From positions 992,001-1,056,000 of the forward strand of contig CBDDDZ010000005.1 of the NCBI GenBank assembly GCA_965226795.1: 64,000 nucleotides of DNA, written 5' to 3'. This document shows positions 1 through 64,000 of this stretch, in pieces (positions within the stretch are counted from its first letter, which is position 1; each line of letters starts with the position of its first letter). Source of the stretch: Candidatus Latescibacterota bacterium. Lineage in GTDB: Bacteria; Latescibacterota; UBA2968; GCA-2709665. The position numbers were made by a program, and so were the translations under genes. The notes under the pieces are model-generated. The model made no database searches and was not told where the DNA came from. It saw nothing but the letters and a program-made list of their open reading frames with translations.

Positions 1-2
1 GT

Positions 3-668
3 TTTTCGTACGTCAATCAGGTTTCATGGCGTGATACACCGTTCATAAATGGAATTAAAGCAAGAGACCTTGTGGTTAACCTGGTACATAAATCTCTCCA
101 TCGTCTGCTGGAAGGGCGGGGATTGAAGTACAGCGACGGAAGGAGGCAATGGTATATTCCGCCTGGCCTTCTAGCGGAAGATAACCTAACCTTCACGTCT
201 CCTGACGGTAAGAAACGTTGGTTCAAGGCGGTCAGTGAACGTACATTTCATTCACGAAACGGAGGAGAGGTATACCGATACCACCTTAGCCCATCGTTAT
301 CGCTGCTGCGCGATCAAACTGATCCATTTGTGCTATTTCTTCGAAACAGGGTTTATTTTACCGATACAAATGGCAAACCCTTAGATGAACGCAAGATTGT
401 ATCGCGCCGCAAACATCTATGCAAAGCATGGTTTAACTACGAGTGGTGGGCGCGTACTCTTGGCGTAGCACAGCTACTCGCCGATGAAGATATGTACATC
501 CGTTTCGGGCCGGAGGGAGAGCAGCAACTCGTCATCAATGCAGTACCCATTTCCTTAGATGTTTCCAAAGGTATCGACGATGATCATGTTGACGAATCTG
601 ATGGGTATTGCACCACTTGGCTTGAGGGGGTCGGGTTGGAAGTTGATATTGTCTCGGTAATTGAGTGA
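3..668 (+). CDS. APAZ-domain partner of short pAgo (C-terminal part; N-terminal effector domain lies outside the window)
   Basis: Frame is open from base 3 (FSYVNQVSWRDTPF...). It contains YRYHLSPS...VYFTDTNGKPL...SRRKHLCKAWFNYEWWARTL, resembling the APAZ C-terminus of TIR-APAZ proteins (RR..K.W.N..W). It abuts the short pAgo gene. Confidence 0.8.
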   Translation, partial: FSYVNQVSWRDTPFINGIKARDLVVNLVHKSLHRLLEGRGLKYSDGRRQWYIPPGLLAEDNLTFTSPDGKKRWFKAVSERTFHSRNGGEVYRYHLSPSLSLLRDQTDPFVLFLRNRVYFTDTNGKPLDERKIVSRRKHLCKAWFNYEWWARTLGVAQLLADEDMYIRFGPEGEQQLVINAVPISLDVSKGIDDDHVDESDGYCTTWLEGVGLEVDIVSVIE

Positions 669-2181
669 GGATCCGATGTTGAGGGATATTACAATTCTCG
701 ATGAGCCAAAGTTAGAGTTTCGGTATGGGCAGCAGCTCGCCGATCCACGCGATGGACTTTCGTTATTCGGGCCTTACGGAGCCGACGCTCCGGGCCATCC
801 CGGTGCCGTATCGTACGGCGTCGTTGGCACACCCGTAGGTATTGAGCTATTCTCCGCGTGGTCGCACGCGATGGTGTGTTCCTGGACAGATGCGCCGAAT
901 GACCGTCGTCGGCTATGGCCACCGTACCCTGGATTTGAGGCAGCGTTCGCCAGCGTCTGGCGTAGCAAACCAGTATGGAAGAAGGCGTTGGAAAGTGATG
1001 AGCTGAGTGACTTCGCCAATCGCCATGATCCCTACGAACGGGTCTATTCCGTCGCAAACCAATATCTTTCAGCTGTTAAGGATTTAGAAAAGTTAGATGA
1101 GCGTGTGAGCGTCATGGTCTGCGTGGTTCCCGACGAAGTCTACAAAACATGCAGGATAAAATCGCGCGCGATCCAGCCGACAGGAGAGGTCGTTTCTAAG
1201 GTCAGACGCGACTCCCGCAAGAAACGACAACTTGAGCTATTCTCGAAGTACGCGCCGGAGCAGTACGACCTCTCGCTGGATTTTCGAAGACAGATCAAGG
1301 CAAGGACAATGGCGCATGGTGTTCCGATTCAGATTGTACGTGAATCGACGCTGAGGCTTAATGACGAGAATCCTTTTGGTTCACGGCAGCTTACACCGCT
1401 TTCACATAGAATGTGGAATCTCGCCACTACACTGTTTTATAAGGGAGGCGGTAAGCCATGGAGGCTTGCTACGGCCAGGGAAGGTGTGTGCTATGTCGGC
1501 CTTGCTTTTCGTCGGTCCGATACCCAAGACGGACCCAAGAGCGCAGCCTGCGCCGCACAGATGTTCCTTGACGATGGCGACGGTGTGGTATTCTTGGGCA
1601 ACTATGGGCCGTGGTATTCACCAGAAAAAAAACAGTTCCGCCTCACTCGTAAAGCTGCCCACGATCTGATAAAGGGCGCTCTTGATACGTACAACCAGCT
1701 ACACGGAAAAAGGCTGACCGAAGTCTTTCTGCATTCACGGTCTGATATCAATGCTGAGGAATTCGAGGGATATCGATCTGCTGCACCCGAAGGGTTGAAG
1801 GTCGTTGGCATTCGCGTGCGTCCGAATCACGACGGACCGCGATTGTACCGGCCGGACAAGAAGTGGCCGGTGATCCGGGGAACGCTGTGGCAGCATTCCC
1901 CAACGAGAGGATATCTGTTTGGATCTGGCTTCAAACCAAGGCTCGGAACCTACGATGGATGGGAGACGCCCGCACCGCTTCAAATTGACATTCAACATGG
2001 TGATGCGGATGTCGTTGATGTGGCACGCGATATTCTCGGTCTTACAAAGCTCAACTATAACGCATGTAACGCCGGTGACACCCAGCCGGTTACTGTCAAA
2101 TTCTCTGATGCCGTGGGCGAAATACTTGTAAGCAACCCGACCGTGACCGACCGACAACCCACTTTCAGGTTTTACATCTAA
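661..2181 (+). CDS. ago: Short prokaryotic Argonaute (MID-PIWI, catalytically inactive), SPARTA-clade-like
   Basis: ~506 aa. Motifs: EPKLEF..GQ..DPRDGL.LFGP, YPGFEAAF, IPIQIVRESTL-like segment, YKGGGKPWRL, CYVGL, CAAQMFLDDGDG, LTKLNYNAC, PVT.KF, C-terminal FRFYI. The DEDX tetrad is absent (GLAF, FLHSRS). Alternative ATG start at 676 with a GAGG RBS. Confidence 0.93.
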   Translation: MSEDPMLRDITILDEPKLEFRYGQQLADPRDGLSLFGPYGADAPGHPGAVSYGVVGTPVGIELFSAWSHAMVCSWTDAPNDRRRLWPPYPGFEAAFASVWRSKPVWKKALESDELSDFANRHDPYERVYSVANQYLSAVKDLEKLDERVSVMVCVVPDEVYKTCRIKSRAIQPTGEVVSKVRRDSRKKRQLELFSKYAPEQYDLSLDFRRQIKARTMAHGVPIQIVRESTLRLNDENPFGSRQLTPLSHRMWNLATTLFYKGGGKPWRLATAREGVCYVGLAFRRSDTQDGPKSAACAAQMFLDDGDGVVFLGNYGPWYSPEKKQFRLTRKAAHDLIKGALDTYNQLHGKRLTEVFLHSRSDINAEEFEGYRSAAPEGLKVVGIRVRPNHDGPRLYRPDKKWPVIRGTLWQHSPTRGYLFGSGFKPRLGTYDGWETPAPLQIDIQHGDADVVDVARDILGLTKLNYNACNAGDTQPVTVKFSDAVGEILVSNPTVTDRQPTFRFYI

Positions 2182-2199
2182 GAGAGGCACAGTAGTAGG

Positions 2200-5100
2200 A
2201 TGACTAAAGAAAATTCCGACAAACGCCTAATCGAAGTCGCCTTTCCGCTGAAACAGGTCTCGCTCGACTCTGTCCACGAGAAAAACGTGCGGCACGGGCA
2301 TATCTCCACGCTTCACATCTGGCCGGCGAGGAGGCCGTTAGCTGCGTGCCGCGCGGCCCTGATCGCGACGTTGCTTCCCGATCCAGGTGATGCGGACACG
2401 CGAAACGAGATCTTGGAGCGTATGGCTGGCCGCATAATTGAGAAGATCGACCGCAAGCGCGTGAACGGCCGTTTGGTTGAAAAGGTCAAGGAGGAAACGC
2501 TTGGCGGCATCCTTCACTGGAAGCGGGAAAACGACCCGAATCTCGCCTGGTTTCGCGAAGAGATCCGCAAGGCGTATGGTGGTCGGGCGCCCAAGGTATT
2601 GGACCCGTTCGCCGGTGGCGGCGCCATTCCCCTCGAAGCGATGCGCCTTGGGTGCGACGTGACGGCCATGGACATCAACCCGGTCGCTTGGTTCATCCTT
2701 AAGTGTACACTCGAGTACCCCCAAAAGCTCGTCGGTCAGACCCGCCCGCTTCCCGGCTTCGCGCTGGAGGACGCCGAATTCATGGAGGCATTCCTGAAGG
2801 CGAAAGGGTTTAAGGGTGCGAGCTTGCGGACGTTTCTGGAGCGCCTCGGCCACGGCGATGGCGGCGAAATCCAGCTCAATGCCCTGGCCCGCAACGACGC
2901 TACGCTCAAAGCGGACCTCGCCTGGCACGTGCGCGCCTGGGGCCGCTGGGTGCTGGCAAGGGCGCGCAAGGAACTGGCTTCGTATTATCCGACCTATGCT
3001 GAGTTCGAGCCGCTGGAGCCGGGCAGAAAGTTCGAGCCGCACCCCATTCGGCTGCTGGAGATCGATGATAACGGGATTCCGCAACTCAATCCGCTCAATG
3101 TCGAATTCGACGACGCCTATCTCAAGGATCCGCGCAACCCGCGCTGGGTCGCCAAACCGACCGTGGCGTATCTCTGGGCGCGGACCGTGACCTGCAAACA
3201 GTGCCGCGCAACGTTGCCGCTGCTCAAGACGCGCTGGTTGTGCAAGAAGGACCACAAGCGGGTGCTGCTGACGATGGAGCCGATGACCGACCAGACCGGC
3301 CGGCCGGCCGAGCACGGCACGGCGCAGGCAGGCGTTGTCTTCGGCGTGCAGTGCGACATCCCGAAAAACGGCGGCAACTCGGCGCAACGGCGGGAGTACG
3401 ACAAACGCATTGGAACGGGCACTATGTCGCGTACCGGCGCATCCTGCCCGTGCTGTGGCGCGATTATGACTATGGCGGACATCCGTTTCGAAGGCCGCGC
3501 CGGTCGGTTGGGCGCGACCATGACGGCTGTGGTGGTGGATGGGCCGAAGGGCAAGGGCAAGGGCAAGGAATACCGCTTGCCCACGGACCCTGAGCGTGCG
3601 GTTGCGGAAGTGCCCGAGGAACAGCTTCAGGCGCTCTATGCGGACATCCCGTTTGGGTTGCCGGAGGAACAGACGCCCAAGGCAGGAATCGGTGCGTCGC
3701 GTGCTTTTTCAGTGGACGGCTATGGCTTTGATACTTGGCGGAAACTGTTTACGAATCGGCAGCTATTGGCGGTTGGAGGGTTCGTTCTGATCCTTAGGAG
3801 ACTGATGCAAGAACTCAAAAATTGGCCGGAGAGTTGGTCCGAGGCGCTGATTGCAAATCTTGCACTCGTGAACGACCGGCTGGCCGACTACTCCAGCGCG
3901 ATTTGCTCTTGGCACAATAGTGGTGAGAAGCTTAGAAATACGTTTGGTCGCTTTGCTCTGCCTATCGTTTGGGATTATACCGAAGTCAATCCGTTGTCGG
4001 ATACCTCCGGCAACTTCCTCGGTGCGCTTGAATGGGTTTCCAAGGTGTGCGAGCATTTGCAAAAAAGCGTCGATTCAGCCCGAAGCGGAGAGAGCATTTG
4101 TGCATCAGCCATCACCTGCCCAACCAATAGTGTCGATCTTATCTTAACCGATCCTCCCTACTACGACGCGATCCCCTATTCCGATCTGATGGACTTCTTC
4201 TATGTCTGGCTGAGGCGCTCGATACCGGGATTATCTGTCGAGGTTGAGGCGGTTTTCTCCGATGCCCTTGGCCCCAAATGGGATCATGACGAAGATGATG
4301 GCGAGCTCATAGACGACGCCAGCCGATTTGGCGGCGACAAAGAGCGGTCCCGGCAGAATTATGAAGAAGGAATGGCCCGCGCATTCTGCTCTTGTCACGC
4401 TGCGTTGCGGCCTCACGGGCGGCTTGTGGTCGTGTTCGCCAACAAGCTTCCCGATGCCTGGGAGACGTTGGTAGCCGCTTTGATCCGTGCCGGTTTCGTC
4501 GTTGACGGCTCCTGGCCCATCCAGACGGAGATGATTAACCGCAACCGAGCAATTGCCTCCGCCGCGTTGTCATCATCCGTCTGGATAGTCTGCAAGAAAC
4601 GGTCCGCCATCCGCCCTGGATGGGACAATAATGTGCTCAAAGAAATGCGAGAGAATATCACCCAGAAGCTTCGAGATTTCTGGGACGCCGGAATCCGCGG
4701 GCCAGACTTCGTATGGGCTGCGACCGGCCCGGCTCTCGAAGCCTTTAGCAAGCACCCCGTGGTGAAGAAGGCAAACGATCCTAACCAACTGATGACGGTG
4801 TCGGAGTTCCTGCGCGAAGTGCGCCGCATGGTTGTGGATTTCGTCGTCGGGCGCGTATTGACACAGGTACCGGGTCAGGAGGCTGCGACCGGCCTCGACG
4901 ACGTGAGCACCTATTACCTGCTCCATCGTCACGACTTCGGCATGTATGAAGCACCCGTTGGCGCCTGCATTCTTTATGCACTGTCGTGTAACCTCTCCGA
5001 TACGGCCCTCGTCAATCAACACGATCTCCTTGCGAAGTCGGGCAAGGGGGGAGGGAGCGACGAACTTGAGGAAGACGACTCGTCCGAAGACGTCGAAGAG

Positions 5101-5445
5101 TCGAGCGGTGGTGCCAAAGTCAAGCTCAGACCCTGGAACCGCCGCGAGGGCCGCACCCTCGGCCTTGATGCCCCGGGCGGAGGCCCAGTACCCCTAATCG
5201 ACCAGTTACATAAGCTCATGCACCTGTGGCGTGCCGGTGACCAGGTCAAGGTGGACGACTATCTCGACACTCGCGGCCTCCAGCGCAACGCCCTGTTCAA
5301 TCAGATCCTTCAGGCCCTCATCGAACTGGCCGACGCTGGTTCTGACGAGCGATCAATACTAGAAGCCTTGAGCAATCACGTCGCGGCGCGGGGTGATGTC
5401 GGGAAACCGGGACAGACGCGGTTTCAGTTCGGACCGGTTAAATAA
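2200..5445 (+). CDS. DUF1156-domain adenine-specific DNA methyltransferase
   Basis: N-terminal KRLIEVAFP...HIWPARRPLAACRA (DUF1156), SAM-binding DPFAGGG, Zn-ribbon CKQC/CPCC, catalytic TDPPYY. Confidence 0.9.
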   Translation: MTKENSDKRLIEVAFPLKQVSLDSVHEKNVRHGHISTLHIWPARRPLAACRAALIATLLPDPGDADTRNEILERMAGRIIEKIDRKRVNGRLVEKVKEETLGGILHWKRENDPNLAWFREEIRKAYGGRAPKVLDPFAGGGAIPLEAMRLGCDVTAMDINPVAWFILKCTLEYPQKLVGQTRPLPGFALEDAEFMEAFLKAKGFKGASLRTFLERLGHGDGGEIQLNALARNDATLKADLAWHVRAWGRWVLARARKELASYYPTYAEFEPLEPGRKFEPHPIRLLEIDDNGIPQLNPLNVEFDDAYLKDPRNPRWVAKPTVAYLWARTVTCKQCRATLPLLKTRWLCKKDHKRVLLTMEPMTDQTGRPAEHGTAQAGVVFGVQCDIPKNGGNSAQRREYDKRIGTGTMSRTGASCPCCGAIMTMADIRFEGRAGRLGATMTAVVVDGPKGKGKGKEYRLPTDPERAVAEVPEEQLQALYADIPFGLPEEQTPKAGIGASRAFSVDGYGFDTWRKLFTNRQLLAVGGFVLILRRLMQELKNWPESWSEALIANLALVNDRLADYSSAICSWHNSGEKLRNTFGRFALPIVWDYTEVNPLSDTSGNFLGALEWVSKVCEHLQKSVDSARSGESICASAITCPTNSVDLILTDPPYYDAIPYSDLMDFFYVWLRRSIPGLSVEVEAVFSDALGPKWDHDEDDGELIDDASRFGGDKERSRQNYEEGMARAFCSCHAALRPHGRLVVVFANKLPDAWETLVAALIRAGFVVDGSWPIQTEMINRNRAIASAALSSSVWIVCKKRSAIRPGWDNNVLKEMRENITQKLRDFWDAGIRGPDFVWAATGPALEAFSKHPVVKKANDPNQLMTVSEFLREVRRMVVDFVVGRVLTQVPGQEAATGLDDVSTYYLLHRHDFGMYEAPVGACILYALSCNLSDTALVNQHDLLAKSGKGGGSDELEEDDSSEDVEESSGGAKVKLRPWNRREGRTLGLDAPGGGPVPLIDQLHKLMHLWRAGDQVKVDDYLDTRGLQRNALFNQILQALIELADAGSDERSILEALSNHVAARGDVGKPGQTRFQFGPVK

Positions 5446-5613
5446 TCAATTGCTTTCCGTACACGGCCCAGCGTGTTCCCTCTTTGCAGAAATTTTCGGA
5501 TTTGACCCGAAAGAGACTCCGATGAAGTAGGGTTTTTTGTCGACTTGTATAACAACAGACATTGGAAGGGTTTGGTCACGAACCGAACTCAAACTTGATC
5601 CGAGGATCCTAGC

Positions 5614-7713
5614 ATGAATCATCGCAAGCAAATCTCAGGCAATTTACTCGGTTCAACTCGCGCTGAAGCCGATATGCGCATGCTGGAAGAGGCCTTTGTA
5701 GAGACCAGCGACTATCTTGCCCTAAAAAATACGGACGACTTCAATTTCATTGTCGGACGTCGTGGCACAGGCAAGACCGCGCTTTACCTCAGGCTCATAT
5801 CTGCATTTTCTCAAGATAAACGATCATTTATGCACTGTGTGAAGCCCCAAGAGCACGATTCGCTCATGGTCTTGGGACTGATTCGCAAACTTGGTCTTAG
5901 TACATACGAGTCCGTTCGCTCTACGTCGAGAGTATTATGGAGAGTGTCGCTGCTATTCTCCGTGGCCGTCGATCTTTGCGGTCACTGGAAGTTCAAGGGT
6001 ACTCAAGAATGTGGAATTCTCAATGGATATCTCGCGAAGCGAAAACACCTGCGGAGACTCGGTGAACTTCAACGGTGTCACGGTATACTAAATGATCTGT
6101 CACCCTCTTTCAATCTGCCAGAGGAGTTACCGGCGCTCATCGCTTCCAAATTTGAAATGAGCACACTGGAGGCAGCAGTCAGGAAAGGATTGGATACCAC
6201 TGGTTCAAAATCAGTCTTTCTGTTCGATGGCCTTGATGAAGGCTGGGGTACCGATACCCTCTCAATTGGAATTCTTGGCGGCCTAGCAATCACGATCTCC
6301 GGTTTTCAGGACGCCGCCCTACCCATACATGGCGAGGTTTTTGTTCGTGACAACATATTCAGATCATTGGCGGCCCAAGATAGTGACTACTCCCGACACA
6401 TTGAGGGTAACACCCTGCGCCTTCACTGGGACGAAGACTCCTTGTTTAATTTTATCACAAACCGGTTACGCATCGTGCTTAATTTACAAGACGTAGAGAG
6501 TAATGTCCGCGTATGGAATCGATTCGCTCACAGGAATGTAAGAGATAGAGAGGGGTTTTATCGCTGTCTCCGGCACACATTGTACAGACCGAGAGACCTG
6601 TTGGTGCTGCTAAACAGCGCAATCGTCAGGGCCAACCGCGCGGGGCGAAGAGAGATCATTGAGGACGACATCCAAAGTACATCGAAGCAAGTGTCGATGG
6701 ATAGACTGGCAGATTTGAAAAAAGAATATGAAGGTGTTTTTCCCGGCTCGAGCATCGTAACTGATTCCCTTGTTGGAGGTGAAGCCTTCCAGACGCTACG
6801 TTACATAACAAATGGTCTTCAAAGTTTGGTTGACGGATTGGACTATTCCCAGCCACAATCTGGGGACATCGCGCTATTGGGCAATGGATCTCAGGTACTG
6901 GACGCTCTATACAGCATCGGACTCTTGGGACTGGTCGAGCCTGCGACGAGCGCTGTTAGATTCTGTCATGACGGGGCACGCTCCATTATCTCGGACTTGC
7001 CCGAGGACAGGTACATCGCGATGCACCCCTGTTACTGGAAGGCCTTGGATATTCGCGCGGGTGAAATTTCCACAGATGTTCTCGTGGAGATTCACGACGA
7101 TTACGAAGTGCGGGCTACCGGCACTGTCCCCGCACTGAGAGCGCGTCGGCTTGGCCGGTTGGTTTCGGACCTGTCAGATATTCCTCTCGGTTCCGGCGGA
7201 GCATCTGGCTTTGAAGATTGGATGTTGCGAACCTGCCGCATCCTGTTTTCGGGGTACCTGAGCAACTTTGAACTTCACCCAGCTAGCGATGGTGTGCAGC
7301 GTCGAGATGTGGTTGCTACGAACAATGCCGAGAGCGGATTTTGGAAGCGTGTACTTGACGACTATGGATCCCGGCAGGTAGTTTTCGAGGTGAAGAACTA
7401 TGAAGACCTTAAGATTGATGACTTCCGGCAATCTCTGTCTTATTCGGGTCGACAGTACGGAAGATTAGTGATTATTGTTCACCGTAGCGAGTCGGAAGCG
7501 TTGAACCAGAGAGCGAGAGGGTGGGTCAAAGAGTTCTGGGACCAACATAACACTCTTGTAATGACTATTCCGTCTGTGGTGCTTGTAAGATGTATACAAA
7601 AAACTCGGAGTCCCAAAAACAGAAAGCGTAGCTATGTTGATCGTAATCTTGGCAAACGCCTTGATACATTTGAGCGTAGTTACGTGGTGCTGCGCCATAT
7701 CAGGCGGTCTTGA
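5614..7713 (+). CDS. P-loop ATPase (Sll1717/FunZ-like) fused to a C-terminal PD-(D/E)XK restriction-endonuclease-like domain
   Basis: Walker A IVGRRGTGKT, Walker B FLFDGLDE, RPRD motif. C-terminus FE...RRDVV...VFEVKN...Q resembles an Mrr-like REase. Confidence 0.7.
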   Translation: MNHRKQISGNLLGSTRAEADMRMLEEAFVETSDYLALKNTDDFNFIVGRRGTGKTALYLRLISAFSQDKRSFMHCVKPQEHDSLMVLGLIRKLGLSTYESVRSTSRVLWRVSLLFSVAVDLCGHWKFKGTQECGILNGYLAKRKHLRRLGELQRCHGILNDLSPSFNLPEELPALIASKFEMSTLEAAVRKGLDTTGSKSVFLFDGLDEGWGTDTLSIGILGGLAITISGFQDAALPIHGEVFVRDNIFRSLAAQDSDYSRHIEGNTLRLHWDEDSLFNFITNRLRIVLNLQDVESNVRVWNRFAHRNVRDREGFYRCLRHTLYRPRDLLVLLNSAIVRANRAGRREIIEDDIQSTSKQVSMDRLADLKKEYEGVFPGSSIVTDSLVGGEAFQTLRYITNGLQSLVDGLDYSQPQSGDIALLGNGSQVLDALYSIGLLGLVEPATSAVRFCHDGARSIISDLPEDRYIAMHPCYWKALDIRAGEISTDVLVEIHDDYEVRATGTVPALRARRLGRLVSDLSDIPLGSGGASGFEDWMLRTCRILFSGYLSNFELHPASDGVQRRDVVATNNAESGFWKRVLDDYGSRQVVFEVKNYEDLKIDDFRQSLSYSGRQYGRLVIIVHRSESEALNQRARGWVKEFWDQHNTLVMTIPSVVLVRCIQKTRSPKNRKRSYVDRNLGKRLDTFERSYVVLRHIRRS

Positions 7714-8131
7714 ACTAAAGTGACCAGGTGAGTCGGACAGCCATTACGTCCTACATGCCACTATATGGTGAGTTATATCCTCATCCGAGTTTTCGGGTGG
7801 TATTTGGGACGAAGTGCAAAACACGAGATAGCGGCGAGAACGGATATCGGTGATTACGGCACTGAGAAGGCCTTCGTTGCAGAGGTGTATTGGCAATCCC
7901 AAATCTCAACCGTGCAGAACTCTCACTTCCAAAACGATACTGATTGTCTGACTTTGAAAATAGGCAAGTCAGCTCCCTGACGACAAGACTGTTCCTGCAC
8001 TCCTTATAAATAGCGAGGACGCAATTGCAATAGCAGTGTCCTGGTTACCACCTTATGTGGTTGTGAAACAACGAAAAACATCCAGGATTCTTTACATCAC
8101 TTCTTAGTCAAGTTCGAGCGAGGACTCAGAA

Positions 8132-9451
8132 ATGCCCAGGATAGAGGGTTTCAGAGTTAGAAACTTCAAGGTGCTCAGGGATGTTTCGTTGGGACGGCTT
8201 TGGAACCAACAACGAACCAGACCATTAACCCCTATGACCGCAGCAATCGGAAAAAACGGTGTGGGGAAGAGTGCTCTCTTCGACGCATTTGGGTTTTTAG
8301 CAGATGCACTCAAATCCGGCGTCGAAGAGGCGTGCGACGCACGGGGACGTGGCGGATTCGAGAAGGTGCGGTCGCAGGGTGAAACAGGCCCTATTGAGTT
8401 CGAAGTGTATTACAGACAACACGGCAACGCACGGCCGATTACCTACGAAATTGCAATTAAGGCGGACGAGTCTGGCCGCCCTTACGTAGTGCGGGAACGT
8501 CTTAGGCAAAGACGAAGAAACCAGAGATACGGCCGTCCATTCTCATTCTTGTGGCTGGAGGCAGGCAACGGCGTGGCGTGGAAAGGCGAGGAGGGGTATC
8601 AGAAGGAAGACCTTGAGTCGTTGCTTGAGAAAGCTCTCGAGCAGGATGACGTTGAGGCGAGGTTGTCGATGGTGAGGGAATTTATGGAATTGATGCGGAA
8701 GGAGGAACCGAACGATACAGAGCGCATTGAATTAAAAGATCCGCGCAGACTCGGGATAGCGACACTCGGCGCCTTGAAACAACATCCGCGAATTTCTGCG
8801 TTTAGCCAGTTTATTGAGGGATGGTATCTTAGCTACTTCACGCCGGATGCTGCTCGGAGCCTTCCCCTGGCCGGTCCCCAGAGCCGGCTCAGTATCCATG
8901 GAGACAACCTCGGAAACGTCGTTCAATTCATGGAGCGTGAACATCCGAAGCGATTCGAGACGATACTAGAAAAGATCGCAAACAAAATCCCGGGTATAGA
9001 CCGGATCGACACGGAAAGATCCAAAGACGGTCGGGTGCTGCTCCGATTCAACGACAAGGGCTTTCAGGATCCATTTTACGCACAACAAATGTCCGATGGA
9101 ACTCTTAAGATCTTTGCCTATTTGTTGCTCCTTGAAGATCCCAGTCCGCCTCCGTTTATATGTATCGAAGAGCCGGAAAATGGTCTCTATCACAAGTTGC
9201 TTGAGACGCTTGCCCACGAATTCCGCCAACACGCCAGCGGATCCGCGACCGGTTCGCAGGTCTTTGTTACCACACACCAACCCTATTTCATCGATGCTCT
9301 AGACCCAAGTGAAGTTTGGATTCTGGGAAAGGGAAGGGACGGTTTTTCAACAATTCGCAGGGCGAGCGACGATCCGATCGTCAACAATATGGTCGAGGAG
9401 GGCCTGCCCCTGGGCGGCCTCTGGTATAGCGACTATTTGGACGCGAGGTGA
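8132..9451 (+). CDS. ABC-family (AAA_21) ATPase, defence-associated
   Basis: IGKNGVGKS, signature MSDGT, Walker B ICIEEPENGL, H-loop TTHQ. No transmembrane segments. Confidence 0.85.
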   Translation: MPRIEGFRVRNFKVLRDVSLGRLWNQQRTRPLTPMTAAIGKNGVGKSALFDAFGFLADALKSGVEEACDARGRGGFEKVRSQGETGPIEFEVYYRQHGNARPITYEIAIKADESGRPYVVRERLRQRRRNQRYGRPFSFLWLEAGNGVAWKGEEGYQKEDLESLLEKALEQDDVEARLSMVREFMELMRKEEPNDTERIELKDPRRLGIATLGALKQHPRISAFSQFIEGWYLSYFTPDAARSLPLAGPQSRLSIHGDNLGNVVQFMEREHPKRFETILEKIANKIPGIDRIDTERSKDGRVLLRFNDKGFQDPFYAQQMSDGTLKIFAYLLLLEDPSPPPFICIEEPENGLYHKLLETLAHEFRQHASGSATGSQVFVTTHQPYFIDALDPSEVWILGKGRDGFSTIRRASDDPIVNNMVEEGLPLGGLWYSDYLDAR

Positions 9452-9455
9452 TCGG

Positions 9456-10106
9456 ATGCACTTTGATATACTCGTCGAAGACGCGTCTGGCAAGACGGTC
9501 CTAGATATTTTGATTCCTAAGATCATCGGGGATCAAGATACATTCAGAGTTACCAGTTACAAAGGAATTGGCCATATTCCCAGAAATCTGAAGAGTGGAG
9601 CCGATGCGTCAAAACGCATTTTGCTTGGCCAACTACCCAAGTTGCTCAGGGGGTATGGAAAGACATATGCCGGTTACGGCGCGGACTATCCTGCGGCGGT
9701 AATTTTAGTTTGCGACCTGGACAATGAGTGCCTGAAGACGTTTCGGCAGCGACTCTTCGCTGTCCTCAAGGCCTGCAACCCCAGACCGGAAACCCGGTTC
9801 TGTATTGCCATTGAAGAAAGTGAAGCATGGCTGCTCGGCGACATTTCCGCGGTGAGGGCAGCATATCCGAGACTCAAGGACAACGTGCTGAGTGGTTACA
9901 AAAATGACTCGATTTGCGGCACATGGGAGCTTCTGGCCGATGCCGTCTACACCGGTGGCTCGAGTGCACTCGAGGGTCAGGGCTGGCGGTCAGTTGGCAG
10001 GGAGAAATCTGCATGGTCCGAGAAAATCGCGCCTCTGATGGATGTGGACAACAACGCGTCGCCCAGTTTCCGTTACTTTCGAGAGAAGCTTCGTGAGCTT
10101 ACCTGA
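9456..10106 (+). CDS. DUF4276 family TOPRIM-like nuclease
   Basis: ATG 4 nt after the ATPase stop. ILVED (TOPRIM Glu), VCDLD (DxD), IEESEAWLLGD, C-terminal SPSF. Confidence 0.75.
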   Translation: MHFDILVEDASGKTVLDILIPKIIGDQDTFRVTSYKGIGHIPRNLKSGADASKRILLGQLPKLLRGYGKTYAGYGADYPAAVILVCDLDNECLKTFRQRLFAVLKACNPRPETRFCIAIEESEAWLLGDISAVRAAYPRLKDNVLSGYKNDSICGTWELLADAVYTGGSSALEGQGWRSVGREKSAWSEKIAPLMDVDNNASPSFRYFREKLRELT

Positions 10107-10178
10107 GTATCCAGTCCGAGCCCACATGGTGGCAATTGATCGTTTTTTCTCACATAGACAACAGTTCGGCGGAATGAG

Positions 10179-13100
10179 GTGACTATGGCAATCAAATCTT
10201 CCCACAGACCCTGGCACGAAATAGTGCAGCTACGCGACGACCTGAGAACCGGGGAACTCTCGCTGGCCATATTCGCTGCCGATCTGTACGATGTGGTGAT
10301 GCAGAAGGGTAGGAGACAGGTGTACGAGCGCCCAGAAGATTTCTTCGCCCTGACGTATCCGACTTTAAATCTTCGTGAACTGGTCAAGGACGTCGCGACA
10401 CGGTTGGCCGGCCAGAGCGACAAGGCCTATCGGAAACTGTCGATAAATTACGGCGGTGGCAAGACCCACACACTCATCGCGCTCCGGCATCTCGCGCACG
10501 ATCCGGACAACTTGCCGGACCTGCCGGCGGTCAGGGATTTTGATGCGCACATCGGGTTCAGGATGCCAAAGGCCCGCGTGGCGGCGCTATGCTTTGACAA
10601 GATCGACCTCGAAAAGGGTGTCGAGACGCTGGGCCCCGGCGGCGAGATCAGAATGCTCAAGAACCCGTGGAGCATCCTCGCGTTCCAACTGGCGGGGACA
10701 GACGGCCTCCGACTCATTCACGCCGACGGCGAGGACGAAGAGCGCGACACGCCCCCGGCCGAACCGTTAGTGGTGGAACTTCTGTCAAAGCCGCAAGCGG
10801 AGGGGCTCTCGACGCTGGTGCTGATTGACGAAGTGCTGATGTATATCCGTACGCTGGTTGAAGCGCATCCGGATTCGCGAGGACGCTTGATCAGCTTCTT
10901 CCAATATCTAACCCAGGCCGTGGTTAAAGTGGACCGCTGTGCAATGGTGGCCTCACTTCTCGCCTCGGATCCGAGGAAGCACGACGAATTTGGAAATGAA
11001 CTCCTGCGGGACGTAGCCGACGTCTTCGGCCGCCAGATGGAAGAGGATGCAAGCCCGGTAAGCAAGGAGGACGTGGCGGAGGTGCTGCGGCGTCGATTCT
11101 TTAAACCAGAATCCATCCGCAACACAGGCGAATTCCGTCCGATTGTCACTTCCATAGTCGGCAGTATTGCGGCGATGGACGAGAATACGAGGAAGGAGCG
11201 CGCAGCAGCCGAGGAACGATTCCTTTCCAGTTATCCCTTCCACCCTGACCTCACGGAGGTCTTCTACACCCGATGGACTCAACTCGAAGGGTTTCAGCGC
11301 ACCCGTGGTATCCTGCGTACGTTTGCCATTGGCCTGCGCGATGCCGAGAAGTGGGATACGAGTCCGCTTGTCGGGCCGAATATTCTGCTGGCCGATCGAG
11401 AAAAGGACGGTCTCGCCGAAGCCGCGAGTGAACTCGCTTCCTTTGCCAGCGTCGACACGGCTACGGGTAAGCATCAGGAATGGCGGCCGATCCTCGAAGG
11501 CGAGTTGGCGAAGGCGCGCGCCATCCAGGCCGAGTCGACTGGCCTCAGCCATCGGGAGATGGAACAGGCTGTTATAGCCGTATTCCTGAGTTCTCAGCCC
11601 ATTGGTCACAAGGCACTTACCCGAGAAATCATGGTGCTTGTTGGAGCAGCCAATCCGGATAAGATTGAATTGGAGAAGGCTCTGCGTCGCTGGATCGAGG
11701 TGTCGTGGTTTCTCGACGAATCAGAGGTCGCCACAGGAGATAACGGATCGGAGGGGCAATTGCCCATGGCATGGCGGTTGGGTAATCGTCCCAACCTGCG
11801 CCAAATGCACCACGATGCCTGCAGCAATCGTGTATCTCAGTCTCTCGTAGAGGCGCAAGTGATCGATGCGATCGAGAAACAGCGTTCGCTTACCTCCGGT
11901 GCGTCCGCAGCCGGCGCAACGGTGCATAACCTTCCCGAGAGACCTCGAGACATCGGGGACGACGGAAAGTTCCACTACGCTGTGCTTGGCCCGGACATGT
12001 CGTCGGAGTCGGGCAAACCTAGTACCGCAGCCAGGCGGTTCATCGACGAGACGACTGCCCCCGACCGCCCGCGTGTGAATCGCAACGCAATCGTCCTCGC
12101 CGCTCCTTCCAGGGACGGTCTCGATGCCGCTCGCGTTCGCGTTCGAGAGTATCTCGGCTGGATGGAGGTAGGTGAGCAACTTAAGGGCCAGCCAATCGAC
12201 CCGATTCGAGAACAGATGCTCTCGAGCGAGACCGAAGCGGCGCGAAGGCGGATCCCGGAGGCCGTCAGGCAGGCCTATTCCATTGTTGTTACGGTGAACG
12301 AAAGCAACGATGTCCATGCCTTCAAGGTCGTCGTGACTGAAGAACCGCTGTTCACGACCATAAAGGCCGACAGGCGAGCCCGCATCCAGGAGACGCCCAT
12401 CAACTCCGAGGCAATGATGCCCGGAGGCCCCTATGACTTGTGGAGGGAAGACGAACCGTCACGTCGGGTAAAGGATCTTGTCGGAGCCTTCGCCCAGTTT
12501 GCAAAATTGCCGAAAATGCTGCGGCAGAAGGAAATTTCCGATACCGTAGTACATGGCGTTCAGGAAGGGATATGGGTGGCACAGGTAACCCGCCCCGACA
12601 GGACCATCAGGACTTTCTGGCGGACGCCAATCGACGAGACTGCCATACAAGATCCGGGCCTTGAAGTGTTTCTGCCGGAAGCGGCCACGTTAAGTGAACT
12701 CGTTCCAGACCTGCTCGTGCACAAAAAACTCCCTGGGCTCTGGTCGTCCGATGAACTCGCGGTGCAGGATGTTTATGACTATTTCTCGGGTGGCCACACA
12801 GTAGTCGTACAAAGGGAGGGTTACGAAGAAACAGTTATGATCCCTAAATGTGACTCAATGGATGTCGAAGCCGCCATTTCTCAAGGCGTTGAGCAGGGTC
12901 TGTTGTGGTTGACGAACGGGCCGGCCTCGATTCTCGAAGAAGCCGTGCCGCCTGGAGTACTCACCTCGTCGGCCGTGCTAAGGCCGCCGCCGGAAGGAAT
13001 CGACGTTGCTCAATTGATGCCGCCTTCGATTCCGAGCGCATGGGTAGAAGGCAAGGCCAACGCGCTTGCCATCGCCACCGCGCTTTCTGCTCAGTGGGCA

Positions 13101-13505
13101 AGGACCCTGCCCTGGTCGACGGTCGAAGCAGTGATCGATGCTGGTATACGAGCGCGATGGATTGAGGTCGGCACTGACAGCGCGCCCTGGCCAAGCGGCA
13201 TCGGCAACGCACAACACGTAATCCTGCAAATTCCGTTGCCGGGAGGTGTGGGCGACGCCGACGGGAGGCCATATGGCAGCGGAGATGAACCAAAGGGAGT
13301 GCTCCGTGCCGAAGCTGCACTTGAAGCCAATGGTATCCAGGACCTGGCTGATCAGATTCCGGAAATTACCAAAGCCGCTGTGGGTAATGATCTTAAATTC
13401 AAAGTCCGAATTGACTTCGGAGGAGAAAAGTCTCCCGATCTGGAGGCGGTGAAAAAGATTAACGAACTGCTTTCTGATGTGTCGGACTCATTCAAGCTTG
13501 AATGA
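10179..13505 (+). CDS. DUF499 family AAA+ ATPase (BrxC/PglY-related)
   Basis: PWHEIVQLRDDL...FAADL...FFALTYPT, Walker A YGGGKTH, Walker B LVLIDE, SYPFHP, FQRTRGILR. Confidence 0.88.
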   Translation: MTMAIKSSHRPWHEIVQLRDDLRTGELSLAIFAADLYDVVMQKGRRQVYERPEDFFALTYPTLNLRELVKDVATRLAGQSDKAYRKLSINYGGGKTHTLIALRHLAHDPDNLPDLPAVRDFDAHIGFRMPKARVAALCFDKIDLEKGVETLGPGGEIRMLKNPWSILAFQLAGTDGLRLIHADGEDEERDTPPAEPLVVELLSKPQAEGLSTLVLIDEVLMYIRTLVEAHPDSRGRLISFFQYLTQAVVKVDRCAMVASLLASDPRKHDEFGNELLRDVADVFGRQMEEDASPVSKEDVAEVLRRRFFKPESIRNTGEFRPIVTSIVGSIAAMDENTRKERAAAEERFLSSYPFHPDLTEVFYTRWTQLEGFQRTRGILRTFAIGLRDAEKWDTSPLVGPNILLADREKDGLAEAASELASFASVDTATGKHQEWRPILEGELAKARAIQAESTGLSHREMEQAVIAVFLSSQPIGHKALTREIMVLVGAANPDKIELEKALRRWIEVSWFLDESEVATGDNGSEGQLPMAWRLGNRPNLRQMHHDACSNRVSQSLVEAQVIDAIEKQRSLTSGASAAGATVHNLPERPRDIGDDGKFHYAVLGPDMSSESGKPSTAARRFIDETTAPDRPRVNRNAIVLAAPSRDGLDAARVRVREYLGWMEVGEQLKGQPIDPIREQMLSSETEAARRRIPEAVRQAYSIVVTVNESNDVHAFKVVVTEEPLFTTIKADRRARIQETPINSEAMMPGGPYDLWREDEPSRRVKDLVGAFAQFAKLPKMLRQKEISDTVVHGVQEGIWVAQVTRPDRTIRTFWRTPIDETAIQDPGLEVFLPEAATLSELVPDLLVHKKLPGLWSSDELAVQDVYDYFSGGHTVVVQREGYEETVMIPKCDSMDVEAAISQGVEQGLLWLTNGPASILEEAVPPGVLTSSAVLRPPPEGIDVAQLMPPSIPSAWVEGKANALAIATALSAQWARTLPWSTVEAVIDAGIRARWIEVGTDSAPWPSGIGNAQHVILQIPLPGGVGDADGRPYGSGDEPKGVLRAEAALEANGIQDLADQIPEITKAAVGNDLKFKVRIDFGGEKSPDLEAVKKINELLSDVSDSFKLE

Positions 13506-13689
13506 CAATGGACTCCTTCCACCGAAATGGATCGTATCGTTTTCTGATGTCACGTCCCTGAATCTGACGTGGTCTCGGTCGTGTTGCTTTCTGTATCAGG
13601 TGCACCGTCATTCAGGGCGCACTTGGTGCGAACTGCCTGATCCTTATCTTTAGCGGATCCAATGCCACGGCTGTTATGGACGGAGTGCA

Positions 13690-13926
13690 GTGATGCTTCT
13701 AGTCGACGCAGAGGAGGCCAGCACCCAACTCTCCCACCTAATGGCGCGAGTCGAAGCGGGTGAAGAGGTGGTTATTACCCAAAACGGTGTTCCGATTGTG
13801 CGGCTCGTCCCTTATGGGATTCGCGCTGGAAGTCGGAAGTTTGGTGCCATGAAGGGCCGAGTTGTGGTCCACGACGAAATCTTCGATCCGCTTCCAGAGG
13901 TCGAGTTGGACGCGTGGGGGACGTGA
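13690..13926 (+). CDS. Phd/YefM family antitoxin (orphan)
   Basis: EASTQLSHLMARVEAGEEVVITQNGVPIVRLVP...FDPLPE..L pattern. No intact VapC follows. Confidence 0.8.
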   Translation: MMLLVDAEEASTQLSHLMARVEAGEEVVITQNGVPIVRLVPYGIRAGSRKFGAMKGRVVVHDEIFDPLPEVELDAWGT

Positions 13927-14111
13927 TCGCATGCGCACACGACTTTACATTCTTAACTTTCTGCAGCCGACTGTGTCAACAACCCCGTTTCATTAACTCG
14001 ATCCAGCCCAGTTTTTCAATCCATTCTACGATGCCGAACTGAGCGCCGGAAGGGATATTTAATGTCCGGGCGTGGTGAGTGGTTTCGGTGCCACGGTAAA
14101 GGCGTTCATGA

Positions 14112-14447
14112 ATGACACAGGTCACAGATACTCTCATAGACCGGATGGTTCAGGCTATTGTTGATGAAGTCGATCCCGAGCAGGTGATCCTCTTCGGATC
14201 CCGCGGGCGCGGCGATGAGCGGCAGGACTCGGACGTGGATCTGGTTGTTGTGGAAGCGGCGCCCTTCGGCCCGAAGCGAAGTCGCCACAAAGAGATGGTC
14301 AGACTCTACCACGCCGTGGCGGGGTTTCCGGTCGCAGCCGACGTCCTTGTCTACTCTCGTGACGATGTGGACTACTGGCGCGACTCGCTCAACCACGTGC
14401 TGGCGCGGGCGCTAAGGGAGGGTGAGGTGCTCTATGAGCGACGTTAA
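14112..14447 (+). CDS. Minimal nucleotidyltransferase (MNT) antitoxin
   Basis: ILFGSRGRG...DSDVDLVVV motif. An overlapping ATG at 14434 (MSDVKCAQR) looks like the stub of a lost HEPN partner. Confidence 0.85.
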   Translation: MTQVTDTLIDRMVQAIVDEVDPEQVILFGSRGRGDERQDSDVDLVVVEAAPFGPKRSRHKEMVRLYHAVAGFPVAADVLVYSRDDVDYWRDSLNHVLARALREGEVLYERR

Positions 14448-14469
14448 GTGTGCACAGAGGGGATGCTCG

Positions 14470-14938
14470 TTCGTGCAGGGGAGCACGTTCGCAGCGATCA
14501 AGAGTGACGATGTTGCCAGGATCAAGGTACCACTGCCGCCGCTAGCTGAACAACGCCGTATCGTCGAAATTCTCGACCATGCTGATCGCCTCCGCCGTCT
14601 CCGCGCCGAAGCAGATGTCAAAGCGACGCGGGTCCCACATGCCCTTTTCATCAAATGTTCGGCGATCCGGCAACGAATCCAATGGGTTGGTCGGTCAAGC
14701 GTTTTGATAGCGTTTGTCAGTCACGTCTCGGTAAGATGCTGGATCAAAAGCAACAAACGGGTCGAATTCCCGTTTTTATCTTAGAAATGCAAATGAATAC
14801 TGGGATCGGCTGGACCTACGTGAGGTTCTGGAAATGGACTTCAATGAGTATGGTCGTGATGAATTCAGACTAAGGAAAGGGGACGTCCTGATCTGCGAAG
14901 GCGGCGAGCTTGGTCGTTGCGCGATTTGGAACAGCTGA
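14470..14938 (+). pseudogene. hsdS: Type I R-M specificity subunit (HsdS) internal fragment, frameshifted
   Basis: IKVPLPPLAEQRRIVEILD...ALF / MFGDPATNPMGW / YLRNAN...LRKGDVLICEGGELGRCAIW are spread over three frames. No start codon or C-terminus. Confidence 0.8.
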
Positions 14939-14947
14939 GGTGAATCA

Positions 14948-15172
14948 ATGAAAACCAAGGCAATCAGCAGGAGTCCCGGCATCCTCGGCGGAACCCCCGT
15001 ATTCTCTGGAACCAGGGTCCCGATACGTATCCTGATCGAACACCTGGAAGCAGGGGACTGTCTCGACGACTTTCTTTATAGCTATCCCACCGTGTCACGT
15101 GATCAGGCGATTGAGGTCCTCACAACCGCGAAGATGGCGCTGACCGGGAAAACTGATGAAACTGTTGTTTGA
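14948..15172 (+). CDS. DUF433 antitoxin
   Basis: ISRSPGILGGTPVFSGTRVPI...LEAG...YPTV. Confidence 0.85.
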   Translation: MKTKAISRSPGILGGTPVFSGTRVPIRILIEHLEAGDCLDDFLYSYPTVSRDQAIEVLTTAKMALTGKTDETVV

Positions 15173-15539
15173 CGAGTCCATGCCCAGACCACTCGAAGCG
15201 TACTTCCCTGGATCGTTTGAGTTAATTGCGGTCCAGCGCATGGGCTGGACGGGGCGATCATACGGTGTTCTCCTGCGCCTGGCCATGGCGCACGATGTCG
15301 AGCACGAGAGTTTCTTCGACTACTGCTCTGCTCGACTGGTTTTCAGTCGGTCCGAATCGCTGGGGTCGTTTCTAAAGGAGTCAAAGCAGCACCTCTTCCG
15401 TCGCGCTCAGGCTCCGCAGGCGCTGGCCTGCCTCCGTGACACGGATTCCGCCAGGTATGTGCAGGAGGTCCGTAGCCTGTTATCGGATGATAGAATCCGG
15501 CTGCAAAACTATAGAGACAAAATGGTGACACGATGCTGA
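15156..15539 (+). pseudogene. Chimera: truncated DUF5615 PIN toxin fused to a fragment of a STAND/Avs-like protein
   Basis: MKLLFDESMP...MGWTG (PIN-like) for ~46 aa, then HESFFDYC.AR...QHLFRRAQ...L..LRD.D..RY, typical of the post-NTPase region of STAND proteins. Confidence 0.55.
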
Positions 15540-17275
15540 CCAAACTAACCATCCGCAACTTTAAGCGCTTCGGCGAAGTGGAGATCGAATTGGGGAGTCC
15601 GGTTGTCTTCATCGGGCCCAACAACTCGGGCAAAACCTCGGCGATGCAGGCGCTGGCGCTCTGGGACATCGGTCTCAAGCGCTGGAACGAAAAACGATCC
15701 GGAAAGAGCGCAACCGAAAAACGCCCGGGAGTGACCATTAACCGGCGAGACCTCGTTGCAATTCCGATTCCTGAGGCGAACCTTCTCTGGCGCGATCTTC
15801 ACGTGAGGGACGTGCGAACCGTGGATGGGAGGCAACGTACCAGCAACATTCGAATAGACATCATTGTCGAGGGAGTTACAGAGGACAGGCACTGGAAATG
15901 CGGCCTTGAGTTCGACTACGCAAACGACGAGTCCTTCTACTGCAGGCCGCTACGCCTATCAGATTGTAAAACACCAGATCGTATGCCCGTTCCTGACGAA
16001 GCCGGAAGCACGCGAATTGCCTTCCTGCCGCCGATGTCGGGCTTGGCAGCGACGGAAACGCGCCTCGATGAGGGGGCCGTCAACGTACGAATTGGCGAGG
16101 GTCGTACGGCAGAAGTTCTGCGAAACCTGTGCTTTCAAGTCCATCAGACACAACCCGAACAGTGGAATATCCTTGTTGAGCATATACTGACCCTGTTCGG
16201 ATCACGGCTCGATCCGCCCCGTTACATCACCGAGCGGGGGGAGATCGCGATGACCTACACCGAAGAGAACGTCCGTCTTGACCTGTCGTCATCCGGACAA
16301 GGTCTGCAACAGACACTGCTCCTTCTGGCGTACATTTACGCTAATCCTGGTTCGGTTCTGCTCCTGGAGGAGCCGGACGCGCATTTAGAGATTCTTCGTC
16401 AGCGCCAGATCTACGGGCTGCTCACCGACATCGCGAGAGAAAGTGGTAGTCAGATCATTGCCGCCAGCCACTCCGAAGTGCTGCTCAACGAGGTCGCAGG
16501 TCGGGAAGTGGTCATCTCGTTCGATGGAGGGCCGCATCCGATTGACGACAGCGGAAGCCAGGTTCTGAAGGCGCTCAATGGAATCAGTTTCGACCAGTAC
16601 TATCAGGCCCAACATACCGGCTGGGTGCTCTACCTGAAGAGCTCGGCGGACCTATCGATACTGCAGGCGTTCGCCAGGAGACTGGGACACGAACGCTCGA
16701 TCCGGGCGCTCGAGCGGCCCTTTGTGAAATACGTGCAAAATCAGCCGACGACCGCTCAGCACCATTACCACGGCCTGCGCGAGGCTCTCCCCGCGCTTCG
16801 GGGCGTTGCCCTCTTCGATCGCCTCGAATCGGAGAGTTCCGATATCGCCCAAATCGAGTGTTTGACGTGGACGCGTAGAGAGATTGAGAACTACGTCTGC
16901 TCGCGGGCGACACTCGAAGCATACGCGACGGGTACCGCAAAGGACGCCTCGGCAGGACCCCTGTTCGCTGCGTCTGAAGTAAGCAGGCGCCAGAACGCCA
17001 TGCGCGAAGCTATTGCGGAAGTAGAAGCGGCGCTGATGACGCTGGGTAAGGAATCTCCCTGGAGTGCAGACGCCAAGGTAAGTGACGATTTCCTGGCTCC
17101 GCTCTTCGAAGCATACTTTTACAAGCTCGGACTACCGAACCTGATGGCCAAGAAAAACTCCTGTCAGTTGGTCGAATACGTGCCGGATAGCGAAATCGAT
17201 CCGGAAATCTGTGCCAAACTCGACGCAATTGCGAACGTCGCGGAAATCGCGACACCTGGGGGAGAACGAACGTGA
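15533..17275 (+). CDS. OLD/AAA_15-like ABC ATPase with a C-terminal TOPRIM-like domain
   Basis: IRNFKRF, IGPNNSGKT, SGQG, LLLEEPDAHL, ASHS, REIENY. The TOPRIM motif is degenerate (LYLKSSAD). Confidence 0.75.
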   Translation: MLTKLTIRNFKRFGEVEIELGSPVVFIGPNNSGKTSAMQALALWDIGLKRWNEKRSGKSATEKRPGVTINRRDLVAIPIPEANLLWRDLHVRDVRTVDGRQRTSNIRIDIIVEGVTEDRHWKCGLEFDYANDESFYCRPLRLSDCKTPDRMPVPDEAGSTRIAFLPPMSGLAATETRLDEGAVNVRIGEGRTAEVLRNLCFQVHQTQPEQWNILVEHILTLFGSRLDPPRYITERGEIAMTYTEENVRLDLSSSGQGLQQTLLLLAYIYANPGSVLLLEEPDAHLEILRQRQIYGLLTDIARESGSQIIAASHSEVLLNEVAGREVVISFDGGPHPIDDSGSQVLKALNGISFDQYYQAQHTGWVLYLKSSADLSILQAFARRLGHERSIRALERPFVKYVQNQPTTAQHHYHGLREALPALRGVALFDRLESESSDIAQIECLTWTRREIENYVCSRATLEAYATGTAKDASAGPLFAASEVSRRQNAMREAIAEVEAALMTLGKESPWSADAKVSDDFLAPLFEAYFYKLGLPNLMAKKNSCQLVEYVPDSEIDPEICAKLDAIANVAEIATPGGERT

Positions 17276-17291
17276 ACCTGACTGCCTATAG

Positions 17292-18191
<900 letters not shown>

Positions 18192-18357
18192 ATTAACGTG
18201 GCAAATTGGACCCGTACCGAAAACCCAGTTCCGATTAAATCGTGTCCGGCCTGTAAAATTAAGTGTGGCGCCACCAAATATGATGACGGCGGCGAAATGA
18301 CGCCAGTCAAGGTCATTGCCAATACGGCCATCTCTAGCAAACGGAAGGCGATCGACG

Positions 18358-19074
18358 GTGTTTTCGGGATTTGACGAGGCAGTGGTCGTCGATGTAGAAA
18401 CAACAGGTCTCGATCCGACGAGTGACAGAATTGTCTCGGTAGCGATGGTACGCGCACGCTTCGCAGACCTGAGGCAAGACCCTGATGGATTACATGGTGA
18501 CACCATCGACGCTATCGTTAACCCGCAATGCCGAATACCCCCACAAGCGTCGCGTATTCACGGCATAAGAGACAAAGACGTAAAACACAAAGGTCGCTTT
18601 TTCGAAATCGCGCAGCAGCTTCGGAATTTCATCGGCGACCGTCCGATAATTGCCCACAACGCTTCATTTGACAAGAATTTCCTTAACGCTGAATTCAAAA
18701 GGGCAGGGGTCAAAACCCTCTCTCGCAACAAGAGTTTTTGTACGATGCGGCGATTTCAGGAATTTAATCATGGCTTCCGACGGGGGAGCAATCTTGAGAA
18801 TGTAGCTATCGTCATGGGGGTGAAGGGACGAAAAAGCTCAAAACATGAAGCCACCGAGGATGTCAGGATGGTGTGGGAGGTGGCTGGTTTGTTCTACATG
18901 ATGGACAACCGGATAAATATACCAGGCGGCAAACCATCCCCTCCACCACGTAACAAACAGGTCAATCAACGTAGAGTCTATACACGCCAAAAACAAGATG
19001 ACGCTAATGTCGGATGTGGCGTTATCGCCTCTGCAATTATAGTAATTGCGTTGTTATTCTGGTGGCTTTCCTAG
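18358..19074 (+). CDS. DEDDh 3'-5' exonuclease with a C-terminal transmembrane helix
   Basis: VVDVETTGL, IAHNASFD, HEATED, hydrophobic tail VIASAIIVIALLFWWLS. The GTG at 18358 has a GGAAGG RBS (ORF track starts at 18316). Confidence 0.8.
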   Translation: MFSGFDEAVVVDVETTGLDPTSDRIVSVAMVRARFADLRQDPDGLHGDTIDAIVNPQCRIPPQASRIHGIRDKDVKHKGRFFEIAQQLRNFIGDRPIIAHNASFDKNFLNAEFKRAGVKTLSRNKSFCTMRRFQEFNHGFRRGSNLENVAIVMGVKGRKSSKHEATEDVRMVWEVAGLFYMMDNRINIPGGKPSPPPRNKQVNQRRVYTRQKQDDANVGCGVIASAIIVIALLFWWLS

Positions 19075-19701
19075 CCTCTAACGCTGTTAAATTGAGATGC
19101 AGTTGGTCGTTTGAGGTGCGTCCCTTGCGTCTGCACTGTCGATCTTACGAACAGTTCTCTACCGAACGTGCGGGACATCGATTCTTGAGTATTGTTCGTA
19201 TTCGACTCTCCCGACATCCGCATGCCCGCCATCGACCGCCTGGAAGGTTTCCGCACCGGCTGTCGAGGTCTTTACCGCCAGATGCTGGCGCCGGTTCTGG
19301 TGAAAAAAATCGGGCTGTCCGTGTGGATGTACGGGGTCGAGATAGAGCCCCTCAAATGGCCAAGGCTGGCCGCCGGCTATTGGACGGATTGAAAGGGCCA
19401 CGTTTGAAATACGGATTGCGACGGGATCAGACGTGGATGCATCTGGCGGGAACGCGAAGATAGACCAGAAGGAAATTTGTGAAACCATAAATTTTCTATG
19501 TTTGACGATGTTCTGTGAGTCCGCACGGTGATTCTACTCCGGATTGACCGTACGCCTGGCGTCCGCAGGAGATCGACGCGGGCGCTTCCAGGCTGACATT
19601 GCGCGCGTTCGGCGATGGCACGTGGTTTGCACAGTCTTTGTCTGCTGCGAAAGCCGATCGGTGGCGCGTTCGAAACGGCTGAATTCGACAATGACTTTAA
19701 T

Positions 19702-19730
19702 TTGACATGTAACTATTAAATGGTTACTTT
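19702..19730 (+). promoter_or_regulatory. Sigma70-like promoter with overlapping palindromic operator of the TA module
   Basis: TTGACA-17 nt-TACTTT. The imperfect palindrome GTAACTATTAAATGGTTAC lies in the spacer. The -10 is unusually close to the ATG. Confidence 0.45.
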
Positions 19731-19732
19731 GG

Positions 19733-19996
19733 ATGTATCAAACCCTAATTAGGAGAAGTGTGCTGCGGCGTATTCAGAGGCTGCCAGATACGGTTCAACG
19801 ACGGGTAGCCAACCTGGTCGAGGACCTGCTGGCCTGTGGGCCGATCAGAAATGAACGGCCCAACTCCCGAAAATCTGAACTGGACAAATTCCACGGCCAC
19901 CTTGCGCGTGATTGCGTCGTCTGTTGGACATACAAGAAAGACTCTCAAGTCATTGAGGTTTACTATGCAGGCAGTCGTAAAAACGCCCCATATTGA
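19733..19996 (+). CDS. RelE/ParE-like toxin (possibly degenerate)
   Basis: 87 aa, ends IEVYYAGSRKNAPY and overlaps the HTH antitoxin gene. Confidence 0.65.
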   Translation: MYQTLIRRSVLRRIQRLPDTVQRRVANLVEDLLACGPIRNERPNSRKSELDKFHGHLARDCVVCWTYKKDSQVIEVYYAGSRKNAPY

Positions 19997-20333
19997 GATT
20001 CTCATCAACGGAGACATCCCCGACAAGCTGATGTCCGTGCTGAATGATGAATACGGCGAACAGGTTCGGTTATCCGAAGACAACAGCGGCGACCTCGTCG
20101 ATATCTTTGAGACCGACTGGTACCGCAGCGTCAAATCAGGAATGACACCGGGAGACAATCTGAGGATCTACCGGCAGAATCACGGTTTCACTCAGACAAG
20201 GCTGGGCGAGATGCTCGATGGCGTTCCTCGCCAGCATATCTCGAATATGGAGAGGGAAGTCCGGTCGATCAGCCTGAAGACCGCTCGAAAGTTGGCGGAG
20301 ATATTTCAAGTGTCACCCGGGAAATTCATTTGA
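19965..20333 (+). CDS. XRE/HigA-like HTH antitoxin
   Basis: MQAVVKTPHI...TPGDNLRIYR...TQTRLGEML...HISNME...ISLKTARKLA. Confidence 0.8.
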   Translation: MQAVVKTPHIEILINGDIPDKLMSVLNDEYGEQVRLSEDNSGDLVDIFETDWYRSVKSGMTPGDNLRIYRQNHGFTQTRLGEMLDGVPRQHISNMEREVRSISLKTARKLAEIFQVSPGKFI

Positions 20334-20364
20334 CGAATAACGGCGCGCGAAGACTTTCAATGAA

Positions 20365-21636
20365 ATGAAGAAAATGACCGATTTGTTCAATAAGCCTGAC
20401 GATGTGTTTCGCGTTGTGCACACTGCCGATTGGCATCTGGGAAAGACGCTGAACGATCAATCCCGGGACGAGGAGCACGGCAAGTTCTTGGACTGGCTGC
20501 TCGGGGTTATTGAGAAACGCGAAGTCGACGCTTTGATTATTGCAGGGGACGTATTCGACGCCGCAAACCCGCCTCAGTCCGCACTGTCCCGATATTACGA
20601 TTTCGTGTCCAAACTCTACAGGAAAACCGCGTGTTCGCTCGTCGTGATTGGAGGGAACCACGATTCGCCCTTACAACTGGAAGCACCGCGGGAGGTGCTG
20701 CGCGCGCTGAGGGTTCATGTGGTGGGTTTCCTTCCCGAGGATCCCGGCGACCGCCTCATTGTTCTTCCGTCGCCTGACAATCCGCGCCTGGTGATCGCGG
20801 CCATACCCTTTCTGCGTGACAGAGATATCCGAACGGGATACGCCGGTCAGGATGCGGAAGACATTCGAAGAGCGATTACCGAGGGCATAGCGCAGCGTTA
20901 CGCGGAGACCGCAAGAACCGCCGCCAAGTGGGCCGAAAAAGGTGTACCGATATTGGTAACAGGCCACCTCACTGTCTTGGGCGCGACAAAATCGGATAGC
21001 GAAAGGGAAATCCATATTGGTGGTCTTGGTGCCGTTGCTCCAGACGCCTTTCCAGATATCTGTACTTATGTTGCCCTCGGACATCTACACCGACCACAAG
21101 AACCATATAGCCGCGTATGTTATTCCGGATCTCCCATTGCGTTAAGCTTCAGCGAAGCAAATGATACCAAAGAAATCCAAATCCTAGATTTCGCAGACGG
21201 CAACTTAAAAGCACACACGCCAATTCCTGTGCCAGTATTCCGCAGATTGGCGCAGATTCGCACATCATGGGGAGATCTATCGCAAGCAATCAGCAAATTT
21301 AGCCCGGACAGTGGCGAACTGAAAACTTGGGTCGAGGTCGTTGTCAAAGATGCGAGCTCTAGTGAGGATATCAACGAAACGGTACAAAGTTTGGTGGCAG
21401 AGCTGGATTTTATGGTGTTAAAAGTAATGAGAGAAAGGGCGACTCCGCTGCAGGGCATGCGTATTGGGGACGATTCGGATGACGAAGCAATCGAGACAGT
21501 CCTCGATAATCCCGTGCGCGTATTCGAACACCGATTGGATGAAGAAGCCAACTTGGACGACGAACGCAAGCGGGAACTCAAAATCGCTTTTGCTCAGCTA
21601 CTCAATCTCCACCAGACGGAGAGCACGGACACATGA
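20365..21636 (+). CDS. sbcD: Exonuclease SbcD (Mre11-like)
   Basis: HTADWHLG, AGDVFD, GGNHDS, ALGHLH, YSGSP. Confidence 0.92.
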   Translation: MKKMTDLFNKPDDVFRVVHTADWHLGKTLNDQSRDEEHGKFLDWLLGVIEKREVDALIIAGDVFDAANPPQSALSRYYDFVSKLYRKTACSLVVIGGNHDSPLQLEAPREVLRALRVHVVGFLPEDPGDRLIVLPSPDNPRLVIAAIPFLRDRDIRTGYAGQDAEDIRRAITEGIAQRYAETARTAAKWAEKGVPILVTGHLTVLGATKSDSEREIHIGGLGAVAPDAFPDICTYVALGHLHRPQEPYSRVCYSGSPIALSFSEANDTKEIQILDFADGNLKAHTPIPVPVFRRLAQIRTSWGDLSQAISKFSPDSGELKTWVEVVVKDASSSEDINETVQSLVAELDFMVLKVMRERATPLQGMRIGDDSDDEAIETVLDNPVRVFEHRLDEEANLDDERKRELKIAFAQLLNLHQTESTDT

Positions 21637-24563
21637 AAATCGATCGAATCATCCTCAATAATCTGAATTCTCTACGCGGCGAACATACAATCGACCTGAC
21701 CGTTGAACCGCTTTCAACCGCGGGCTTGTTTGCGATTACGGGACCGACCGGCGCAGGCAAGTCGACATTGCTGGATGCCATCACCCTGGCTCTTTACGGC
21801 CGGGCCGCCCGGTACGGCCGCCGGCCCAATCCCGAAGACATGATGAGCCGCCGTTGCGGCGAATGTTCCGCCGAAGTTGAATTTGAAGTCCCCGCCGGCA
21901 AATACAGGGCCGTCTGGCAACTCCGGCGTGCAAAAGTTAGAGCGGCTGGAAAGGTTCAGGCGCCGAGACGATATGTATATGATATGGACGGCGTTACGCT
22001 CGCACAGCAGGTGCGTGAGTGCGACAATAAGATCCTCGACCTGACAGGGCTAGACTACGACCGCTTTGTACGAAGCGTTATGCTCGCACAGGGCGAGTTC
22101 GCGCGGTTCCTGAAAGCCGGCGCAGATGAACGCGCTGAACTTCTGGAATGCCTCACGGGGACGGAGATATATTCCGACCTGGGCATTCTTGCCCACAAGG
22201 AAGCAACACGCAGTGAGAATGATCTGATGCTCAAACAGCAACTGCTCGAACAAATCGAGATCCTTGAAGATGAAGAGCGCAGAGAAGTCGAAGATCATGT
22301 CACAGAGTTAAAAAGAGACAGACGTGTGGTGGAAAAAGACCTCGATGAAAAATCTGCAATTGTCACAAGCGTTGATAAACTTGCATCGGCATTGACGCGA
22401 CGGACGGAAATAAATGAAAGTTTGAAAGATCTGGAAGCAAGTCAGAGAGATGCCGAACCCGATTTGAAACTCCTCACACGACACCGCGAGACGGTTCCCT
22501 TTCAGGCCAACCTCATTCGACTCCAAAATGCTGAATATACGGCACAAAACAGTCAAGAGAACAGACAAGTAGCACAAGACGAGCGCGAAGAAAGATATGT
22601 CCAATATCAGCAAGCAAGAATGAACTATCATAGAACTTTGAAAAATGAGATCGCCGAACAAGAATCGACAATCCAAGATGCCAAAGCTCGTGCGCGTAAA
22701 GCCAACAAAACTTCTATAGCAGAAAAGGAGTGGCTGGAAGCCCACCGGATAGACGCCGACCTTTCAGCCCACATCGCAGATCTGGCAGCTAATCTGACAG
22801 AACTAAAATCCAAACGGGCAACGCTGCTGCGGGAATTGGAACAGGTATGCGACATAACATCCGTATTGGAATCTGGCGTGATAGAACCGTTGTCACTTGA
22901 AAATACAAAAGGAGAAGAGCTAAGTACGATCCTTAGTGCAATTGCAGAAAGACTTGCGGAAGAACTTAAAAATGCCCGAGATGAGCGCACTTCTGCCGAG
23001 AAAGATCTCGGTCTTCGTAAGGATCATTTACAGAAGGCCCGATTGATTGCAAACTACGATACACATCGCTCTTCCCTTGCAAAAGGTGAACCATGTCCAC
23101 TTTGTGGTGCAACCGAGCATCCTTATGCGGAAGGCGACGAGCCCAGTTTTGCATTTGAAGAACTGCAACTGGAAGTCGCGAGAGCGGAGGAAACGCGCAA
23201 CGCCCAGACCGATCGCGTCTCGAAACTCTCTGACGCGATCGGTAAACTGACGTCTCAACAAACTGTTGCTATTAGAGTACGTCAAGATTTGACGGTATAC
23301 GAAGCCGAGCTTCTGGAGCGCCTCCACGTTTTTGAGGTCGCATTGCCAGAGGAAGGCAAGGAGGAGGAAACGCGAAAATCCCTTCAAGAACGCGAAAAGG
23401 CGTATCAAACACATCGGGAAAATTTCCACGACACCGAAGAAGCTGCAACACACGCAAGAGAAGATGAGTACAAGGCTCAGGACTTGCTTGAGAAGCGGGC
23501 TCGTGATCTTCAACAACTCGACGTATTTGATACTGAAGATGTTGAAGTCGTTAGCGATGTGGTTGAACGGCTCAGTGTAGAAGAGGCACGGCAGGATTGG
23601 TCGGACAAAAAAACCAAATTGGAAATTCAAGAGGCTGAACTCAGAGCCCAGTTAAGGAACGAGGAAGCCGCGCGAAAATCTCTGAAAGAAATCCAAGAAC
23701 GACTAATGTCGGCGATAGACAGTTCCGATTTCCAAAATCTGGATGATCTGCGCGACGCAAGTTTGGATCAAGAAGAAGCCGACCGTATCGAACAAATCGA
23801 AATCGATTTCAAAAACAGAAAACACGATCTAACCACCCGGCTGGAAGTTGCAAAAGAAGAAATCGAATCCCTTCGAGAAGCCGAAATTCCAGAAGGAGAT
23901 GAGGCAGAACAGTTTAAAGCAGAATATGAAAAATCAAAAAATAACCGAGATATACTCATCGAAAAGCTTACTACCCAGCAAAATCGGGTTGAAATGGACG
24001 ACAAGAACCGCCGGAAATTCGCCGATCGGAAGGAATTATTGGAAAAGGCACAAAAGGACGCGGCCATCTGGGACCGTTTGCGTTTGTTGATAGGCTCTCA
24101 CGATGGTGCGAAATTTCGCAAATATGCACAGAGTATATCTCTGGATATACTCATTCGTCACGCCAACCAGCACCTGAGCCGCTTGAGCGATCGTTACCGA
24201 ATTCAGAGGCTTTCAGGGGAGGAACTTCAACTTGAGATCGAAGATTTGCACCAGGCAGGAGTCACGCGGCCCATGACTAGTCTTTCCGGCGGCGAAAGCT
24301 TTCTTGCCAGCCTGGCGCTTGCCCTTGGCCTCTCTGAATTGGCAGGAAGAAATGTCCGTATTGATTCGCTTTTTATCGATGAAGGATTCGGCAGTCTGGA
24401 TTCGGAAGTTCTTGATCTCGCCATTGGAACCCTTGAAGCATTGCATCAGCATAATAAAAGTGTGGGCGTGATATCACACGTCGAGCTGCTAAAGCAGCGT
24501 ATCACAACGCAGATCAGAGTGATAAAACAAACGGCCGGCGACAGCGTCCTGGAAATCGTCTGA
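21633..24563 (+). CDS. sbcC: SMC-like ATPase SbcC (Rad50-like)
   Basis: ITGPTGAGKS, QGEF, long coiled coil with zinc hook CPLCG, LSGGE, FIDEGFGSLD, ISH. ATGA overlap with sbcD. Confidence 0.92.
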   Translation: MKIDRIILNNLNSLRGEHTIDLTVEPLSTAGLFAITGPTGAGKSTLLDAITLALYGRAARYGRRPNPEDMMSRRCGECSAEVEFEVPAGKYRAVWQLRRAKVRAAGKVQAPRRYVYDMDGVTLAQQVRECDNKILDLTGLDYDRFVRSVMLAQGEFARFLKAGADERAELLECLTGTEIYSDLGILAHKEATRSENDLMLKQQLLEQIEILEDEERREVEDHVTELKRDRRVVEKDLDEKSAIVTSVDKLASALTRRTEINESLKDLEASQRDAEPDLKLLTRHRETVPFQANLIRLQNAEYTAQNSQENRQVAQDEREERYVQYQQARMNYHRTLKNEIAEQESTIQDAKARARKANKTSIAEKEWLEAHRIDADLSAHIADLAANLTELKSKRATLLRELEQVCDITSVLESGVIEPLSLENTKGEELSTILSAIAERLAEELKNARDERTSAEKDLGLRKDHLQKARLIANYDTHRSSLAKGEPCPLCGATEHPYAEGDEPSFAFEELQLEVARAEETRNAQTDRVSKLSDAIGKLTSQQTVAIRVRQDLTVYEAELLERLHVFEVALPEEGKEEETRKSLQEREKAYQTHRENFHDTEEAATHAREDEYKAQDLLEKRARDLQQLDVFDTEDVEVVSDVVERLSVEEARQDWSDKKTKLEIQEAELRAQLRNEEAARKSLKEIQERLMSAIDSSDFQNLDDLRDASLDQEEADRIEQIEIDFKNRKHDLTTRLEVAKEEIESLREAEIPEGDEAEQFKAEYEKSKNNRDILIEKLTTQQNRVEMDDKNRRKFADRKELLEKAQKDAAIWDRLRLLIGSHDGAKFRKYAQSISLDILIRHANQHLSRLSDRYRIQRLSGEELQLEIEDLHQAGVTRPMTSLSGGESFLASLALALGLSELAGRNVRIDSLFIDEGFGSLDSEVLDLAIGTLEALHQHNKSVGVISHVELLKQRITTQIRVIKQTAGDSVLEIV

Positions 24564-24669
24564 CGCAAGACCTGCCTCGCTCGAATTGTGTCAGTGTTCT
24601 GCGGTGCCCGATTGAGCCGCGCCTGGCTTCGTCGCCATGCTTTTTTGGATTATTTGTAGGGAGAGATGG

Positions 24670-24912
24670 ATGATCCTCAAGATCAACACGCGGCGGCGGG
24701 TGACCATTCCCGAGAGTGTGCTGGATGCACTGGGGATCCGGCCCGGCGACCAGCTTGAGTTGGAAGAGCGCCCGGACGGATTTTTCCTGCGGTCCCGGCA
24801 AGTCGACCCCAACCGGCTTGCGCCCTTGCGCGACAAGCTTGAACGCGGCCGCGGCGAGTTCAAACTATGGTCGTTCCGCGATCAACGGCATGATCCATCG
24901 CTTCGGAATTAA
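24670..24912 (+). CDS. AbrB/MazE family antitoxin (orphan)
   Basis: KINTRRRVTIPESVLDALGIRPGDQLEL. An overlapping ATG at 24890 gives only a VapC-like stub (MIHRFGIN). Confidence 0.8.
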   Translation: MILKINTRRRVTIPESVLDALGIRPGDQLELEERPDGFFLRSRQVDPNRLAPLRDKLERGRGEFKLWSFRDQRHDPSLRN

Positions 24913-24986
24913 TGCGATTGACATACTAAACTATCGGATGCCGCAAAAGTGTCATGTAGATATAAAGGGTTTTTGGGGAAAATGGC

Positions 24987-25015
24987 TTGACATGCGGGAT
25001 CAGTGGACATACTTT
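24987..25015 (+). promoter_or_regulatory. Sigma70-like promoter
   Basis: TTGACA-17 nt-TACTTT upstream of a GGAGG RBS and the ATG at 25061. Confidence 0.55.
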
Positions 25016-25060
25016 TTTACATACCCGTCGGAAACGTTCCCCCATAAAGGGAGGTAGGAC

Positions 25061-25588
25061 ATGCCCGTAGTCTTAGATATGTCGTGTATGTCGCAGGTTG
25101 CTTCTATCTGGGCGCAAGGCGATACGCTTCCTATTAGCGGGAAAGAGGGGCAAATAAGAGACCTGAAGCGAAGGATGGCCAATTTTAGAGAACTATCTTC
25201 CAGGACGAGGGAAGCTTTGAGTCAGTTTGATTCTCTGATCCTCGAAGCCGTCGGAGAATTGAGAAGGGGATTGGATTTCCTGGAGAAAAACCCGGAAGAA
25301 TATCTGGGTCTGTGTAATGGTGATGCGAAAACTGCAATCGAGGGGATGAATAGCGGAGAAGCCATGGCAAAGGAAATGATCGATGAGATTTCCCCGATGT
25401 TAGAGTTATTCGAGGAATTCGATGAGCCACTATTCGATTCAACTAAGGGGGTCATGGACAATCTTCGGTCGCTTGCAGCATTGATTCGAGAAATTCGATG
25501 GTATATCATAATTCTCCGTAGGAAAAACGAGCCTGCAACTGGAGGCATCTATTCAGTGGATGAAGCGATCGCCCAGCTGCGGGGTTGA
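25061..25588 (+). CDS. Hypothetical acidic helical protein, putative antitoxin
   Basis: Strong RBS. C-terminal YSVDEAIAQLRG resembles ParD/RelB-type antitoxin tails. Overlaps the toxin gene by 4 nt. Confidence 0.6.
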   Translation: MPVVLDMSCMSQVASIWAQGDTLPISGKEGQIRDLKRRMANFRELSSRTREALSQFDSLILEAVGELRRGLDFLEKNPEEYLGLCNGDAKTAIEGMNSGEAMAKEMIDEISPMLELFEEFDEPLFDSTKGVMDNLRSLAALIREIRWYIIILRRKNEPATGGIYSVDEAIAQLRG

Positions 25589-25899
25589 ATGTGCATGGGT
25601 ATCGATTTCCACCCATAGAACAAATAGAGTACCACAACAATAGCGTCGAGAAATCTGCCAGAAAACTACCCCCAAACACAAGAAACAATCTTGGGAGATT
25701 TTACAAAGAACTCCAGGAGCAAGTCGTTCTGCCGGGAAGGAGGCTCAAGAAGATAGACGATGTTTGGACCGCTCGCATTGGGAAAAAACATCGAATAGGA
25801 TTTGTGATCGAAGAAAACAATGCTCGAATTCTATACATAGAATCACATGATGAATCTGACAGATATTTGGATAGGGTTCGATCCGGAACAAACACATAA
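25585..25899 (+). CDS. RelE/ParE family toxin
   Basis: KSARKLP...LKKIDDVWTARIGKKHRIGF...ILYIESHDE. Confidence 0.7.
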   Translation: MNVHGYRFPPIEQIEYHNNSVEKSARKLPPNTRNNLGRFYKELQEQVVLPGRRLKKIDDVWTARIGKKHRIGFVIEENNARILYIESHDESDRYLDRVRSGTNT

Positions 25900-26055
25900 A
25901 TCAAGTGGCTCCCAGAATACCGCCCACGTCCAGAAGGCTTAAGGCAGGCGGTTTTTTAATGTACGAAAATAACGCCGGGCGATTGCCACCTATCACGTGA
26001 ACGGGGGGTCCATGTCGAAGAAGCGCAAGCAGTATATCCCGAAATTATACATTTT

Positions 26056-27903
26056 CTACTTTCCATACCATCCCGCCTGCAGGGCCCACATTCGTGCGTA
26101 CTCTCCGCCCTTGGATATCAGATCATCGTGGGTGCCGTCTTCGATCAGCCGCCCTTCCTTGAGGACGAGTATCCGGTCGCACATCCGCGCTGAGCCGAGG
26201 CGATGAGAGACCACGATCGTGGTTCTCCCGCCGGCCATGGCAAGAAAGCGGCGGAATACGTCGGCCTCGGCCTTCGGATCCAGGGAGGCGGTCGGTTCGT
26301 CGAGGACGACGAGGTCGGCGTCCCGCATGAAGCCCCTGGAAATCGCAACCCGCTGCCACTCCCCGCCTGACAACTCCGTGCCGCCTTCAAACTCCCTGCC
26401 AAGCAGGGTATCGTAGCCCTCCGGGAGCCGGCTGGCCACGGCGTCCGCTCCGCCCCGGCGCGCCGCGGTTTCGATTTCGGCCTGCTCTCGCATCCGCTCC
26501 CAGCGACCGAAACCGATGTTCTCTCCCAAAGTGAAGGCGAAACGGGTATAATCCTGGAAGACCGCCGTTGACTGGTCCCGGAACTGGTGGCGGTTTGCCC
26601 GTTCCGCCGGGAGGTCGCCGTAAAAAAGCTCGCCGGTGGTGGGGTGGAACAGCCCCAGCAGGAGCTTGACTAGGGTGGTTTTGCCTGAGCCGTTCGCGCC
26701 AACCAGGGCCACGCGCTCTCCCGGACGGATGGTTAGGGTGACTTCCTGGAGAGCGTAGCGCTGCGACTGAGGATAGCGGAAGGAAAGGCCCCGAGCGACG
26801 ATTGGCGTCCTGTCGAGGGAGGTGACGGCCGCGCCCCCTGGGGGCTCTTCCGGGCCCAGATCCAGGTAGATGAACAGGTCGGCGATGTTCAACAGCCGGA
26901 TTCCAAGGTAGCCGATCCGGGAGATGACCCGGTCGACGCTCTGGCGCACCTGGCGCAGAGCGACGATCATGGCGGCGAACTGTCCCGCCGACAGCCCACC
27001 CTCAAGGACCGCCCACGCCGACCAGCCAACGCCGGCGGCGAACGCGAGGAGGCTGAGAGCCGACAGGACCCCTCGTAGGGCCCAGTTCCTGCGAAGTTGC
27101 TGATAGATGGCCTTGGCAACTCGCCAGTAGAGGTACACCCACCAGCCGGTCAGGGCGGGACCCAGGCCGAACACCCGCACCTCGTTGGCGGCCTCCCGCT
27201 CCGTTAGCGTCCTTTCCAGGTACCCGCGCAGCCGCTGCGCCTGCGTCGACCGTCGAAACGTGTAAAACCTGCCGCGGTCGTGAATCATGCACATGAGGGG
27301 AGGCGGTAATGAGACCAGCACGACGGCGACGAGGAGTACCGGGTTCCAGAGCCCGACAACGGTGGCGACGGAGACCGCGGTCACGGTTCCCGTAAAGATT
27401 GTACGGATTTCGCCGAAGAGGTTCAGGAAAAAGCCGGGTTTGGCTGCCTCCTGGGCACGGCGCAGGAGGTCGTGGAAGTCGGCCCGCTCGAAGGTCTCCA
27501 GGTGAAGCGCCCGGGACTTGACCTGGAGTTGTTCAAGCAGCCGATCCTCCAGTTCTTGCTTCACTCGCTCGAGCAAAATCAATCGGGTCCAGGTTTGAAT
27601 GCCGGTTTCTTTCACGATAACGGCCGCCCACAGGGCCAGCCACGGAAGCATGGTACTGACCGGTAGCTGGCCCTCGTAGATGCCGAGGCCACGGTCGAAC
27701 AGTTCCCGTACGATCCAGACCATCGCGGCCGGCAGCACACCTACCCCGAGATCCAGCCCCAGTGCGGCGATGGCCCTCCCCGGCTCGGCTCGGATCATCC
27801 AGCCCAGGAATCGGAGGAGGGTACGGGGCCCGCGAGGGCCCGTCGGAATGGGATCGGGTTCTACCGGTACCACGATGCCTGTTCCTCCCACATGCCGGCG
27901 CAC
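26056..27903 (-). CDS. ABC exporter, fused permease/ATPase subunit
   Basis: Transmembrane N-half, GANGSGKT, LSGGEWQR, VVLDEPT, SHRL. Confidence 0.9.
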   Translation of the reverse strand: MRRHVGGTGIVVPVEPDPIPTGPRGPRTLLRFLGWMIRAEPGRAIAALGLDLGVGVLPAAMVWIVRELFDRGLGIYEGQLPVSTMLPWLALWAAVIVKETGIQTWTRLILLERVKQELEDRLLEQLQVKSRALHLETFERADFHDLLRRAQEAAKPGFFLNLFGEIRTIFTGTVTAVSVATVVGLWNPVLLVAVVLVSLPPPLMCMIHDRGRFYTFRRSTQAQRLRGYLERTLTEREAANEVRVFGLGPALTGWWVYLYWRVAKAIYQQLRRNWALRGVLSALSLLAFAAGVGWSAWAVLEGGLSAGQFAAMIVALRQVRQSVDRVISRIGYLGIRLLNIADLFIYLDLGPEEPPGGAAVTSLDRTPIVARGLSFRYPQSQRYALQEVTLTIRPGERVALVGANGSGKTTLVKLLLGLFHPTTGELFYGDLPAERANRHQFRDQSTAVFQDYTRFAFTLGENIGFGRWERMREQAEIETAARRGGADAVASRLPEGYDTLLGREFEGGTELSGGEWQRVAISRGFMRDADLVVLDEPTASLDPKAEADVFRRFLAMAGGRTTIVVSHRLGSARMCDRILVLKEGRLIEDGTHDDLISKGGEYARMWALQAGWYGK

Positions 27904-29835
27904 ACGCCTCCGGTCGCCAGCAGGTCGTCGTGCCGTCCGTCCTCGACGATGCGACCGTCCCGCAGCACCAGAATACGATCTGCCATGCGCGCGGAGCCGA
28001 GCCGGTGGCTGATCAGAAGGGCGGTTCGCCCCTCGAGGAGTTCGGCGAACTGCCGGTACAGCGCTGCCTCCGCCACGGCATCGAGGGCCGTGGCCGGTTC
28101 GTCGAGAACGAGCAACTCCGGATCACGGGTGAAGGCGCGGGCGATGGCGATGCGCTGCCATTCGCCGCCGGACAGCCCCTTCCCGCCGTCGAGGACGTGC
28201 CCGACGGGGGTGTCGTAGCCATTGGGAAGCCGTTCCGCGAGCTCGTCGGCGCCAGAGCGGCGCGCGGCCTCTCGGACCACCGCTGTGTCCGGTTGCAGCC
28301 AGGTGGGCCATAGTTCGGTGGCCGGCCCCTCCCCCGTGTTACCCAATGTGCCGATGCCGATGGATTGTCCCAGGGTGAGTTCAAACCGGCAGTAGTCCTG
28401 GAAAGCGGCACTTACGGCGTCTGACAGGCTGTCGGGGTCGATATCAGTGTAGTCCCAGACCGTCGGCCGCAACACGTCCCTTGGTCGGCCGGTAGAGACC
28501 GAGAAGGATCCTGGCCAGGGTGGACTTTCCGGCGCCGTTATCGTCGACGAGGGCGACGCGTTCGCCCGGCGCAAGGTGGAAACTGACACCCCGCAGGATG
28601 GGCGGGGCCGAATCCCCTGGAGAGGCTGCCGGGTAGGCAAAGTGGACGTTGTCGACGATAAGCCCACTGTCAATTGGCCTCGGAAACGAGGCGAATGGGG
28701 TTCCCCCTTTTTCACCAGGGGTTCGGGTCTCGGGGTCGACGCCGTCGGACAGGGCGAAGAAATCACGTACGTAACCGACTTCGGCCGAGTGGGCCTGCAG
28801 TTCCCGGGAATTGTGGCCGAGACTGGCGCCCGCGCGCAGCATGTCGTCGACACCCTGAAAAAGCGCCACGAATTGTCCGGGTGTTAGTACCCGGCCTCCG
28901 AGCAGGTATGCGAGGATGCCTGCGACGCCGAGGCCCACAGCGACACGCAACCCCGTGGCCGGCAGGCCTTCGATGACCTGGCGCTGGCGTTGGTCCAACA
29001 GCCGCTCCCTTAGTGCCCGTCGCACCGAGCGCCAGCGTTCGGTGAGTGGCGCGTGCAGGGCGAAGAGGCGCATCTCCTTCTGCTCGGTCCGCCCGGTCAG
29101 AATTCGGTCGAAGTAACCGGCCCTGCGCTCCTCCGGCGTTTCGCCGTAGGTGAAAGCCATGAACATGCGGCTCTGATCCATATCCAGACGAACCTGCGGC
29201 GCCAGTACGGCCAGCAGAACGAGGGTAATCCACGGCGAAACCACGGCGAACATGGCCGCCACGGAGACCGCCTTGATCGCGGCCTCGAATACGTGAAGGG
29301 TCGTGAAGAACAGCCGATCCAGCTTCCGTCCGGGATCCCGGGCCCGCTCCAGGCGGTTGTACGTCTCGCTTACATCGAAAAAAAGCAAGGGGAGCCGCGA
29401 CGAACGTTCCAGAAGTTGTCTGCCCAGGATGTGAGCAAGGTTCTGCTCCATCCGGAGATGGAGGATGTCTCGCACGTTCCAGAGCACTTCTATGGTGGGC
29501 AGCAGAACCAGGCCGAAGGCGATGAGCCAGGGAAGGACGTCGTTGAAGCCTTTGGAGCCGCCACCGGCGGCGTCGACAACGGAATCGACAAGGTTCCTGG
29601 TGACATGGATGAGCAGGGCGGGTTGGATGCCCAGCAGGATGTGCACGGCGATCAGACAAAGAGCGGCACCTTTTGCCTGTTTCCAGATGTGGCTCCAGGC
29701 CCATCGAAGGTTCGAAGTAACCGCACCGACGCTCTGGCGGCGGTTCCAGAATTCCAGGTCAGATCGCGGCAGCAAAGAACGCTCCCTAAAGGTACTCGTG
29801 TACGCGAGAAATCTTACTGGCAGACAGACCGACAA
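27861..29835 (-). pseudogene. ABC exporter, fused permease/ATPase subunit, frameshifted near 28450
   Basis: The TM domain and Walker A (DDNGAGKS) are in ORF 28444-29835. FQDY, LSGGEWQR and LDEP continue in another frame (27861-28853). Confidence 0.8.
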
Positions 29836-29907
29836 AGATAAGTCATCCAGTGTACGATTGCAACGAAAAATACCTCCTAAATAATTGTTTATAAATAATT
29901 TATGTGC

Positions 29908-29936
29908 TTGACATTCAGGCGGTTTTATGTTATATT
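29908..29936 (+). promoter_or_regulatory. Near-consensus sigma70 promoter with extended -10 and AT-rich UP element
   Basis: TTGACA-17 nt-TATATT with TG at the extended -10 position. AT-rich tract at 29878-29903. Confidence 0.7.
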
Positions 29937-29952
29937 ATCTACGTGGGAAATC

Positions 29953-29994
29953 AAAGAGGGAGTTGGAGGCAACCGCCTCCAACTCCCTCTTTTT
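29953..29994 (+). terminator. Intrinsic terminator hairpin (possible 3' end of a ~50 nt sRNA)
   Basis: Perfect 18-bp stem AAAGAGGGAGTTGGAGGC / GCCTCCAACTCCCTCTTT, loop AACC, followed by a T-run. Confidence 0.75.
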
Positions 29995-30353
29995 CGTTTC
30001 TTTAATTCTGCCTTCGTAACCGTCCTGGGCACCAGACCGGAGAGGTATATCGTTCAACTGAAGGCTATACAACGCAATCAGTCGGGTACCGGTGGGGCGG
30101 TTGTCGACGAGTCTGGGCGATTGTCAACCTCCGGTTAGTACGTGTTCTCAGGCTTTTCGTTCACCGCGGTTACAGCTCGTGCTGCACCTTGTCTATCGAC
30201 CAGATCGATCACCCGTTTCGGTGCCTCGATGCCTCCGTCTCATTGAGCGACAACCTGCGACCACGGACGTATATCGGTATTGGGATGGGCACGATGTGGA
30301 AGGCGCCCCGCCGCGTGAACCTTGAACAGAAATCCCGCCAATTCGTCTCCCCT

Positions 30354-30647
30354 TTATAATCGTTCATGCAGATATCGCTCTGCGTAAATATCCAACACTT
30401 TTCGGATCATGCTCTGATAGGGTACGCCATTCTCCCGGGCGCTCGACTTAAAGAAATCGACGCTTCTTTTGTTGAGATCAAGGGTCACCCGCACGGTTTC
30501 ATCTTTCAGGACAAGCTGGTCGGGAGACGGAAGAAAGTCCGGAATCACCTCGGCATGTTCGATTGCTTCCACAAGTTCAGCAAGTGCTTTTTCATATTTC
30601 GTATTGCTTATAACGCTTCCTTCCTTCGCGCCAATAACCTGCGCCAA
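30354..30647 (-). CDS. BrnA/CopG-like antitoxin
   Basis: DFLPSPDQLV...VRVTLDL...VDFFK...GVPYQSMIRKVLD. The probable original ATG reads ATA (ISNTKY). Confidence 0.75.
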   Translation of the reverse strand: MAQVIGAKEGSVISNTKYEKALAELVEAIEHAEVIPDFLPSPDQLVLKDETVRVTLDLNKRSVDFFKSSARENGVPYQSMIRKVLDIYAERYLHERL

Positions 30648-30879
30648 AAATGCGAATTTTGCCGTTCCGGTACGTAAAACGGGCGGTCAATATTCAATCC
30701 TCAACCAGTCCGAAACAGAAATACCGCGTTTCGTCGGATGTGCTATGTTAACGATCAATGGCGTTTATACGATACGGGTCCATAAACACAAGCCGGGCCC
30801 TGGCAAATGTGACACCGTGTCTGACCCGGTTGAAGCGGTCCTTTTGGTCATCCCGCTCAAATACAGGGTTCGTCTTCAT
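30592..30879 (-). pseudogene. BrnT toxin pseudogene
   Basis: Manual translation: MKTNPVFERDDQKDRFNRVRHGVTF...FMDP...DR*HSTSDETRYFCFG..D*ILTARFTYRNGKIRIFGAGYWREGRK, with two in-frame stops (TAA, TGA). Confidence 0.8.
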
Positions 30880-31041
30880 TCAATCTCATAAAAATATACA
30901 CATATATCTGTAGTTTATGTCAAGACCGTTTTCACACCAAATTGGGATTCCGTCTCACCGGAGACGGGAGCTGCGTGAGCATCCCTATGCTGAGGCTGCG
31001 CGCAAACGTGGTCATTGCGTGCGTTGCCTGTGCTGACTGCA

Positions 31042-31164
31042 CTAAGCTTGTCGAAGTGGCCTGTCGGAGCAAGCCTGTCGAAAGGAACGTGTCGAAATGT
31101 GGACGCTGAGCTTGTCGAAGCGCCCGCGTTTTGCAACCCGTCGCCGACCCTCCGACAGGCTCAG
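31042..31164. repeat. Cluster of REP-like repeats (CTGAGCYTGTCGAAG family)
   Basis: Copies at 31042 (CTAAGCTTGTCGAAG), ~31070 (CAAGCCTGTCGAA) and 31106 (CTGAGCTTGTCGAAG), plus an inverted copy at 31150 (CTCCGACAGGCTCAG). Confidence 0.6.
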
Positions 31165-31257
31165 GACTAGGCTTGGGGAGCGGCTCAGGGTTCAGGTGCC
31201 TTGCGATTCGGGCGATTCGACGGTAAAATGCCAGCAATCTAACGCTGGGACTTAACG

Positions 31258-32514
31258 CTAGCGATGATGGAATCCGTGACCCAACTCAAAGCGGATGCCT
31301 ATTACCAGCGCATTTTCGAGCGTCCGATCGGCGCCGGGGTTGATGATATATTGAATGTCCGGCTGGATCTTCAACCTGTCGTTGATCCGCACAAGATACG
31401 ATAATTCGATTGCTGTTTCGTGGCTACGTGCGCTGTTGGCGGCCCGAAAAGCATCGCCGCACCGCGCCATGGCGATTCCGAATTGGTCGCCCGGCCGTCC
31501 GGGGTTAAACCCCGATAGGACGGTTCCGACGCCGACGTAGCTCCCGAAGGGATTGAGCGCGTCGTTGGCGGTTCCGTAGCGAATGAAGGCTGATACGGAC
31601 CGACGTTTGGCGGGGTCCACGTAGGGCGTACCTTCGGCGAATCCGTACCAGCCGGCATTGCCGTCCCGGCGCACGGGATTCCCCCAATCGTCGGTTTCAC
31701 GAAGCGTATGGAACTCGGCACTATAAGAGAATGCCCCGAGCCCTATCCGAAACGCGCCGGAGAATCCGCGGGTGTACTCGATGGCATGCAGAACGCCCTC
31801 GCGGCTGCTCAACTTGATTGCGGTGGCCGAGGGATTTGCGGGATCGCCCGGGACGGCGTCGAGCAGCGCGTAACGTATGATATTATCGTTGTCAATCTCC
31901 CACTGCAGGCGCGCGGACAGGGACGTGAAGGGGAATACCGACGGCCCGCGCTCCCCGGTCTGGGAATAGGTGGGCACGATGCCGTGCGACCCGTTCAGAA
32001 ACATGGCCGCCGAATTGACGACGTCGAACTCGCTGTTGAGATCGTAGAGTCCGAATTTCAGATTCAGCCCATCCGTAAAGGGATGTTGATACCAGAATTC
32101 GTACAGTCGGAAAGCCTGCTCCGCGTCGATATTGGAAACGACCTGCGTGTCGCCGGAATAACGGTCCGAAAACGTCGACGGGTTGTTCCAGAGCAGATAG
32201 GCGAATATCGATCCGCATTTCGGAACCAGAACCCGCCCCAGGTCCAATGTGATCATTGCATCGATGTTCTGCAGATAGGCGGAGCCGTTCCTGATCCCCC
32301 CGGAGGCGTTGTGGAAAAAATCCCCGATGTACCCGAATTCCGTAGTGACAGCCTCGGAATCGCCCTTTGGCTCCGCGGCTGCGGGGTCCGGTGCGGCGGA
32401 GCCGATCAGCAGCGTGCAGAATACAACACGCCGAAATCTGAACGTGGGTCCGTCTCTGAATATTCCCGATCCGGCTCTCACACTGGCGATGAATCTTCGC
32501 AGGATCGTAATCAT
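31258..32514 (-). CDS. Carbohydrate-selective porin, OprB family
   Basis: SNIDA...RLYEFWYQ...KFGLYDLNSEFD...FLNGSHG, IQPDIQYIINPG. Confidence 0.85.
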   Translation of the reverse strand: MITILRRFIASVRAGSGIFRDGPTFRFRRVVFCTLLIGSAAPDPAAAEPKGDSEAVTTEFGYIGDFFHNASGGIRNGSAYLQNIDAMITLDLGRVLVPKCGSIFAYLLWNNPSTFSDRYSGDTQVVSNIDAEQAFRLYEFWYQHPFTDGLNLKFGLYDLNSEFDVVNSAAMFLNGSHGIVPTYSQTGERGPSVFPFTSLSARLQWEIDNDNIIRYALLDAVPGDPANPSATAIKLSSREGVLHAIEYTRGFSGAFRIGLGAFSYSAEFHTLRETDDWGNPVRRDGNAGWYGFAEGTPYVDPAKRRSVSAFIRYGTANDALNPFGSYVGVGTVLSGFNPGRPGDQFGIAMARCGDAFRAANSARSHETAIELSYLVRINDRLKIQPDIQYIINPGADRTLENALVIGIRFELGHGFHHR

Positions 32515-32637
32515 AGGCGTACTCTTCGGTTGATGCCCGTTAAGGGTGTACAGTTGTTTCCAGGGTTATGGTTTAGCTGCGTTTTTCAGGTCCGGCGCCC
32601 GCCGATGTCTTCGCGACCGGTCGTAGAGCTGCTCTTC

Positions 32638-33552
32638 TTAGAATGTGAGTACGAATGTCTGCGAGCTGTATCCGGCGAAGATACCGTACCCGTTCTCGAC
32701 GTTGCTGTAAATCCTGACTGGTTCGGCAAAGGGGTTGTCGACCGTAGTTTCGTGGAGAAGGGCGCTCTTAAGGTGTCTGTAATAATTCTCACTTACGTGG
32801 CGGACCTGGAGCCACATTACGCGCTCCAGGCTTGCCTCAACCGCAAGGTCAACGGACGATACCTCAATTTCGTGCGATTCACCGTCGAACAGGGCATCGC
32901 TGAAAAACGGCTCGGAACCTGTGAACGGCTCAACGCCCTCGGTGACGGGATCTTCAATCCGGTTGTCGGCGATGATGGATGGATCTCTTGTGGAAAAATG
33001 CAGGTCGCGTCTTCCCGATCGGCCGGGAGCAATGACGCGAATCTGATATCGGTTTTCCTCACCGGGTGGATCCTGAATTTGAAGAGTGATCCGGAATTCG
33101 GTGACCGTCGAAACGCCGGGTTCCCCGGGAACAGGATCGGAGGTCTCCACGCGATACGATTCGATGGCAGTCGGTGCGGGTGGGGGTGCGCTGTCAGTCG
33201 CATGGACGGTCTCAAAGCCCGGTGCTGACACCTGCAACGAGTATGACCTGCCCGCTTGCAGGAATTTTTCGCTTGCATACACCCTTTCCCGGTCGAGAAA
33301 GGTCAACCGATCGATGATCTGGCCATCTGAAAGCAGTTCCACACTGGCGCCGCTGACCAATCGCTCGGGTCCGGGCGAGGGGTCCAGAATGCCTACGGAC
33401 CGACTGACGGATGCCGCCCATCCTCCGTCCGGAGTGAAGAAGGCCTTTATCACCAGTCGAGGCGTGTGTTCAGGCAAATCCGGGTTGATGATTAACTCGC
33501 ATCCTGAGAACGCGAGGACGAGAATCGAGACGCTGAAGAATGTGTTCTTCAT
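32638..33552 (-). CDS. DUF4249 family lipoprotein
   Basis: Lipobox FSGC. C-terminal FAEPVRIYSNVENGYGIFAG. Lies downstream of a TonB-dependent receptor. Confidence 0.8.
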   Translation of the reverse strand: MKNTFFSVSILVLAFSGCELIINPDLPEHTPRLVIKAFFTPDGGWAASVSRSVGILDPSPGPERLVSGASVELLSDGQIIDRLTFLDRERVYASEKFLQAGRSYSLQVSAPGFETVHATDSAPPPAPTAIESYRVETSDPVPGEPGVSTVTEFRITLQIQDPPGEENRYQIRVIAPGRSGRRDLHFSTRDPSIIADNRIEDPVTEGVEPFTGSEPFFSDALFDGESHEIEVSSVDLAVEASLERVMWLQVRHVSENYYRHLKSALLHETTVDNPFAEPVRIYSNVENGYGIFAGYSSQTFVLTF

Positions 33553-33568
33553 GGCTGGACCTCGACGA

Positions 33569-36082
33569 TCAGTACTTGAACCGGTAGCTGAGCCAGGGGA
33601 GAAGCGGGAACAGGGTCACCTGTTTGGCCTGGTACTCTCTGGAAACGCCAGAAGGATCGAAATGGTCCTCAAAGTAAATGAAATAGGGGTTTTTCCGATT
33701 GTAGGCATTGTAGATCCCCACACGAAATCCGTGCCGTTGCCAGTCGAAGTTGAACCCGAAATCAAAGCGGTGGTAGGCCGCCATGCGGAAGCCGTTGCGT
33801 TCTTCGTAGATCCTGGTTTCAAAGGGCAGCACGCGAGGGGTCCAGAGTTCGTGTCCCCCTATCGATCCCCTGACGTACTCATCATAGTAACGCGCGACGG
33901 GTATGGTAATCGCATTGCCGGTTCCGTACACCCAGTTCAGCGAGGCATTGGTGATTCGCGTGAGTTGATGGGTCAAGACCAGCGCCACGTCGTGACGGCG
34001 GTCGTAGCGAAAGGGGAATTCCCGTCCCTCATTCAGTTCGGCGAAACGGCGCCTGGTCCATGAAAGCGTATACCCGATCCAGCCCGTTGTGCGGCCGCGC
34101 TTCTTTTGCACGAACGCTTCGACGCCGTAGGACCATCCACGCCCCGTTTCCACCTTGTCCTGCCAGTCCTGGTGGTCGCCGAACCCTGCCAGAAAGGTCG
34201 CGCCTTCCCGGTACTCGATCAGGTCGGTCATGGTCTTGTGATAGGCCTCCAGGCTGAATTCGTACTGTCCCTGCTTCAACGCTCCCGCCAGGCCGAGGCC
34301 GAACTGCCGCGACCCCTCGGGACGCGCGCGATCGGTGGCCGGCAGCCAAAGGTCGGTGGGGAGACCGATGGTGCTGTTGGAGAGCAGATGGATATACTGG
34401 CGCATCCGAGCATAGGACGCTTTAAGGGCCCATCGCGGGTTCATAAGGAAACGTGTCGAAACCCTGGGCTGCAAGGATCCGAAGTGCGAGCCGTCCACAG
34501 TGAAGCCGGAGGCGTGCAGCCCCACGTTGGCTCTCACGCGTTGGGAGAGGCGGACGTCGTCCTCCAGGTAAAGTCCGTACTCCATTGCATCCGTCGCCTG
34601 GGAAGCGCCAAGGGTTGTATCCTCCGGAGCGCCGCTGGCGGGATTGAACCTGTACTGCGCCGCTCCGGGACTGTAGGTGTGATACGTGCTGGTGCCTCCA
34701 AAGCGGAGATAATGATCGGGATTGGGTATGTAGTCGAGATCCAGTTTCAGGCCGAAGTCCCGGATGCCTGAGTGGTAGCGTAGGCTGAGGGTCTCGGTCT
34801 CGTGGACGTCCTCGTCGCTTGTCGTGGACCGATCGTCGATATCTGAGGAAAGCTGATAGCGGCTGTAGATCGCTGTCAGGTTGCCGAAAAGGCGGTTGGT
34901 AAAGAGGATGTTCCAACGCAGCGTGGAAGTGAAGTTGCCCCATCCGAGTTCTGCCGACGTCGCTTCTTCGCTTTGGAAGTCGCCGGATGTGTATTCGTTT
35001 CGCATATCGCTCCAGAATCGGTCGTTCCCGCCGTAGAAGCTGAGGAAAACGCGGCTTCTCTGCGATATCTTGTGGTTGACTTTCGCGTTAAGATCGTAGA
35101 AATAGTAGCCGCCCCGCTCGTCCGGGTTGAGAAAGGGGCGGATCAGCAGATCGACATACGTCCGTCGCGCCGAAACGATGAACGAGGTCCGGTCCTTGCG
35201 TATCGGCCCCTGCAGGGTCAACTGAGAAGCCACCAGCCCGATGGAGCCGTCGACTTCGAACGATTGCATGTTGCCGTCCTTCATGGCAACCTCCAGAACG
35301 GAAGAGAGGCGCCCCCCGAACCGCGCGGGAAATCCGGCCTTTGTAAGTTGTACGTTCTTGACTGCGCTGGTGTTGAAGACAGAGAAAAAGCCGAAGAGGT
35401 GGGAGGCGTTGTAGACCGGGGCGTCGTCGAGCAGGATAAGGTTTTGATCCGGGCCGCCGCCCCGAACGTAAAGGCCGCTCATACCCTCCGAGCCGGATTG
35501 AACCCCCGGAAGAAGCTGCAGGGTCTTCATCAGGTCAACTTCGCCCATGAGGACGGGTGCGTTCTCGATCTGGCTGACGGGTACTTCGACAACGCCCATC
35601 CGGGTCTGTTCCTGGATCGGGTCCAGCCGCTCGGCCTGTATCTCTACCGTCTTCATTTCAAAGGGGAGGGGCTGGAGGGCGAAATTCAAGTGAAGGTTGC
35701 GGTCTGGGCGGATTGCCAGGGTATCGCTCCGAAACCCGATGTACGAAACCACAATCCGGAGCGAATCCGCCGGCAGGGTCAGACTGAAGAAACCGTAGCG
35801 ATTCGTCGTGGCGCCCTGCCGCAGGGTGGGTTCGTACAATGAGGCGCCAATGAGCTTCTCGCCGTTTGAGGCATCTGAGACGTACCCGCTGATCGTGTAT
35901 TCCGTGCGAGGTTGCGCGTGGGCGTCGAATGCTAAACCGAGCAAGAGGATCGGCACACATCCGCGAAGAGACGGGAGAAACGCCCTAACCACGGAAATAG
36001 CGGCAATATTCGCGGAAGAAAATCGTAAGATGAAGTTTATCCGGAGGAATTTCTGGACAGTCGCGCGGTTCATTGCACTCAA
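33569..36082 (-). CDS. TonB-dependent receptor with N-terminal carboxypeptidase-regulatory-like domain
   Basis: TISGYVSDASNGEKLIGAS, plug LQLLPGVQ..YVRGGGPDQNLILLD, C-terminal YNAYNRKN. True start may be downstream. Confidence 0.9.
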   Translation of the reverse strand: MSAMNRATVQKFLRINFILRFSSANIAAISVVRAFLPSLRGCVPILLLGLAFDAHAQPRTEYTISGYVSDASNGEKLIGASLYEPTLRQGATTNRYGFFSLTLPADSLRIVVSYIGFRSDTLAIRPDRNLHLNFALQPLPFEMKTVEIQAERLDPIQEQTRMGVVEVPVSQIENAPVLMGEVDLMKTLQLLPGVQSGSEGMSGLYVRGGGPDQNLILLDDAPVYNASHLFGFFSVFNTSAVKNVQLTKAGFPARFGGRLSSVLEVAMKDGNMQSFEVDGSIGLVASQLTLQGPIRKDRTSFIVSARRTYVDLLIRPFLNPDERGGYYFYDLNAKVNHKISQRSRVFLSFYGGNDRFWSDMRNEYTSGDFQSEEATSAELGWGNFTSTLRWNILFTNRLFGNLTAIYSRYQLSSDIDDRSTTSDEDVHETETLSLRYHSGIRDFGLKLDLDYIPNPDHYLRFGGTSTYHTYSPGAAQYRFNPASGAPEDTTLGASQATDAMEYGLYLEDDVRLSQRVRANVGLHASGFTVDGSHFGSLQPRVSTRFLMNPRWALKASYARMRQYIHLLSNSTIGLPTDLWLPATDRARPEGSRQFGLGLAGALKQGQYEFSLEAYHKTMTDLIEYREGATFLAGFGDHQDWQDKVETGRGWSYGVEAFVQKKRGRTTGWIGYTLSWTRRRFAELNEGREFPFRYDRRHDVALVLTHQLTRITNASLNWVYGTGNAITIPVARYYDEYVRGSIGGHELWTPRVLPFETRIYEERNGFRMAAYHRFDFGFNFDWQRHGFRVGIYNAYNRKNPYFIYFEDHFDPSGVSREYQAKQVTLFPLLPWLSYRFKY

Positions 36083-36196
36083 TTAGGATTGAAGCTTCCG
36101 CCTCTATAATGGTAGGGACCGAAGCGTAGGTGCGATTGCGCTTGACGATGATTTCGCGCAATCGAATGGAAGTTTTGGCCGCGGGCGGGGGTGCCC

Positions 36197-37204
36197 TCAA
36201 ACAATCCACACCTGCTCCAACAGGCGCATCCAGTTGCCGCCAAGCAGCATTGTAATCTCACCGGCGTTGTAGCCCCGGTTGGCGAGCGCATCCGCGATGT
36301 TCGGGAACTCCGACGGCGTGGCGATGCCCTCGGGCTGGAAGCTGAGTTCGGTGTACGGGATCGAGCCGTCCGCGAACGTGGACGGGAACTTGGTTCCCTG
36401 TTGGGATCCGAGATAGTGCCAGAATTCGAGGGGTTGGTCGTGGGTGGCATCCGTGCCGATGGCGACGTGGTCGAGGCCGACCCGCTCTACCATATCGTCG
36501 ATCGCGTCGACGAAATCGTCAACGGTGGAATCGAACCCGCGGGGAAGAAAGGGCGCGAACGACGTCGCGCCCACGACACCCCCTTTTTCGGCCAGGCGTT
36601 TCAGCGCTTCATCTTCCTTGTTTCGCGGATGGTCGCAGAAACTGCGGGCGTTGGCGTGGGTGATGGCGACTGGTTGTTCGGACATTTCAATCGCGTCCAG
36701 CGTTGTCCGGGGACCCACGTGCGACAGATCGATGAGTATGCCGAGGCTGTTCATCTCACGCACGGCATCGACGCCGAAATTGCTGAGACCGGCATCATTT
36801 CGTTCCCAGCAACCGCTGCCCAGAAGGTTGGTCTCGTGGTAGGTGAGTTGGATCACCCGCACCCCGAGCGCGAGGAACAGGCCCAGGCGATCCAGTTCGT
36901 TTTCGATCGGCGAGGCGTTCTGGAATCCGAGAATAATCCCTGTCTTGCCCTGCTGCTTGGCCGAATAAATGTCGGATGTCGATTTCACCTGCAGGATGTC
37001 GTCGCGCTCCCGGAACCGTCGCATCCATGCCGTGAGATGAGCCATGGTCTGTATGAAGTTCTGCCACGTGGACACGGTGGCGTTTATTGCCGTGAAATTG
37101 CCGGCGCGAAATTGCCGGAACACGGCATCGCTTTCCCAGTTGCAGATGGTTAACCCGTCGATCACAATTGCGTCGTCGTAGATTTCCCTCGGATGCGCTG
37201 CCAC
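36197..37204 (-). CDS. Membrane dipeptidase (peptidase M19) family protein
   Basis: IVIDG, GVRVIQLTY, IDLSHVG, THAN..HPRNK, VAIGTD, LGGNWMR. Confidence 0.87.
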   Translation of the reverse strand: MAAHPREIYDDAIVIDGLTICNWESDAVFRQFRAGNFTAINATVSTWQNFIQTMAHLTAWMRRFRERDDILQVKSTSDIYSAKQQGKTGIILGFQNASPIENELDRLGLFLALGVRVIQLTYHETNLLGSGCWERNDAGLSNFGVDAVREMNSLGILIDLSHVGPRTTLDAIEMSEQPVAITHANARSFCDHPRNKEDEALKRLAEKGGVVGATSFAPFLPRGFDSTVDDFVDAIDDMVERVGLDHVAIGTDATHDQPLEFWHYLGSQQGTKFPSTFADGSIPYTELSFQPEGIATPSEFPNIADALANRGYNAGEITMLLGGNWMRLLEQVWIV

Positions 37205-37216
37205 AAGATGACCCCC

Positions 37217-38347
37217 TTACTCGAAGCGTTTTCCAATCCTGAACAGATCGCCCAGCGGGTTCTCACGGTCTTCAAGCGCATCGGCGATCACGGGACCGAT
37301 GGCGCCGCCGAATTTGAATCCATGGCCGCATCCGCAGCCCGCAATCAACACCCGCTTATATCCCTGGGCCCAGTCGATGACGAACTCCTCGTCCGCCATA
37401 TTGGCCATGTTGGTATAGAGGCAGGATCGGCCGCCAACCAGTTGCGCAGCACTCAGGCCCGGGATGCGACAGGCGACGAATTCCCGGGCCCACGCCAGAA
37501 ACTTGGGGGTCGGTTCACGCGGGACGTCCACCGCGGCATCGTCCCATTTGCTGTCTTCCGCCACCTTCACGAACCCCTCGTGCAGATATGGGAACCCATA
37601 CCAGAGGTTGCCGGGTGAAAGGATAGACCATACCGGGAAACGGGTCCGTTCGAACGGCGCTGGATCATCCGGCGCGAAGAAAGCCATTTGTTGCCGCGTG
37701 ATTCGCACCCGTTTCTCCATGGCCGACAGGAGTTCGGCCACCCATGGGCCGGCCGCTACGACGGCGCGGTCGCAGTCCTGCCATTCCGCGTCCGATCGGA
37801 CTCTGGCGCCCGTTGGCGTCTCTTCCACTGCGGTGACTCGGGTGTTCTCGCGGATGGTCACTCCCGCGTCGCGCGCCAGCGTCGCCAGATCCTCCAGCGC
37901 CTGGCCGCTGCGCAGGTAGCCGGCCCAGGGGTCGAAGAAAATCCGGTCCTGGTCGCTTACCCTAAACTGAGGAAATCGCTCGCCCGCCTGGCTGGCCGTG
38001 AGCTCATAGACGTCTTTTCCCATCCGGCTCAGTGTCTCCCAGCCCGCGTGGGCTTCGTGGTCCGATTCCAGGTCGCGCGCCACGATCAGCTTGCCGTGCT
38101 GGAAGTAAATCGACTGGCTCGTACGGTTGTGCCACTCACGCCATTGTGCCGCAGCTCGCGTTACGAGTTCCACGTATGTCTCATTCGGGTAGTTCGTGCG
38201 GCGAATCACTTTGGATACATCCGAGCTGGACGCCTCCGGGTTGGGGATTTCACCGCGTTCGATCAGCGTTACGTCGTGGCCCCGGTTTCGCAACTCCAGC
38301 GCCGCAGCCATACCAAATATTCCGGCGCCGACAATGCAGATCTTCAT
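37217..38347 (-). CDS. FAD-dependent oxidoreductase, sarcosine/N-methylamino-acid oxidase family
   Basis: IVGAGIFG, ASSSDVSKVIR, CLYT, GHGFKFG. Confidence 0.85.
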   Translation of the reverse strand: MKICIVGAGIFGMAAALELRNRGHDVTLIERGEIPNPEASSSDVSKVIRRTNYPNETYVELVTRAAAQWREWHNRTSQSIYFQHGKLIVARDLESDHEAHAGWETLSRMGKDVYELTASQAGERFPQFRVSDQDRIFFDPWAGYLRSGQALEDLATLARDAGVTIRENTRVTAVEETPTGARVRSDAEWQDCDRAVVAAGPWVAELLSAMEKRVRITRQQMAFFAPDDPAPFERTRFPVWSILSPGNLWYGFPYLHEGFVKVAEDSKWDDAAVDVPREPTPKFLAWAREFVACRIPGLSAAQLVGGRSCLYTNMANMADEEFVIDWAQGYKRVLIAGCGCGHGFKFGGAIGPVIADALEDRENPLGDLFRIGKRFE

Positions 38348-38569
38348 GAAGCGCTCAAAGGTGGAGGGTGATGTTTTTCGTGCGCCCACACAAGTAGGCT
38401 GCGATGCCGCAGCCCTCTTAACGCGAAGGCTCAGGGGTCGCAACTCGCTCCAGACCAGTTGACGAGATTGCGTATGGATTGTTTAATGGCCACGTTCGGG
38501 AGCTTCAGAAATGTAGCGAGGACAGGTTCAGCGACGATTCGCCCATCGCGATGCAGCACCGCTAATCGA

Positions 38570-39448
38570 TCACACATCTACGCCCGACCGCAGCAGCAAA
38601 TCCGGTATCATGTCGGTAAACTCATCCTGTCCCCGGTCACCCCCATCCCGGAACCGGACGATGAGGTCTCTGACCAGCGGACTGACCTCCAGCGGTACCT
38701 CGAGTTCTGACCCAATCTCAACCCCCAGACGCATATCCTTCACCGCCAGATCAGTGGTTGAGCCCATTTGACCGCTGTTCAAGAACAGCGAAAGGGTGCG
38801 TTCAAACACCCTGCTTTGCCCCATACTCGCCTTAACCGCATCCAGCAACAGTTGCAGATCGATCCCGGCCTTGGCACTTATCGCCACGCCCTCGCACACA
38901 CCGATGAAGTTGACGAACATCATCAGGTTGTTGATCAGCTTAATCACATTCCCGGATCCGGCGGGTCCCATGTGGACGATCTTGTTGCCGATAGTCTCCA
39001 ACACCGGCTGCACCCGCTCCAGATCCTCCGCATCACCACCCACAAATAGCGTGAGCGTAGCATCCTGCGCGCCAAAGATGCCACCGCTGACCGGCGCGTC
39101 GAGAACGTGCAAGCCCCGTTCCGCTCCGAGCGCGAAAATGCGGCGCATCGCGGACGGTGCGATGGTGCTGGTGTCGACATAGGTCGATCCCTCGGCCAGA
39201 CCAGCAAACACCCCGTCGTCACCCAACACTACCTGCTCGACCGCCTCGGTGCTGGGCAAGGAGGATAACACCACTTCGGATCGAACCGCCACCGCCTTCG
39301 CGTTTTCAGCCCAGGTCGCGCCCGCCGCCTCGAGGTCGTGGCCAGTCTGACGCCGGGTATCATGGATGGTCAAGGGGTGCTCGGCATCCAGGATATTGGC
39401 CGCCATCGGCTGTCCCATATTACCCAGACCAATGAACCCGACTCTCAT
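38570..39448 (-). CDS. 3-hydroxyisobutyrate dehydrogenase family NAD(P)-dependent oxidoreductase
   Basis: GFIGLGNMG, LDAPVSGG, KLINN. Confidence 0.87.
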   Translation of the reverse strand: MRVGFIGLGNMGQPMAANILDAEHPLTIHDTRRQTGHDLEAAGATWAENAKAVAVRSEVVLSSLPSTEAVEQVVLGDDGVFAGLAEGSTYVDTSTIAPSAMRRIFALGAERGLHVLDAPVSGGIFGAQDATLTLFVGGDAEDLERVQPVLETIGNKIVHMGPAGSGNVIKLINNLMMFVNFIGVCEGVAISAKAGIDLQLLLDAVKASMGQSRVFERTLSLFLNSGQMGSTTDLAVKDMRLGVEIGSELEVPLEVSPLVRDLIVRFRDGGDRGQDEFTDMIPDLLLRSGVDV

Positions 39449-39466
39449 GTGAGTCCCTTTTCGAAG

Positions 39467-39856
39467 CTAGCGCTGTTCTTCATGGGTGTCAAATTTGGCC
39501 GGCATGGTGATTTCGATCACTTCCCAATCATCGGAGTATTCGAGAACTTCATGCCTGATACCGGGTGGCTGATACCACGCGTCACCCGCTTCGACCCGAA
39601 TCTCGCCGATGTCCTCGAAGTAGAGGCGGGCCCACCCGTTGATCAGATAGACCATCTGAAAATCCAGATCGTGTGAGTGATAGCCCAACGGTCCGGTACA
39701 TGGTTGCCGGGCGCGGATGATGTGGGCCAGAACTCTTCCCTCCGTGGCGTCCTTGATACCCAGATCCCGATAGGTAAAATAGGGACGCAACCCCTCCTGC
39801 GTCCAGAGGGCATCTTTGGCGTGTGCGGCGAACGACTTGACCTTTTTCTTAGACAT
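39467..39856 (-). CDS. Cupin domain protein
   Basis: HSHDLDFQMVY...GDAWYQPPGIRH. Confidence 0.85.
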   Translation of the reverse strand: MSKKKVKSFAAHAKDALWTQEGLRPYFTYRDLGIKDATEGRVLAHIIRARQPCTGPLGYHSHDLDFQMVYLINGWARLYFEDIGEIRVEAGDAWYQPPGIRHEVLEYSDDWEVIEITMPAKFDTHEEQR

Positions 39857-40231
39857 AGTACAACTCCTGTGTTGCAGGGGATGCCAATGGTTGATGGCGG
39901 AACAAACTCGTCGGCGGACCGGCCGAAAGATTGCCTATTAATTGTGCGCCAAACCCGCCCGGTGTGCAAGTCATTTCTACGAGTGGCGCCGGTGGCGATC
40001 TCACCGGAACATGCTGCCTGCTTTCGATGAGGTGTCCCGGTGGACGGACCCAGGAGCCCGCCAGCGAGCGGGCGCTGCGTTCATCGGGGAATCCTTGCGG
40101 ACGCCACACCGGCCGGGGTTTGTCTTTCGCCTACCGGCGCGAGACTTGACGGCCGTCGGCCGCTGCATATATTGAGGCCATCGAAATTCGCCCTTTGTCG
40201 ATCGAAAGGATCTGATATAGGTGCCGATCCT

Positions 40232-41330
40232 ATGAACATATCCTGACAAATCTGACCCCACTTCAATCGAACCCGGCCAGCCGCTTTTCCTCGTGGGATA
40301 CCAGCGGGCGAAACGACGACGCCTGGATCCTGGAGCCGGGCGAGACCCGCGTTTTGACCGCTATCGACGGCCCCGCCTGCATTACCCCGTTTTTGAATGA
40401 CCCAGCGCAACCACTACCGCGAATGCCTGTTGAAGATCACCTACGACGGCGCCGACGACCCCAGCGTCTGCGCCCGCTAGGCGGCTTCTTCGGTCTGGGC
40501 CGCGCCATTCTCAACGCCTACCAGTCGCTGCTGTTCACCGCGTCAACGAACAGCAACAATGAACTCAAAAGCGGCTGCGCTTTCAACGCCTACGTCCGCA
40601 TGCCCTTTCCCGAGGGCGTCCGCGTAGAGCTGGTGAACGAAATCGAGGAGCAGCATCGGCAGTACTTCTACGTGGATTGGGAAACCTGCCCCGATGGCCT
40701 GCCCGCAGACACATGGTATTTTCACGCCGAATTTCGTCGTGAGAACCCCTTTTGTGGCTGGGGGCGCGAAATCCGCGTGAACGGTCCCGAAGCCAATATT
40801 GTCAACAAGGGCCGGGAAGCCTGGGACAACAACTACGTCATCCTGGATGCCGAAGGGAGCGGGCACTATATCGGCTGCGACATCAGCGTGACCAAATTTC
40901 AGGTGTAATGGTGGGGTGAGGGCGACGATATGACCTGGGTGGACGGATACAGGTGACCCCCCGACCTCCACGGCACGGGCAGCGAGGACTATCTGAACCT
41001 GGCCTGGGGTATGTAACCCAACCCATTCTTACGCAATGGCTCCTCCATCTACGAGCGAGATACCGGCGGCTATAAAACCAGTTACGTTCACTATCTGGAG
41101 AATCCCGTGCGCTTCGAGCGCGAGATCAAGGTCACCATCGAGCACGGCCATGGAAACCACCTGTGCAACGAAAATAACCGCGTGGCCTAATGGTACGCCG
41201 ACTGCCCCCGCCGCGCGGTGCAGCCGCCTCCCGTCGCCCTGCGCCTGCCCGTCCGGCGGGACAACCGGGGCCGCTGGCTGCACGTCGCGCAGACCCGGAC
41301 TACGTCTCGTGCAATTCAGCCGAATGCCGA
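40232..41330 (+). pseudogene. DUF2961 / glycoside hydrolase family 172 pseudogene
   Basis: FNAYVRMPF, YFHAEFRR, then *WWGEGDDM...*PPDLHGTGSEDY...*...NPVRF..IKVTIEHGHGNH, with several stops and frameshifts. Confidence 0.8.
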
Positions 41331-41487
41331 AATGGACGCCTGCAAAGCCCGATGGAAACAGTACAATTTATTAGGTTCCGCTTAACGAGCGTCCGATCCG
41401 CGTGGTGTACGTGGGGAGCGCCGATCATCGCAGGTGCCATACTACGTGGCGCGCCCCAAGGAAGGGGACCAGGAGAATAGCAAGCCT

Positions 41488-42232
41488 ATGCGAAGGCACC
41501 GGGCGCCGCTTCACCCTTCCACGGGGCTTTGCCGTGCGTTGCGGGAGGGTCTGCGGCGGCGAGCTGACCCGGCGAAGGCGCCGGAAATGCAGGCGTATAT
41601 GAAGTCGGAGATGCCCTATCTCGGGGTGCAGGCGCCTGCGCTGCGAGCGGTCTGCCGCGAGGTCTTTGGCGCACATCCGCTGGAGACATACAGGCGATGG
41701 CGCCGCGACGCCGTAATGGCGATCTGGAGACGCGCGGACTACCGCGAAGAGTGTTACGCGGCAATCCGACCTGTCTGGTTACCGCCAGTGTCGCGAATTC
41801 CAGACCTTGGAAAACTTCCCATGTTACGAGGAGATGGTGACCGACGGTGCGTGGTGGGACTATGTCGACGCCATTGCGGGGCGCCTTTTGGGCGGATTGC
41901 TCGCCCGGTATCCCCGGGAGATGAAAACACACATGCTCGATTGGGCGCGGTCGCCCGACATTTGGAAACGCCGTACGGCCATCCTCTGCCAGTTGAGCTT
42001 CAAGGACGCGACCGACACCCGGCTGCTCCACGCGTGTATCGAGCCGTCCCTCGGACACCCCGAATTCTTCCTGCGCAAGGCGATCGAGTGGGCGCTCCGT
42101 CAGCACGCCAGGACCGATCCGGAAGGCGTCATCGCCTACATTACGGAGAACGCGCGACGGATGAGCGCCCTAAGCAAACGCGAGGCGCTTCGCGTCGTCG
42201 TCAAGGCCGGGCTTGTCGACGCTGTGCCGTGA
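41488..42232 (+). pseudogene. DNA alkylation repair protein (AlkD-like), frameshifted
   Basis: ADPAKAPEMQAYMKSEMPYLGV in one frame; WWDYVD...WKRRTAI..Q...EFFLRKAIEWALR in another. Confidence 0.75.
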
Positions 42233-42350
42233 ACGCCCGATCCGCTGACATCATCAGGGGACAACGCATCGAGGTGCTTGTGAAGCCCGTTGCCGCCGCC
42301 ATGCTCTACGATGTCGTCCAGTACCCGCACAGGGTCTGGCCGAGTTTCAG

Positions 42351-43136
42351 TCAGGCCGAGGCGCCGGAGTAGTGACGGAGCCCCCATCGCCAGAACATAC
42401 GCGAGGCGATCAGCATACCGGCCGCAATGAGGACGGCGGCCGCGAGGGACTCGGTATCGAGCCGGCCGGTCAATGCCCGGGCGGGGACCGTGATCGCGAA
42501 CGCGACGGGAACGATAAAAGTCAGAATGAAGCGGAGCCAGTGGGGATAGATCCCAATGGGCCAGCGGCCGGCCTGAACCATCGCGTCGAAAATGTTGAGG
42601 ATATTCTCGATCTTGATGTACCAGAATGAAATGGTCGACAGAATCAGGAAAAAGCTGTAGATCGTGGCCGCGCCGCAAAGAAGGACGAGCCCGAAGCTGA
42701 TTGCGTCCACGACGCCGACGGCGATGCCCCTCTTGAAAAGCGCATACGACAGCACGATCCCGCCCAGCGCGAAGTCAGTTGCCTTCCAGATACGAAACTG
42801 GCTGATGCTGATCAGAAACTGCGCATCCGCAGGCTTTGTCAGTGTATAGTCGAGCGTTCCCCGACGGACGTCCGTCATCAATTGCGCCATGCTGGGACGG
42901 ATAACGATAGAAATCGCCCCACCGATTGTGACGAACACGCCGATCAGGGCGAGCAGATCGCAGGATCTCCAATCGCCCAGTGTTTCGGTGTGCAGAAAAA
43001 CCACATAGACCCCGAGAAGCGCCTGTACAAGACTCACCATGGATTGCAGGATCTGGACGTAGAAGTTGACGCGGTAGGCGAGTTCGTTGAGAATGCCGAT
43101 CTTCAGGAACGTCCATATGACAATCAGCTTGTGCAT
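42351..43136 (-). CDS. ABC-2 family transporter permease
   Basis: ELAYRVNF, GTLDYTLTKP, RWPIGIYP, RHYSGASA. Confidence 0.85.
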   Translation of the reverse strand: MHKLIVIWTFLKIGILNELAYRVNFYVQILQSMVSLVQALLGVYVVFLHTETLGDWRSCDLLALIGVFVTIGGAISIVIRPSMAQLMTDVRRGTLDYTLTKPADAQFLISISQFRIWKATDFALGGIVLSYALFKRGIAVGVVDAISFGLVLLCGAATIYSFFLILSTISFWYIKIENILNIFDAMVQAGRWPIGIYPHWLRFILTFIVPVAFAITVPARALTGRLDTESLAAAVLIAAGMLIASRMFWRWGLRHYSGASA

Positions 43137-43164
43137 CGTTCGGATCCCCGGCCCGTTTGAGATC

Positions 43165-43959
43165 TCAAGATCCCACTGCCGAGTATTTCCTGATACCACG
43201 GTACCAGATGAGTTTGACAATGGCGAGTCCGATGATGACCCAAAGAGCCTGCATCAGGAAACCATGCGTGATCTGTGCCCGGTCGAGCCTGCCCAGGAGG
43301 AGCTCTACCGGAAAGGCGACCGACCACTTGAACGGGAGCGCGTCGGCGACCGATCGCGCCCCACCCGGAAGCAGATCCAATGGGGCGATCCGCCCCGAGA
43401 GGAACAGACCGAAGAGATAGTATATCTGATTGACGGCCTCGTTTCGCGTCGTCCAGAAGGCGACCAGTGAAAGGGACCATTCGACGAAAAACCTGAGGAT
43501 GTACGCCAGAATCAGCGAGACCAGGAAGAGGAACGCGTTTTTGAATTCGATGTCAAACGTGGGATTGAACAGGAGGCAGAGCACAGTCACGGACGGGATC
43601 AGCACGAACAGCGTCAGGGTCTTGTAGCCGATGTTGTCTGCAATGTCGCTGTGGATGGGATGAATCGGCTTCAGGAGCATTGCGGACAGTTCGCCGTGCT
43701 GCACCCGATAGCCCATCTCGTGCATGATCCAGGTGAACGTCCACATATTGACGACCATCAGGACGATGTAATACGCGGCGAACCCACCCGCATCGTAGCC
43801 GTCCACTTCTCCGCCGCGGGCTAACGCGACAGTTGACCACACGACACAATAGATCGTCGGCTCGAGAAGCCCCCCGATCATCCAGATCGCCATGGCGACG
43901 CGATATTGAAACTGAAGCGCAAGGGTGGTTTTCAGGTATGCCCAGTAGATCGAAAGCAT
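43165..43959 (-). CDS. ABC-2 family transporter permease
   Basis: FQYR, GELSAMLLKP, LSGRIAPLDLLP, KYSAVG. Confidence 0.85.
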   Translation of the reverse strand: MLSIYWAYLKTTLALQFQYRVAMAIWMIGGLLEPTIYCVVWSTVALARGGEVDGYDAGGFAAYYIVLMVVNMWTFTWIMHEMGYRVQHGELSAMLLKPIHPIHSDIADNIGYKTLTLFVLIPSVTVLCLLFNPTFDIEFKNAFLFLVSLILAYILRFFVEWSLSLVAFWTTRNEAVNQIYYLFGLFLSGRIAPLDLLPGGARSVADALPFKWSVAFPVELLLGRLDRAQITHGFLMQALWVIIGLAIVKLIWYRGIRKYSAVGS

Positions 43960-44118
43960 TGGTGTTCATTGGCATCCGGGTTTTACGATACCGATCGGAT
44001 GTAGTGGAGAAGCGAGAGGTAGAATGTGGGTCCGTCTTCCGGGGATCATGTGGACGGTTCCGGGCCGGCCGGATTTGGTGCCGGAACCCGCGGCCGAGTC
44101 CGGCTTCTACTTTCAGGT

Positions 44119-45150
44119 TCAGGCTGTTTTCGATTTCGCGAGTCCGATTTCGGCGCCGGTTGTCCCGGCGCCCTCTTCCGGCGTCTCAGCGGAAAAAACC
44201 TGCTCGATGACTTCCTCGATCGGCGGGTCTTCAACCGTCAGGTCCAGCACCGGCAAGTCACCCAGAATCTTCGCAGTCACGTGTGGGGTGGCCTCTTTGG
44301 GCACGCGTAAAGAGTAACGCAGCCCGGCTGCGTTAACGACTTCTCCATAGGGCGAGAGATCCACATTTTCGGTCTCGAGTTCAACTACAACGTTCTTGTG
44401 GGGGGAGAATTGGGTGACGAGGTCGGAAAGCGGACCGTCGAAAAGAATCTGACCGTGGTGGATGACGACAACACGTTTACAGAGGGCTTCGACGTCGGCC
44501 ATGTAGTGGCTGGTGAGCAACACCGTCGCGCCGTGTGCGCGGTTGTACTCTCCGATGAACGTACGAATACGGCGCTGCATGGTGACGTCGAGACCGATTG
44601 TGGGTTCGTCGAGGAACAGTACCTTTGGACGATGCAGCAGGGCGGCCGCGATCTCGCACTTCATTCGCTCACCGAGCGAGAGGTTTCTGACCGGTTTCGG
44701 GAAAAGCGATTCCAACTCGAGCAATTCCGTGAGTTCATCGAGTGTCTCTCTGTAGCCACTGGGCGTAATCCGATAGACTGCCCGATTGCGTTCCAGTGAG
44801 TCGATCACCGGGATGTCCCAGATCAGCTGATTGCGCTGTCCCATAACCAGCGTAATCTGGCCGAGGAAAGCCTTTTCGCGCCTATGGGGGATATGACCCA
44901 GTACTTCTGCCGTTCCGTCAGTGGGATAGAGCAGGCCCGAGAGCATCTTGAGCGTTGTGGTCTTTCCCGCCCCGTTTGGACCGAGAAAGCCCACGATTTC
45001 ACCGGGTTCGACGCTGAAGGAAATGGCTTCGACAGCCTTGACTACACGTGTTTTCCGGTTGACCAGGCTCTTGAGCGCGGCAGCAAGACCGGCCTCGCGT
45101 TCAGGTACGATGTAGAACTTGGAAAGATCTCTAACCGTAATGGCGTGCAT
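44119..45150 (-). CDS. ABC transporter ATP-binding protein
   Basis: GPNGAGKT, LSLGERM, FLDEPT, TSHYM. Confidence 0.92.
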   Translation of the reverse strand: MHAITVRDLSKFYIVPEREAGLAAALKSLVNRKTRVVKAVEAISFSVEPGEIVGFLGPNGAGKTTTLKMLSGLLYPTDGTAEVLGHIPHRREKAFLGQITLVMGQRNQLIWDIPVIDSLERNRAVYRITPSGYRETLDELTELLELESLFPKPVRNLSLGERMKCEIAAALLHRPKVLFLDEPTIGLDVTMQRRIRTFIGEYNRAHGATVLLTSHYMADVEALCKRVVVIHHGQILFDGPLSDLVTQFSPHKNVVVELETENVDLSPYGEVVNAAGLRYSLRVPKEATPHVTAKILGDLPVLDLTVEDPPIEEVIEQVFSAETPEEGAGTTGAEIGLAKSKTA

Positions 45151-45253
45151 GGCCGCTCGGATACCGCTGCAGGTGAAGTCTTTTCACCTTGAATATGAAA
45201 AGGGGAGATGCAACCCGCGTTGAAGACCCTACGTTGACTGGCCTAGGCCTGCC

Positions 45254-45620
45254 TCAGCCCGTACCAGTTTCCGTCCTCGTCGGTTGAAGATGGCAAAGAG
45301 CCCCCACGTCATCTCTCGGGGCTCCTGGGTGAACGTCACGCCCCGTGCGCTCATCTCCTCGATAAGTCGCGCGAATATCGTCGCATTGGAACACGATGGA
45401 CGGCTTTCGTGCCGCCCGGTCGCTCATCAACGTTCCGGGATACAGAACCAGATTCGACCGGGCGCCGGGCGAACCGACTTCGATCCATTTCGAGTTGGGG
45501 CCCATATCTGCCTGGTAGCACACCTCGCAGCCAACCCGCTTTGACCGGAACCGAACCGCTTTGCGCTGGTCTGCAACATACACAGCAGCGGTAGCGATCT
45601 ACGAAATTATCGCGACCTTC
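45254..45620 (-). pseudogene. VOC/glyoxalase family pseudogene
   Basis: VYVADQRKA...DMGPNSKWIEV...SIVFQCDDI, then a frameshift (GVTFTQEP...WGLFAIF continues in another frame). Confidence 0.65.
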
Positions 45621-45746
45621 CCCGATGGGTGATAACCGACCCCGGTCATTCATTTTATGGATAACGAACCGCCGGCCTCTTGAATGCGGCGGCCCCTTAC
45701 GGCGTAAACCGGGAAAACCATTCCAGACAAAATGCAACCCGGGCAC

Positions 45747-46977
45747 TCATACCTGAACCCTGTCCTGTATCACTTGCCAGTCGGATTCCGTCATGTCGCT
45801 GTAATGCCAGTAAATGAGGGTGGTCAGGCCGCCATTCTCAACGGTTTGCAGCATGTGTTCCAGTTCGCGACTGTCCATGCGGACACCACCGTGATGCAGC
45901 CCCATCCAGGGCCGGATGCGTGAGACGTCGCCGAGGCGTTCCCTCATTTTGGTAATTTCGCTCAGGGCCACCTGCTCGAAGAACTCGGCGGGCAATGCGG
46001 CGTCCAGATCGGCCAGGCGCCGGGCGCCGGGAATCCAGAGGGCGAAGAGTTCGCGCACGCGGTCGAGCGCTTCCGCGTTCGGTTATGCCAGGGTTCCACT
46101 CGCACAGGGTTTCCCCGTAGCGGTACAGGGTGCCTTTCAGGCCGTCTATGCCGTGCTGCCAGAAATAGAGTTTGGGGCACTGGAAGTCGACGATTTCCGA
46201 CAGGCGCGCAAAATTGTAGCCGGTGAGGGGCGCGAAGGCGGGCAGACGGGGGCCGCAGGCCAACTTTCGCGGCGGGTCGAGCGATCGGGCGGTGTCTGCG
46301 AAAGCCCTTACGTAGTGCTCGATGCTGTCGGTCTTGAAGCGGAACCAGTCAAAGAGACCGGGGTTCGAGATGAGTGTGTCAAGGCCATCGATCAGACCGC
46401 GTTCGCGCCGGCCCGTCGGCAGGCTTCCAAGGTTTTTTAGCTGGTCCTTAAGGCGGCCCTGGGCCTGCCAGAGGGCATCGAAGTCATACCCCCATTCTTT
46501 CGCTTGCGCACGGCAGCATTCGCAGTCGCACCGGAACAGGTTGCTCCGATCGGGTGCGATTTCGTACCCCCACTCAGGTCCGTCGAGGATGAATCCGTCT
46601 ACTCCCGGAAAACTCCGAACAACGTCCCGCGTTCGCGCCGGGCCGTACCGGAGTTTCTCGGGATTGTTGATGCAGCCCGGGGAGGATTGAAGCCAATCGT
46701 GCAAGTATACGGAGAAGTTGCGGTTTTTTGCCTTTTCAACGGCACGTTGCAGCGTTTCGAACCGGGGGATGTCTTCGCGCGACATCTCCGGGGGACGCGT
46801 CTCACACCCCTGGTAGAGTTCCGGCGTGGCCGGATACGCGGGCGACGTCCCGAATCTCAGGTCGCCCAGCACGATCGTGTCGATGCCCACCCCTTCCAGG
46901 CGGTCCAGGATACTGTCGGCGCCTTCTTCTTCGAAGGCGTCGATGAGGCCGATAAACATCCATATATCGAGTGGCAT
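45747..46977 (-). pseudogene. Uncharacterised (possibly TIM-barrel/glycoside-hydrolase-like) protein split by a frameshift near 46070
   Basis: ORF 45838-46977 (DGFILDGPEWGYE, CPKLYFW) continues in ORF 45747-46058 (PWMGLHHGG...IYWHY). A real pseudogene or an indel error. Confidence 0.55.
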
Positions 46978-46990
46978 GGCAGGTCCTTAC

Positions 46991-47022
46991 AAAAAGGAGG
47001 GCGGGTATGAAACCCCGCCCCC
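46991..47022 (-). terminator. Hairpin plus U-tract after nadA
   Basis: Minus strand GGGCGGGG-TTTCATA-CCCGCCC followed by TCCTTTTT. Confidence 0.5.
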
Positions 47023-47044
47023 GCGGCATACGTTATCTGTGAAT

Positions 47045-48094
47045 TCAACCTATTTCCAACATCCGATCCACCGCGCGTTTGGCTCGAATGCGGATTTGCT
47101 CGGGTACCTCGATGATCTGCTCATTGTTTTTCAGGGCATTCAGCGTGTCTTCGAGGGTGATTTCGTTCATGTGCGGACACCGGATGCTGCACAGCCGAAC
47201 CATTTCCTTGTCCGGGTTGTCTGCCATGATATTGTCACCCATGCTGCATTCCGTGAGGAGCAGATAGCTGGACGCTTCAGTCTCTTGCACATAGGCGCTC
47301 ATCTTGGACGTGCTGCTGGAGAAGTCGGAAGCCGCCACAACTTCGGGGCTGCACTCCGGATGGGCGAGAACGAGCACGCCCGGGAATTGCTCGCGCACAT
47401 CGGTGACGTCGCCGACGGTGAATTTCTCGTGCACTTCGCACCGGCCGTGCCAACCGATCATCTCGTATTCCAGCTCTGTTCCGGGCAGTTCGGGTTCCTC
47501 CCTTGTGGGGAAAATGATCCGCTTGCCGGTTTCCTGGGCCACGTTGGCCGCCAGGTATTCGTCGGGAAGAAAGATGACGGTATCGCAACCGAGCGATTCC
47601 ACGACCCTTGCGGCGTTGCTGGATGTGCAGCAGACGTCGCATTCCGCTTTCACGTCTGCATAGGTGTTTATATACGTGACGATAGGGACCCCCGGGTAGT
47701 CCTTCCGCATTCTGCGGACGTCCTGAGCGGAGATGCTTGCCGCCAGGGAACACCCGGCAATCTTGGCCGGTAACAGAACGGTCTTGTCGGGGTTGAGGAT
47801 CTTCGCGGTTTCCGCCATAAAACGCACGCCGCAGAATACGATGGGGTCGCAATCGGTTTCGGCGGCTTTACGGCTGAGTTCGAGTGAATCCCCCACCACA
47901 TCGGGCACGGTATGAAACAGCGCAGGTTCCATGTAATTGTGACCCAGGATGATGGCGCCGCGCTCTTCCTTCAGGCGGTTGATCTCGTAGACCAGTTCGG
48001 CTTTATATAGAAGCTCGATTTCCGGCACGATACCGCTGAGTTTGCGCTCCATCTGTTCGTAGGTTTCGTGGAGCGTCTTTTCCAGAATTGCCAT
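47045..48094 (-). CDS. nadA: Quinolinate synthase
   Basis: ILGHNYM, GDSLELS, FCGVRFMAETAKILNP, GCSLA, YINT, CCTSSNA, CEVH, AHPEC, CPHM. Confidence 0.96.
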   Translation of the reverse strand: MAILEKTLHETYEQMERKLSGIVPEIELLYKAELVYEINRLKEERGAIILGHNYMEPALFHTVPDVVGDSLELSRKAAETDCDPIVFCGVRFMAETAKILNPDKTVLLPAKIAGCSLAASISAQDVRRMRKDYPGVPIVTYINTYADVKAECDVCCTSSNAARVVESLGCDTVIFLPDEYLAANVAQETGKRIIFPTREEPELPGTELEYEMIGWHGRCEVHEKFTVGDVTDVREQFPGVLVLAHPECSPEVVAASDFSSSTSKMSAYVQETEASSYLLLTECSMGDNIMADNPDKEMVRLCSIRCPHMNEITLEDTLNALKNNEQIIEVPEQIRIRAKRAVDRMLEIG

Positions 48095-48173
48095 GACGTA
48101 GATCTCCGTGCCCGTTCAATGCGGGTTTATTTACGCTAAAGATAACCAAAGTGTTTCGTATCGGCAAGGGATA

Positions 48174-48863
48174 GATGCGGTTAAAAAGCTCGGATGGACG
48201 GATCCTATCGGCAAGAAGTTTGAGTGGCGCGGTCGACAAAAAGGCCGGGTGATCGGTGTTGTCAGGGATTTTCATTCTCTAGTCGTTGCATCACCGCGTA
48301 GATCCGGTGGTTATGTTTCATTGAATTCATCTGATCCTATCGTTGCGGATTATCCCGGACGGAATTCCGGAGACAATGGCTTTTCTGGAGCAGACCTGGA
48401 AGACGTTCACCCGCACCTGCCGTTTGATTTCTATTTTGTGGATAAACGGGTCCAGGGCAGTTATCAGTCGGAGATCCATCTAACCCGGACGGTTGGAATT
48501 TTTGCATTGCTTGCCGTTTTCGTGGCCTCTCTGGGTCTGTACGGATTGGCTGCGTTCACGACTGAGCAGAGAACCAAAGAAATCGGCGTCCGAAAGTCAT
48601 TGGGGGCATCCGTTCTCCGTATTGTCGGGATGCCGTCGAGGGAGTTTCTGACCCTGGTGGCCATTGCCAACCTGCTGGCCTGGCCGTTGACTTACTGGGT
48701 GATGAACGCGTGGCTGAGGGAGTTTCCCTATCGGGTCGATCTGGGTATCGGTGTTTTTATTCTGAGCGGTCTGATCGCATTCGTGATTGCGCTGGGGACG
48801 GTGAGCTATCACGCATCCAAGGCGGCCCGGACAAATCCGGTGGATGCTTTGCGGTATGAATAG
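48174..48863 (+). pseudogene. 3' remnant of a MacB/FtsX-type ABC permease
   Basis: IGVVRDFH...GLYGLAAFTTEQRTKEIGVRK.LGAS...NPVDALRYE. The 5' two-thirds are missing, and the internal segment has compensating frameshifts plus a stop. Confidence 0.75.
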
Positions 48864-48964
48864 CGAGGAGGGATTTCTCAGTCGGCCGCCGATTCGTCTG
48901 CGAACAGGTTCCTCGCGCCCGTCGTCTGCCGACCCTGCCGGCGGACCCCCGGTGCCGGTTCGGT

Positions 48965-50023
48965 CTAGACCCTCAGATCTTCCTGCCGCGAACGCTTGAG
49001 GAGTTCCGCCTCCGCCGCCTGCCTGTCCGCGTCGGTCTTGAGCGGGGTTACGGTGACCCCCGGCGCCGGCCGCGGGGAAAGGATCCGGCTGGCGCCGGCA
49101 TTTCGGAGCGCCCGGACAACCGGTTCAGAATCCGGCGCCAGCGCAATGATGGTGCCGCCTCCACCCGCCCCGGCCAGTTTGGCTCCCAATGCCCCTGCGT
49201 CCAGCGCCGCCTGAATGAGGCGTTCGTTTTCTGGCCCGGAACCGCCCAGGTCCCGCTGGATCTCGTGATTCTCGACCATCAGTTCGCCGAGTGTCTGCCA
49301 GTCTGCTTCCAGAAGCGCTCGTTTTCCCATCCGCGCCAGGTGGGCAATCCGGAGGTAGCTGCGTACGACTTCCCGGTCGCCCTCCAGCCAGCGTTCGCGA
49401 ATTGGTCGGTGAACCAGGGCGGAGTTGCGTTTCACGCCCGTGTGGGCCAGGACAAAGGGGCATCCGCCTACATAGGGCGCGAGGGGCTCCACGGTGGCGT
49501 AGGGTTCGTCGGCCAGCGCACGGTAGAACTGTTTCTCGCGGAAATCCAGATAATTCAGTCCTCCGATCGTGCACATATAGGCGTCCTGGTAGCCGCACAG
49601 AACCAAATAGTGCAATTCGATGTGGCGGGCCATTTCAGCACGGTGGTACACGTGAACCGACCGGCCAATGTAGGCCAGAATGGCGTTGAGAATGGATACG
49701 ATCAATGCGGATGAACTGGAAAGACCCGCACGGAAGGGGACGTCGCACGCCCATCGCAGAGAGAACAGCGCCTTCTTCAGGTCGAGGAAGTCGACGACGG
49801 CCTTTGCAACATCGAAATATCCACCGTCCGGTTTCAGTTCTTCGGAGGTGCGAACCACGTGGCGGCAGCCTGCGGTCTCAAAGACGAGCTCATCAGCCGG
49901 TTCGATCAGCACGACGGCGCGTTCCACCGTGGAACAGGAGATGACGCTGCCGCCATACATGTCGGTGGGGTTGCCTATAATGCCCGCTCTTCCCGGCGCC
50001 GTGCTCAGGTAAGCCTCCGGCAT
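48965..50023 (-). CDS. GHMP-family sugar kinase (glucuronokinase/galactokinase-like)
   Basis: APGRAGIIGNPTD, VPFRAGLSSSSA, CGYQD, AKLAGAGGGG. Confidence 0.85.
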   Translation of the reverse strand: MPEAYLSTAPGRAGIIGNPTDMYGGSVISCSTVERAVVLIEPADELVFETAGCRHVVRTSEELKPDGGYFDVAKAVVDFLDLKKALFSLRWACDVPFRAGLSSSSALIVSILNAILAYIGRSVHVYHRAEMARHIELHYLVLCGYQDAYMCTIGGLNYLDFREKQFYRALADEPYATVEPLAPYVGGCPFVLAHTGVKRNSALVHRPIRERWLEGDREVVRSYLRIAHLARMGKRALLEADWQTLGELMVENHEIQRDLGGSGPENERLIQAALDAGALGAKLAGAGGGGTIIALAPDSEPVVRALRNAGASRILSPRPAPGVTVTPLKTDADRQAAEAELLKRSRQEDLRV

Positions 50024-50025
50024 AC

Positions 50026-50931
50026 TCAGAATTCCCTCAACTGTTTCTGGATATGCTGGCGGATGATATAACCGTGGCGCTGGTCGGAAATGGCGAAGTC
50101 TATAAAGGCTTTGTAGTAAGATACGGGGTCGCCGATGCCATATCGAAGTTCCTCTTTCTTCAGCCGGATGCACCGTACCTTACGGCCCATCTTGATAAGC
50201 GTGGCTATCGCGTCCGTCAACTCCAGTTTGCCGCTGGAACCGGGCAGGGTGTGCCGCAGCGCATCGAAAATCTCGGGATGAAATACATATCGGGCGGCGA
50301 CTGCAAGGCGACTGGGCGCGTCAGCGAGAGCCGGCTTTTCCACGATGCTCTCGATCTCGAAGTCCGTCCTGGCCCTGCCTCTGGGCTTGACGATGCCGTA
50401 ATTGGGCACGTCCGAGGGATCCACCTCCACGACGGCGATCGTACAGCAGGAATCGTGCTGGAAATGGGACCTGATCATCCTCCGGATCAGCCCCGCGTGG
50501 CTCCCGGATTTGACAATCGTATCCCCAAGCGCGACAACAAAAGGGTCGTTTCCCACGAAGTCTTCGGCTCCGCCGATGGCGTCTCCAATTCCGGGCGGTG
50601 TGTGCCGCCCGTGAGGGATGAGCTGGCGGGTGAAAAAAAATCTGACCGACTCCCGTCCGTAATCCACCACGCCCAGCAGTTCCCGGTTTTCGCTTTCCGA
50701 TAGACGATTCAACAGTTCAGGGTCCCGGTCGAAGTGATCTTCGACAGAACGTTTGTCGCGCCCGGTAATGAACAGGAATTTCGTCAGGCCCTGGTCCACC
50801 ATTTCTTCCACGACGTATTGGACCACGGGTTTACACGCAACAGGGAGCATCTCCTTCGGTTGCGATTTGGTGGCCGGCAGGAGCCCGGTGCCCATACCGG
50901 CTAACGGGATCACGACCTTCTCGATTTCCAT
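50026..50931 (-). CDS. galU: UTP--glucose-1-phosphate uridylyltransferase (GalU/GalF) family protein
   Basis: KVVIPLAGMGTGLLPATKSQPKEMLP, EDHFD, LGD, VEKP, LTDAI. Two usually conserved residues are substituted. Confidence 0.8.
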   Translation of the reverse strand: MEIEKVVIPLAGMGTGLLPATKSQPKEMLPVACKPVVQYVVEEMVDQGLTKFLFITGRDKRSVEDHFDRDPELLNRLSESENRELLGVVDYGRESVRFFFTRQLIPHGRHTPPGIGDAIGGAEDFVGNDPFVVALGDTIVKSGSHAGLIRRMIRSHFQHDSCCTIAVVEVDPSDVPNYGIVKPRGRARTDFEIESIVEKPALADAPSRLAVAARYVFHPEIFDALRHTLPGSSGKLELTDAIATLIKMGRKVRCIRLKKEELRYGIGDPVSYYKAFIDFAISDQRHGYIIRQHIQKQLREF

Positions 50932-51385
50932 AAGACGGAACTCCCTGGGTTTCTGCTTTCTGTTATCCGGTCGGGCGTACCGCCGGCGTCGGCAACCTGT
51001 TTCACAGCGGCCCCACGTGGCATTTGCCGACGGAGTTCACCTTCGAACGGTTCGCGCATGCGTGTCCGGCCTGATCGGGTTCGTCGTGCGGCGGCGGATT
51101 TCGGGGGCCTCTTTGCGCGTACGCCTTGAGAACAGGATCCCAATAGAAGGGAACATAAAATCAGGGCGTGCCTGCTGAGGCACACCCTGTATTCGATGTG
51201 ACGGTCATGGTTCGCACCGCGGCGGTTGAATCCGCACACACCGGCGTGTCAACGAGATCGCGTTCGTTCGGCTCGCGTCGATGGGCCCGGATAACCGTTC
51301 GGGTTCGTTGTGCGTGGCCGACACGGGCCCTTTGCGACACTCTATAGAACCGGCCAAGGTTGTTTCCGGACGCGTGGCCGTTTTT

Positions 51386-51718
51386 TTACAGCACGGCCTC
51401 GAGTTTTTCGACCAGTTGTTTTTTGGGGACCGCGCCGACAATCTGGTCGGCCAGTTCGCCGTTTTTGAATATGAGCAGTGTTGGTATACTTCGGATTCCG
51501 TAGTCGGCGGCGATTTTCTGTTCGGAGTCCACGTCGACTTTTCCGACCTTGACGCGGCCCTCGTACTCGACGGCCAGTTCGTCCACAATTGGCGCAACCA
51601 TGCGGCAGGGGCCGCACCACACAGCCCAGAAGTCCACGAGCACCGGAATGGTGGACTTGACCACTTCAGACTGAAAGCTATCGTCGGTTATGGTTATTGC
51701 ATTTGCCAACGCACGCAC
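51386..51718 (-). CDS. trxA: Thioredoxin
   Basis: VLVDFWAVWCGPC, YGIRSIPTL. Confidence 0.96.
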   Translation of the reverse strand: MRALANAITITDDSFQSEVVKSTIPVLVDFWAVWCGPCRMVAPIVDELAVEYEGRVKVGKVDVDSEQKIAADYGIRSIPTLLIFKNGELADQIVGAVPKKQLVEKLEAVL

Positions 51719-51913
51719 CGCCTTTCGTTAATGTTTCAACGAACATTGAAAAGTTGCCTGCTGAACCGCCTGCGGTCGGATCGACATTCTGCCGATACGA
51801 ACCATCGGAATTCCGCTCCGTCAGGAACTGTAAAATCTACCAAGTTTTCGTGGGCATGTCAAGAATCAGAAAAACGGGTGGAGACTCGAGGGAAGAGGCG
51901 ACCCGGCTCCGGT

Positions 51914-52942
51914 TCAACCGGCGGGACCGGAACACATCCGGCAGACGAGTTTTGTAAGGGTGGCGGCGGGTGCACGAGAACGGGACTTCAGGCGGTTATC
52001 CGCGTCCAGGAGCGAGTCGTAAGCGTGCCACAGGTCCTGGTCATCGAAACGATCCGCCTGTTCGAGATAGTTGGAAAGAAAGAAAGGAGGCACCTTCAGT
52101 TTTCCCGCCAGTTCTGCCCGGGGCAGCCCCTGATTCCGGAGCCAGCGAGCCTTACGAAGAATTCCGATATGCCGTATGAGCATCGCGACAACAGCCACCG
52201 GGTTGTCGCCCCGTTCGAGAAGGTGGTGTAGAACCGCCAGGGCATCGCCGGCTCTCCGATTTCCCACGGCATCCGCAAGTTCGAAAACCGTCGCGCTTCG
52301 TAAATCGCCAGCCACCTGGATGACGTCGTCTCGCGTGATGGCATCCCGTCCGTTTGCATATATAGCCAGTTTCTCGAGTTCGCTAACCAGTTCGCCCGGA
52401 TTCGGGCCGACGCCGAGGTGAAGCAGGTGTGCGGCATCAGGTTCAATCCGTTTATTCAGGGCAGCCGCCCGTCTACGAATCCACTCCGGGAGTTCGCTCT
52501 CGTAAGGTGGCTTGAATTCTACCGCAACGGCGTTTTTTCGCAACGCGACGCTGAGTTTCTTGCGACCGTCCAATTTGTCCGCGGTAATAACAAGGACAGT
52601 GGATCCAACGGGTTTGTCAATAAGGGGAAGGAGAGTTCGCGCGTCGGTGTCCCGCAACCGTTCCACTCGTTTGACAACGACAACCCGGCGTGACGCCATC
52701 ATCGGAAAGGCGGTTGCACGGCCGACGGCGTCGGCCACATCCATATCCTCGCCGCGGAAGATATCCAGGTTGAAGGCTCGTAATGTGGGATCGACAGCAG
52801 CGTCGACAAGGGCTTTCAGGCTTTCTTCCTTGCTGACGTTCTCAGTTCCGTGCATCAAATACAGCGGCGCGAATTCGCCCCCTTGAATCTGCGCGGTCAG
52901 CCTATCCTGCGGGTTGCCGGATTTAGCTCTGGATTTGGCCAC
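51914..52942 (-). CDS. holA: DNA polymerase III subunit delta
   Basis: FAPLYLMHG, FNLDIFRG, FPMMASRRVVVV, ELEKL, VFELADAV, D..LKS. GTG start inferred. Confidence 0.9.
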   Translation of the reverse strand: MAKSRAKSGNPQDRLTAQIQGGEFAPLYLMHGTENVSKEESLKALVDAAVDPTLRAFNLDIFRGEDMDVADAVGRATAFPMMASRRVVVVKRVERLRDTDARTLLPLIDKPVGSTVLVITADKLDGRKKLSVALRKNAVAVEFKPPYESELPEWIRRRAAALNKRIEPDAAHLLHLGVGPNPGELVSELEKLAIYANGRDAITRDDVIQVAGDLRSATVFELADAVGNRRAGDALAVLHHLLERGDNPVAVVAMLIRHIGILRKARWLRNQGLPRAELAGKLKVPPFFLSNYLEQADRFDDQDLWHAYDSLLDADNRLKSRSRAPAATLTKLVCRMCSGPAG

Positions 52943-53031
52943 GGTCGTGGTAGATGGAAAAGATGCGAAAGATCTGAAAACATGCACGGAACTACTCTGC
53001 CAGGGAGCACTACACCGGCCCAAAGGGAGCG

Positions 53032-53223
53032 CTAACCGTCCAGGTCGCGAAATTCAGCATCCCTGATCCGATTCTTGTTGATGTCCCAGGATGGCTTCTT
53101 GCCGGGTGGACGTGACCCGTCTTTCTGGGGGGAGACCCATCGAAGCGAGGAGCGCAGAACATCCCGAAGTACGCGGTATACGAGACCCAGCAATAAGCCG
53201 AAAAGGAAAATGCGCAACAACAT
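53032..53223 (-). CDS. Small membrane protein
   Basis: N-terminal TM helix and C-terminal IRDAEFRDL, in the operon between purM and holA. Confidence 0.65.
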   Translation of the reverse strand: MLLRIFLFGLLLGLVYRVLRDVLRSSLRWVSPQKDGSRPPGKKPSWDINKNRIRDAEFRDLDG

Positions 53224-53235
53224 AGCGTACTCCCG

Positions 53236-54294
53236 CTAAAGGATTTGAACACCGGAACCCGGGTCGTTGACAACTTCACCCACGACGTAGCCTGTCTCTC
53301 CGTTTCGTCTCAACTGTTCGATCGCTCTTTCAGCCTGACTGGAAGGGACGACAAGCACCAGGCCCAGACCCATATTGAACACACGAAACATCTCGTCGAT
53401 TTCAATGTCGTCGTCCACCTTCTGTAACAGGTTGAATACAGGCAACTCGGGCCAGGTTCCCCGGAAAACACGTGCGCCCAGCCCATCCGGAAGGGTGCGC
53501 GGCAGGTTGTCGACAAGTCCTCCGCCGGTGATGTGGGCCATCCCCCGTACCTGCACGGCTTCCATAAGACTGAAGGCCGATGATACGTAACTCCGGTGAG
53601 GGGCCAGCAGGGCATCGCCGATTGTACCGCCGAGTTCACCCAGGTGGGTGTCGACGGTCCATCCTGCGGTTTGGAAGAAAAGTTTGCGCGCCAGGGCATA
53701 ACCGTTGGTGTGGAGGCCGTACGACGGCAGACCGATGAGCTTGTCGCCCGGCTGTACCCGGGAGCCATCCAGAATTTCTTCCCGGTTGACAATGCCGACG
53801 ATAGTACCCGCCAGGTCGTATTCGCCGTCGGCATAGAAATCCGCCATTTCCGCCATTTCCCCGCCCAGAAGCGCGCAACCGCAGGCTTTACATCCGTTTG
53901 CGATTCCCTCGATGACGGCCTCGGCCACGACGGTGTCGTGTTTCCCCATGGCCAGGTAGTCCATAAAAAAAAGGGGGCGCGCCCCTTGTACAAGTATGTC
54001 GTTGGCGCAGTGGGCCACAAGGTCCGCTCCGACCGTATTGTGGACACCCGTCATAAAAGCAATTTTGAGCTTCGTGCCGACACCATCCGTTCCTGCCACC
54101 AGGACGGGATCCCGGTAAGCCTCCCACTGCGGCGCAAAAAGGCCGCCGAATCCGCCAATGTCCGTGAGTACTTCAGGGCCGAATGTTGATCGTACCAGGC
54201 TGGAGATGCCTTTCTTGGTCCGACTGGCGCTCTCGATATCCACGCCGGCGGCGGTGTATGCGCCTGACTTTCCCTTCATAAGGTTACCTTCCAT
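53236..54294 (-). CDS. purM: Phosphoribosylformylglycinamidine cyclo-ligase
   Basis: YTAAGVDI, GTDGVGTK, GGEMAEM, GLHTNG, HITGGG, FNMGLG. Confidence 0.96.
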   Translation of the reverse strand: MEGNLMKGKSGAYTAAGVDIESASRTKKGISSLVRSTFGPEVLTDIGGFGGLFAPQWEAYRDPVLVAGTDGVGTKLKIAFMTGVHNTVGADLVAHCANDILVQGARPLFFMDYLAMGKHDTVVAEAVIEGIANGCKACGCALLGGEMAEMADFYADGEYDLAGTIVGIVNREEILDGSRVQPGDKLIGLPSYGLHTNGYALARKLFFQTAGWTVDTHLGELGGTIGDALLAPHRSYVSSAFSLMEAVQVRGMAHITGGGLVDNLPRTLPDGLGARVFRGTWPELPVFNLLQKVDDDIEIDEMFRVFNMGLGLVLVVPSSQAERAIEQLRRNGETGYVVGEVVNDPGSGVQIL

Positions 54295-54382
54295 ACTTCG
54301 TTTGTAAATTCATAAGGAAGGGGGACAGGGTAAAATGCAGGATTTTCAATCCACCTTACGATAGTGCGACGTTACGCCGGGC

Positions 54383-55348
54383 TCATTCGACTGCGCCGCA
54401 TTTCGACGGTGGGCAATGGGCGCGTTCGTCCGACCTGTTCGCATCGTCTCCCGGTGCAGCACACCCGGCACCGGAGGCCGCAACAATCTCTTCGGCCACA
54501 CGCGCGGCCCGACCGGCTGCTCCAACGTCATGCACGCGTACAATGTGAGCCCCGGCGGCCACGGAGAAACCCACCGCGGCCAGCGTGCCTTCCAGCCTTT
54601 CTTCCGGCGGAAGATCCAGCCGGGCTCCAATGAATTTTTTTCGCGACGGGCCCACCAGCAGAGGGCAGCCGAGATCATGGAGTTCCTCAAGCCGGGCGAG
54701 AATTTCAAAGTTATGGGTATTTCGTTTTCCGAATCCCAGACCGGGGTCAATCAGAATCCGGCCGGGAGCGATGCCGGCGTTGAGAGCTGAGGCCAGGCGA
54801 ACGTCGAGAAAATTGAAAATTTCGCGTATCACGTTGTGATACGACGGTTTGAACTGCATGGTTCGGGGCGTGCCCTTCATGTGCATAAGGACAACCGCGG
54901 CGCCCGATTGTGCGACAGTTTCGGCCATGAGAGGGTCGAAACGCATAGCGCTTATATCGTTGACGATGGATGCGCCCGACTGTATCGCTTTTTGGGCGAC
55001 AGCCGCTTTTGTGGTGTCGGCGGAAATGATCAGGTCTGTTCTGGATGCAATTTCTTCGATCACCGGCGCCGTGCGGCGGATTTCCTCTTCCGTTGAAACG
55101 GCAAGGGCTCCCGCACCGTACGTCCCTGCCGGACGGGTGGATTCGCCGCCCACGTCGATGATATCCGCACCCTCTTCAGCCATCCGTAGCGCACGGGCAA
55201 CGGCCTGTCGCGGTTCGAAATAACGTCCACCGTCGGCAAACGAATCGGGTGTGACGTTAAGAATCCCCATTATCAGGGTTCGTGAGCCCAGGTGGAGGAT
55301 GTTGCCCCGGCAGTCGAGCTGGTGCGTGGGGGAGGTTATGTATCGCAT
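54383..55348 (-). CDS. folP: Dihydropteroate synthase
   Basis: MGILNVTPDSFADGG, DVGGESTRP, DPGLGFGK, GPSRK, RVHDV. Start uncertain. Confidence 0.95.
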   Translation of the reverse strand: MRYITSPTHQLDCRGNILHLGSRTLIMGILNVTPDSFADGGRYFEPRQAVARALRMAEEGADIIDVGGESTRPAGTYGAGALAVSTEEEIRRTAPVIEEIASRTDLIISADTTKAAVAQKAIQSGASIVNDISAMRFDPLMAETVAQSGAAVVLMHMKGTPRTMQFKPSYHNVIREIFNFLDVRLASALNAGIAPGRILIDPGLGFGKRNTHNFEILARLEELHDLGCPLLVGPSRKKFIGARLDLPPEERLEGTLAAVGFSVAAGAHIVRVHDVGAAGRAARVAEEIVAASGAGCAAPGDDANRSDERAHCPPSKCGAVE

Positions 55349-55365
55349 CGGAAATGTGGACATGC

Positions 55366-55405
55366 AAAAGGGATGGCAAAATGACACGGCTTTTTACCAT
55401 CCCTT
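55366..55405 (-). terminator. Hairpin plus U-tract after ftsH
   Basis: Minus strand AAGGGATGGTAAAA...TTTTGCCATCCCTTTT. Confidence 0.55.
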
Positions 55406-55426
55406 CCTGAAATTTAAGTAAAGCGT

Positions 55427-57574
55427 TTACTCTTCGTTATCGGATGCTTCCTGCGATTCGGCTGTCTGTTCGCCCGCGGAAGGCGCGTCCGGCTCCTCGA
55501 CATCGGCGGCTGCATCCTGCCTGCGCCGTCCGTTTTGAGATTGGGACGGTTCAGATGGTTTTTGCAGCTTTTCTCCAGCCAGAATACGGTCGAGTTGGGA
55601 GTCATCCAGCACTTCGAACTCCAGAAGCGCATCCGCCAGAATGTGGACCTGAGCGATATTCTCACGCAGCAGTGTTTCCGCCCGTTCTTCCGCGGCGAAG
55701 ACGAAGTTGCGGATTTCGTCGTCTATGACCTGTGAGACTTTTTCACTGAAATCCCGGCGCTGGGCCAATTCACGACCGAGGAAGATCTCATCCTGTCTGT
55801 TTCCGTAGGATACGGGACCCAATTCCTCGCTCATGCCCCAGTCGCAGATCATCCGGCGCGCCAGGTCGGTGGCCATCTTATAGTCCTGCTGACCGCCGCT
55901 GGAAACTTCCCCGAAGACGATTTTTTCCGCCACCCGGCCACCCAACGCATAAGTGAGAACGGCGTCGCTGTAGCTCTTGGAATAGTTGTGGCGTTCGTCG
56001 ATGGGTAGATACGTGGTCAACCCGAGGGATTGGCCGCGGGGAATAATGGTGACCTTATGCACCGGATCGGCCTCGGGAACGAGTTTGGCCACCAGAGCAT
56101 GACCGATTTCGTGGTATGCCGTACGCTTCTTTTCCGAGTCGGAAATGACCAGACTACGCCTTTCTACGCCCATAATGACCTTGTCTTTGGCATTCTCGAA
56201 GTCATCCATAATCACAGAGGGCCGGTCGTACCTGGAGGCGAGCAATGCGGCCTCGTTGACCAGGTTTTCCAGGTCGGCCTGGGAAAAGCCGGGCGTAGCC
56301 CGTGCGAGAACGGTCAGGTCGACGTCCTTGTCCAACGGGGTATTCCGGATGTGGACTTTCAGCACACCCTCCCGGCCCTTGACGTCGGGCCGGTCCACAA
56401 CCACCTGTCGGTCGAAGCGGCCCGGACGCAGCAGGGCCGGATCGAGGACGTCGGGCCGGTTGGTGGCGGCAATGAGGATGACCCCCTCCTTGGAGTCAAA
56501 TCCGTCCATTTCAACCAGCAACTGGTTGAGCGTCTGCTCCCGCTCGTCGTGCCCCCCCCCGATGCCGGCGCCCCGGTGTCGCCCCACAGCGTCTATTTCG
56601 TCTATGAAGATGATGCAGGGTGCATTGGCTTTTCCCTGTTCGAACAGGTCGCGAACACGGGAGGCGCCAACGCCGACGAACATTTCGACAAAGTCGGAGC
56701 CGCTCATGCTGTAGAATGGTACGTCGGCCTCGCCTGCCACCGCTTTGGCCATATACGTCTTGCCGGTACCCGGCGGTCCGACAAGGAGCACACCCTTCGG
56801 GATTCGGCCGCCGAGCCGCTGGAATTTTCGGGGATCCTTTAGGTACTCGATGATCTCCTGGAGTTCCTGTTTGGCCTCGTCCGATCCGGCAACTTCTTTA
56901 AAGGTGACCTTTGGGCGGTCTTCGGAAAACAGCTTCGCCCTGCTCTTGCCGAAGCTGAACGCACCCTTGGCACCTCCCTGCATCTGACGGAAGATGAACA
57001 GCCAGAGGCCGACGAAGAGCAGCCACGGCAGGAAGTTAAAGAAGACCTTCAACCAGTCGAAGGGTTTTTCCTCGAAGCGGAAGTCGATTTCGTATTTTTC
57101 CCAGTCGGCGATTGCCTCTTCGCCGATGACGCCCAGGTTGACCACAAAGGTGCGATAGGCCTGCTGCTCGCCCCGACTGCTCGTATATTCGGGTTCGCGC
57201 AATGTGCCGTGAAAATCGCTGTCGATGATGATGGCGCTTTCGATCTTGCCCTGTTTCATCAGGGTCCGGTACTCCTTGTAGCTGAGTACGACGTCACCCG
57301 AGCCGGTACTGCTTCCGAAGAAGCGGGTTGCGAAGAGGGCGACAAGTACAAAAAAGACCCAGAATGCAAGCGTTTTTGAGCGCCGCCGCCACTCATGGCC
57401 GTCGTTTTCGGGCGTTGACCCGGGCTCACGGTTTTGCCGTGGGCGCTGTCGGCTTCGCGGGGCCTCCGACGCTTCCGGGTTGTCGTCAGATTCAGGTTTC
57501 AGCTCCGGTACGGGCGGCGATTTTTCTTTCCGCTCCGCAGCCGGGGTTTCTTCCTGGTCTTTACTTTCAGCCAT
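55427..57574 (-). CDS. ftsH: ATP-dependent zinc metalloprotease FtsH
   Basis: Two TM helices, [39 protein letters not shown]. Confidence 0.97.
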
Positions 57575-57597
57575 AAAAACCGCCTTGACAATAATAC

Positions 57598-59022
57598 TCA
57601 AGAGGAGGCGATTACGCCTCCCCAGCCACCCTTGAAGGTGATGTCCAGCACCGTTTTCGCCCGATGCGTGACGGCTGTGGACTGGGCCGTGCGCAAGCCG
57701 ACCACCCAGAGAATGGCCTGACCGCCCAGTAGCAGCGGAATTTCGTCGCGCAACGGTCTGGGAATCTTCAGGTTGATAAACAGGTCGCTGATTTTTTGTG
57801 TTCCATTCAGGCCGAACGGTCTGAATCGATCCGCCCGCCGCCGATTTCTCAGAGTCAGCCCGCCGGGAAGTGCATCCCAGTCGAAACAGGCGTGATACGG
57901 ATCGGACGATAGATCGTCCCTTCGCACCTGGCTGGCCGGCCGGATCCTCGTCTCCAGAACCGCGCCGATTTCCGCTATTTCGGTGATGCCCGGAACGGCG
58001 ACCTCGGTCGAGAAAAACGGCGTTGGCCGACTAAGGATCAGCCATGGACTCGAACGATGAGCGGAGATATCGGAAGACACCTGAACCACGCCTTCAGGCG
58101 TCAAACGCAGGGCTTCCATGCGACTGACACTCTGCCCATCAAGCGCACGCGCACAGCCACGAAGACGGAAAAAAGCCGTTTTGAAGATTCGACGCTGAAG
58201 TGCTATATGATAACCGAAAACGGCGTTTTCATCAAGGATTATTTTTCGCCTGCTCTCATAACGCAAGGCCTTTCGATACGCCGATTCCGCCTGCTGGCCG
58301 AGCAGTTGATCTTCCCCCTGGATGATCTCCGCGGACCTGGCCAGGGCCGCTTCAATGGCTGGGTTGTATGCTGAAGCGATCTCCGGAAGAAGATGATGCC
58401 GGATCCGGTTTCGAAGGAAGCGGACGTCGGCGTTGGAAATGTCGTGGCGCACCTGCAGGTTTCGGTGTTCGACATAAGCCTGTATCTGTTGTCGCGAGAC
58501 CGCCAGGAGGGGACGGATCCAGAGACCGTCGCGGATCGGGCGGATCGCGCCGAGTCCGGTTGGACCGGCGCCGCGGACCAACCGTATCAATACGGTTTCG
58601 GCCTGATCGCTGCGGGTATGGCCCAAAGCGATCCGGGAAGCGCCGGTGACGCGCTGGACCCTTTTGAGAAATGCGAGGCGCACGTCACGCGCAGTTTGTT
58701 CAAGAGAACACCCTGCGGGCAGGATCGCCTCTTCGGAGAAGCACGGGAGATCCCTGGTGGCGGCGAGGTCCGTCACAAATTGTTGGTCGGCATCCGACGC
58801 CGGGCCCCTGAGTTTATGGTTGAGGTGGGCGACGTAGAGCGTGATGTCGAGAGACTTCCGAAGCCGGAATAGCACATCCAGCAGCGATACCGAATCCGGG
58901 CCGCCCGATACGCCGATCACTATGCCGTGGCCGGGCCGGATCAATACGTGCCGGTCAATGTACGATCGCATGGCCGGAAGCAGGTCAGGTGTGTCGGAAA
59001 TGGGTCCGGCGTGAGGTTCCAT
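57598..59022 (-). CDS. tilS: tRNA(Ile)-lysidine synthetase
   Basis: GVSGGPDS, AHLNH, GHTRSDQAET, IRPLL, RNRIR, TilS C-terminal domain. Confidence 0.95.
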   Translation of the reverse strand: MEPHAGPISDTPDLLPAMRSYIDRHVLIRPGHGIVIGVSGGPDSVSLLDVLFRLRKSLDITLYVAHLNHKLRGPASDADQQFVTDLAATRDLPCFSEEAILPAGCSLEQTARDVRLAFLKRVQRVTGASRIALGHTRSDQAETVLIRLVRGAGPTGLGAIRPIRDGLWIRPLLAVSRQQIQAYVEHRNLQVRHDISNADVRFLRNRIRHHLLPEIASAYNPAIEAALARSAEIIQGEDQLLGQQAESAYRKALRYESRRKIILDENAVFGYHIALQRRIFKTAFFRLRGCARALDGQSVSRMEALRLTPEGVVQVSSDISAHRSSPWLILSRPTPFFSTEVAVPGITEIAEIGAVLETRIRPASQVRRDDLSSDPYHACFDWDALPGGLTLRNRRRADRFRPFGLNGTQKISDLFINLKIPRPLRDEIPLLLGGQAILWVVGLRTAQSTAVTHRAKTVLDITFKGGWGGVIASS

Positions 59023-59312
59023 GGGTGGAAATCCTGAATCTGCAGAAACGAATGGGCAGGGGGCTTCGCCTTTTTTGAGACGCAACGCCCGGTAAACGCC
59101 TTACGCCCCTCCGCCCGGCGCAGAGTTCCCGGTCACCCCGGGCTAAGAATCTGGAATTGGGATGTTGTATTGTCTATCTGTTTATTAGACGCTGGATAAA
59201 TCGGTTCGGTTTCTGAAAAACCGGACTCGGGATATCGAATCGAGCCTTCGATTGCTTCCTATTCAGCCGTGCCGGATAGGAGATAGACGACTAATGTCAC
59301 CGAAGCTAAGGA

Positions 59313-59350
59313 ACGAAAAAGACACGCTGAATTCAGCGTGTCTTTTTCGT
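59313..59350. terminator. Perfect 38-bp palindrome, probable (bidirectional) intrinsic terminator
   Basis: ACGAAAAAGACACGCTGAATTCAGCGTGTCTTTTTCGT, 17 bp downstream of the selenoprotein stop. Confidence 0.75.
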
Positions 59351-59367
59351 GAATAATCCGGCGGAAC

Positions 59368-60354
59368 TCAGGGCACGCGTTTGCCGAAGTTCTTTGCGAA
59401 TTCCAAAAAGTCCGGGAAGTCGACCAGACCGTTCCCGTTCAGGTCGTAGGTAATGTTGTTTGTGTTGAAGGCCTGGGCAAAGGCGATGAAGTCTCTGAAC
59501 CCGATTTCGCCGTCACCGTCGAAGTCGGCCCGGGCGTCGCCGTAGACAATGATGGCCGTTCCCGACAGGGTGACGGTAACGCTGCTGTTTTCAGGATCGT
59601 TGCTCAGGATGGTAACGGTGCCGGAGAAGGGGCCGGCATCGGCGGGCGTGAACGTGATTTCGACCGTCGCGCTGTCGCCCGACGCAATCAGTAGCTCGGT
59701 TTGACTGACGGAGGTCCCGTCGAGGTCGGATTGTATGCTGGTAATGTCGAGGTCGTTCCCGCCGGTATTGTGCACCACAAGGGTGAGGGTGTGAGACACT
59801 CCCGCCGGAACGTCCTCACCGAAGTCGAGTGATGGGTTGGGGAGCGTGATAGCTGGCGCCTGAGGGGTTAGCAATTCCCGGATACGCGCCGCCGTGGCGC
59901 TAAGACCGGAAGTCGTGCGCCCCCCGATGTGGCGGATGATCCCTGCTCGGTCCGCGACCAGCAACGTGTGGACGCCGCGGGAGGTCTGAATCTTGCCGCT
60001 GGCCTGCAACAGGAGCGGGAATGTGACCTTGGTCGTTGCTTGAAAGCCTTCCAGTTGCGACTTGTTGCCATTATATAGGTCAAGCCCCAGGACCGTTACG
60101 CCATCGTCCTGGAACGCCTTCCAGATCTGCTGTTCTATGGACGGACCCGCCCCTATGCATGTGGGTCAGTTATGGCCCAGAAAATAGAGGACTAAGACAC
60201 TGCCCTTGTAATTCGCCGGGGTGTAGGTTTTTCCATCCAACCCCGTAAGCGAGAAACTGGGTACCGCGTCGCCGACTTCCTGTGCTTCCGCGGGTCCCAA
60301 CGGGTAGAGTCCCAGGAGCAGCAGGAACACGACGCACGTAGCGATTCGACTCAT
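59368..60354 (-). CDS. Secreted thioredoxin-fold (AhpC/TSA-redoxin-like) selenoprotein, UxxC, with Ig-like and dockerin-like domains
   Basis: AAGGAGG RBS, signal peptide ending AEA. In-frame TGA at 60168-60166 in LGHN-U-PTC. The frame continues without stops into ORF 59368-60009, giving 328 aa. Confidence 0.82.
60139..60165 (-). promoter_or_regulatory. Candidate bacterial SECIS element
   Basis: After the UGA: stem GGGCG/CGUCC with apical loop GGUC starting 19 nt downstream, matching the G-led apical-loop model of bacterial SECIS. Confidence 0.5.
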
Positions 60355-60388
60355 CGCAATCCTCCTTTGAGAGAGTGTGTGGTCTGCG

Positions 60389-61972
60389 TCAGAAATGGGT
60401 TTTGAAACGCATTTCAAGACCGTTGAATGGCAGCACCTGATAGCATGTACCCGAAGTACATGCGACGCCGCCACGCCTGCGGCCGGCAAAAACGAGGGCT
60501 TCGTATCGATCGAGAAAGCGGACGTTCAGATTGACCGCCAACCAGGTGCGCGTCCCGGTCTCGATCCCATCCGACGTTGCGCCATCGTCCACTTCAAACG
60601 GATCGTCCGTGCGGTCCAGAACGAGGGCGGCGCCCACGCCGGACGGATGCTGGAATGAGAACTGGGTAAAGACATCCAAGAACGCCGGTTCGTTTCGTGG
60701 TAGCCTGGCCGCGCGCCGAACCTGCAGATCGACACCCACGACAGATCCGCCGGGTGTAATGGATTCGACCGCTGTGCCAGCGGTTCTGTGTTTCCCGATC
60801 CCCTTCAGTTCGTTTTTTCCCCAGTCGACGAACAGGTTGATTGAGATTGCGTGGCCCCGATCTTCGGACGGTAGGTCGACGTCCACGCCTAAGTACCGCT
60901 CGTTGAAGGTTTTCTCGAAGCCGGGCGCCAGCTCGTTCTCTCCCTTGCTTATGTTGGCCGTCAGCGTGCCCAGGCCGAATAGCGTATAAGTGGCTTCCGC
61001 CTGATAGCCCTTTTCGGTATCGGCAAGCACGGCGTGGGTAGATCTGTTGAGTAGCACGGCCGAATGTTCACGAACCAGGGATGGGGGATCGTTGAAACTG
61101 AAGGCGAAATTCTGATAGTCCTTGTATTCCAGGCTCAGGCCCAGGTTGGAAATACCGGAGTTGGCGGAAAGATAGATGGCGCTTCCGTCCACGTGAATGT
61201 CTTTCAGCCCGGCGTATTCGGCGTAGACAGCCGCGTAGGCGTCCGGCAGACCGGCTGCTTCTAATGCCGGAGCCATATCGAGTTCCAGGAATCCGGACCA
61301 TGTGAGGGTGGAGTCGAGCCTCCCGGCGTGATGGCTGACGGCGGTTACACCCGTTTTGATCGGGTTGGTGGGACGCAGCGAGATCTCGCCTCCGAGAAGC
61401 CAGTTGTCACGTCGCGGTACATCACGAAGCGGATTACCCACCCGCACCGCAGGCGGAACGTCACCCAATACGGGTCGTCCGATCAGGGCTCTGGCCTCGG
61501 TCCGCGGCCCCGCCCAGGTGGCTATGCCGCCCTCCAGGTCTCGCGATGGCGAATAGCGACGCCGGTATTGAGCGCTCTCCAGTATTACCCCCGGGAGATC
61601 GAAGGCCCTGAGCGTGATTCCCCGGCCCAGGATGGCGTAGTAGTTGCCCGTAACCAGTTCGGTGGGTCCGTTTGTCCATCGCAGGTGCTTCTGGGCAATA
61701 TGAACCACTCGGTATTCAACCTGCGACAGGCGCGAGCCGGGACCGATGTTGCGCCATGTGTTGAAAATTTCGGCCCGGAAACCGGCCTGGATCCCGTGCT
61801 GGATGTAGTCGACATCAAACTGTTCGTAAAGGTTGGAAACCGCAAGCGAATCCACGCCCGGTACCCGCCCGCGCTGCAGTTCGGTCAGGCTGGAAGCTGT
61901 AACCTGTGCTGCGGCGCGGTCGGCCATAAGGACAAGAAAAAGCGTCGCCAGTCTATTTATCGGCACGCGCAT
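60389..61972 (-). CDS. DUF6029-like outer-membrane beta-barrel protein
   Basis: Signal peptide, GNYY..LGRGITLR, LEYKDY, C-terminal GRRRGGVACTSGTC...F.G.E...F. Confidence 0.7.
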   Translation of the reverse strand: MRVPINRLATLFLVLMADRAAAQVTASSLTELQRGRVPGVDSLAVSNLYEQFDVDYIQHGIQAGFRAEIFNTWRNIGPGSRLSQVEYRVVHIAQKHLRWTNGPTELVTGNYYAILGRGITLRAFDLPGVILESAQYRRRYSPSRDLEGGIATWAGPRTEARALIGRPVLGDVPPAVRVGNPLRDVPRRDNWLLGGEISLRPTNPIKTGVTAVSHHAGRLDSTLTWSGFLELDMAPALEAAGLPDAYAAVYAEYAGLKDIHVDGSAIYLSANSGISNLGLSLEYKDYQNFAFSFNDPPSLVREHSAVLLNRSTHAVLADTEKGYQAEATYTLFGLGTLTANISKGENELAPGFEKTFNERYLGVDVDLPSEDRGHAISINLFVDWGKNELKGIGKHRTAGTAVESITPGGSVVGVDLQVRRAARLPRNEPAFLDVFTQFSFQHPSGVGAALVLDRTDDPFEVDDGATSDGIETGTRTWLAVNLNVRFLDRYEALVFAGRRRGGVACTSGTCYQVLPFNGLEMRFKTHF

Positions 61973-62489
61973 CGGCGTTTGCCTCGTCGTCTCCGGGCTT
62001 GGAAAAGAGCGACTCTACTGCGGCCAACAACGCATCGGCATGTTTCGAATTGTATCCGACCTGCCTGAGCGCGATCTCGCCATTCTGCGTGATCAACAGC
62101 GTGGTTGGCAGGACATTGACCTGCATCCGCCGCATCACGGCGCTGTCGGAGTCGAGTGCGATTGGGAAGCTGACCTTTCGCGCCCGGAGAAAGGGTTTCA
62201 CCCTGTTCTGCCCGCGTGGCCCGTCCACGTTGACGCCAAGAACCGTGAGTCCGGATTTGCCGTATTTCTCGTGAATCTTCTGAAGCTTGGGCATCGCCTT
62301 GACGCAGGGCTTGCAATAAGTTGCCCAGAAATCCAGAAGTACGGGTCCTTTCGTGAGCAGGGCTTTGAGGTTGACCCGTTCGCCCTGCAGGTTCCGAAGG
62401 TTGAAGTCGGGCGCGGTGGCGGCATGTGTGGAAACGTCGCCGAGGGCGATCGCAAAGAATATAATAAACAATACGCGATTCAATTTCAT
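61953..62489 (-). CDS. TlpA family disulfide reductase
   Basis: Signal peptide, APDFNL, LDFWATYCKPC, LPTT. Confidence 0.9.
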   Translation of the reverse strand: MKLNRVLFIIFFAIALGDVSTHAATAPDFNLRNLQGERVNLKALLTKGPVLLDFWATYCKPCVKAMPKLQKIHEKYGKSGLTVLGVNVDGPRGQNRVKPFLRARKVSFPIALDSDSAVMRRMQVNVLPTTLLITQNGEIALRQVGYNSKHADALLAAVESLFSKPGDDEANADARADK

Positions 62490-63124
62490 GGGTAAAATCT
62501 CTTCGCTGGACTGCGCTGGGATAAGTGCAATGTAATTTATGCGTTAGATGCCGTGACGTCGCCGGGGTTTCAGGCCCGGGCCTCCCCGATTCGACGCAAA
62601 TTGCGTCGAATCGCTTAACAATAACCGAAAACTACCGCCATATCAAGGGCGATTTTACCCTTCCGGAACTCCGCCGGGCTGCGCGGCAAGGCGTATGCCA
62701 GCGGCTGTATGCCCGGAAGCCACGAAAGACGGACATCCATACGCAATTGGCCGGAATCACCTGGCGCCCGGATGTTTACAGGCCGTGGCAGCAAGGGCTT
62801 TGCGGGTGGGAAAGTGCCCGGTCAATCCGGTTTGTCGGACTGCCGGGACGCGCCGAAATAAGCTGAAATGCCTTGGTGCAAACGTGGGCAGCGCATGCAA
62901 CGAAGACCTCATTCCGGTCGATCCATTTCCGCTTGCAGCGTCTTTCCATTCAGCCTATATTGACAATATATATCGCATTTGCGGGCGCCAGCCTGTGCTG
63001 AAATATGAGGGCAAGACGGCGCCAGGATCGCGACAAGCGCACGTTATCGTGTAATCAATAGCGGGATCGGGCGCCAGGCCGTCCGTTTTGTGGACGGTCG
63101 TTGAATTTCAATGGAAGGGTCGCT

Positions 63125-64000
63125 ATGGTACACATTGGCATTATCGGCATCGGATTTATGGGGATGACCCACTATCGCGGCGCCCGAAGAGTGAAGGGCG
63201 GGAAGGTGACGGCCATCTGTACGCGGGACGAAAAGAAACTGAGGGGGGATTGGCGGGGGATTCATGGGAATTTTGGGGAACCCGGAGGTATCGAGGATCT
63301 GTCCGGAATACGGACGTACCGGAAGGTCGACGATCTCTTGGCCGATCCTGGAATCGATCTCGTGAATATCTGCCTGCCTTCGGCGATGCATCGGGACGTA
63401 ACGATAGCCGCTCTGCGGGCGGGAAAGCATGTGCTCCTTGAGAAGCCGATTGCGCTGAAACCGAAGGACGCGGATCGGATGGTTCAGGAGGCGGGAAATT
63501 CCGGGCGTTCGCTGATGGTGGCGCAGGTGTTGCCGTTTTTTCCGGAATTCGCATATGCCCGGAAGGTCGTGGAGGGCGGGGAGTACGGAGCGCTTCTGGG
63601 CGCGCATTTCAAGCGGATTATCTCCCAACCCGACTGGTCATCGGAATTCAGCGACGTCGAACGGAGCGGAGGGCCGGGTGTGGATCTGCACATCCACGAT
63701 ACCCACTATATCCTGTTGTTGTGCGGTGTACCCGACCAGGTATCGTCGACCGGTCGGCTGGTTAACGATCATTACGCCGAATATTTGTGCACGAGCTACA
63801 GGTTCTTCGACCGGCCGGGCTTGAGCATCACCTGCGCTTCGGGCGCGATTTCACAGCCCGGCCGCGCCTTTGCCCACGGTTTTGAAATCTACCTCGAAAG
63901 GGCTACATTGATTTACGAATTCGCCACATTGGGCGATAAGCCGGTTCTGTCCACCCCTCTCACGCTTCTGACCGAAGACAAAAAGGTCCGGAAGCCAAGA
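63125..64000 (+). CDS. Gfo/Idh/MocA family oxidoreductase (runs off the window end)
   Basis: Manual translation: MVHIGIIGIGFMG...DLVNICLP...H...AGKHVLLEKP...DLHIHD. Confidence 0.9.
   Translation, partial: MVHIGIIGIGFMGMTHYRGARRVKGGKVTAICTRDEKKLRGDWRGIHGNFGEPGGIEDLSGIRTYRKVDDLLADPGIDLVNICLPSAMHRDVTIAALRAGKHVLLEKPIALKPKDADRMVQEAGNSGRSLMVAQVLPFFPEFAYARKVVEGGEYGALLGAHFKRIISQPDWSSEFSDVERSGGPGVDLHIHDTHYILLLCGVPDQVSSTGRLVNDHYAEYLCTSYRFFDRPGLSITCASGAISQPGRAFAHGFEIYLERATLIYEFATLGDKPVLSTPLTLLTEDKKVRKPR

Follow-up and report, generated by a model that had tools for sequence, protein, structure and literature searches.

The short prokaryotic Argonaute (pAgo) and the TIR-APAZ protein encoded in the Candidatus Latescibacterota DNA analysed here (a stretch of 64,000 nucleotides, the window) form a SPARTA pair that lies within an Hma operon, after hmaA and before hmaB. 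The reading that we favour, at a probability of roughly 0.6, is that this hmaA-hmaB slot is exchangeable and that SPARTA is a self-contained, likely co-transcribed second defence layer predicted to kill by NAD depletion. As the slot holds other defence genes in most related genomes, the pair is likely swappable; a cassette that is long resident but dispensable describes it best, and not a new joint machine. The features of the locus are given below, where coordinates marked L002 are those of the contig extended to the left of the window.

L002 2551-2579: candidate sigma70-like site directly before hmaA, best of the scan (10/12)
L002 2615-6220, same strand, left of the window: hmaA, 1201 aa, HTH_3, SNF2 helicase and NOV_C nuclease
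L002 6231-7034, same strand, left of the window: cargo ORF of 267 aa with no Pfam or PADLOC match
L002 7298-8668 (G000:C5 991298-992668): full TIR-APAZ ORF, 456 aa in all, starting 702 bp left of the window
1..668, +: last 221 aa of TIR-APAZ
661..2181, +: short pAgo (MID-PIWI), 506 aa if it starts at TTG 661, 501 aa if at ATG 676
2182..2199, +: spacer of 18 bp, purine-rich, with a ribosome-binding-like sequence for hmaB
2200..5445, +: hmaB, DUF1156 N6-adenine methyltransferase, 1081 aa, ATG at 2200
5614..7713, +: cargo, P-loop ATPase of 699 aa, Walker A at 48
8132..9451, +: cargo, HEC-01A ABC ATPase (Hma-embedded candidate 01), 5e-192
9456..10106, +: cargo, HEC-01B (DUF4276), 1.7e-93
10179..13505, +: hmaC, DUF499 AAA+/STAND ATPase, 1108 aa, Walker A and Walker B intact

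The adjacency of the APAZ gene, the pAgo and the DUF1156 methylase, as well as the co-orientation up to DUF499, had been described in a first-pass annotation and both hold: the ORFs are confirmed, the pAgo stop is at 2181 and the methylase ATG at 2200, and 7/7 genes up to the end of DUF499 at 13505 lie on the plus strand. The three genes between the methylase and the DUF499 ATPase had been left unnamed there. With HEC-01 included the cargo amounts to six genes, three ORFs at each of the hmaA-hmaB and hmaB-hmaC junctions, which is within the limit of three ORFs per hma junction given in the text of Payne 2024 (10.1101/2024.01.29.577857).

An upstream SNF2 helicase had been suspected, and extending the contig leftwards revealed it as HmaA, which matches its profile at 531 bits (1.9e-159) and carries intact helicase and C-terminal PD-(D/E)xK nuclease motifs. 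HmaB matches its profile at 376 bits in addition to Pfam DUF1156, with motif I (DPFAGGG at 135) and DPPY (651) intact, and HmaC matches at 255 bits in addition to Pfam DUF499, with both Walker motifs intact (A, GGGKT at 92; B, LIDE at 215). The operon thereby has the defining features of Hma, a DUF1156 methylase and a DUF499 ATPase, co-oriented and in the order A-B-C. The earlier label "BREX-related" agrees with Rakesh & Krishnan 2026 (PMC12839542), who renamed Hma Type-1 BREX-related. Canonical BREX (types 1-6) is ruled out, as the PglZ phosphatase and the BrxC/DUF6079 ATPase are absent among the best 25 matches per protein for 14 ORF queries from the operon and the DNA flanking it; a weak PglXI match (1e-11) is seen for the methylase and lower BrxH matches for the helicase, and the matches of the DUF499 ATPase are confined to HmaC and DUF499. 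Methylation-based self/non-self recognition, as proposed, is putative for Hma itself: T4 from a host overexpressing HmaB infected unchanged (Liu 2024, PMC11232893).

The effector on the APAZ gene, thought to be possibly new, turned out upon leftward extension to be an ordinary TIR domain. Pfam TIR_2 (E 1.6e-18) covers residues 14-139 of the 456-aa protein and the best PADLOC model is Aga_TIR-PNTD1-PNTD2 over 10-433 (1.7e-74), ruling out a new effector; as the effector is a TIR, the pair is SPARTA. The TIR-APAZ ORF, ending at 668, overlaps the start of the pAgo ORF, for which ATG 676 behind GAGG is a likelier start codon than TTG 661. The TIR catalytic Glu85 aligns to E77 of characterised SPARTA proteins and is kept in 12/12 close ORFs that include the TIR. 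Ten D/E residues lie within the last 32 aa, a C-terminal tail of the acidic kind that the literature on characterised SPARTA proteins describes as autoinhibitory. At the TIR-TIR interface known from Map/BabSPARTA, low-identity pairwise alignment, with numbering matched to the published one at a constant offset of 2, suggests that the equivalents of G42 and N116 are kept, whereas D40/K41, W46, R54 and R114 of MapSPARTA, reported as needed for its full activity, align to L48/G49, P54, N62 and P121; if these residues are indeed replaced, the activation geometry of the NADase may differ. The BB-loop motif of the close TIR-APAZ proteins is common to non-embedded relatives. Unbroken close ORFs (n=11) are 448-484 aa long, similar to the proteins of solved structure at about 450 aa, and no extra domain or lineage-specific interface motif was found in the close TIR-APAZ ORFs.

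The pAgo matches the pAgo_I model at 566 bits (1.5e-170), its best five PDB sequences are SPARTA pAgos of 506-541 aa, matched over the full length (E 1e-98 to 1e-100) and from the same entries that TIR-APAZ matches, and its MID pocket reads R209/K213/Q224/K261. The slicer tetrad DEDX is absent, with VGLAF and FLHSRS at what we take to be its first two Asp positions, placed by general long-pAgo motifs and not by alignment to an active pAgo. By analogy, the pair is a predicted NADase that would hydrolyse NAD(P)+ when triggered by guide and target. The 267-aa ORF was considered as a third SPARTA component and rejected, having no match in any related locus examined.

The first-pass annotation saw neither a terminator nor room for a promoter in the 18-bp spacer from the pAgo stop to the hmaB ATG, and no terminator-like site is found there. 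Spacing along the locus is uneven, and internal promoters could be accommodated in three longer intervals, of 263 bp (before TIR-APAZ), 168 bp and 418 bp. The promoter-like sites, 7 found against 5.5 +/- 2.4 expected, are at chance level, and the promoter scan, a weak test, found no consensus promoter in the 263-bp gap; the gap itself probably weighs against the co-transcription part of our reading. The short gap is not a sign peculiar to SPARTA. Counted from the stop up to the conserved RLIE codon, the 10 SPARTA-hmaB junctions measure 32-78 bp, and junctions with other cargo are often about as short, at <=81 bp in 12/22 measurable cases (28 examined; 5 had no match to the motif and 1 lay at the end of its contig). 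Co-orientation is likewise the norm, as it holds for 96.7% of embedded Hma genes according to Payne 2024. Three RNA runs (word shares 0.10-0.18) yielded near-identical contigs over hmaA, TIR-APAZ, pAgo, hmaB, cargo and hmaC, which are short (151-462 bp among those listed), may stem from DNA carry-over and cannot demonstrate transcripts; none of those listed bridges pAgo and hmaB.

The lineage to which this pair belongs keeps a strict address. Close pAgo relatives (73-85%; three phyla) have Hma genes, or what remains of an hmaB, around or next to them in 13/13 cases, and in nine of the 13 the pAgo directly precedes hmaB, so that the recurrence proposed earlier is borne out and close homologues do adjoin DUF1156. 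The nearest free-standing SPARTAs (46-65%), of the same architecture, have Hma matches in 0/46 loci. L062 may be an exception: this remnant of a deleted SPARTA (86% over 90 C-terminal residues, 48% in the APAZ piece) has no Hma nearby.

The reverse does not hold. Within a set of 100 relatives, SPARTA is present in only 3/16 of the other genomes whose HmaB lies at 72-89%; it is further present in 2/13 non-centre genomes with a closely related HmaB in a second order, and in the A-B slot of 0/48 distant metagenomic HmaB loci (51-63%), many of them on short contigs. Other close Hma operons carry CBASS, RM or ABC-ATPase cassettes in the slot, often equally tight against hmaB, and in three genomes of the same genus Hma occupies the matching place in the chromosome, with 82-86% identity in the upstream DNA, but holds other cargo, CBASS in one of them. 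At three loci that retain hmaA and hmaB, SPARTA is broken or a remnant: TIR-APAZ is frameshifted in L010 (possibly an assembly error), a large deletion affects SPARTA in L015, and the pAgo is reduced to a 33-codon remnant in L156. The ends of hmaB stubs coincide in six loci, five of them with cassettes from just two families; beyond these ends no common arm is evident that would mark a site-specific integration site. As to the cargo behind hmaB, the 699-aa ATPase is Sll1717-like (Atlas) with a weak C-terminal match to PDC-M36A and has a 76% homologue in the same slot of G011; HEC-01B is described as TOPRIM-like (Payne 2024). Close HEC-01A homologues lie within this Hma in 6/24 genomes only, and another cargo family is scattered across genomes, unlike the SPARTA lineage.

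Co-residence appears long, as dS to the window genes is similar for SPARTA and hmaA (0.92/0.74 and 0.83 in L005, 1.70/1.54 and 1.80 in L003; saturated in 5/8 pAgo and 4/8 TIR-APAZ pairs), and dN/dS is 0.05-0.24 where measurable. Operons with and without SPARTA interleave on the HmaA tree (FastTree) and the HmaB tree (a quick tree), requiring at least 11 changes, all SPARTA cases fall within one monophyletic Hma clade, and L010 (with SPARTA) is separated from L148 (without) by ~0.06 changes per site in HmaA. A single old insertion into the Hma lineage may have been co-inherited across three phyla and then repeatedly lost or replaced, for which recombination in the conserved hma sequences on either side is the likely route.

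In the cell, the TIR-APAZ/pAgo heterodimer would load small RNAs of highly transcribed genes, as reported for other SPARTAs (Koopal 2022, PMC9097488; Finocchio 2023 preprint). Judging from the characterised systems, binding of complementary ssDNA by the guide-loaded heterodimer would release the acidic tail, followed by oligomerisation and NAD(P)+ hydrolysis, and an encounter with invader DNA is predicted to end in abortive cell death through NAD depletion. HmaA would restrict phage by its helicase-nuclease, as Halomonas HmaA provides nuclease-dependent anti-phage defence (Liu 2024), while the likely roles of HmaB and HmaC are to label self DNA and to scan.

Pure hitch-hiking, which we hold to be unlikely although the best placed of the alternatives, regards the slot as a genomic sink, where SPARTA is driven by a promoter of its own within the 263-bp gap, owes only transport to Hma and persists solely because it came into this gene pool once, inside Hma. 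The single clade, the absence of SPARTA from the A-B slot at the distant loci and the quick turnover between L010 and L148 all suit it, and it is the explanation offered in the Discussion of Payne 2024. Against it stand purifying selection over dS >1.5 in the same slot, the failure of the weak promoter scan to find a consensus promoter in that gap, and the short pAgo-hmaB gap kept at 10/10 abutting junctions, which implies read-through into hmaB.

Somewhat less likely still is a one-way coupling, in which the SPARTA lineage would depend on the Hma that hosts it. HmaA, as a helicase-nickase, would open or nick unmethylated invader DNA, making the ssDNA that fires the Argonaute-TIR NADase, and a restriction that fails would thus end in cell death; or else SPARTA would guard Hma against phage inhibitors, in the way that PrrC does for EcoprrI. 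The strict Hma address, as opposed to the roaming HEC-01A, counts against our preferred reading and fits some dependence on Hma, yet the 13 close loci are related to each other, and a single event in their ancestor also explains this fidelity. Over 10 loci the SPARTA tree tracks HmaA (Spearman 0.69, 0.78) over the adjacent HmaB (0.38, 0.31); as HmaB is also the outlier against HmaA (0.26), recombination of hmaB together with host phylogeny may be all that lies behind this pattern. Coupling further draws on the requirement of characterised SPARTA for ssDNA targets, on its weak phage defence when alone, and on two further short-pAgo types that lie 37-51 bp after hmaC in 2/48 distant loci (HNH-APAZ with pAgo in L118, REase-TIR-APAZ in L131). 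It is opposed by the absence of an added domain or interface motif, by the free-standing relatives that share the architecture away from Hma, and by the finding that short pAgos have no specific partner other than APAZ (Koopal 2022). If true, methylation would supply the self/non-self discrimination of a short Argonaute, restriction-like systems would be linked to Argonaute abortive infection, and Hma dependence would explain why the lineage has kept to a single slot in three phyla when other cargo moves about, as well as the other short-Argonaute types against hma genes. The composite defence system first proposed, as a dedicated five-gene Hma-SPARTA unit, finds no support, as co-occurrence is one-way, most close Hma operons lack SPARTA and hold other cassettes in that slot, and the pair has decayed at three loci.

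An exchangeable SPARTA cassette adds one more cargo type, with a well resolved natural history, to a published hotspot: 931/1,485 Hma systems have embedded genes, of which 22.8% encode known systems (Payne 2024), and insertions were reported in about 66.5% of Hma (Liu 2024). The related operons with, without and with decayed SPARTA offer a natural test set for the source of ssDNA targets and for synergy. Our literature search found no paper naming SPARTA in Hma, and the supplements of Payne 2024 and PMC12839542 could list the pairing; PMC11705971 has, in the text seen, single mentions of hmaA, hmaB and pAgo and none of SPARTA. The main text of Payne 2024 names Septu, PARIS, Ppl, GmrSD-like genes and HECs as cargo and contains neither "pAgo" nor "SPARTA", though its figures or supplements may list Argonautes.

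The locus shares with the Hma systems with embedded defence of Payne 2024 and Liu 2024 the hmaA-hmaB-hmaC order, co-oriented cargo at both junctions and HEC-01; it differs in a cargo lineage confined to Hma, of which no description was found in the accessible text of either. PrrC in EcoprrI and BrxU in BREX, cited in the Discussion of Payne 2024, are likewise second defence genes inside a modification-based system, with guard or complementary functions established there, whereas for the present pair such a function is putative. With the Type-1 DUF499-centred BREX-related system (PMC12839542, whose main text has 0 occurrences of "Argonaute") it has in common the DUF499 ATPase, the DUF1156 N6-methylase, the SNF2 helicase with C-terminal nuclease and auxiliary effectors within or near the locus; here HmaC is without a HEPN match and the extra effector is a predicted guide-dependent NADase, not a nuclease. 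SPARTA of clade S2A (Koopal 2022; 8fex, 8ifk, 8qlo) has the same gene order, sizes, catalytic Glu, acidic tail and, by the low-identity alignment, G42 and N116 equivalents, and lacks the slicer tetrad as well, whereas the TIR BB-loop and, by that alignment, the tetramer-interface residues differ, the BB-loop also in free-standing relatives. Above all, the known pairs stand alone and this one is embedded in Hma, and a short-Argonaute lineage with a fixed Hma address departs from the statement that these are stand-alone systems.

The left edge of the window lies inside a 3.1-Mb contig, and leftward extension completed an Hma anti-phage operon (hmaA-hmaB-hmaC) in the order hmaA, [orf267, TIR-APAZ, pAgo], hmaB, [699-aa ATPase, HEC-01A, HEC-01B], hmaC, with cargo both between hmaA and hmaB (A-B slot) and between hmaB and hmaC (B-C slot). 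HmaA, left of the window, is the upstream SNF2 helicase that the first-pass annotation had proposed to look for (1201 aa, HTH-SNF2-NOV_C, 531 bits against the HmaA model), and the helicase, nuclease, methylase and ATPase motifs of this Hma are all intact. The full TIR-APAZ gene encodes 456 aa and starts 702 bp left of the window; its N-terminal domain is a TIR (TIR_2, E 1.6e-18) and not the new effector that had been thought conceivable. Inside the window the genes stand where they were first read, all on the plus strand to 13505:

open at the window's 5' edge, ends 668, plus strand: APAZ (Aga) ORF, PADLOC
661-2181, plus strand: pAgo_I, 506 aa, PADLOC 566 bits
2200-5445, plus strand: HmaB, 1081 aa, PADLOC 376 bits, Pfam DUF1156
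5614-7713, plus strand: P-loop ATPase, 699 aa, no PADLOC family assignment
between the 699-aa ATPase and HEC-01B, plus strand: HEC-01A (Hma-embedded candidate 01), 439 aa, PADLOC 636 bits
between HEC-01A and HmaC, plus strand: HEC-01B, 216 aa, PADLOC 310 bits
ends 13505, plus strand: HmaC, 1108 aa, PADLOC 255 bits, Pfam DUF499

The 18-bp gap between pAgo and the methylase (2181/2200) holds no terminator-like site, as first reported, and promoter-like sites number 7 against 5.5 +/- 2.4 expected by chance. The 267-aa cargo protein orf267 (6231-7034 of the extended locus L002, left of the window) has no Pfam or PADLOC match; its top Atlas neighbours (score 0.97) are unnamed, and DUF5677/DUF6988 occur in a minority of members of lower-ranked matches. 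The 699-aa ATPase, of an unnamed family, weakly resembles PDC-M36A in its C-terminal part, has a 76% homologue in the same B-C slot of genome G011, and is a candidate single-gene defence system. The defence island goes on past hmaC (13700-20333), with small toxin-antitoxin-like genes, among them a minimal nucleotidyltransferase (14112-14447), and with a DEDDh exonuclease-BRCT gene followed by a second exonuclease-like ORF; a 580-aa ABC ATPase downstream of hmaC has a 79% counterpart after hmaC in G011. The same genome holds a second helicase/DUF1156/DUF499-type locus (G000:C2 154866-184462), which has the methylase twice, contains a HEC-01A-like gene and is interspersed with many other ORFs. 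Of this genome, 12 pieces at 99% or more occur in a run labelled sponge metagenome.

The closest solved structures of the Argonaute pair are SPARTA proteins (pAgo E ~1e-100, TIR-APAZ E ~1e-22). The pAgo has a MID pocket of R209/K213/Q224/K261, and its first two slicer Asp positions, placed from long-pAgo motifs, are substituted, in agreement with the initial description of a slicer-dead protein. Glu85 of the TIR-APAZ aligns with the catalytic E77 and is retained in every close ORF that extends over the TIR (12 of 12), and we infer NADase activity for this SPARTA. It has an acidic tail, as does the autoinhibited structure of BabSPARTA (10.1101/2023.09.23.559129). The same source describes D40/K41, W46, R54 and R114 as important to MapSPARTA activity; in the window's protein they align to L48/G49, P54, N62 and P121, which counts against reading it as an active SPARTA. 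Since free-standing SPARTA relatives have the same BB-loop motif, this motif marks a sub-lineage and is no adaptation to Hma. Among the distant loci, 12 longer ORFs before pAgo (579-613 aa; L041, L043-L052, L061) all lack the catalytic Glu at the aligned position, which suggests that the NADase gave way to a nuclease in the effector role; the one scanned is of REase-TIR-APAZ type.

With each GTDB species represented by one genome, an Argonaute-first scan gave matches in 129 stretches and 60 confirmed loci. The 13 close relatives (L003-L015, 73-85% identity) are recorded as Latescibacterota, Chloroflexota, Poribacteria and one Gemmatimonadetes; 12 of them have hmaA upstream and 11 a long hmaB match downstream, and at 9 pAgo directly abuts hmaB, so that a pAgo directly upstream of DUF1156, for which a survey had been proposed, does recur. 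L004 stops at a contig edge and L008 carries a decayed hmaB-start copy immediately 3' of pAgo. None of the 46 more distant loci (34-65% identity), 23 of which have 7.5 kb or more of upstream and 5 kb or more of downstream sequence, has an Hma match at E <1e-6. L062, kept apart from both counts, is a deleted remnant of which only the last 90 residues match (86%), with no Hma within 16.7 kb and no HmaB match anywhere in its genome; it may be an exception to the Hma address, or it may belong with more distantly related loci.

Searching from Hma, 16 of a first set of 100 relatives have HmaB at 72-89%: three carry SPARTA in the A-B slot, with the TIR-APAZ frameshifted in one of them, a fourth keeps a remnant of 33 pAgo codons next to hmaB, and 12 have no SPARTA; in one of these 12, no hmaA lies within 16 kb. 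In the order to which genome G101 belongs, HmaB is matched at E 1e-150 or better by 13 of the 150 other genomes; two of the 13 have the close pAgo, one of them spanning a contig break. In 48 HmaB loci from metagenomes (51-63%, many on short contigs) the A-B slot never holds SPARTA; two have other short-pAgo modules right after hmaC, namely HNH-APAZ plus pAgo (L118 15209-17921, 37-bp gap) and REase-TIR-APAZ (L131 16869-18389, 51-bp gap, contig end). Some distant HmaB genes (L157, L158, L136-L138) are split by a ~700-800-bp insert at residue ~375.

Operons with and without SPARTA are interleaved inside one well-supported clade, whether the tree is built from HmaB (quick IQ-TREE, 39 rows) or from HmaA (FastTree, 50 rows, at least 11 changes); SPARTA-bearing rows are over-represented, many having been contributed by the search that began with the Argonaute. 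Where measurable, the SPARTA genes have diverged at synonymous sites about as far as hmaA (dN/dS 0.05-0.24), and tree distances over 10 loci, kin and thus non-independent, correlate at 0.69 for pAgo-HmaA, 0.78 for TIR-HmaA, 0.38 for pAgo-HmaB and 0.26 for HmaA-HmaB. The simplest account is that SPARTA was inserted once, long ago, was inherited together with Hma and was then lost or replaced many times. Copies of the hmaB start (first 33-49 codons; about 38 in the loci listed here) are left inside the A-B slot:

L005 11550-11633: hmaB stub
L144 5871-5740: hmaB stub
L147 14124-14225: hmaB stub
L148 14632-14730: hmaB stub
L149 14116-14196: hmaB stub
L152 14158-14256: hmaB stub
L008 about 4530-4645: hmaB stub, decayed

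Further copies lie in the slots of L096/L097, L105 and L114. Six stubs share an end codon (L of HISTL) and five of the six precede members of two cassette families. The stubs are probably traces of cassettes having been inserted where hmaB begins, recombination there being the likely route of exchange.

Slot cargo is a common, shuffled gene pool. Three same-genus genomes have Hma at an identical chromosomal site with different cargo. A junction to hmaB of 81 bp or less is frequent whatever the cargo (12 of 22). Of the pool, 12 of 28 cargo proteins picked for scanning match PADLOC at 1e-20 (CBASS cyclase and effector, a type II RM pair, NsnABC (Menshen), PDC-S19, PDC-S32, and AriAB-like and HEC-01/PDC-M07-like ABC ATPases). 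A fixed Hma address is not common to all cargo. Of 24 genomes with close HEC-01A homologues, 6 (that of the window among them) have them within this Hma, and a 534-aa family found in 41 of 101 genomes is mostly elsewhere, with up to 14 matches per genome, some tandem. One member of that family (L146 12145-13749) has no PADLOC match. A protein of 1215-1219 aa occupies the A-B slot of three genomes (L148 10946-14605; L150 12431-16090; L152 10484-14131), and the one member scanned has no PADLOC match at 1e-20.

We propose, with a probability of about 0.62, that SPARTA and Hma are two independently working defence layers in one operon. SPARTA would load RNA guides derived from highly transcribed genes, bind ssDNA once loaded and then deplete NAD(P)+, removing invaded cells, as Koopal 2022 (PMC9097488) describes for SPARTA; HmaA would restrict phage via its nuclease (Liu 2024, PMC11232893). 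That SPARTA purely hitch-hikes in Hma under a separate promoter is unlikely. One-way coupling, in which HmaA provides ssDNA targets or SPARTA guards Hma, is less probable still.

Concerning the two layers we favour, Hma has been proposed to discriminate by methylation (Rakesh & Krishnan, PMC12839542), but HmaB had no effect on T4 in one test (Liu 2024, PMC11232893). The Type-1 BREX-related system of PMC12839542 is Hma under another name. According to Koopal 2022 (PMC9097488) APAZ is the sole specific partner of short pAgos, and in a 2026 preprint (10.64898/2026.05.29.728809) Schlafen-Argonautes lie near RM and BREX genes in unconserved linkage. Our literature searches turned up no publication that names SPARTA within Hma, but figures or supplements of published work may list it. 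The embedding of defence genes in Hma is already published: Payne 2024 (10.1101/2024.01.29.577857) counts embedded genes in 931 of 1,485 Hma systems, with 96.7% co-orientation over four system types. What is notable here is the one-way fidelity of the window's SPARTA lineage to a single Hma slot, for which the related Hma loci form a ready-made comparison set.
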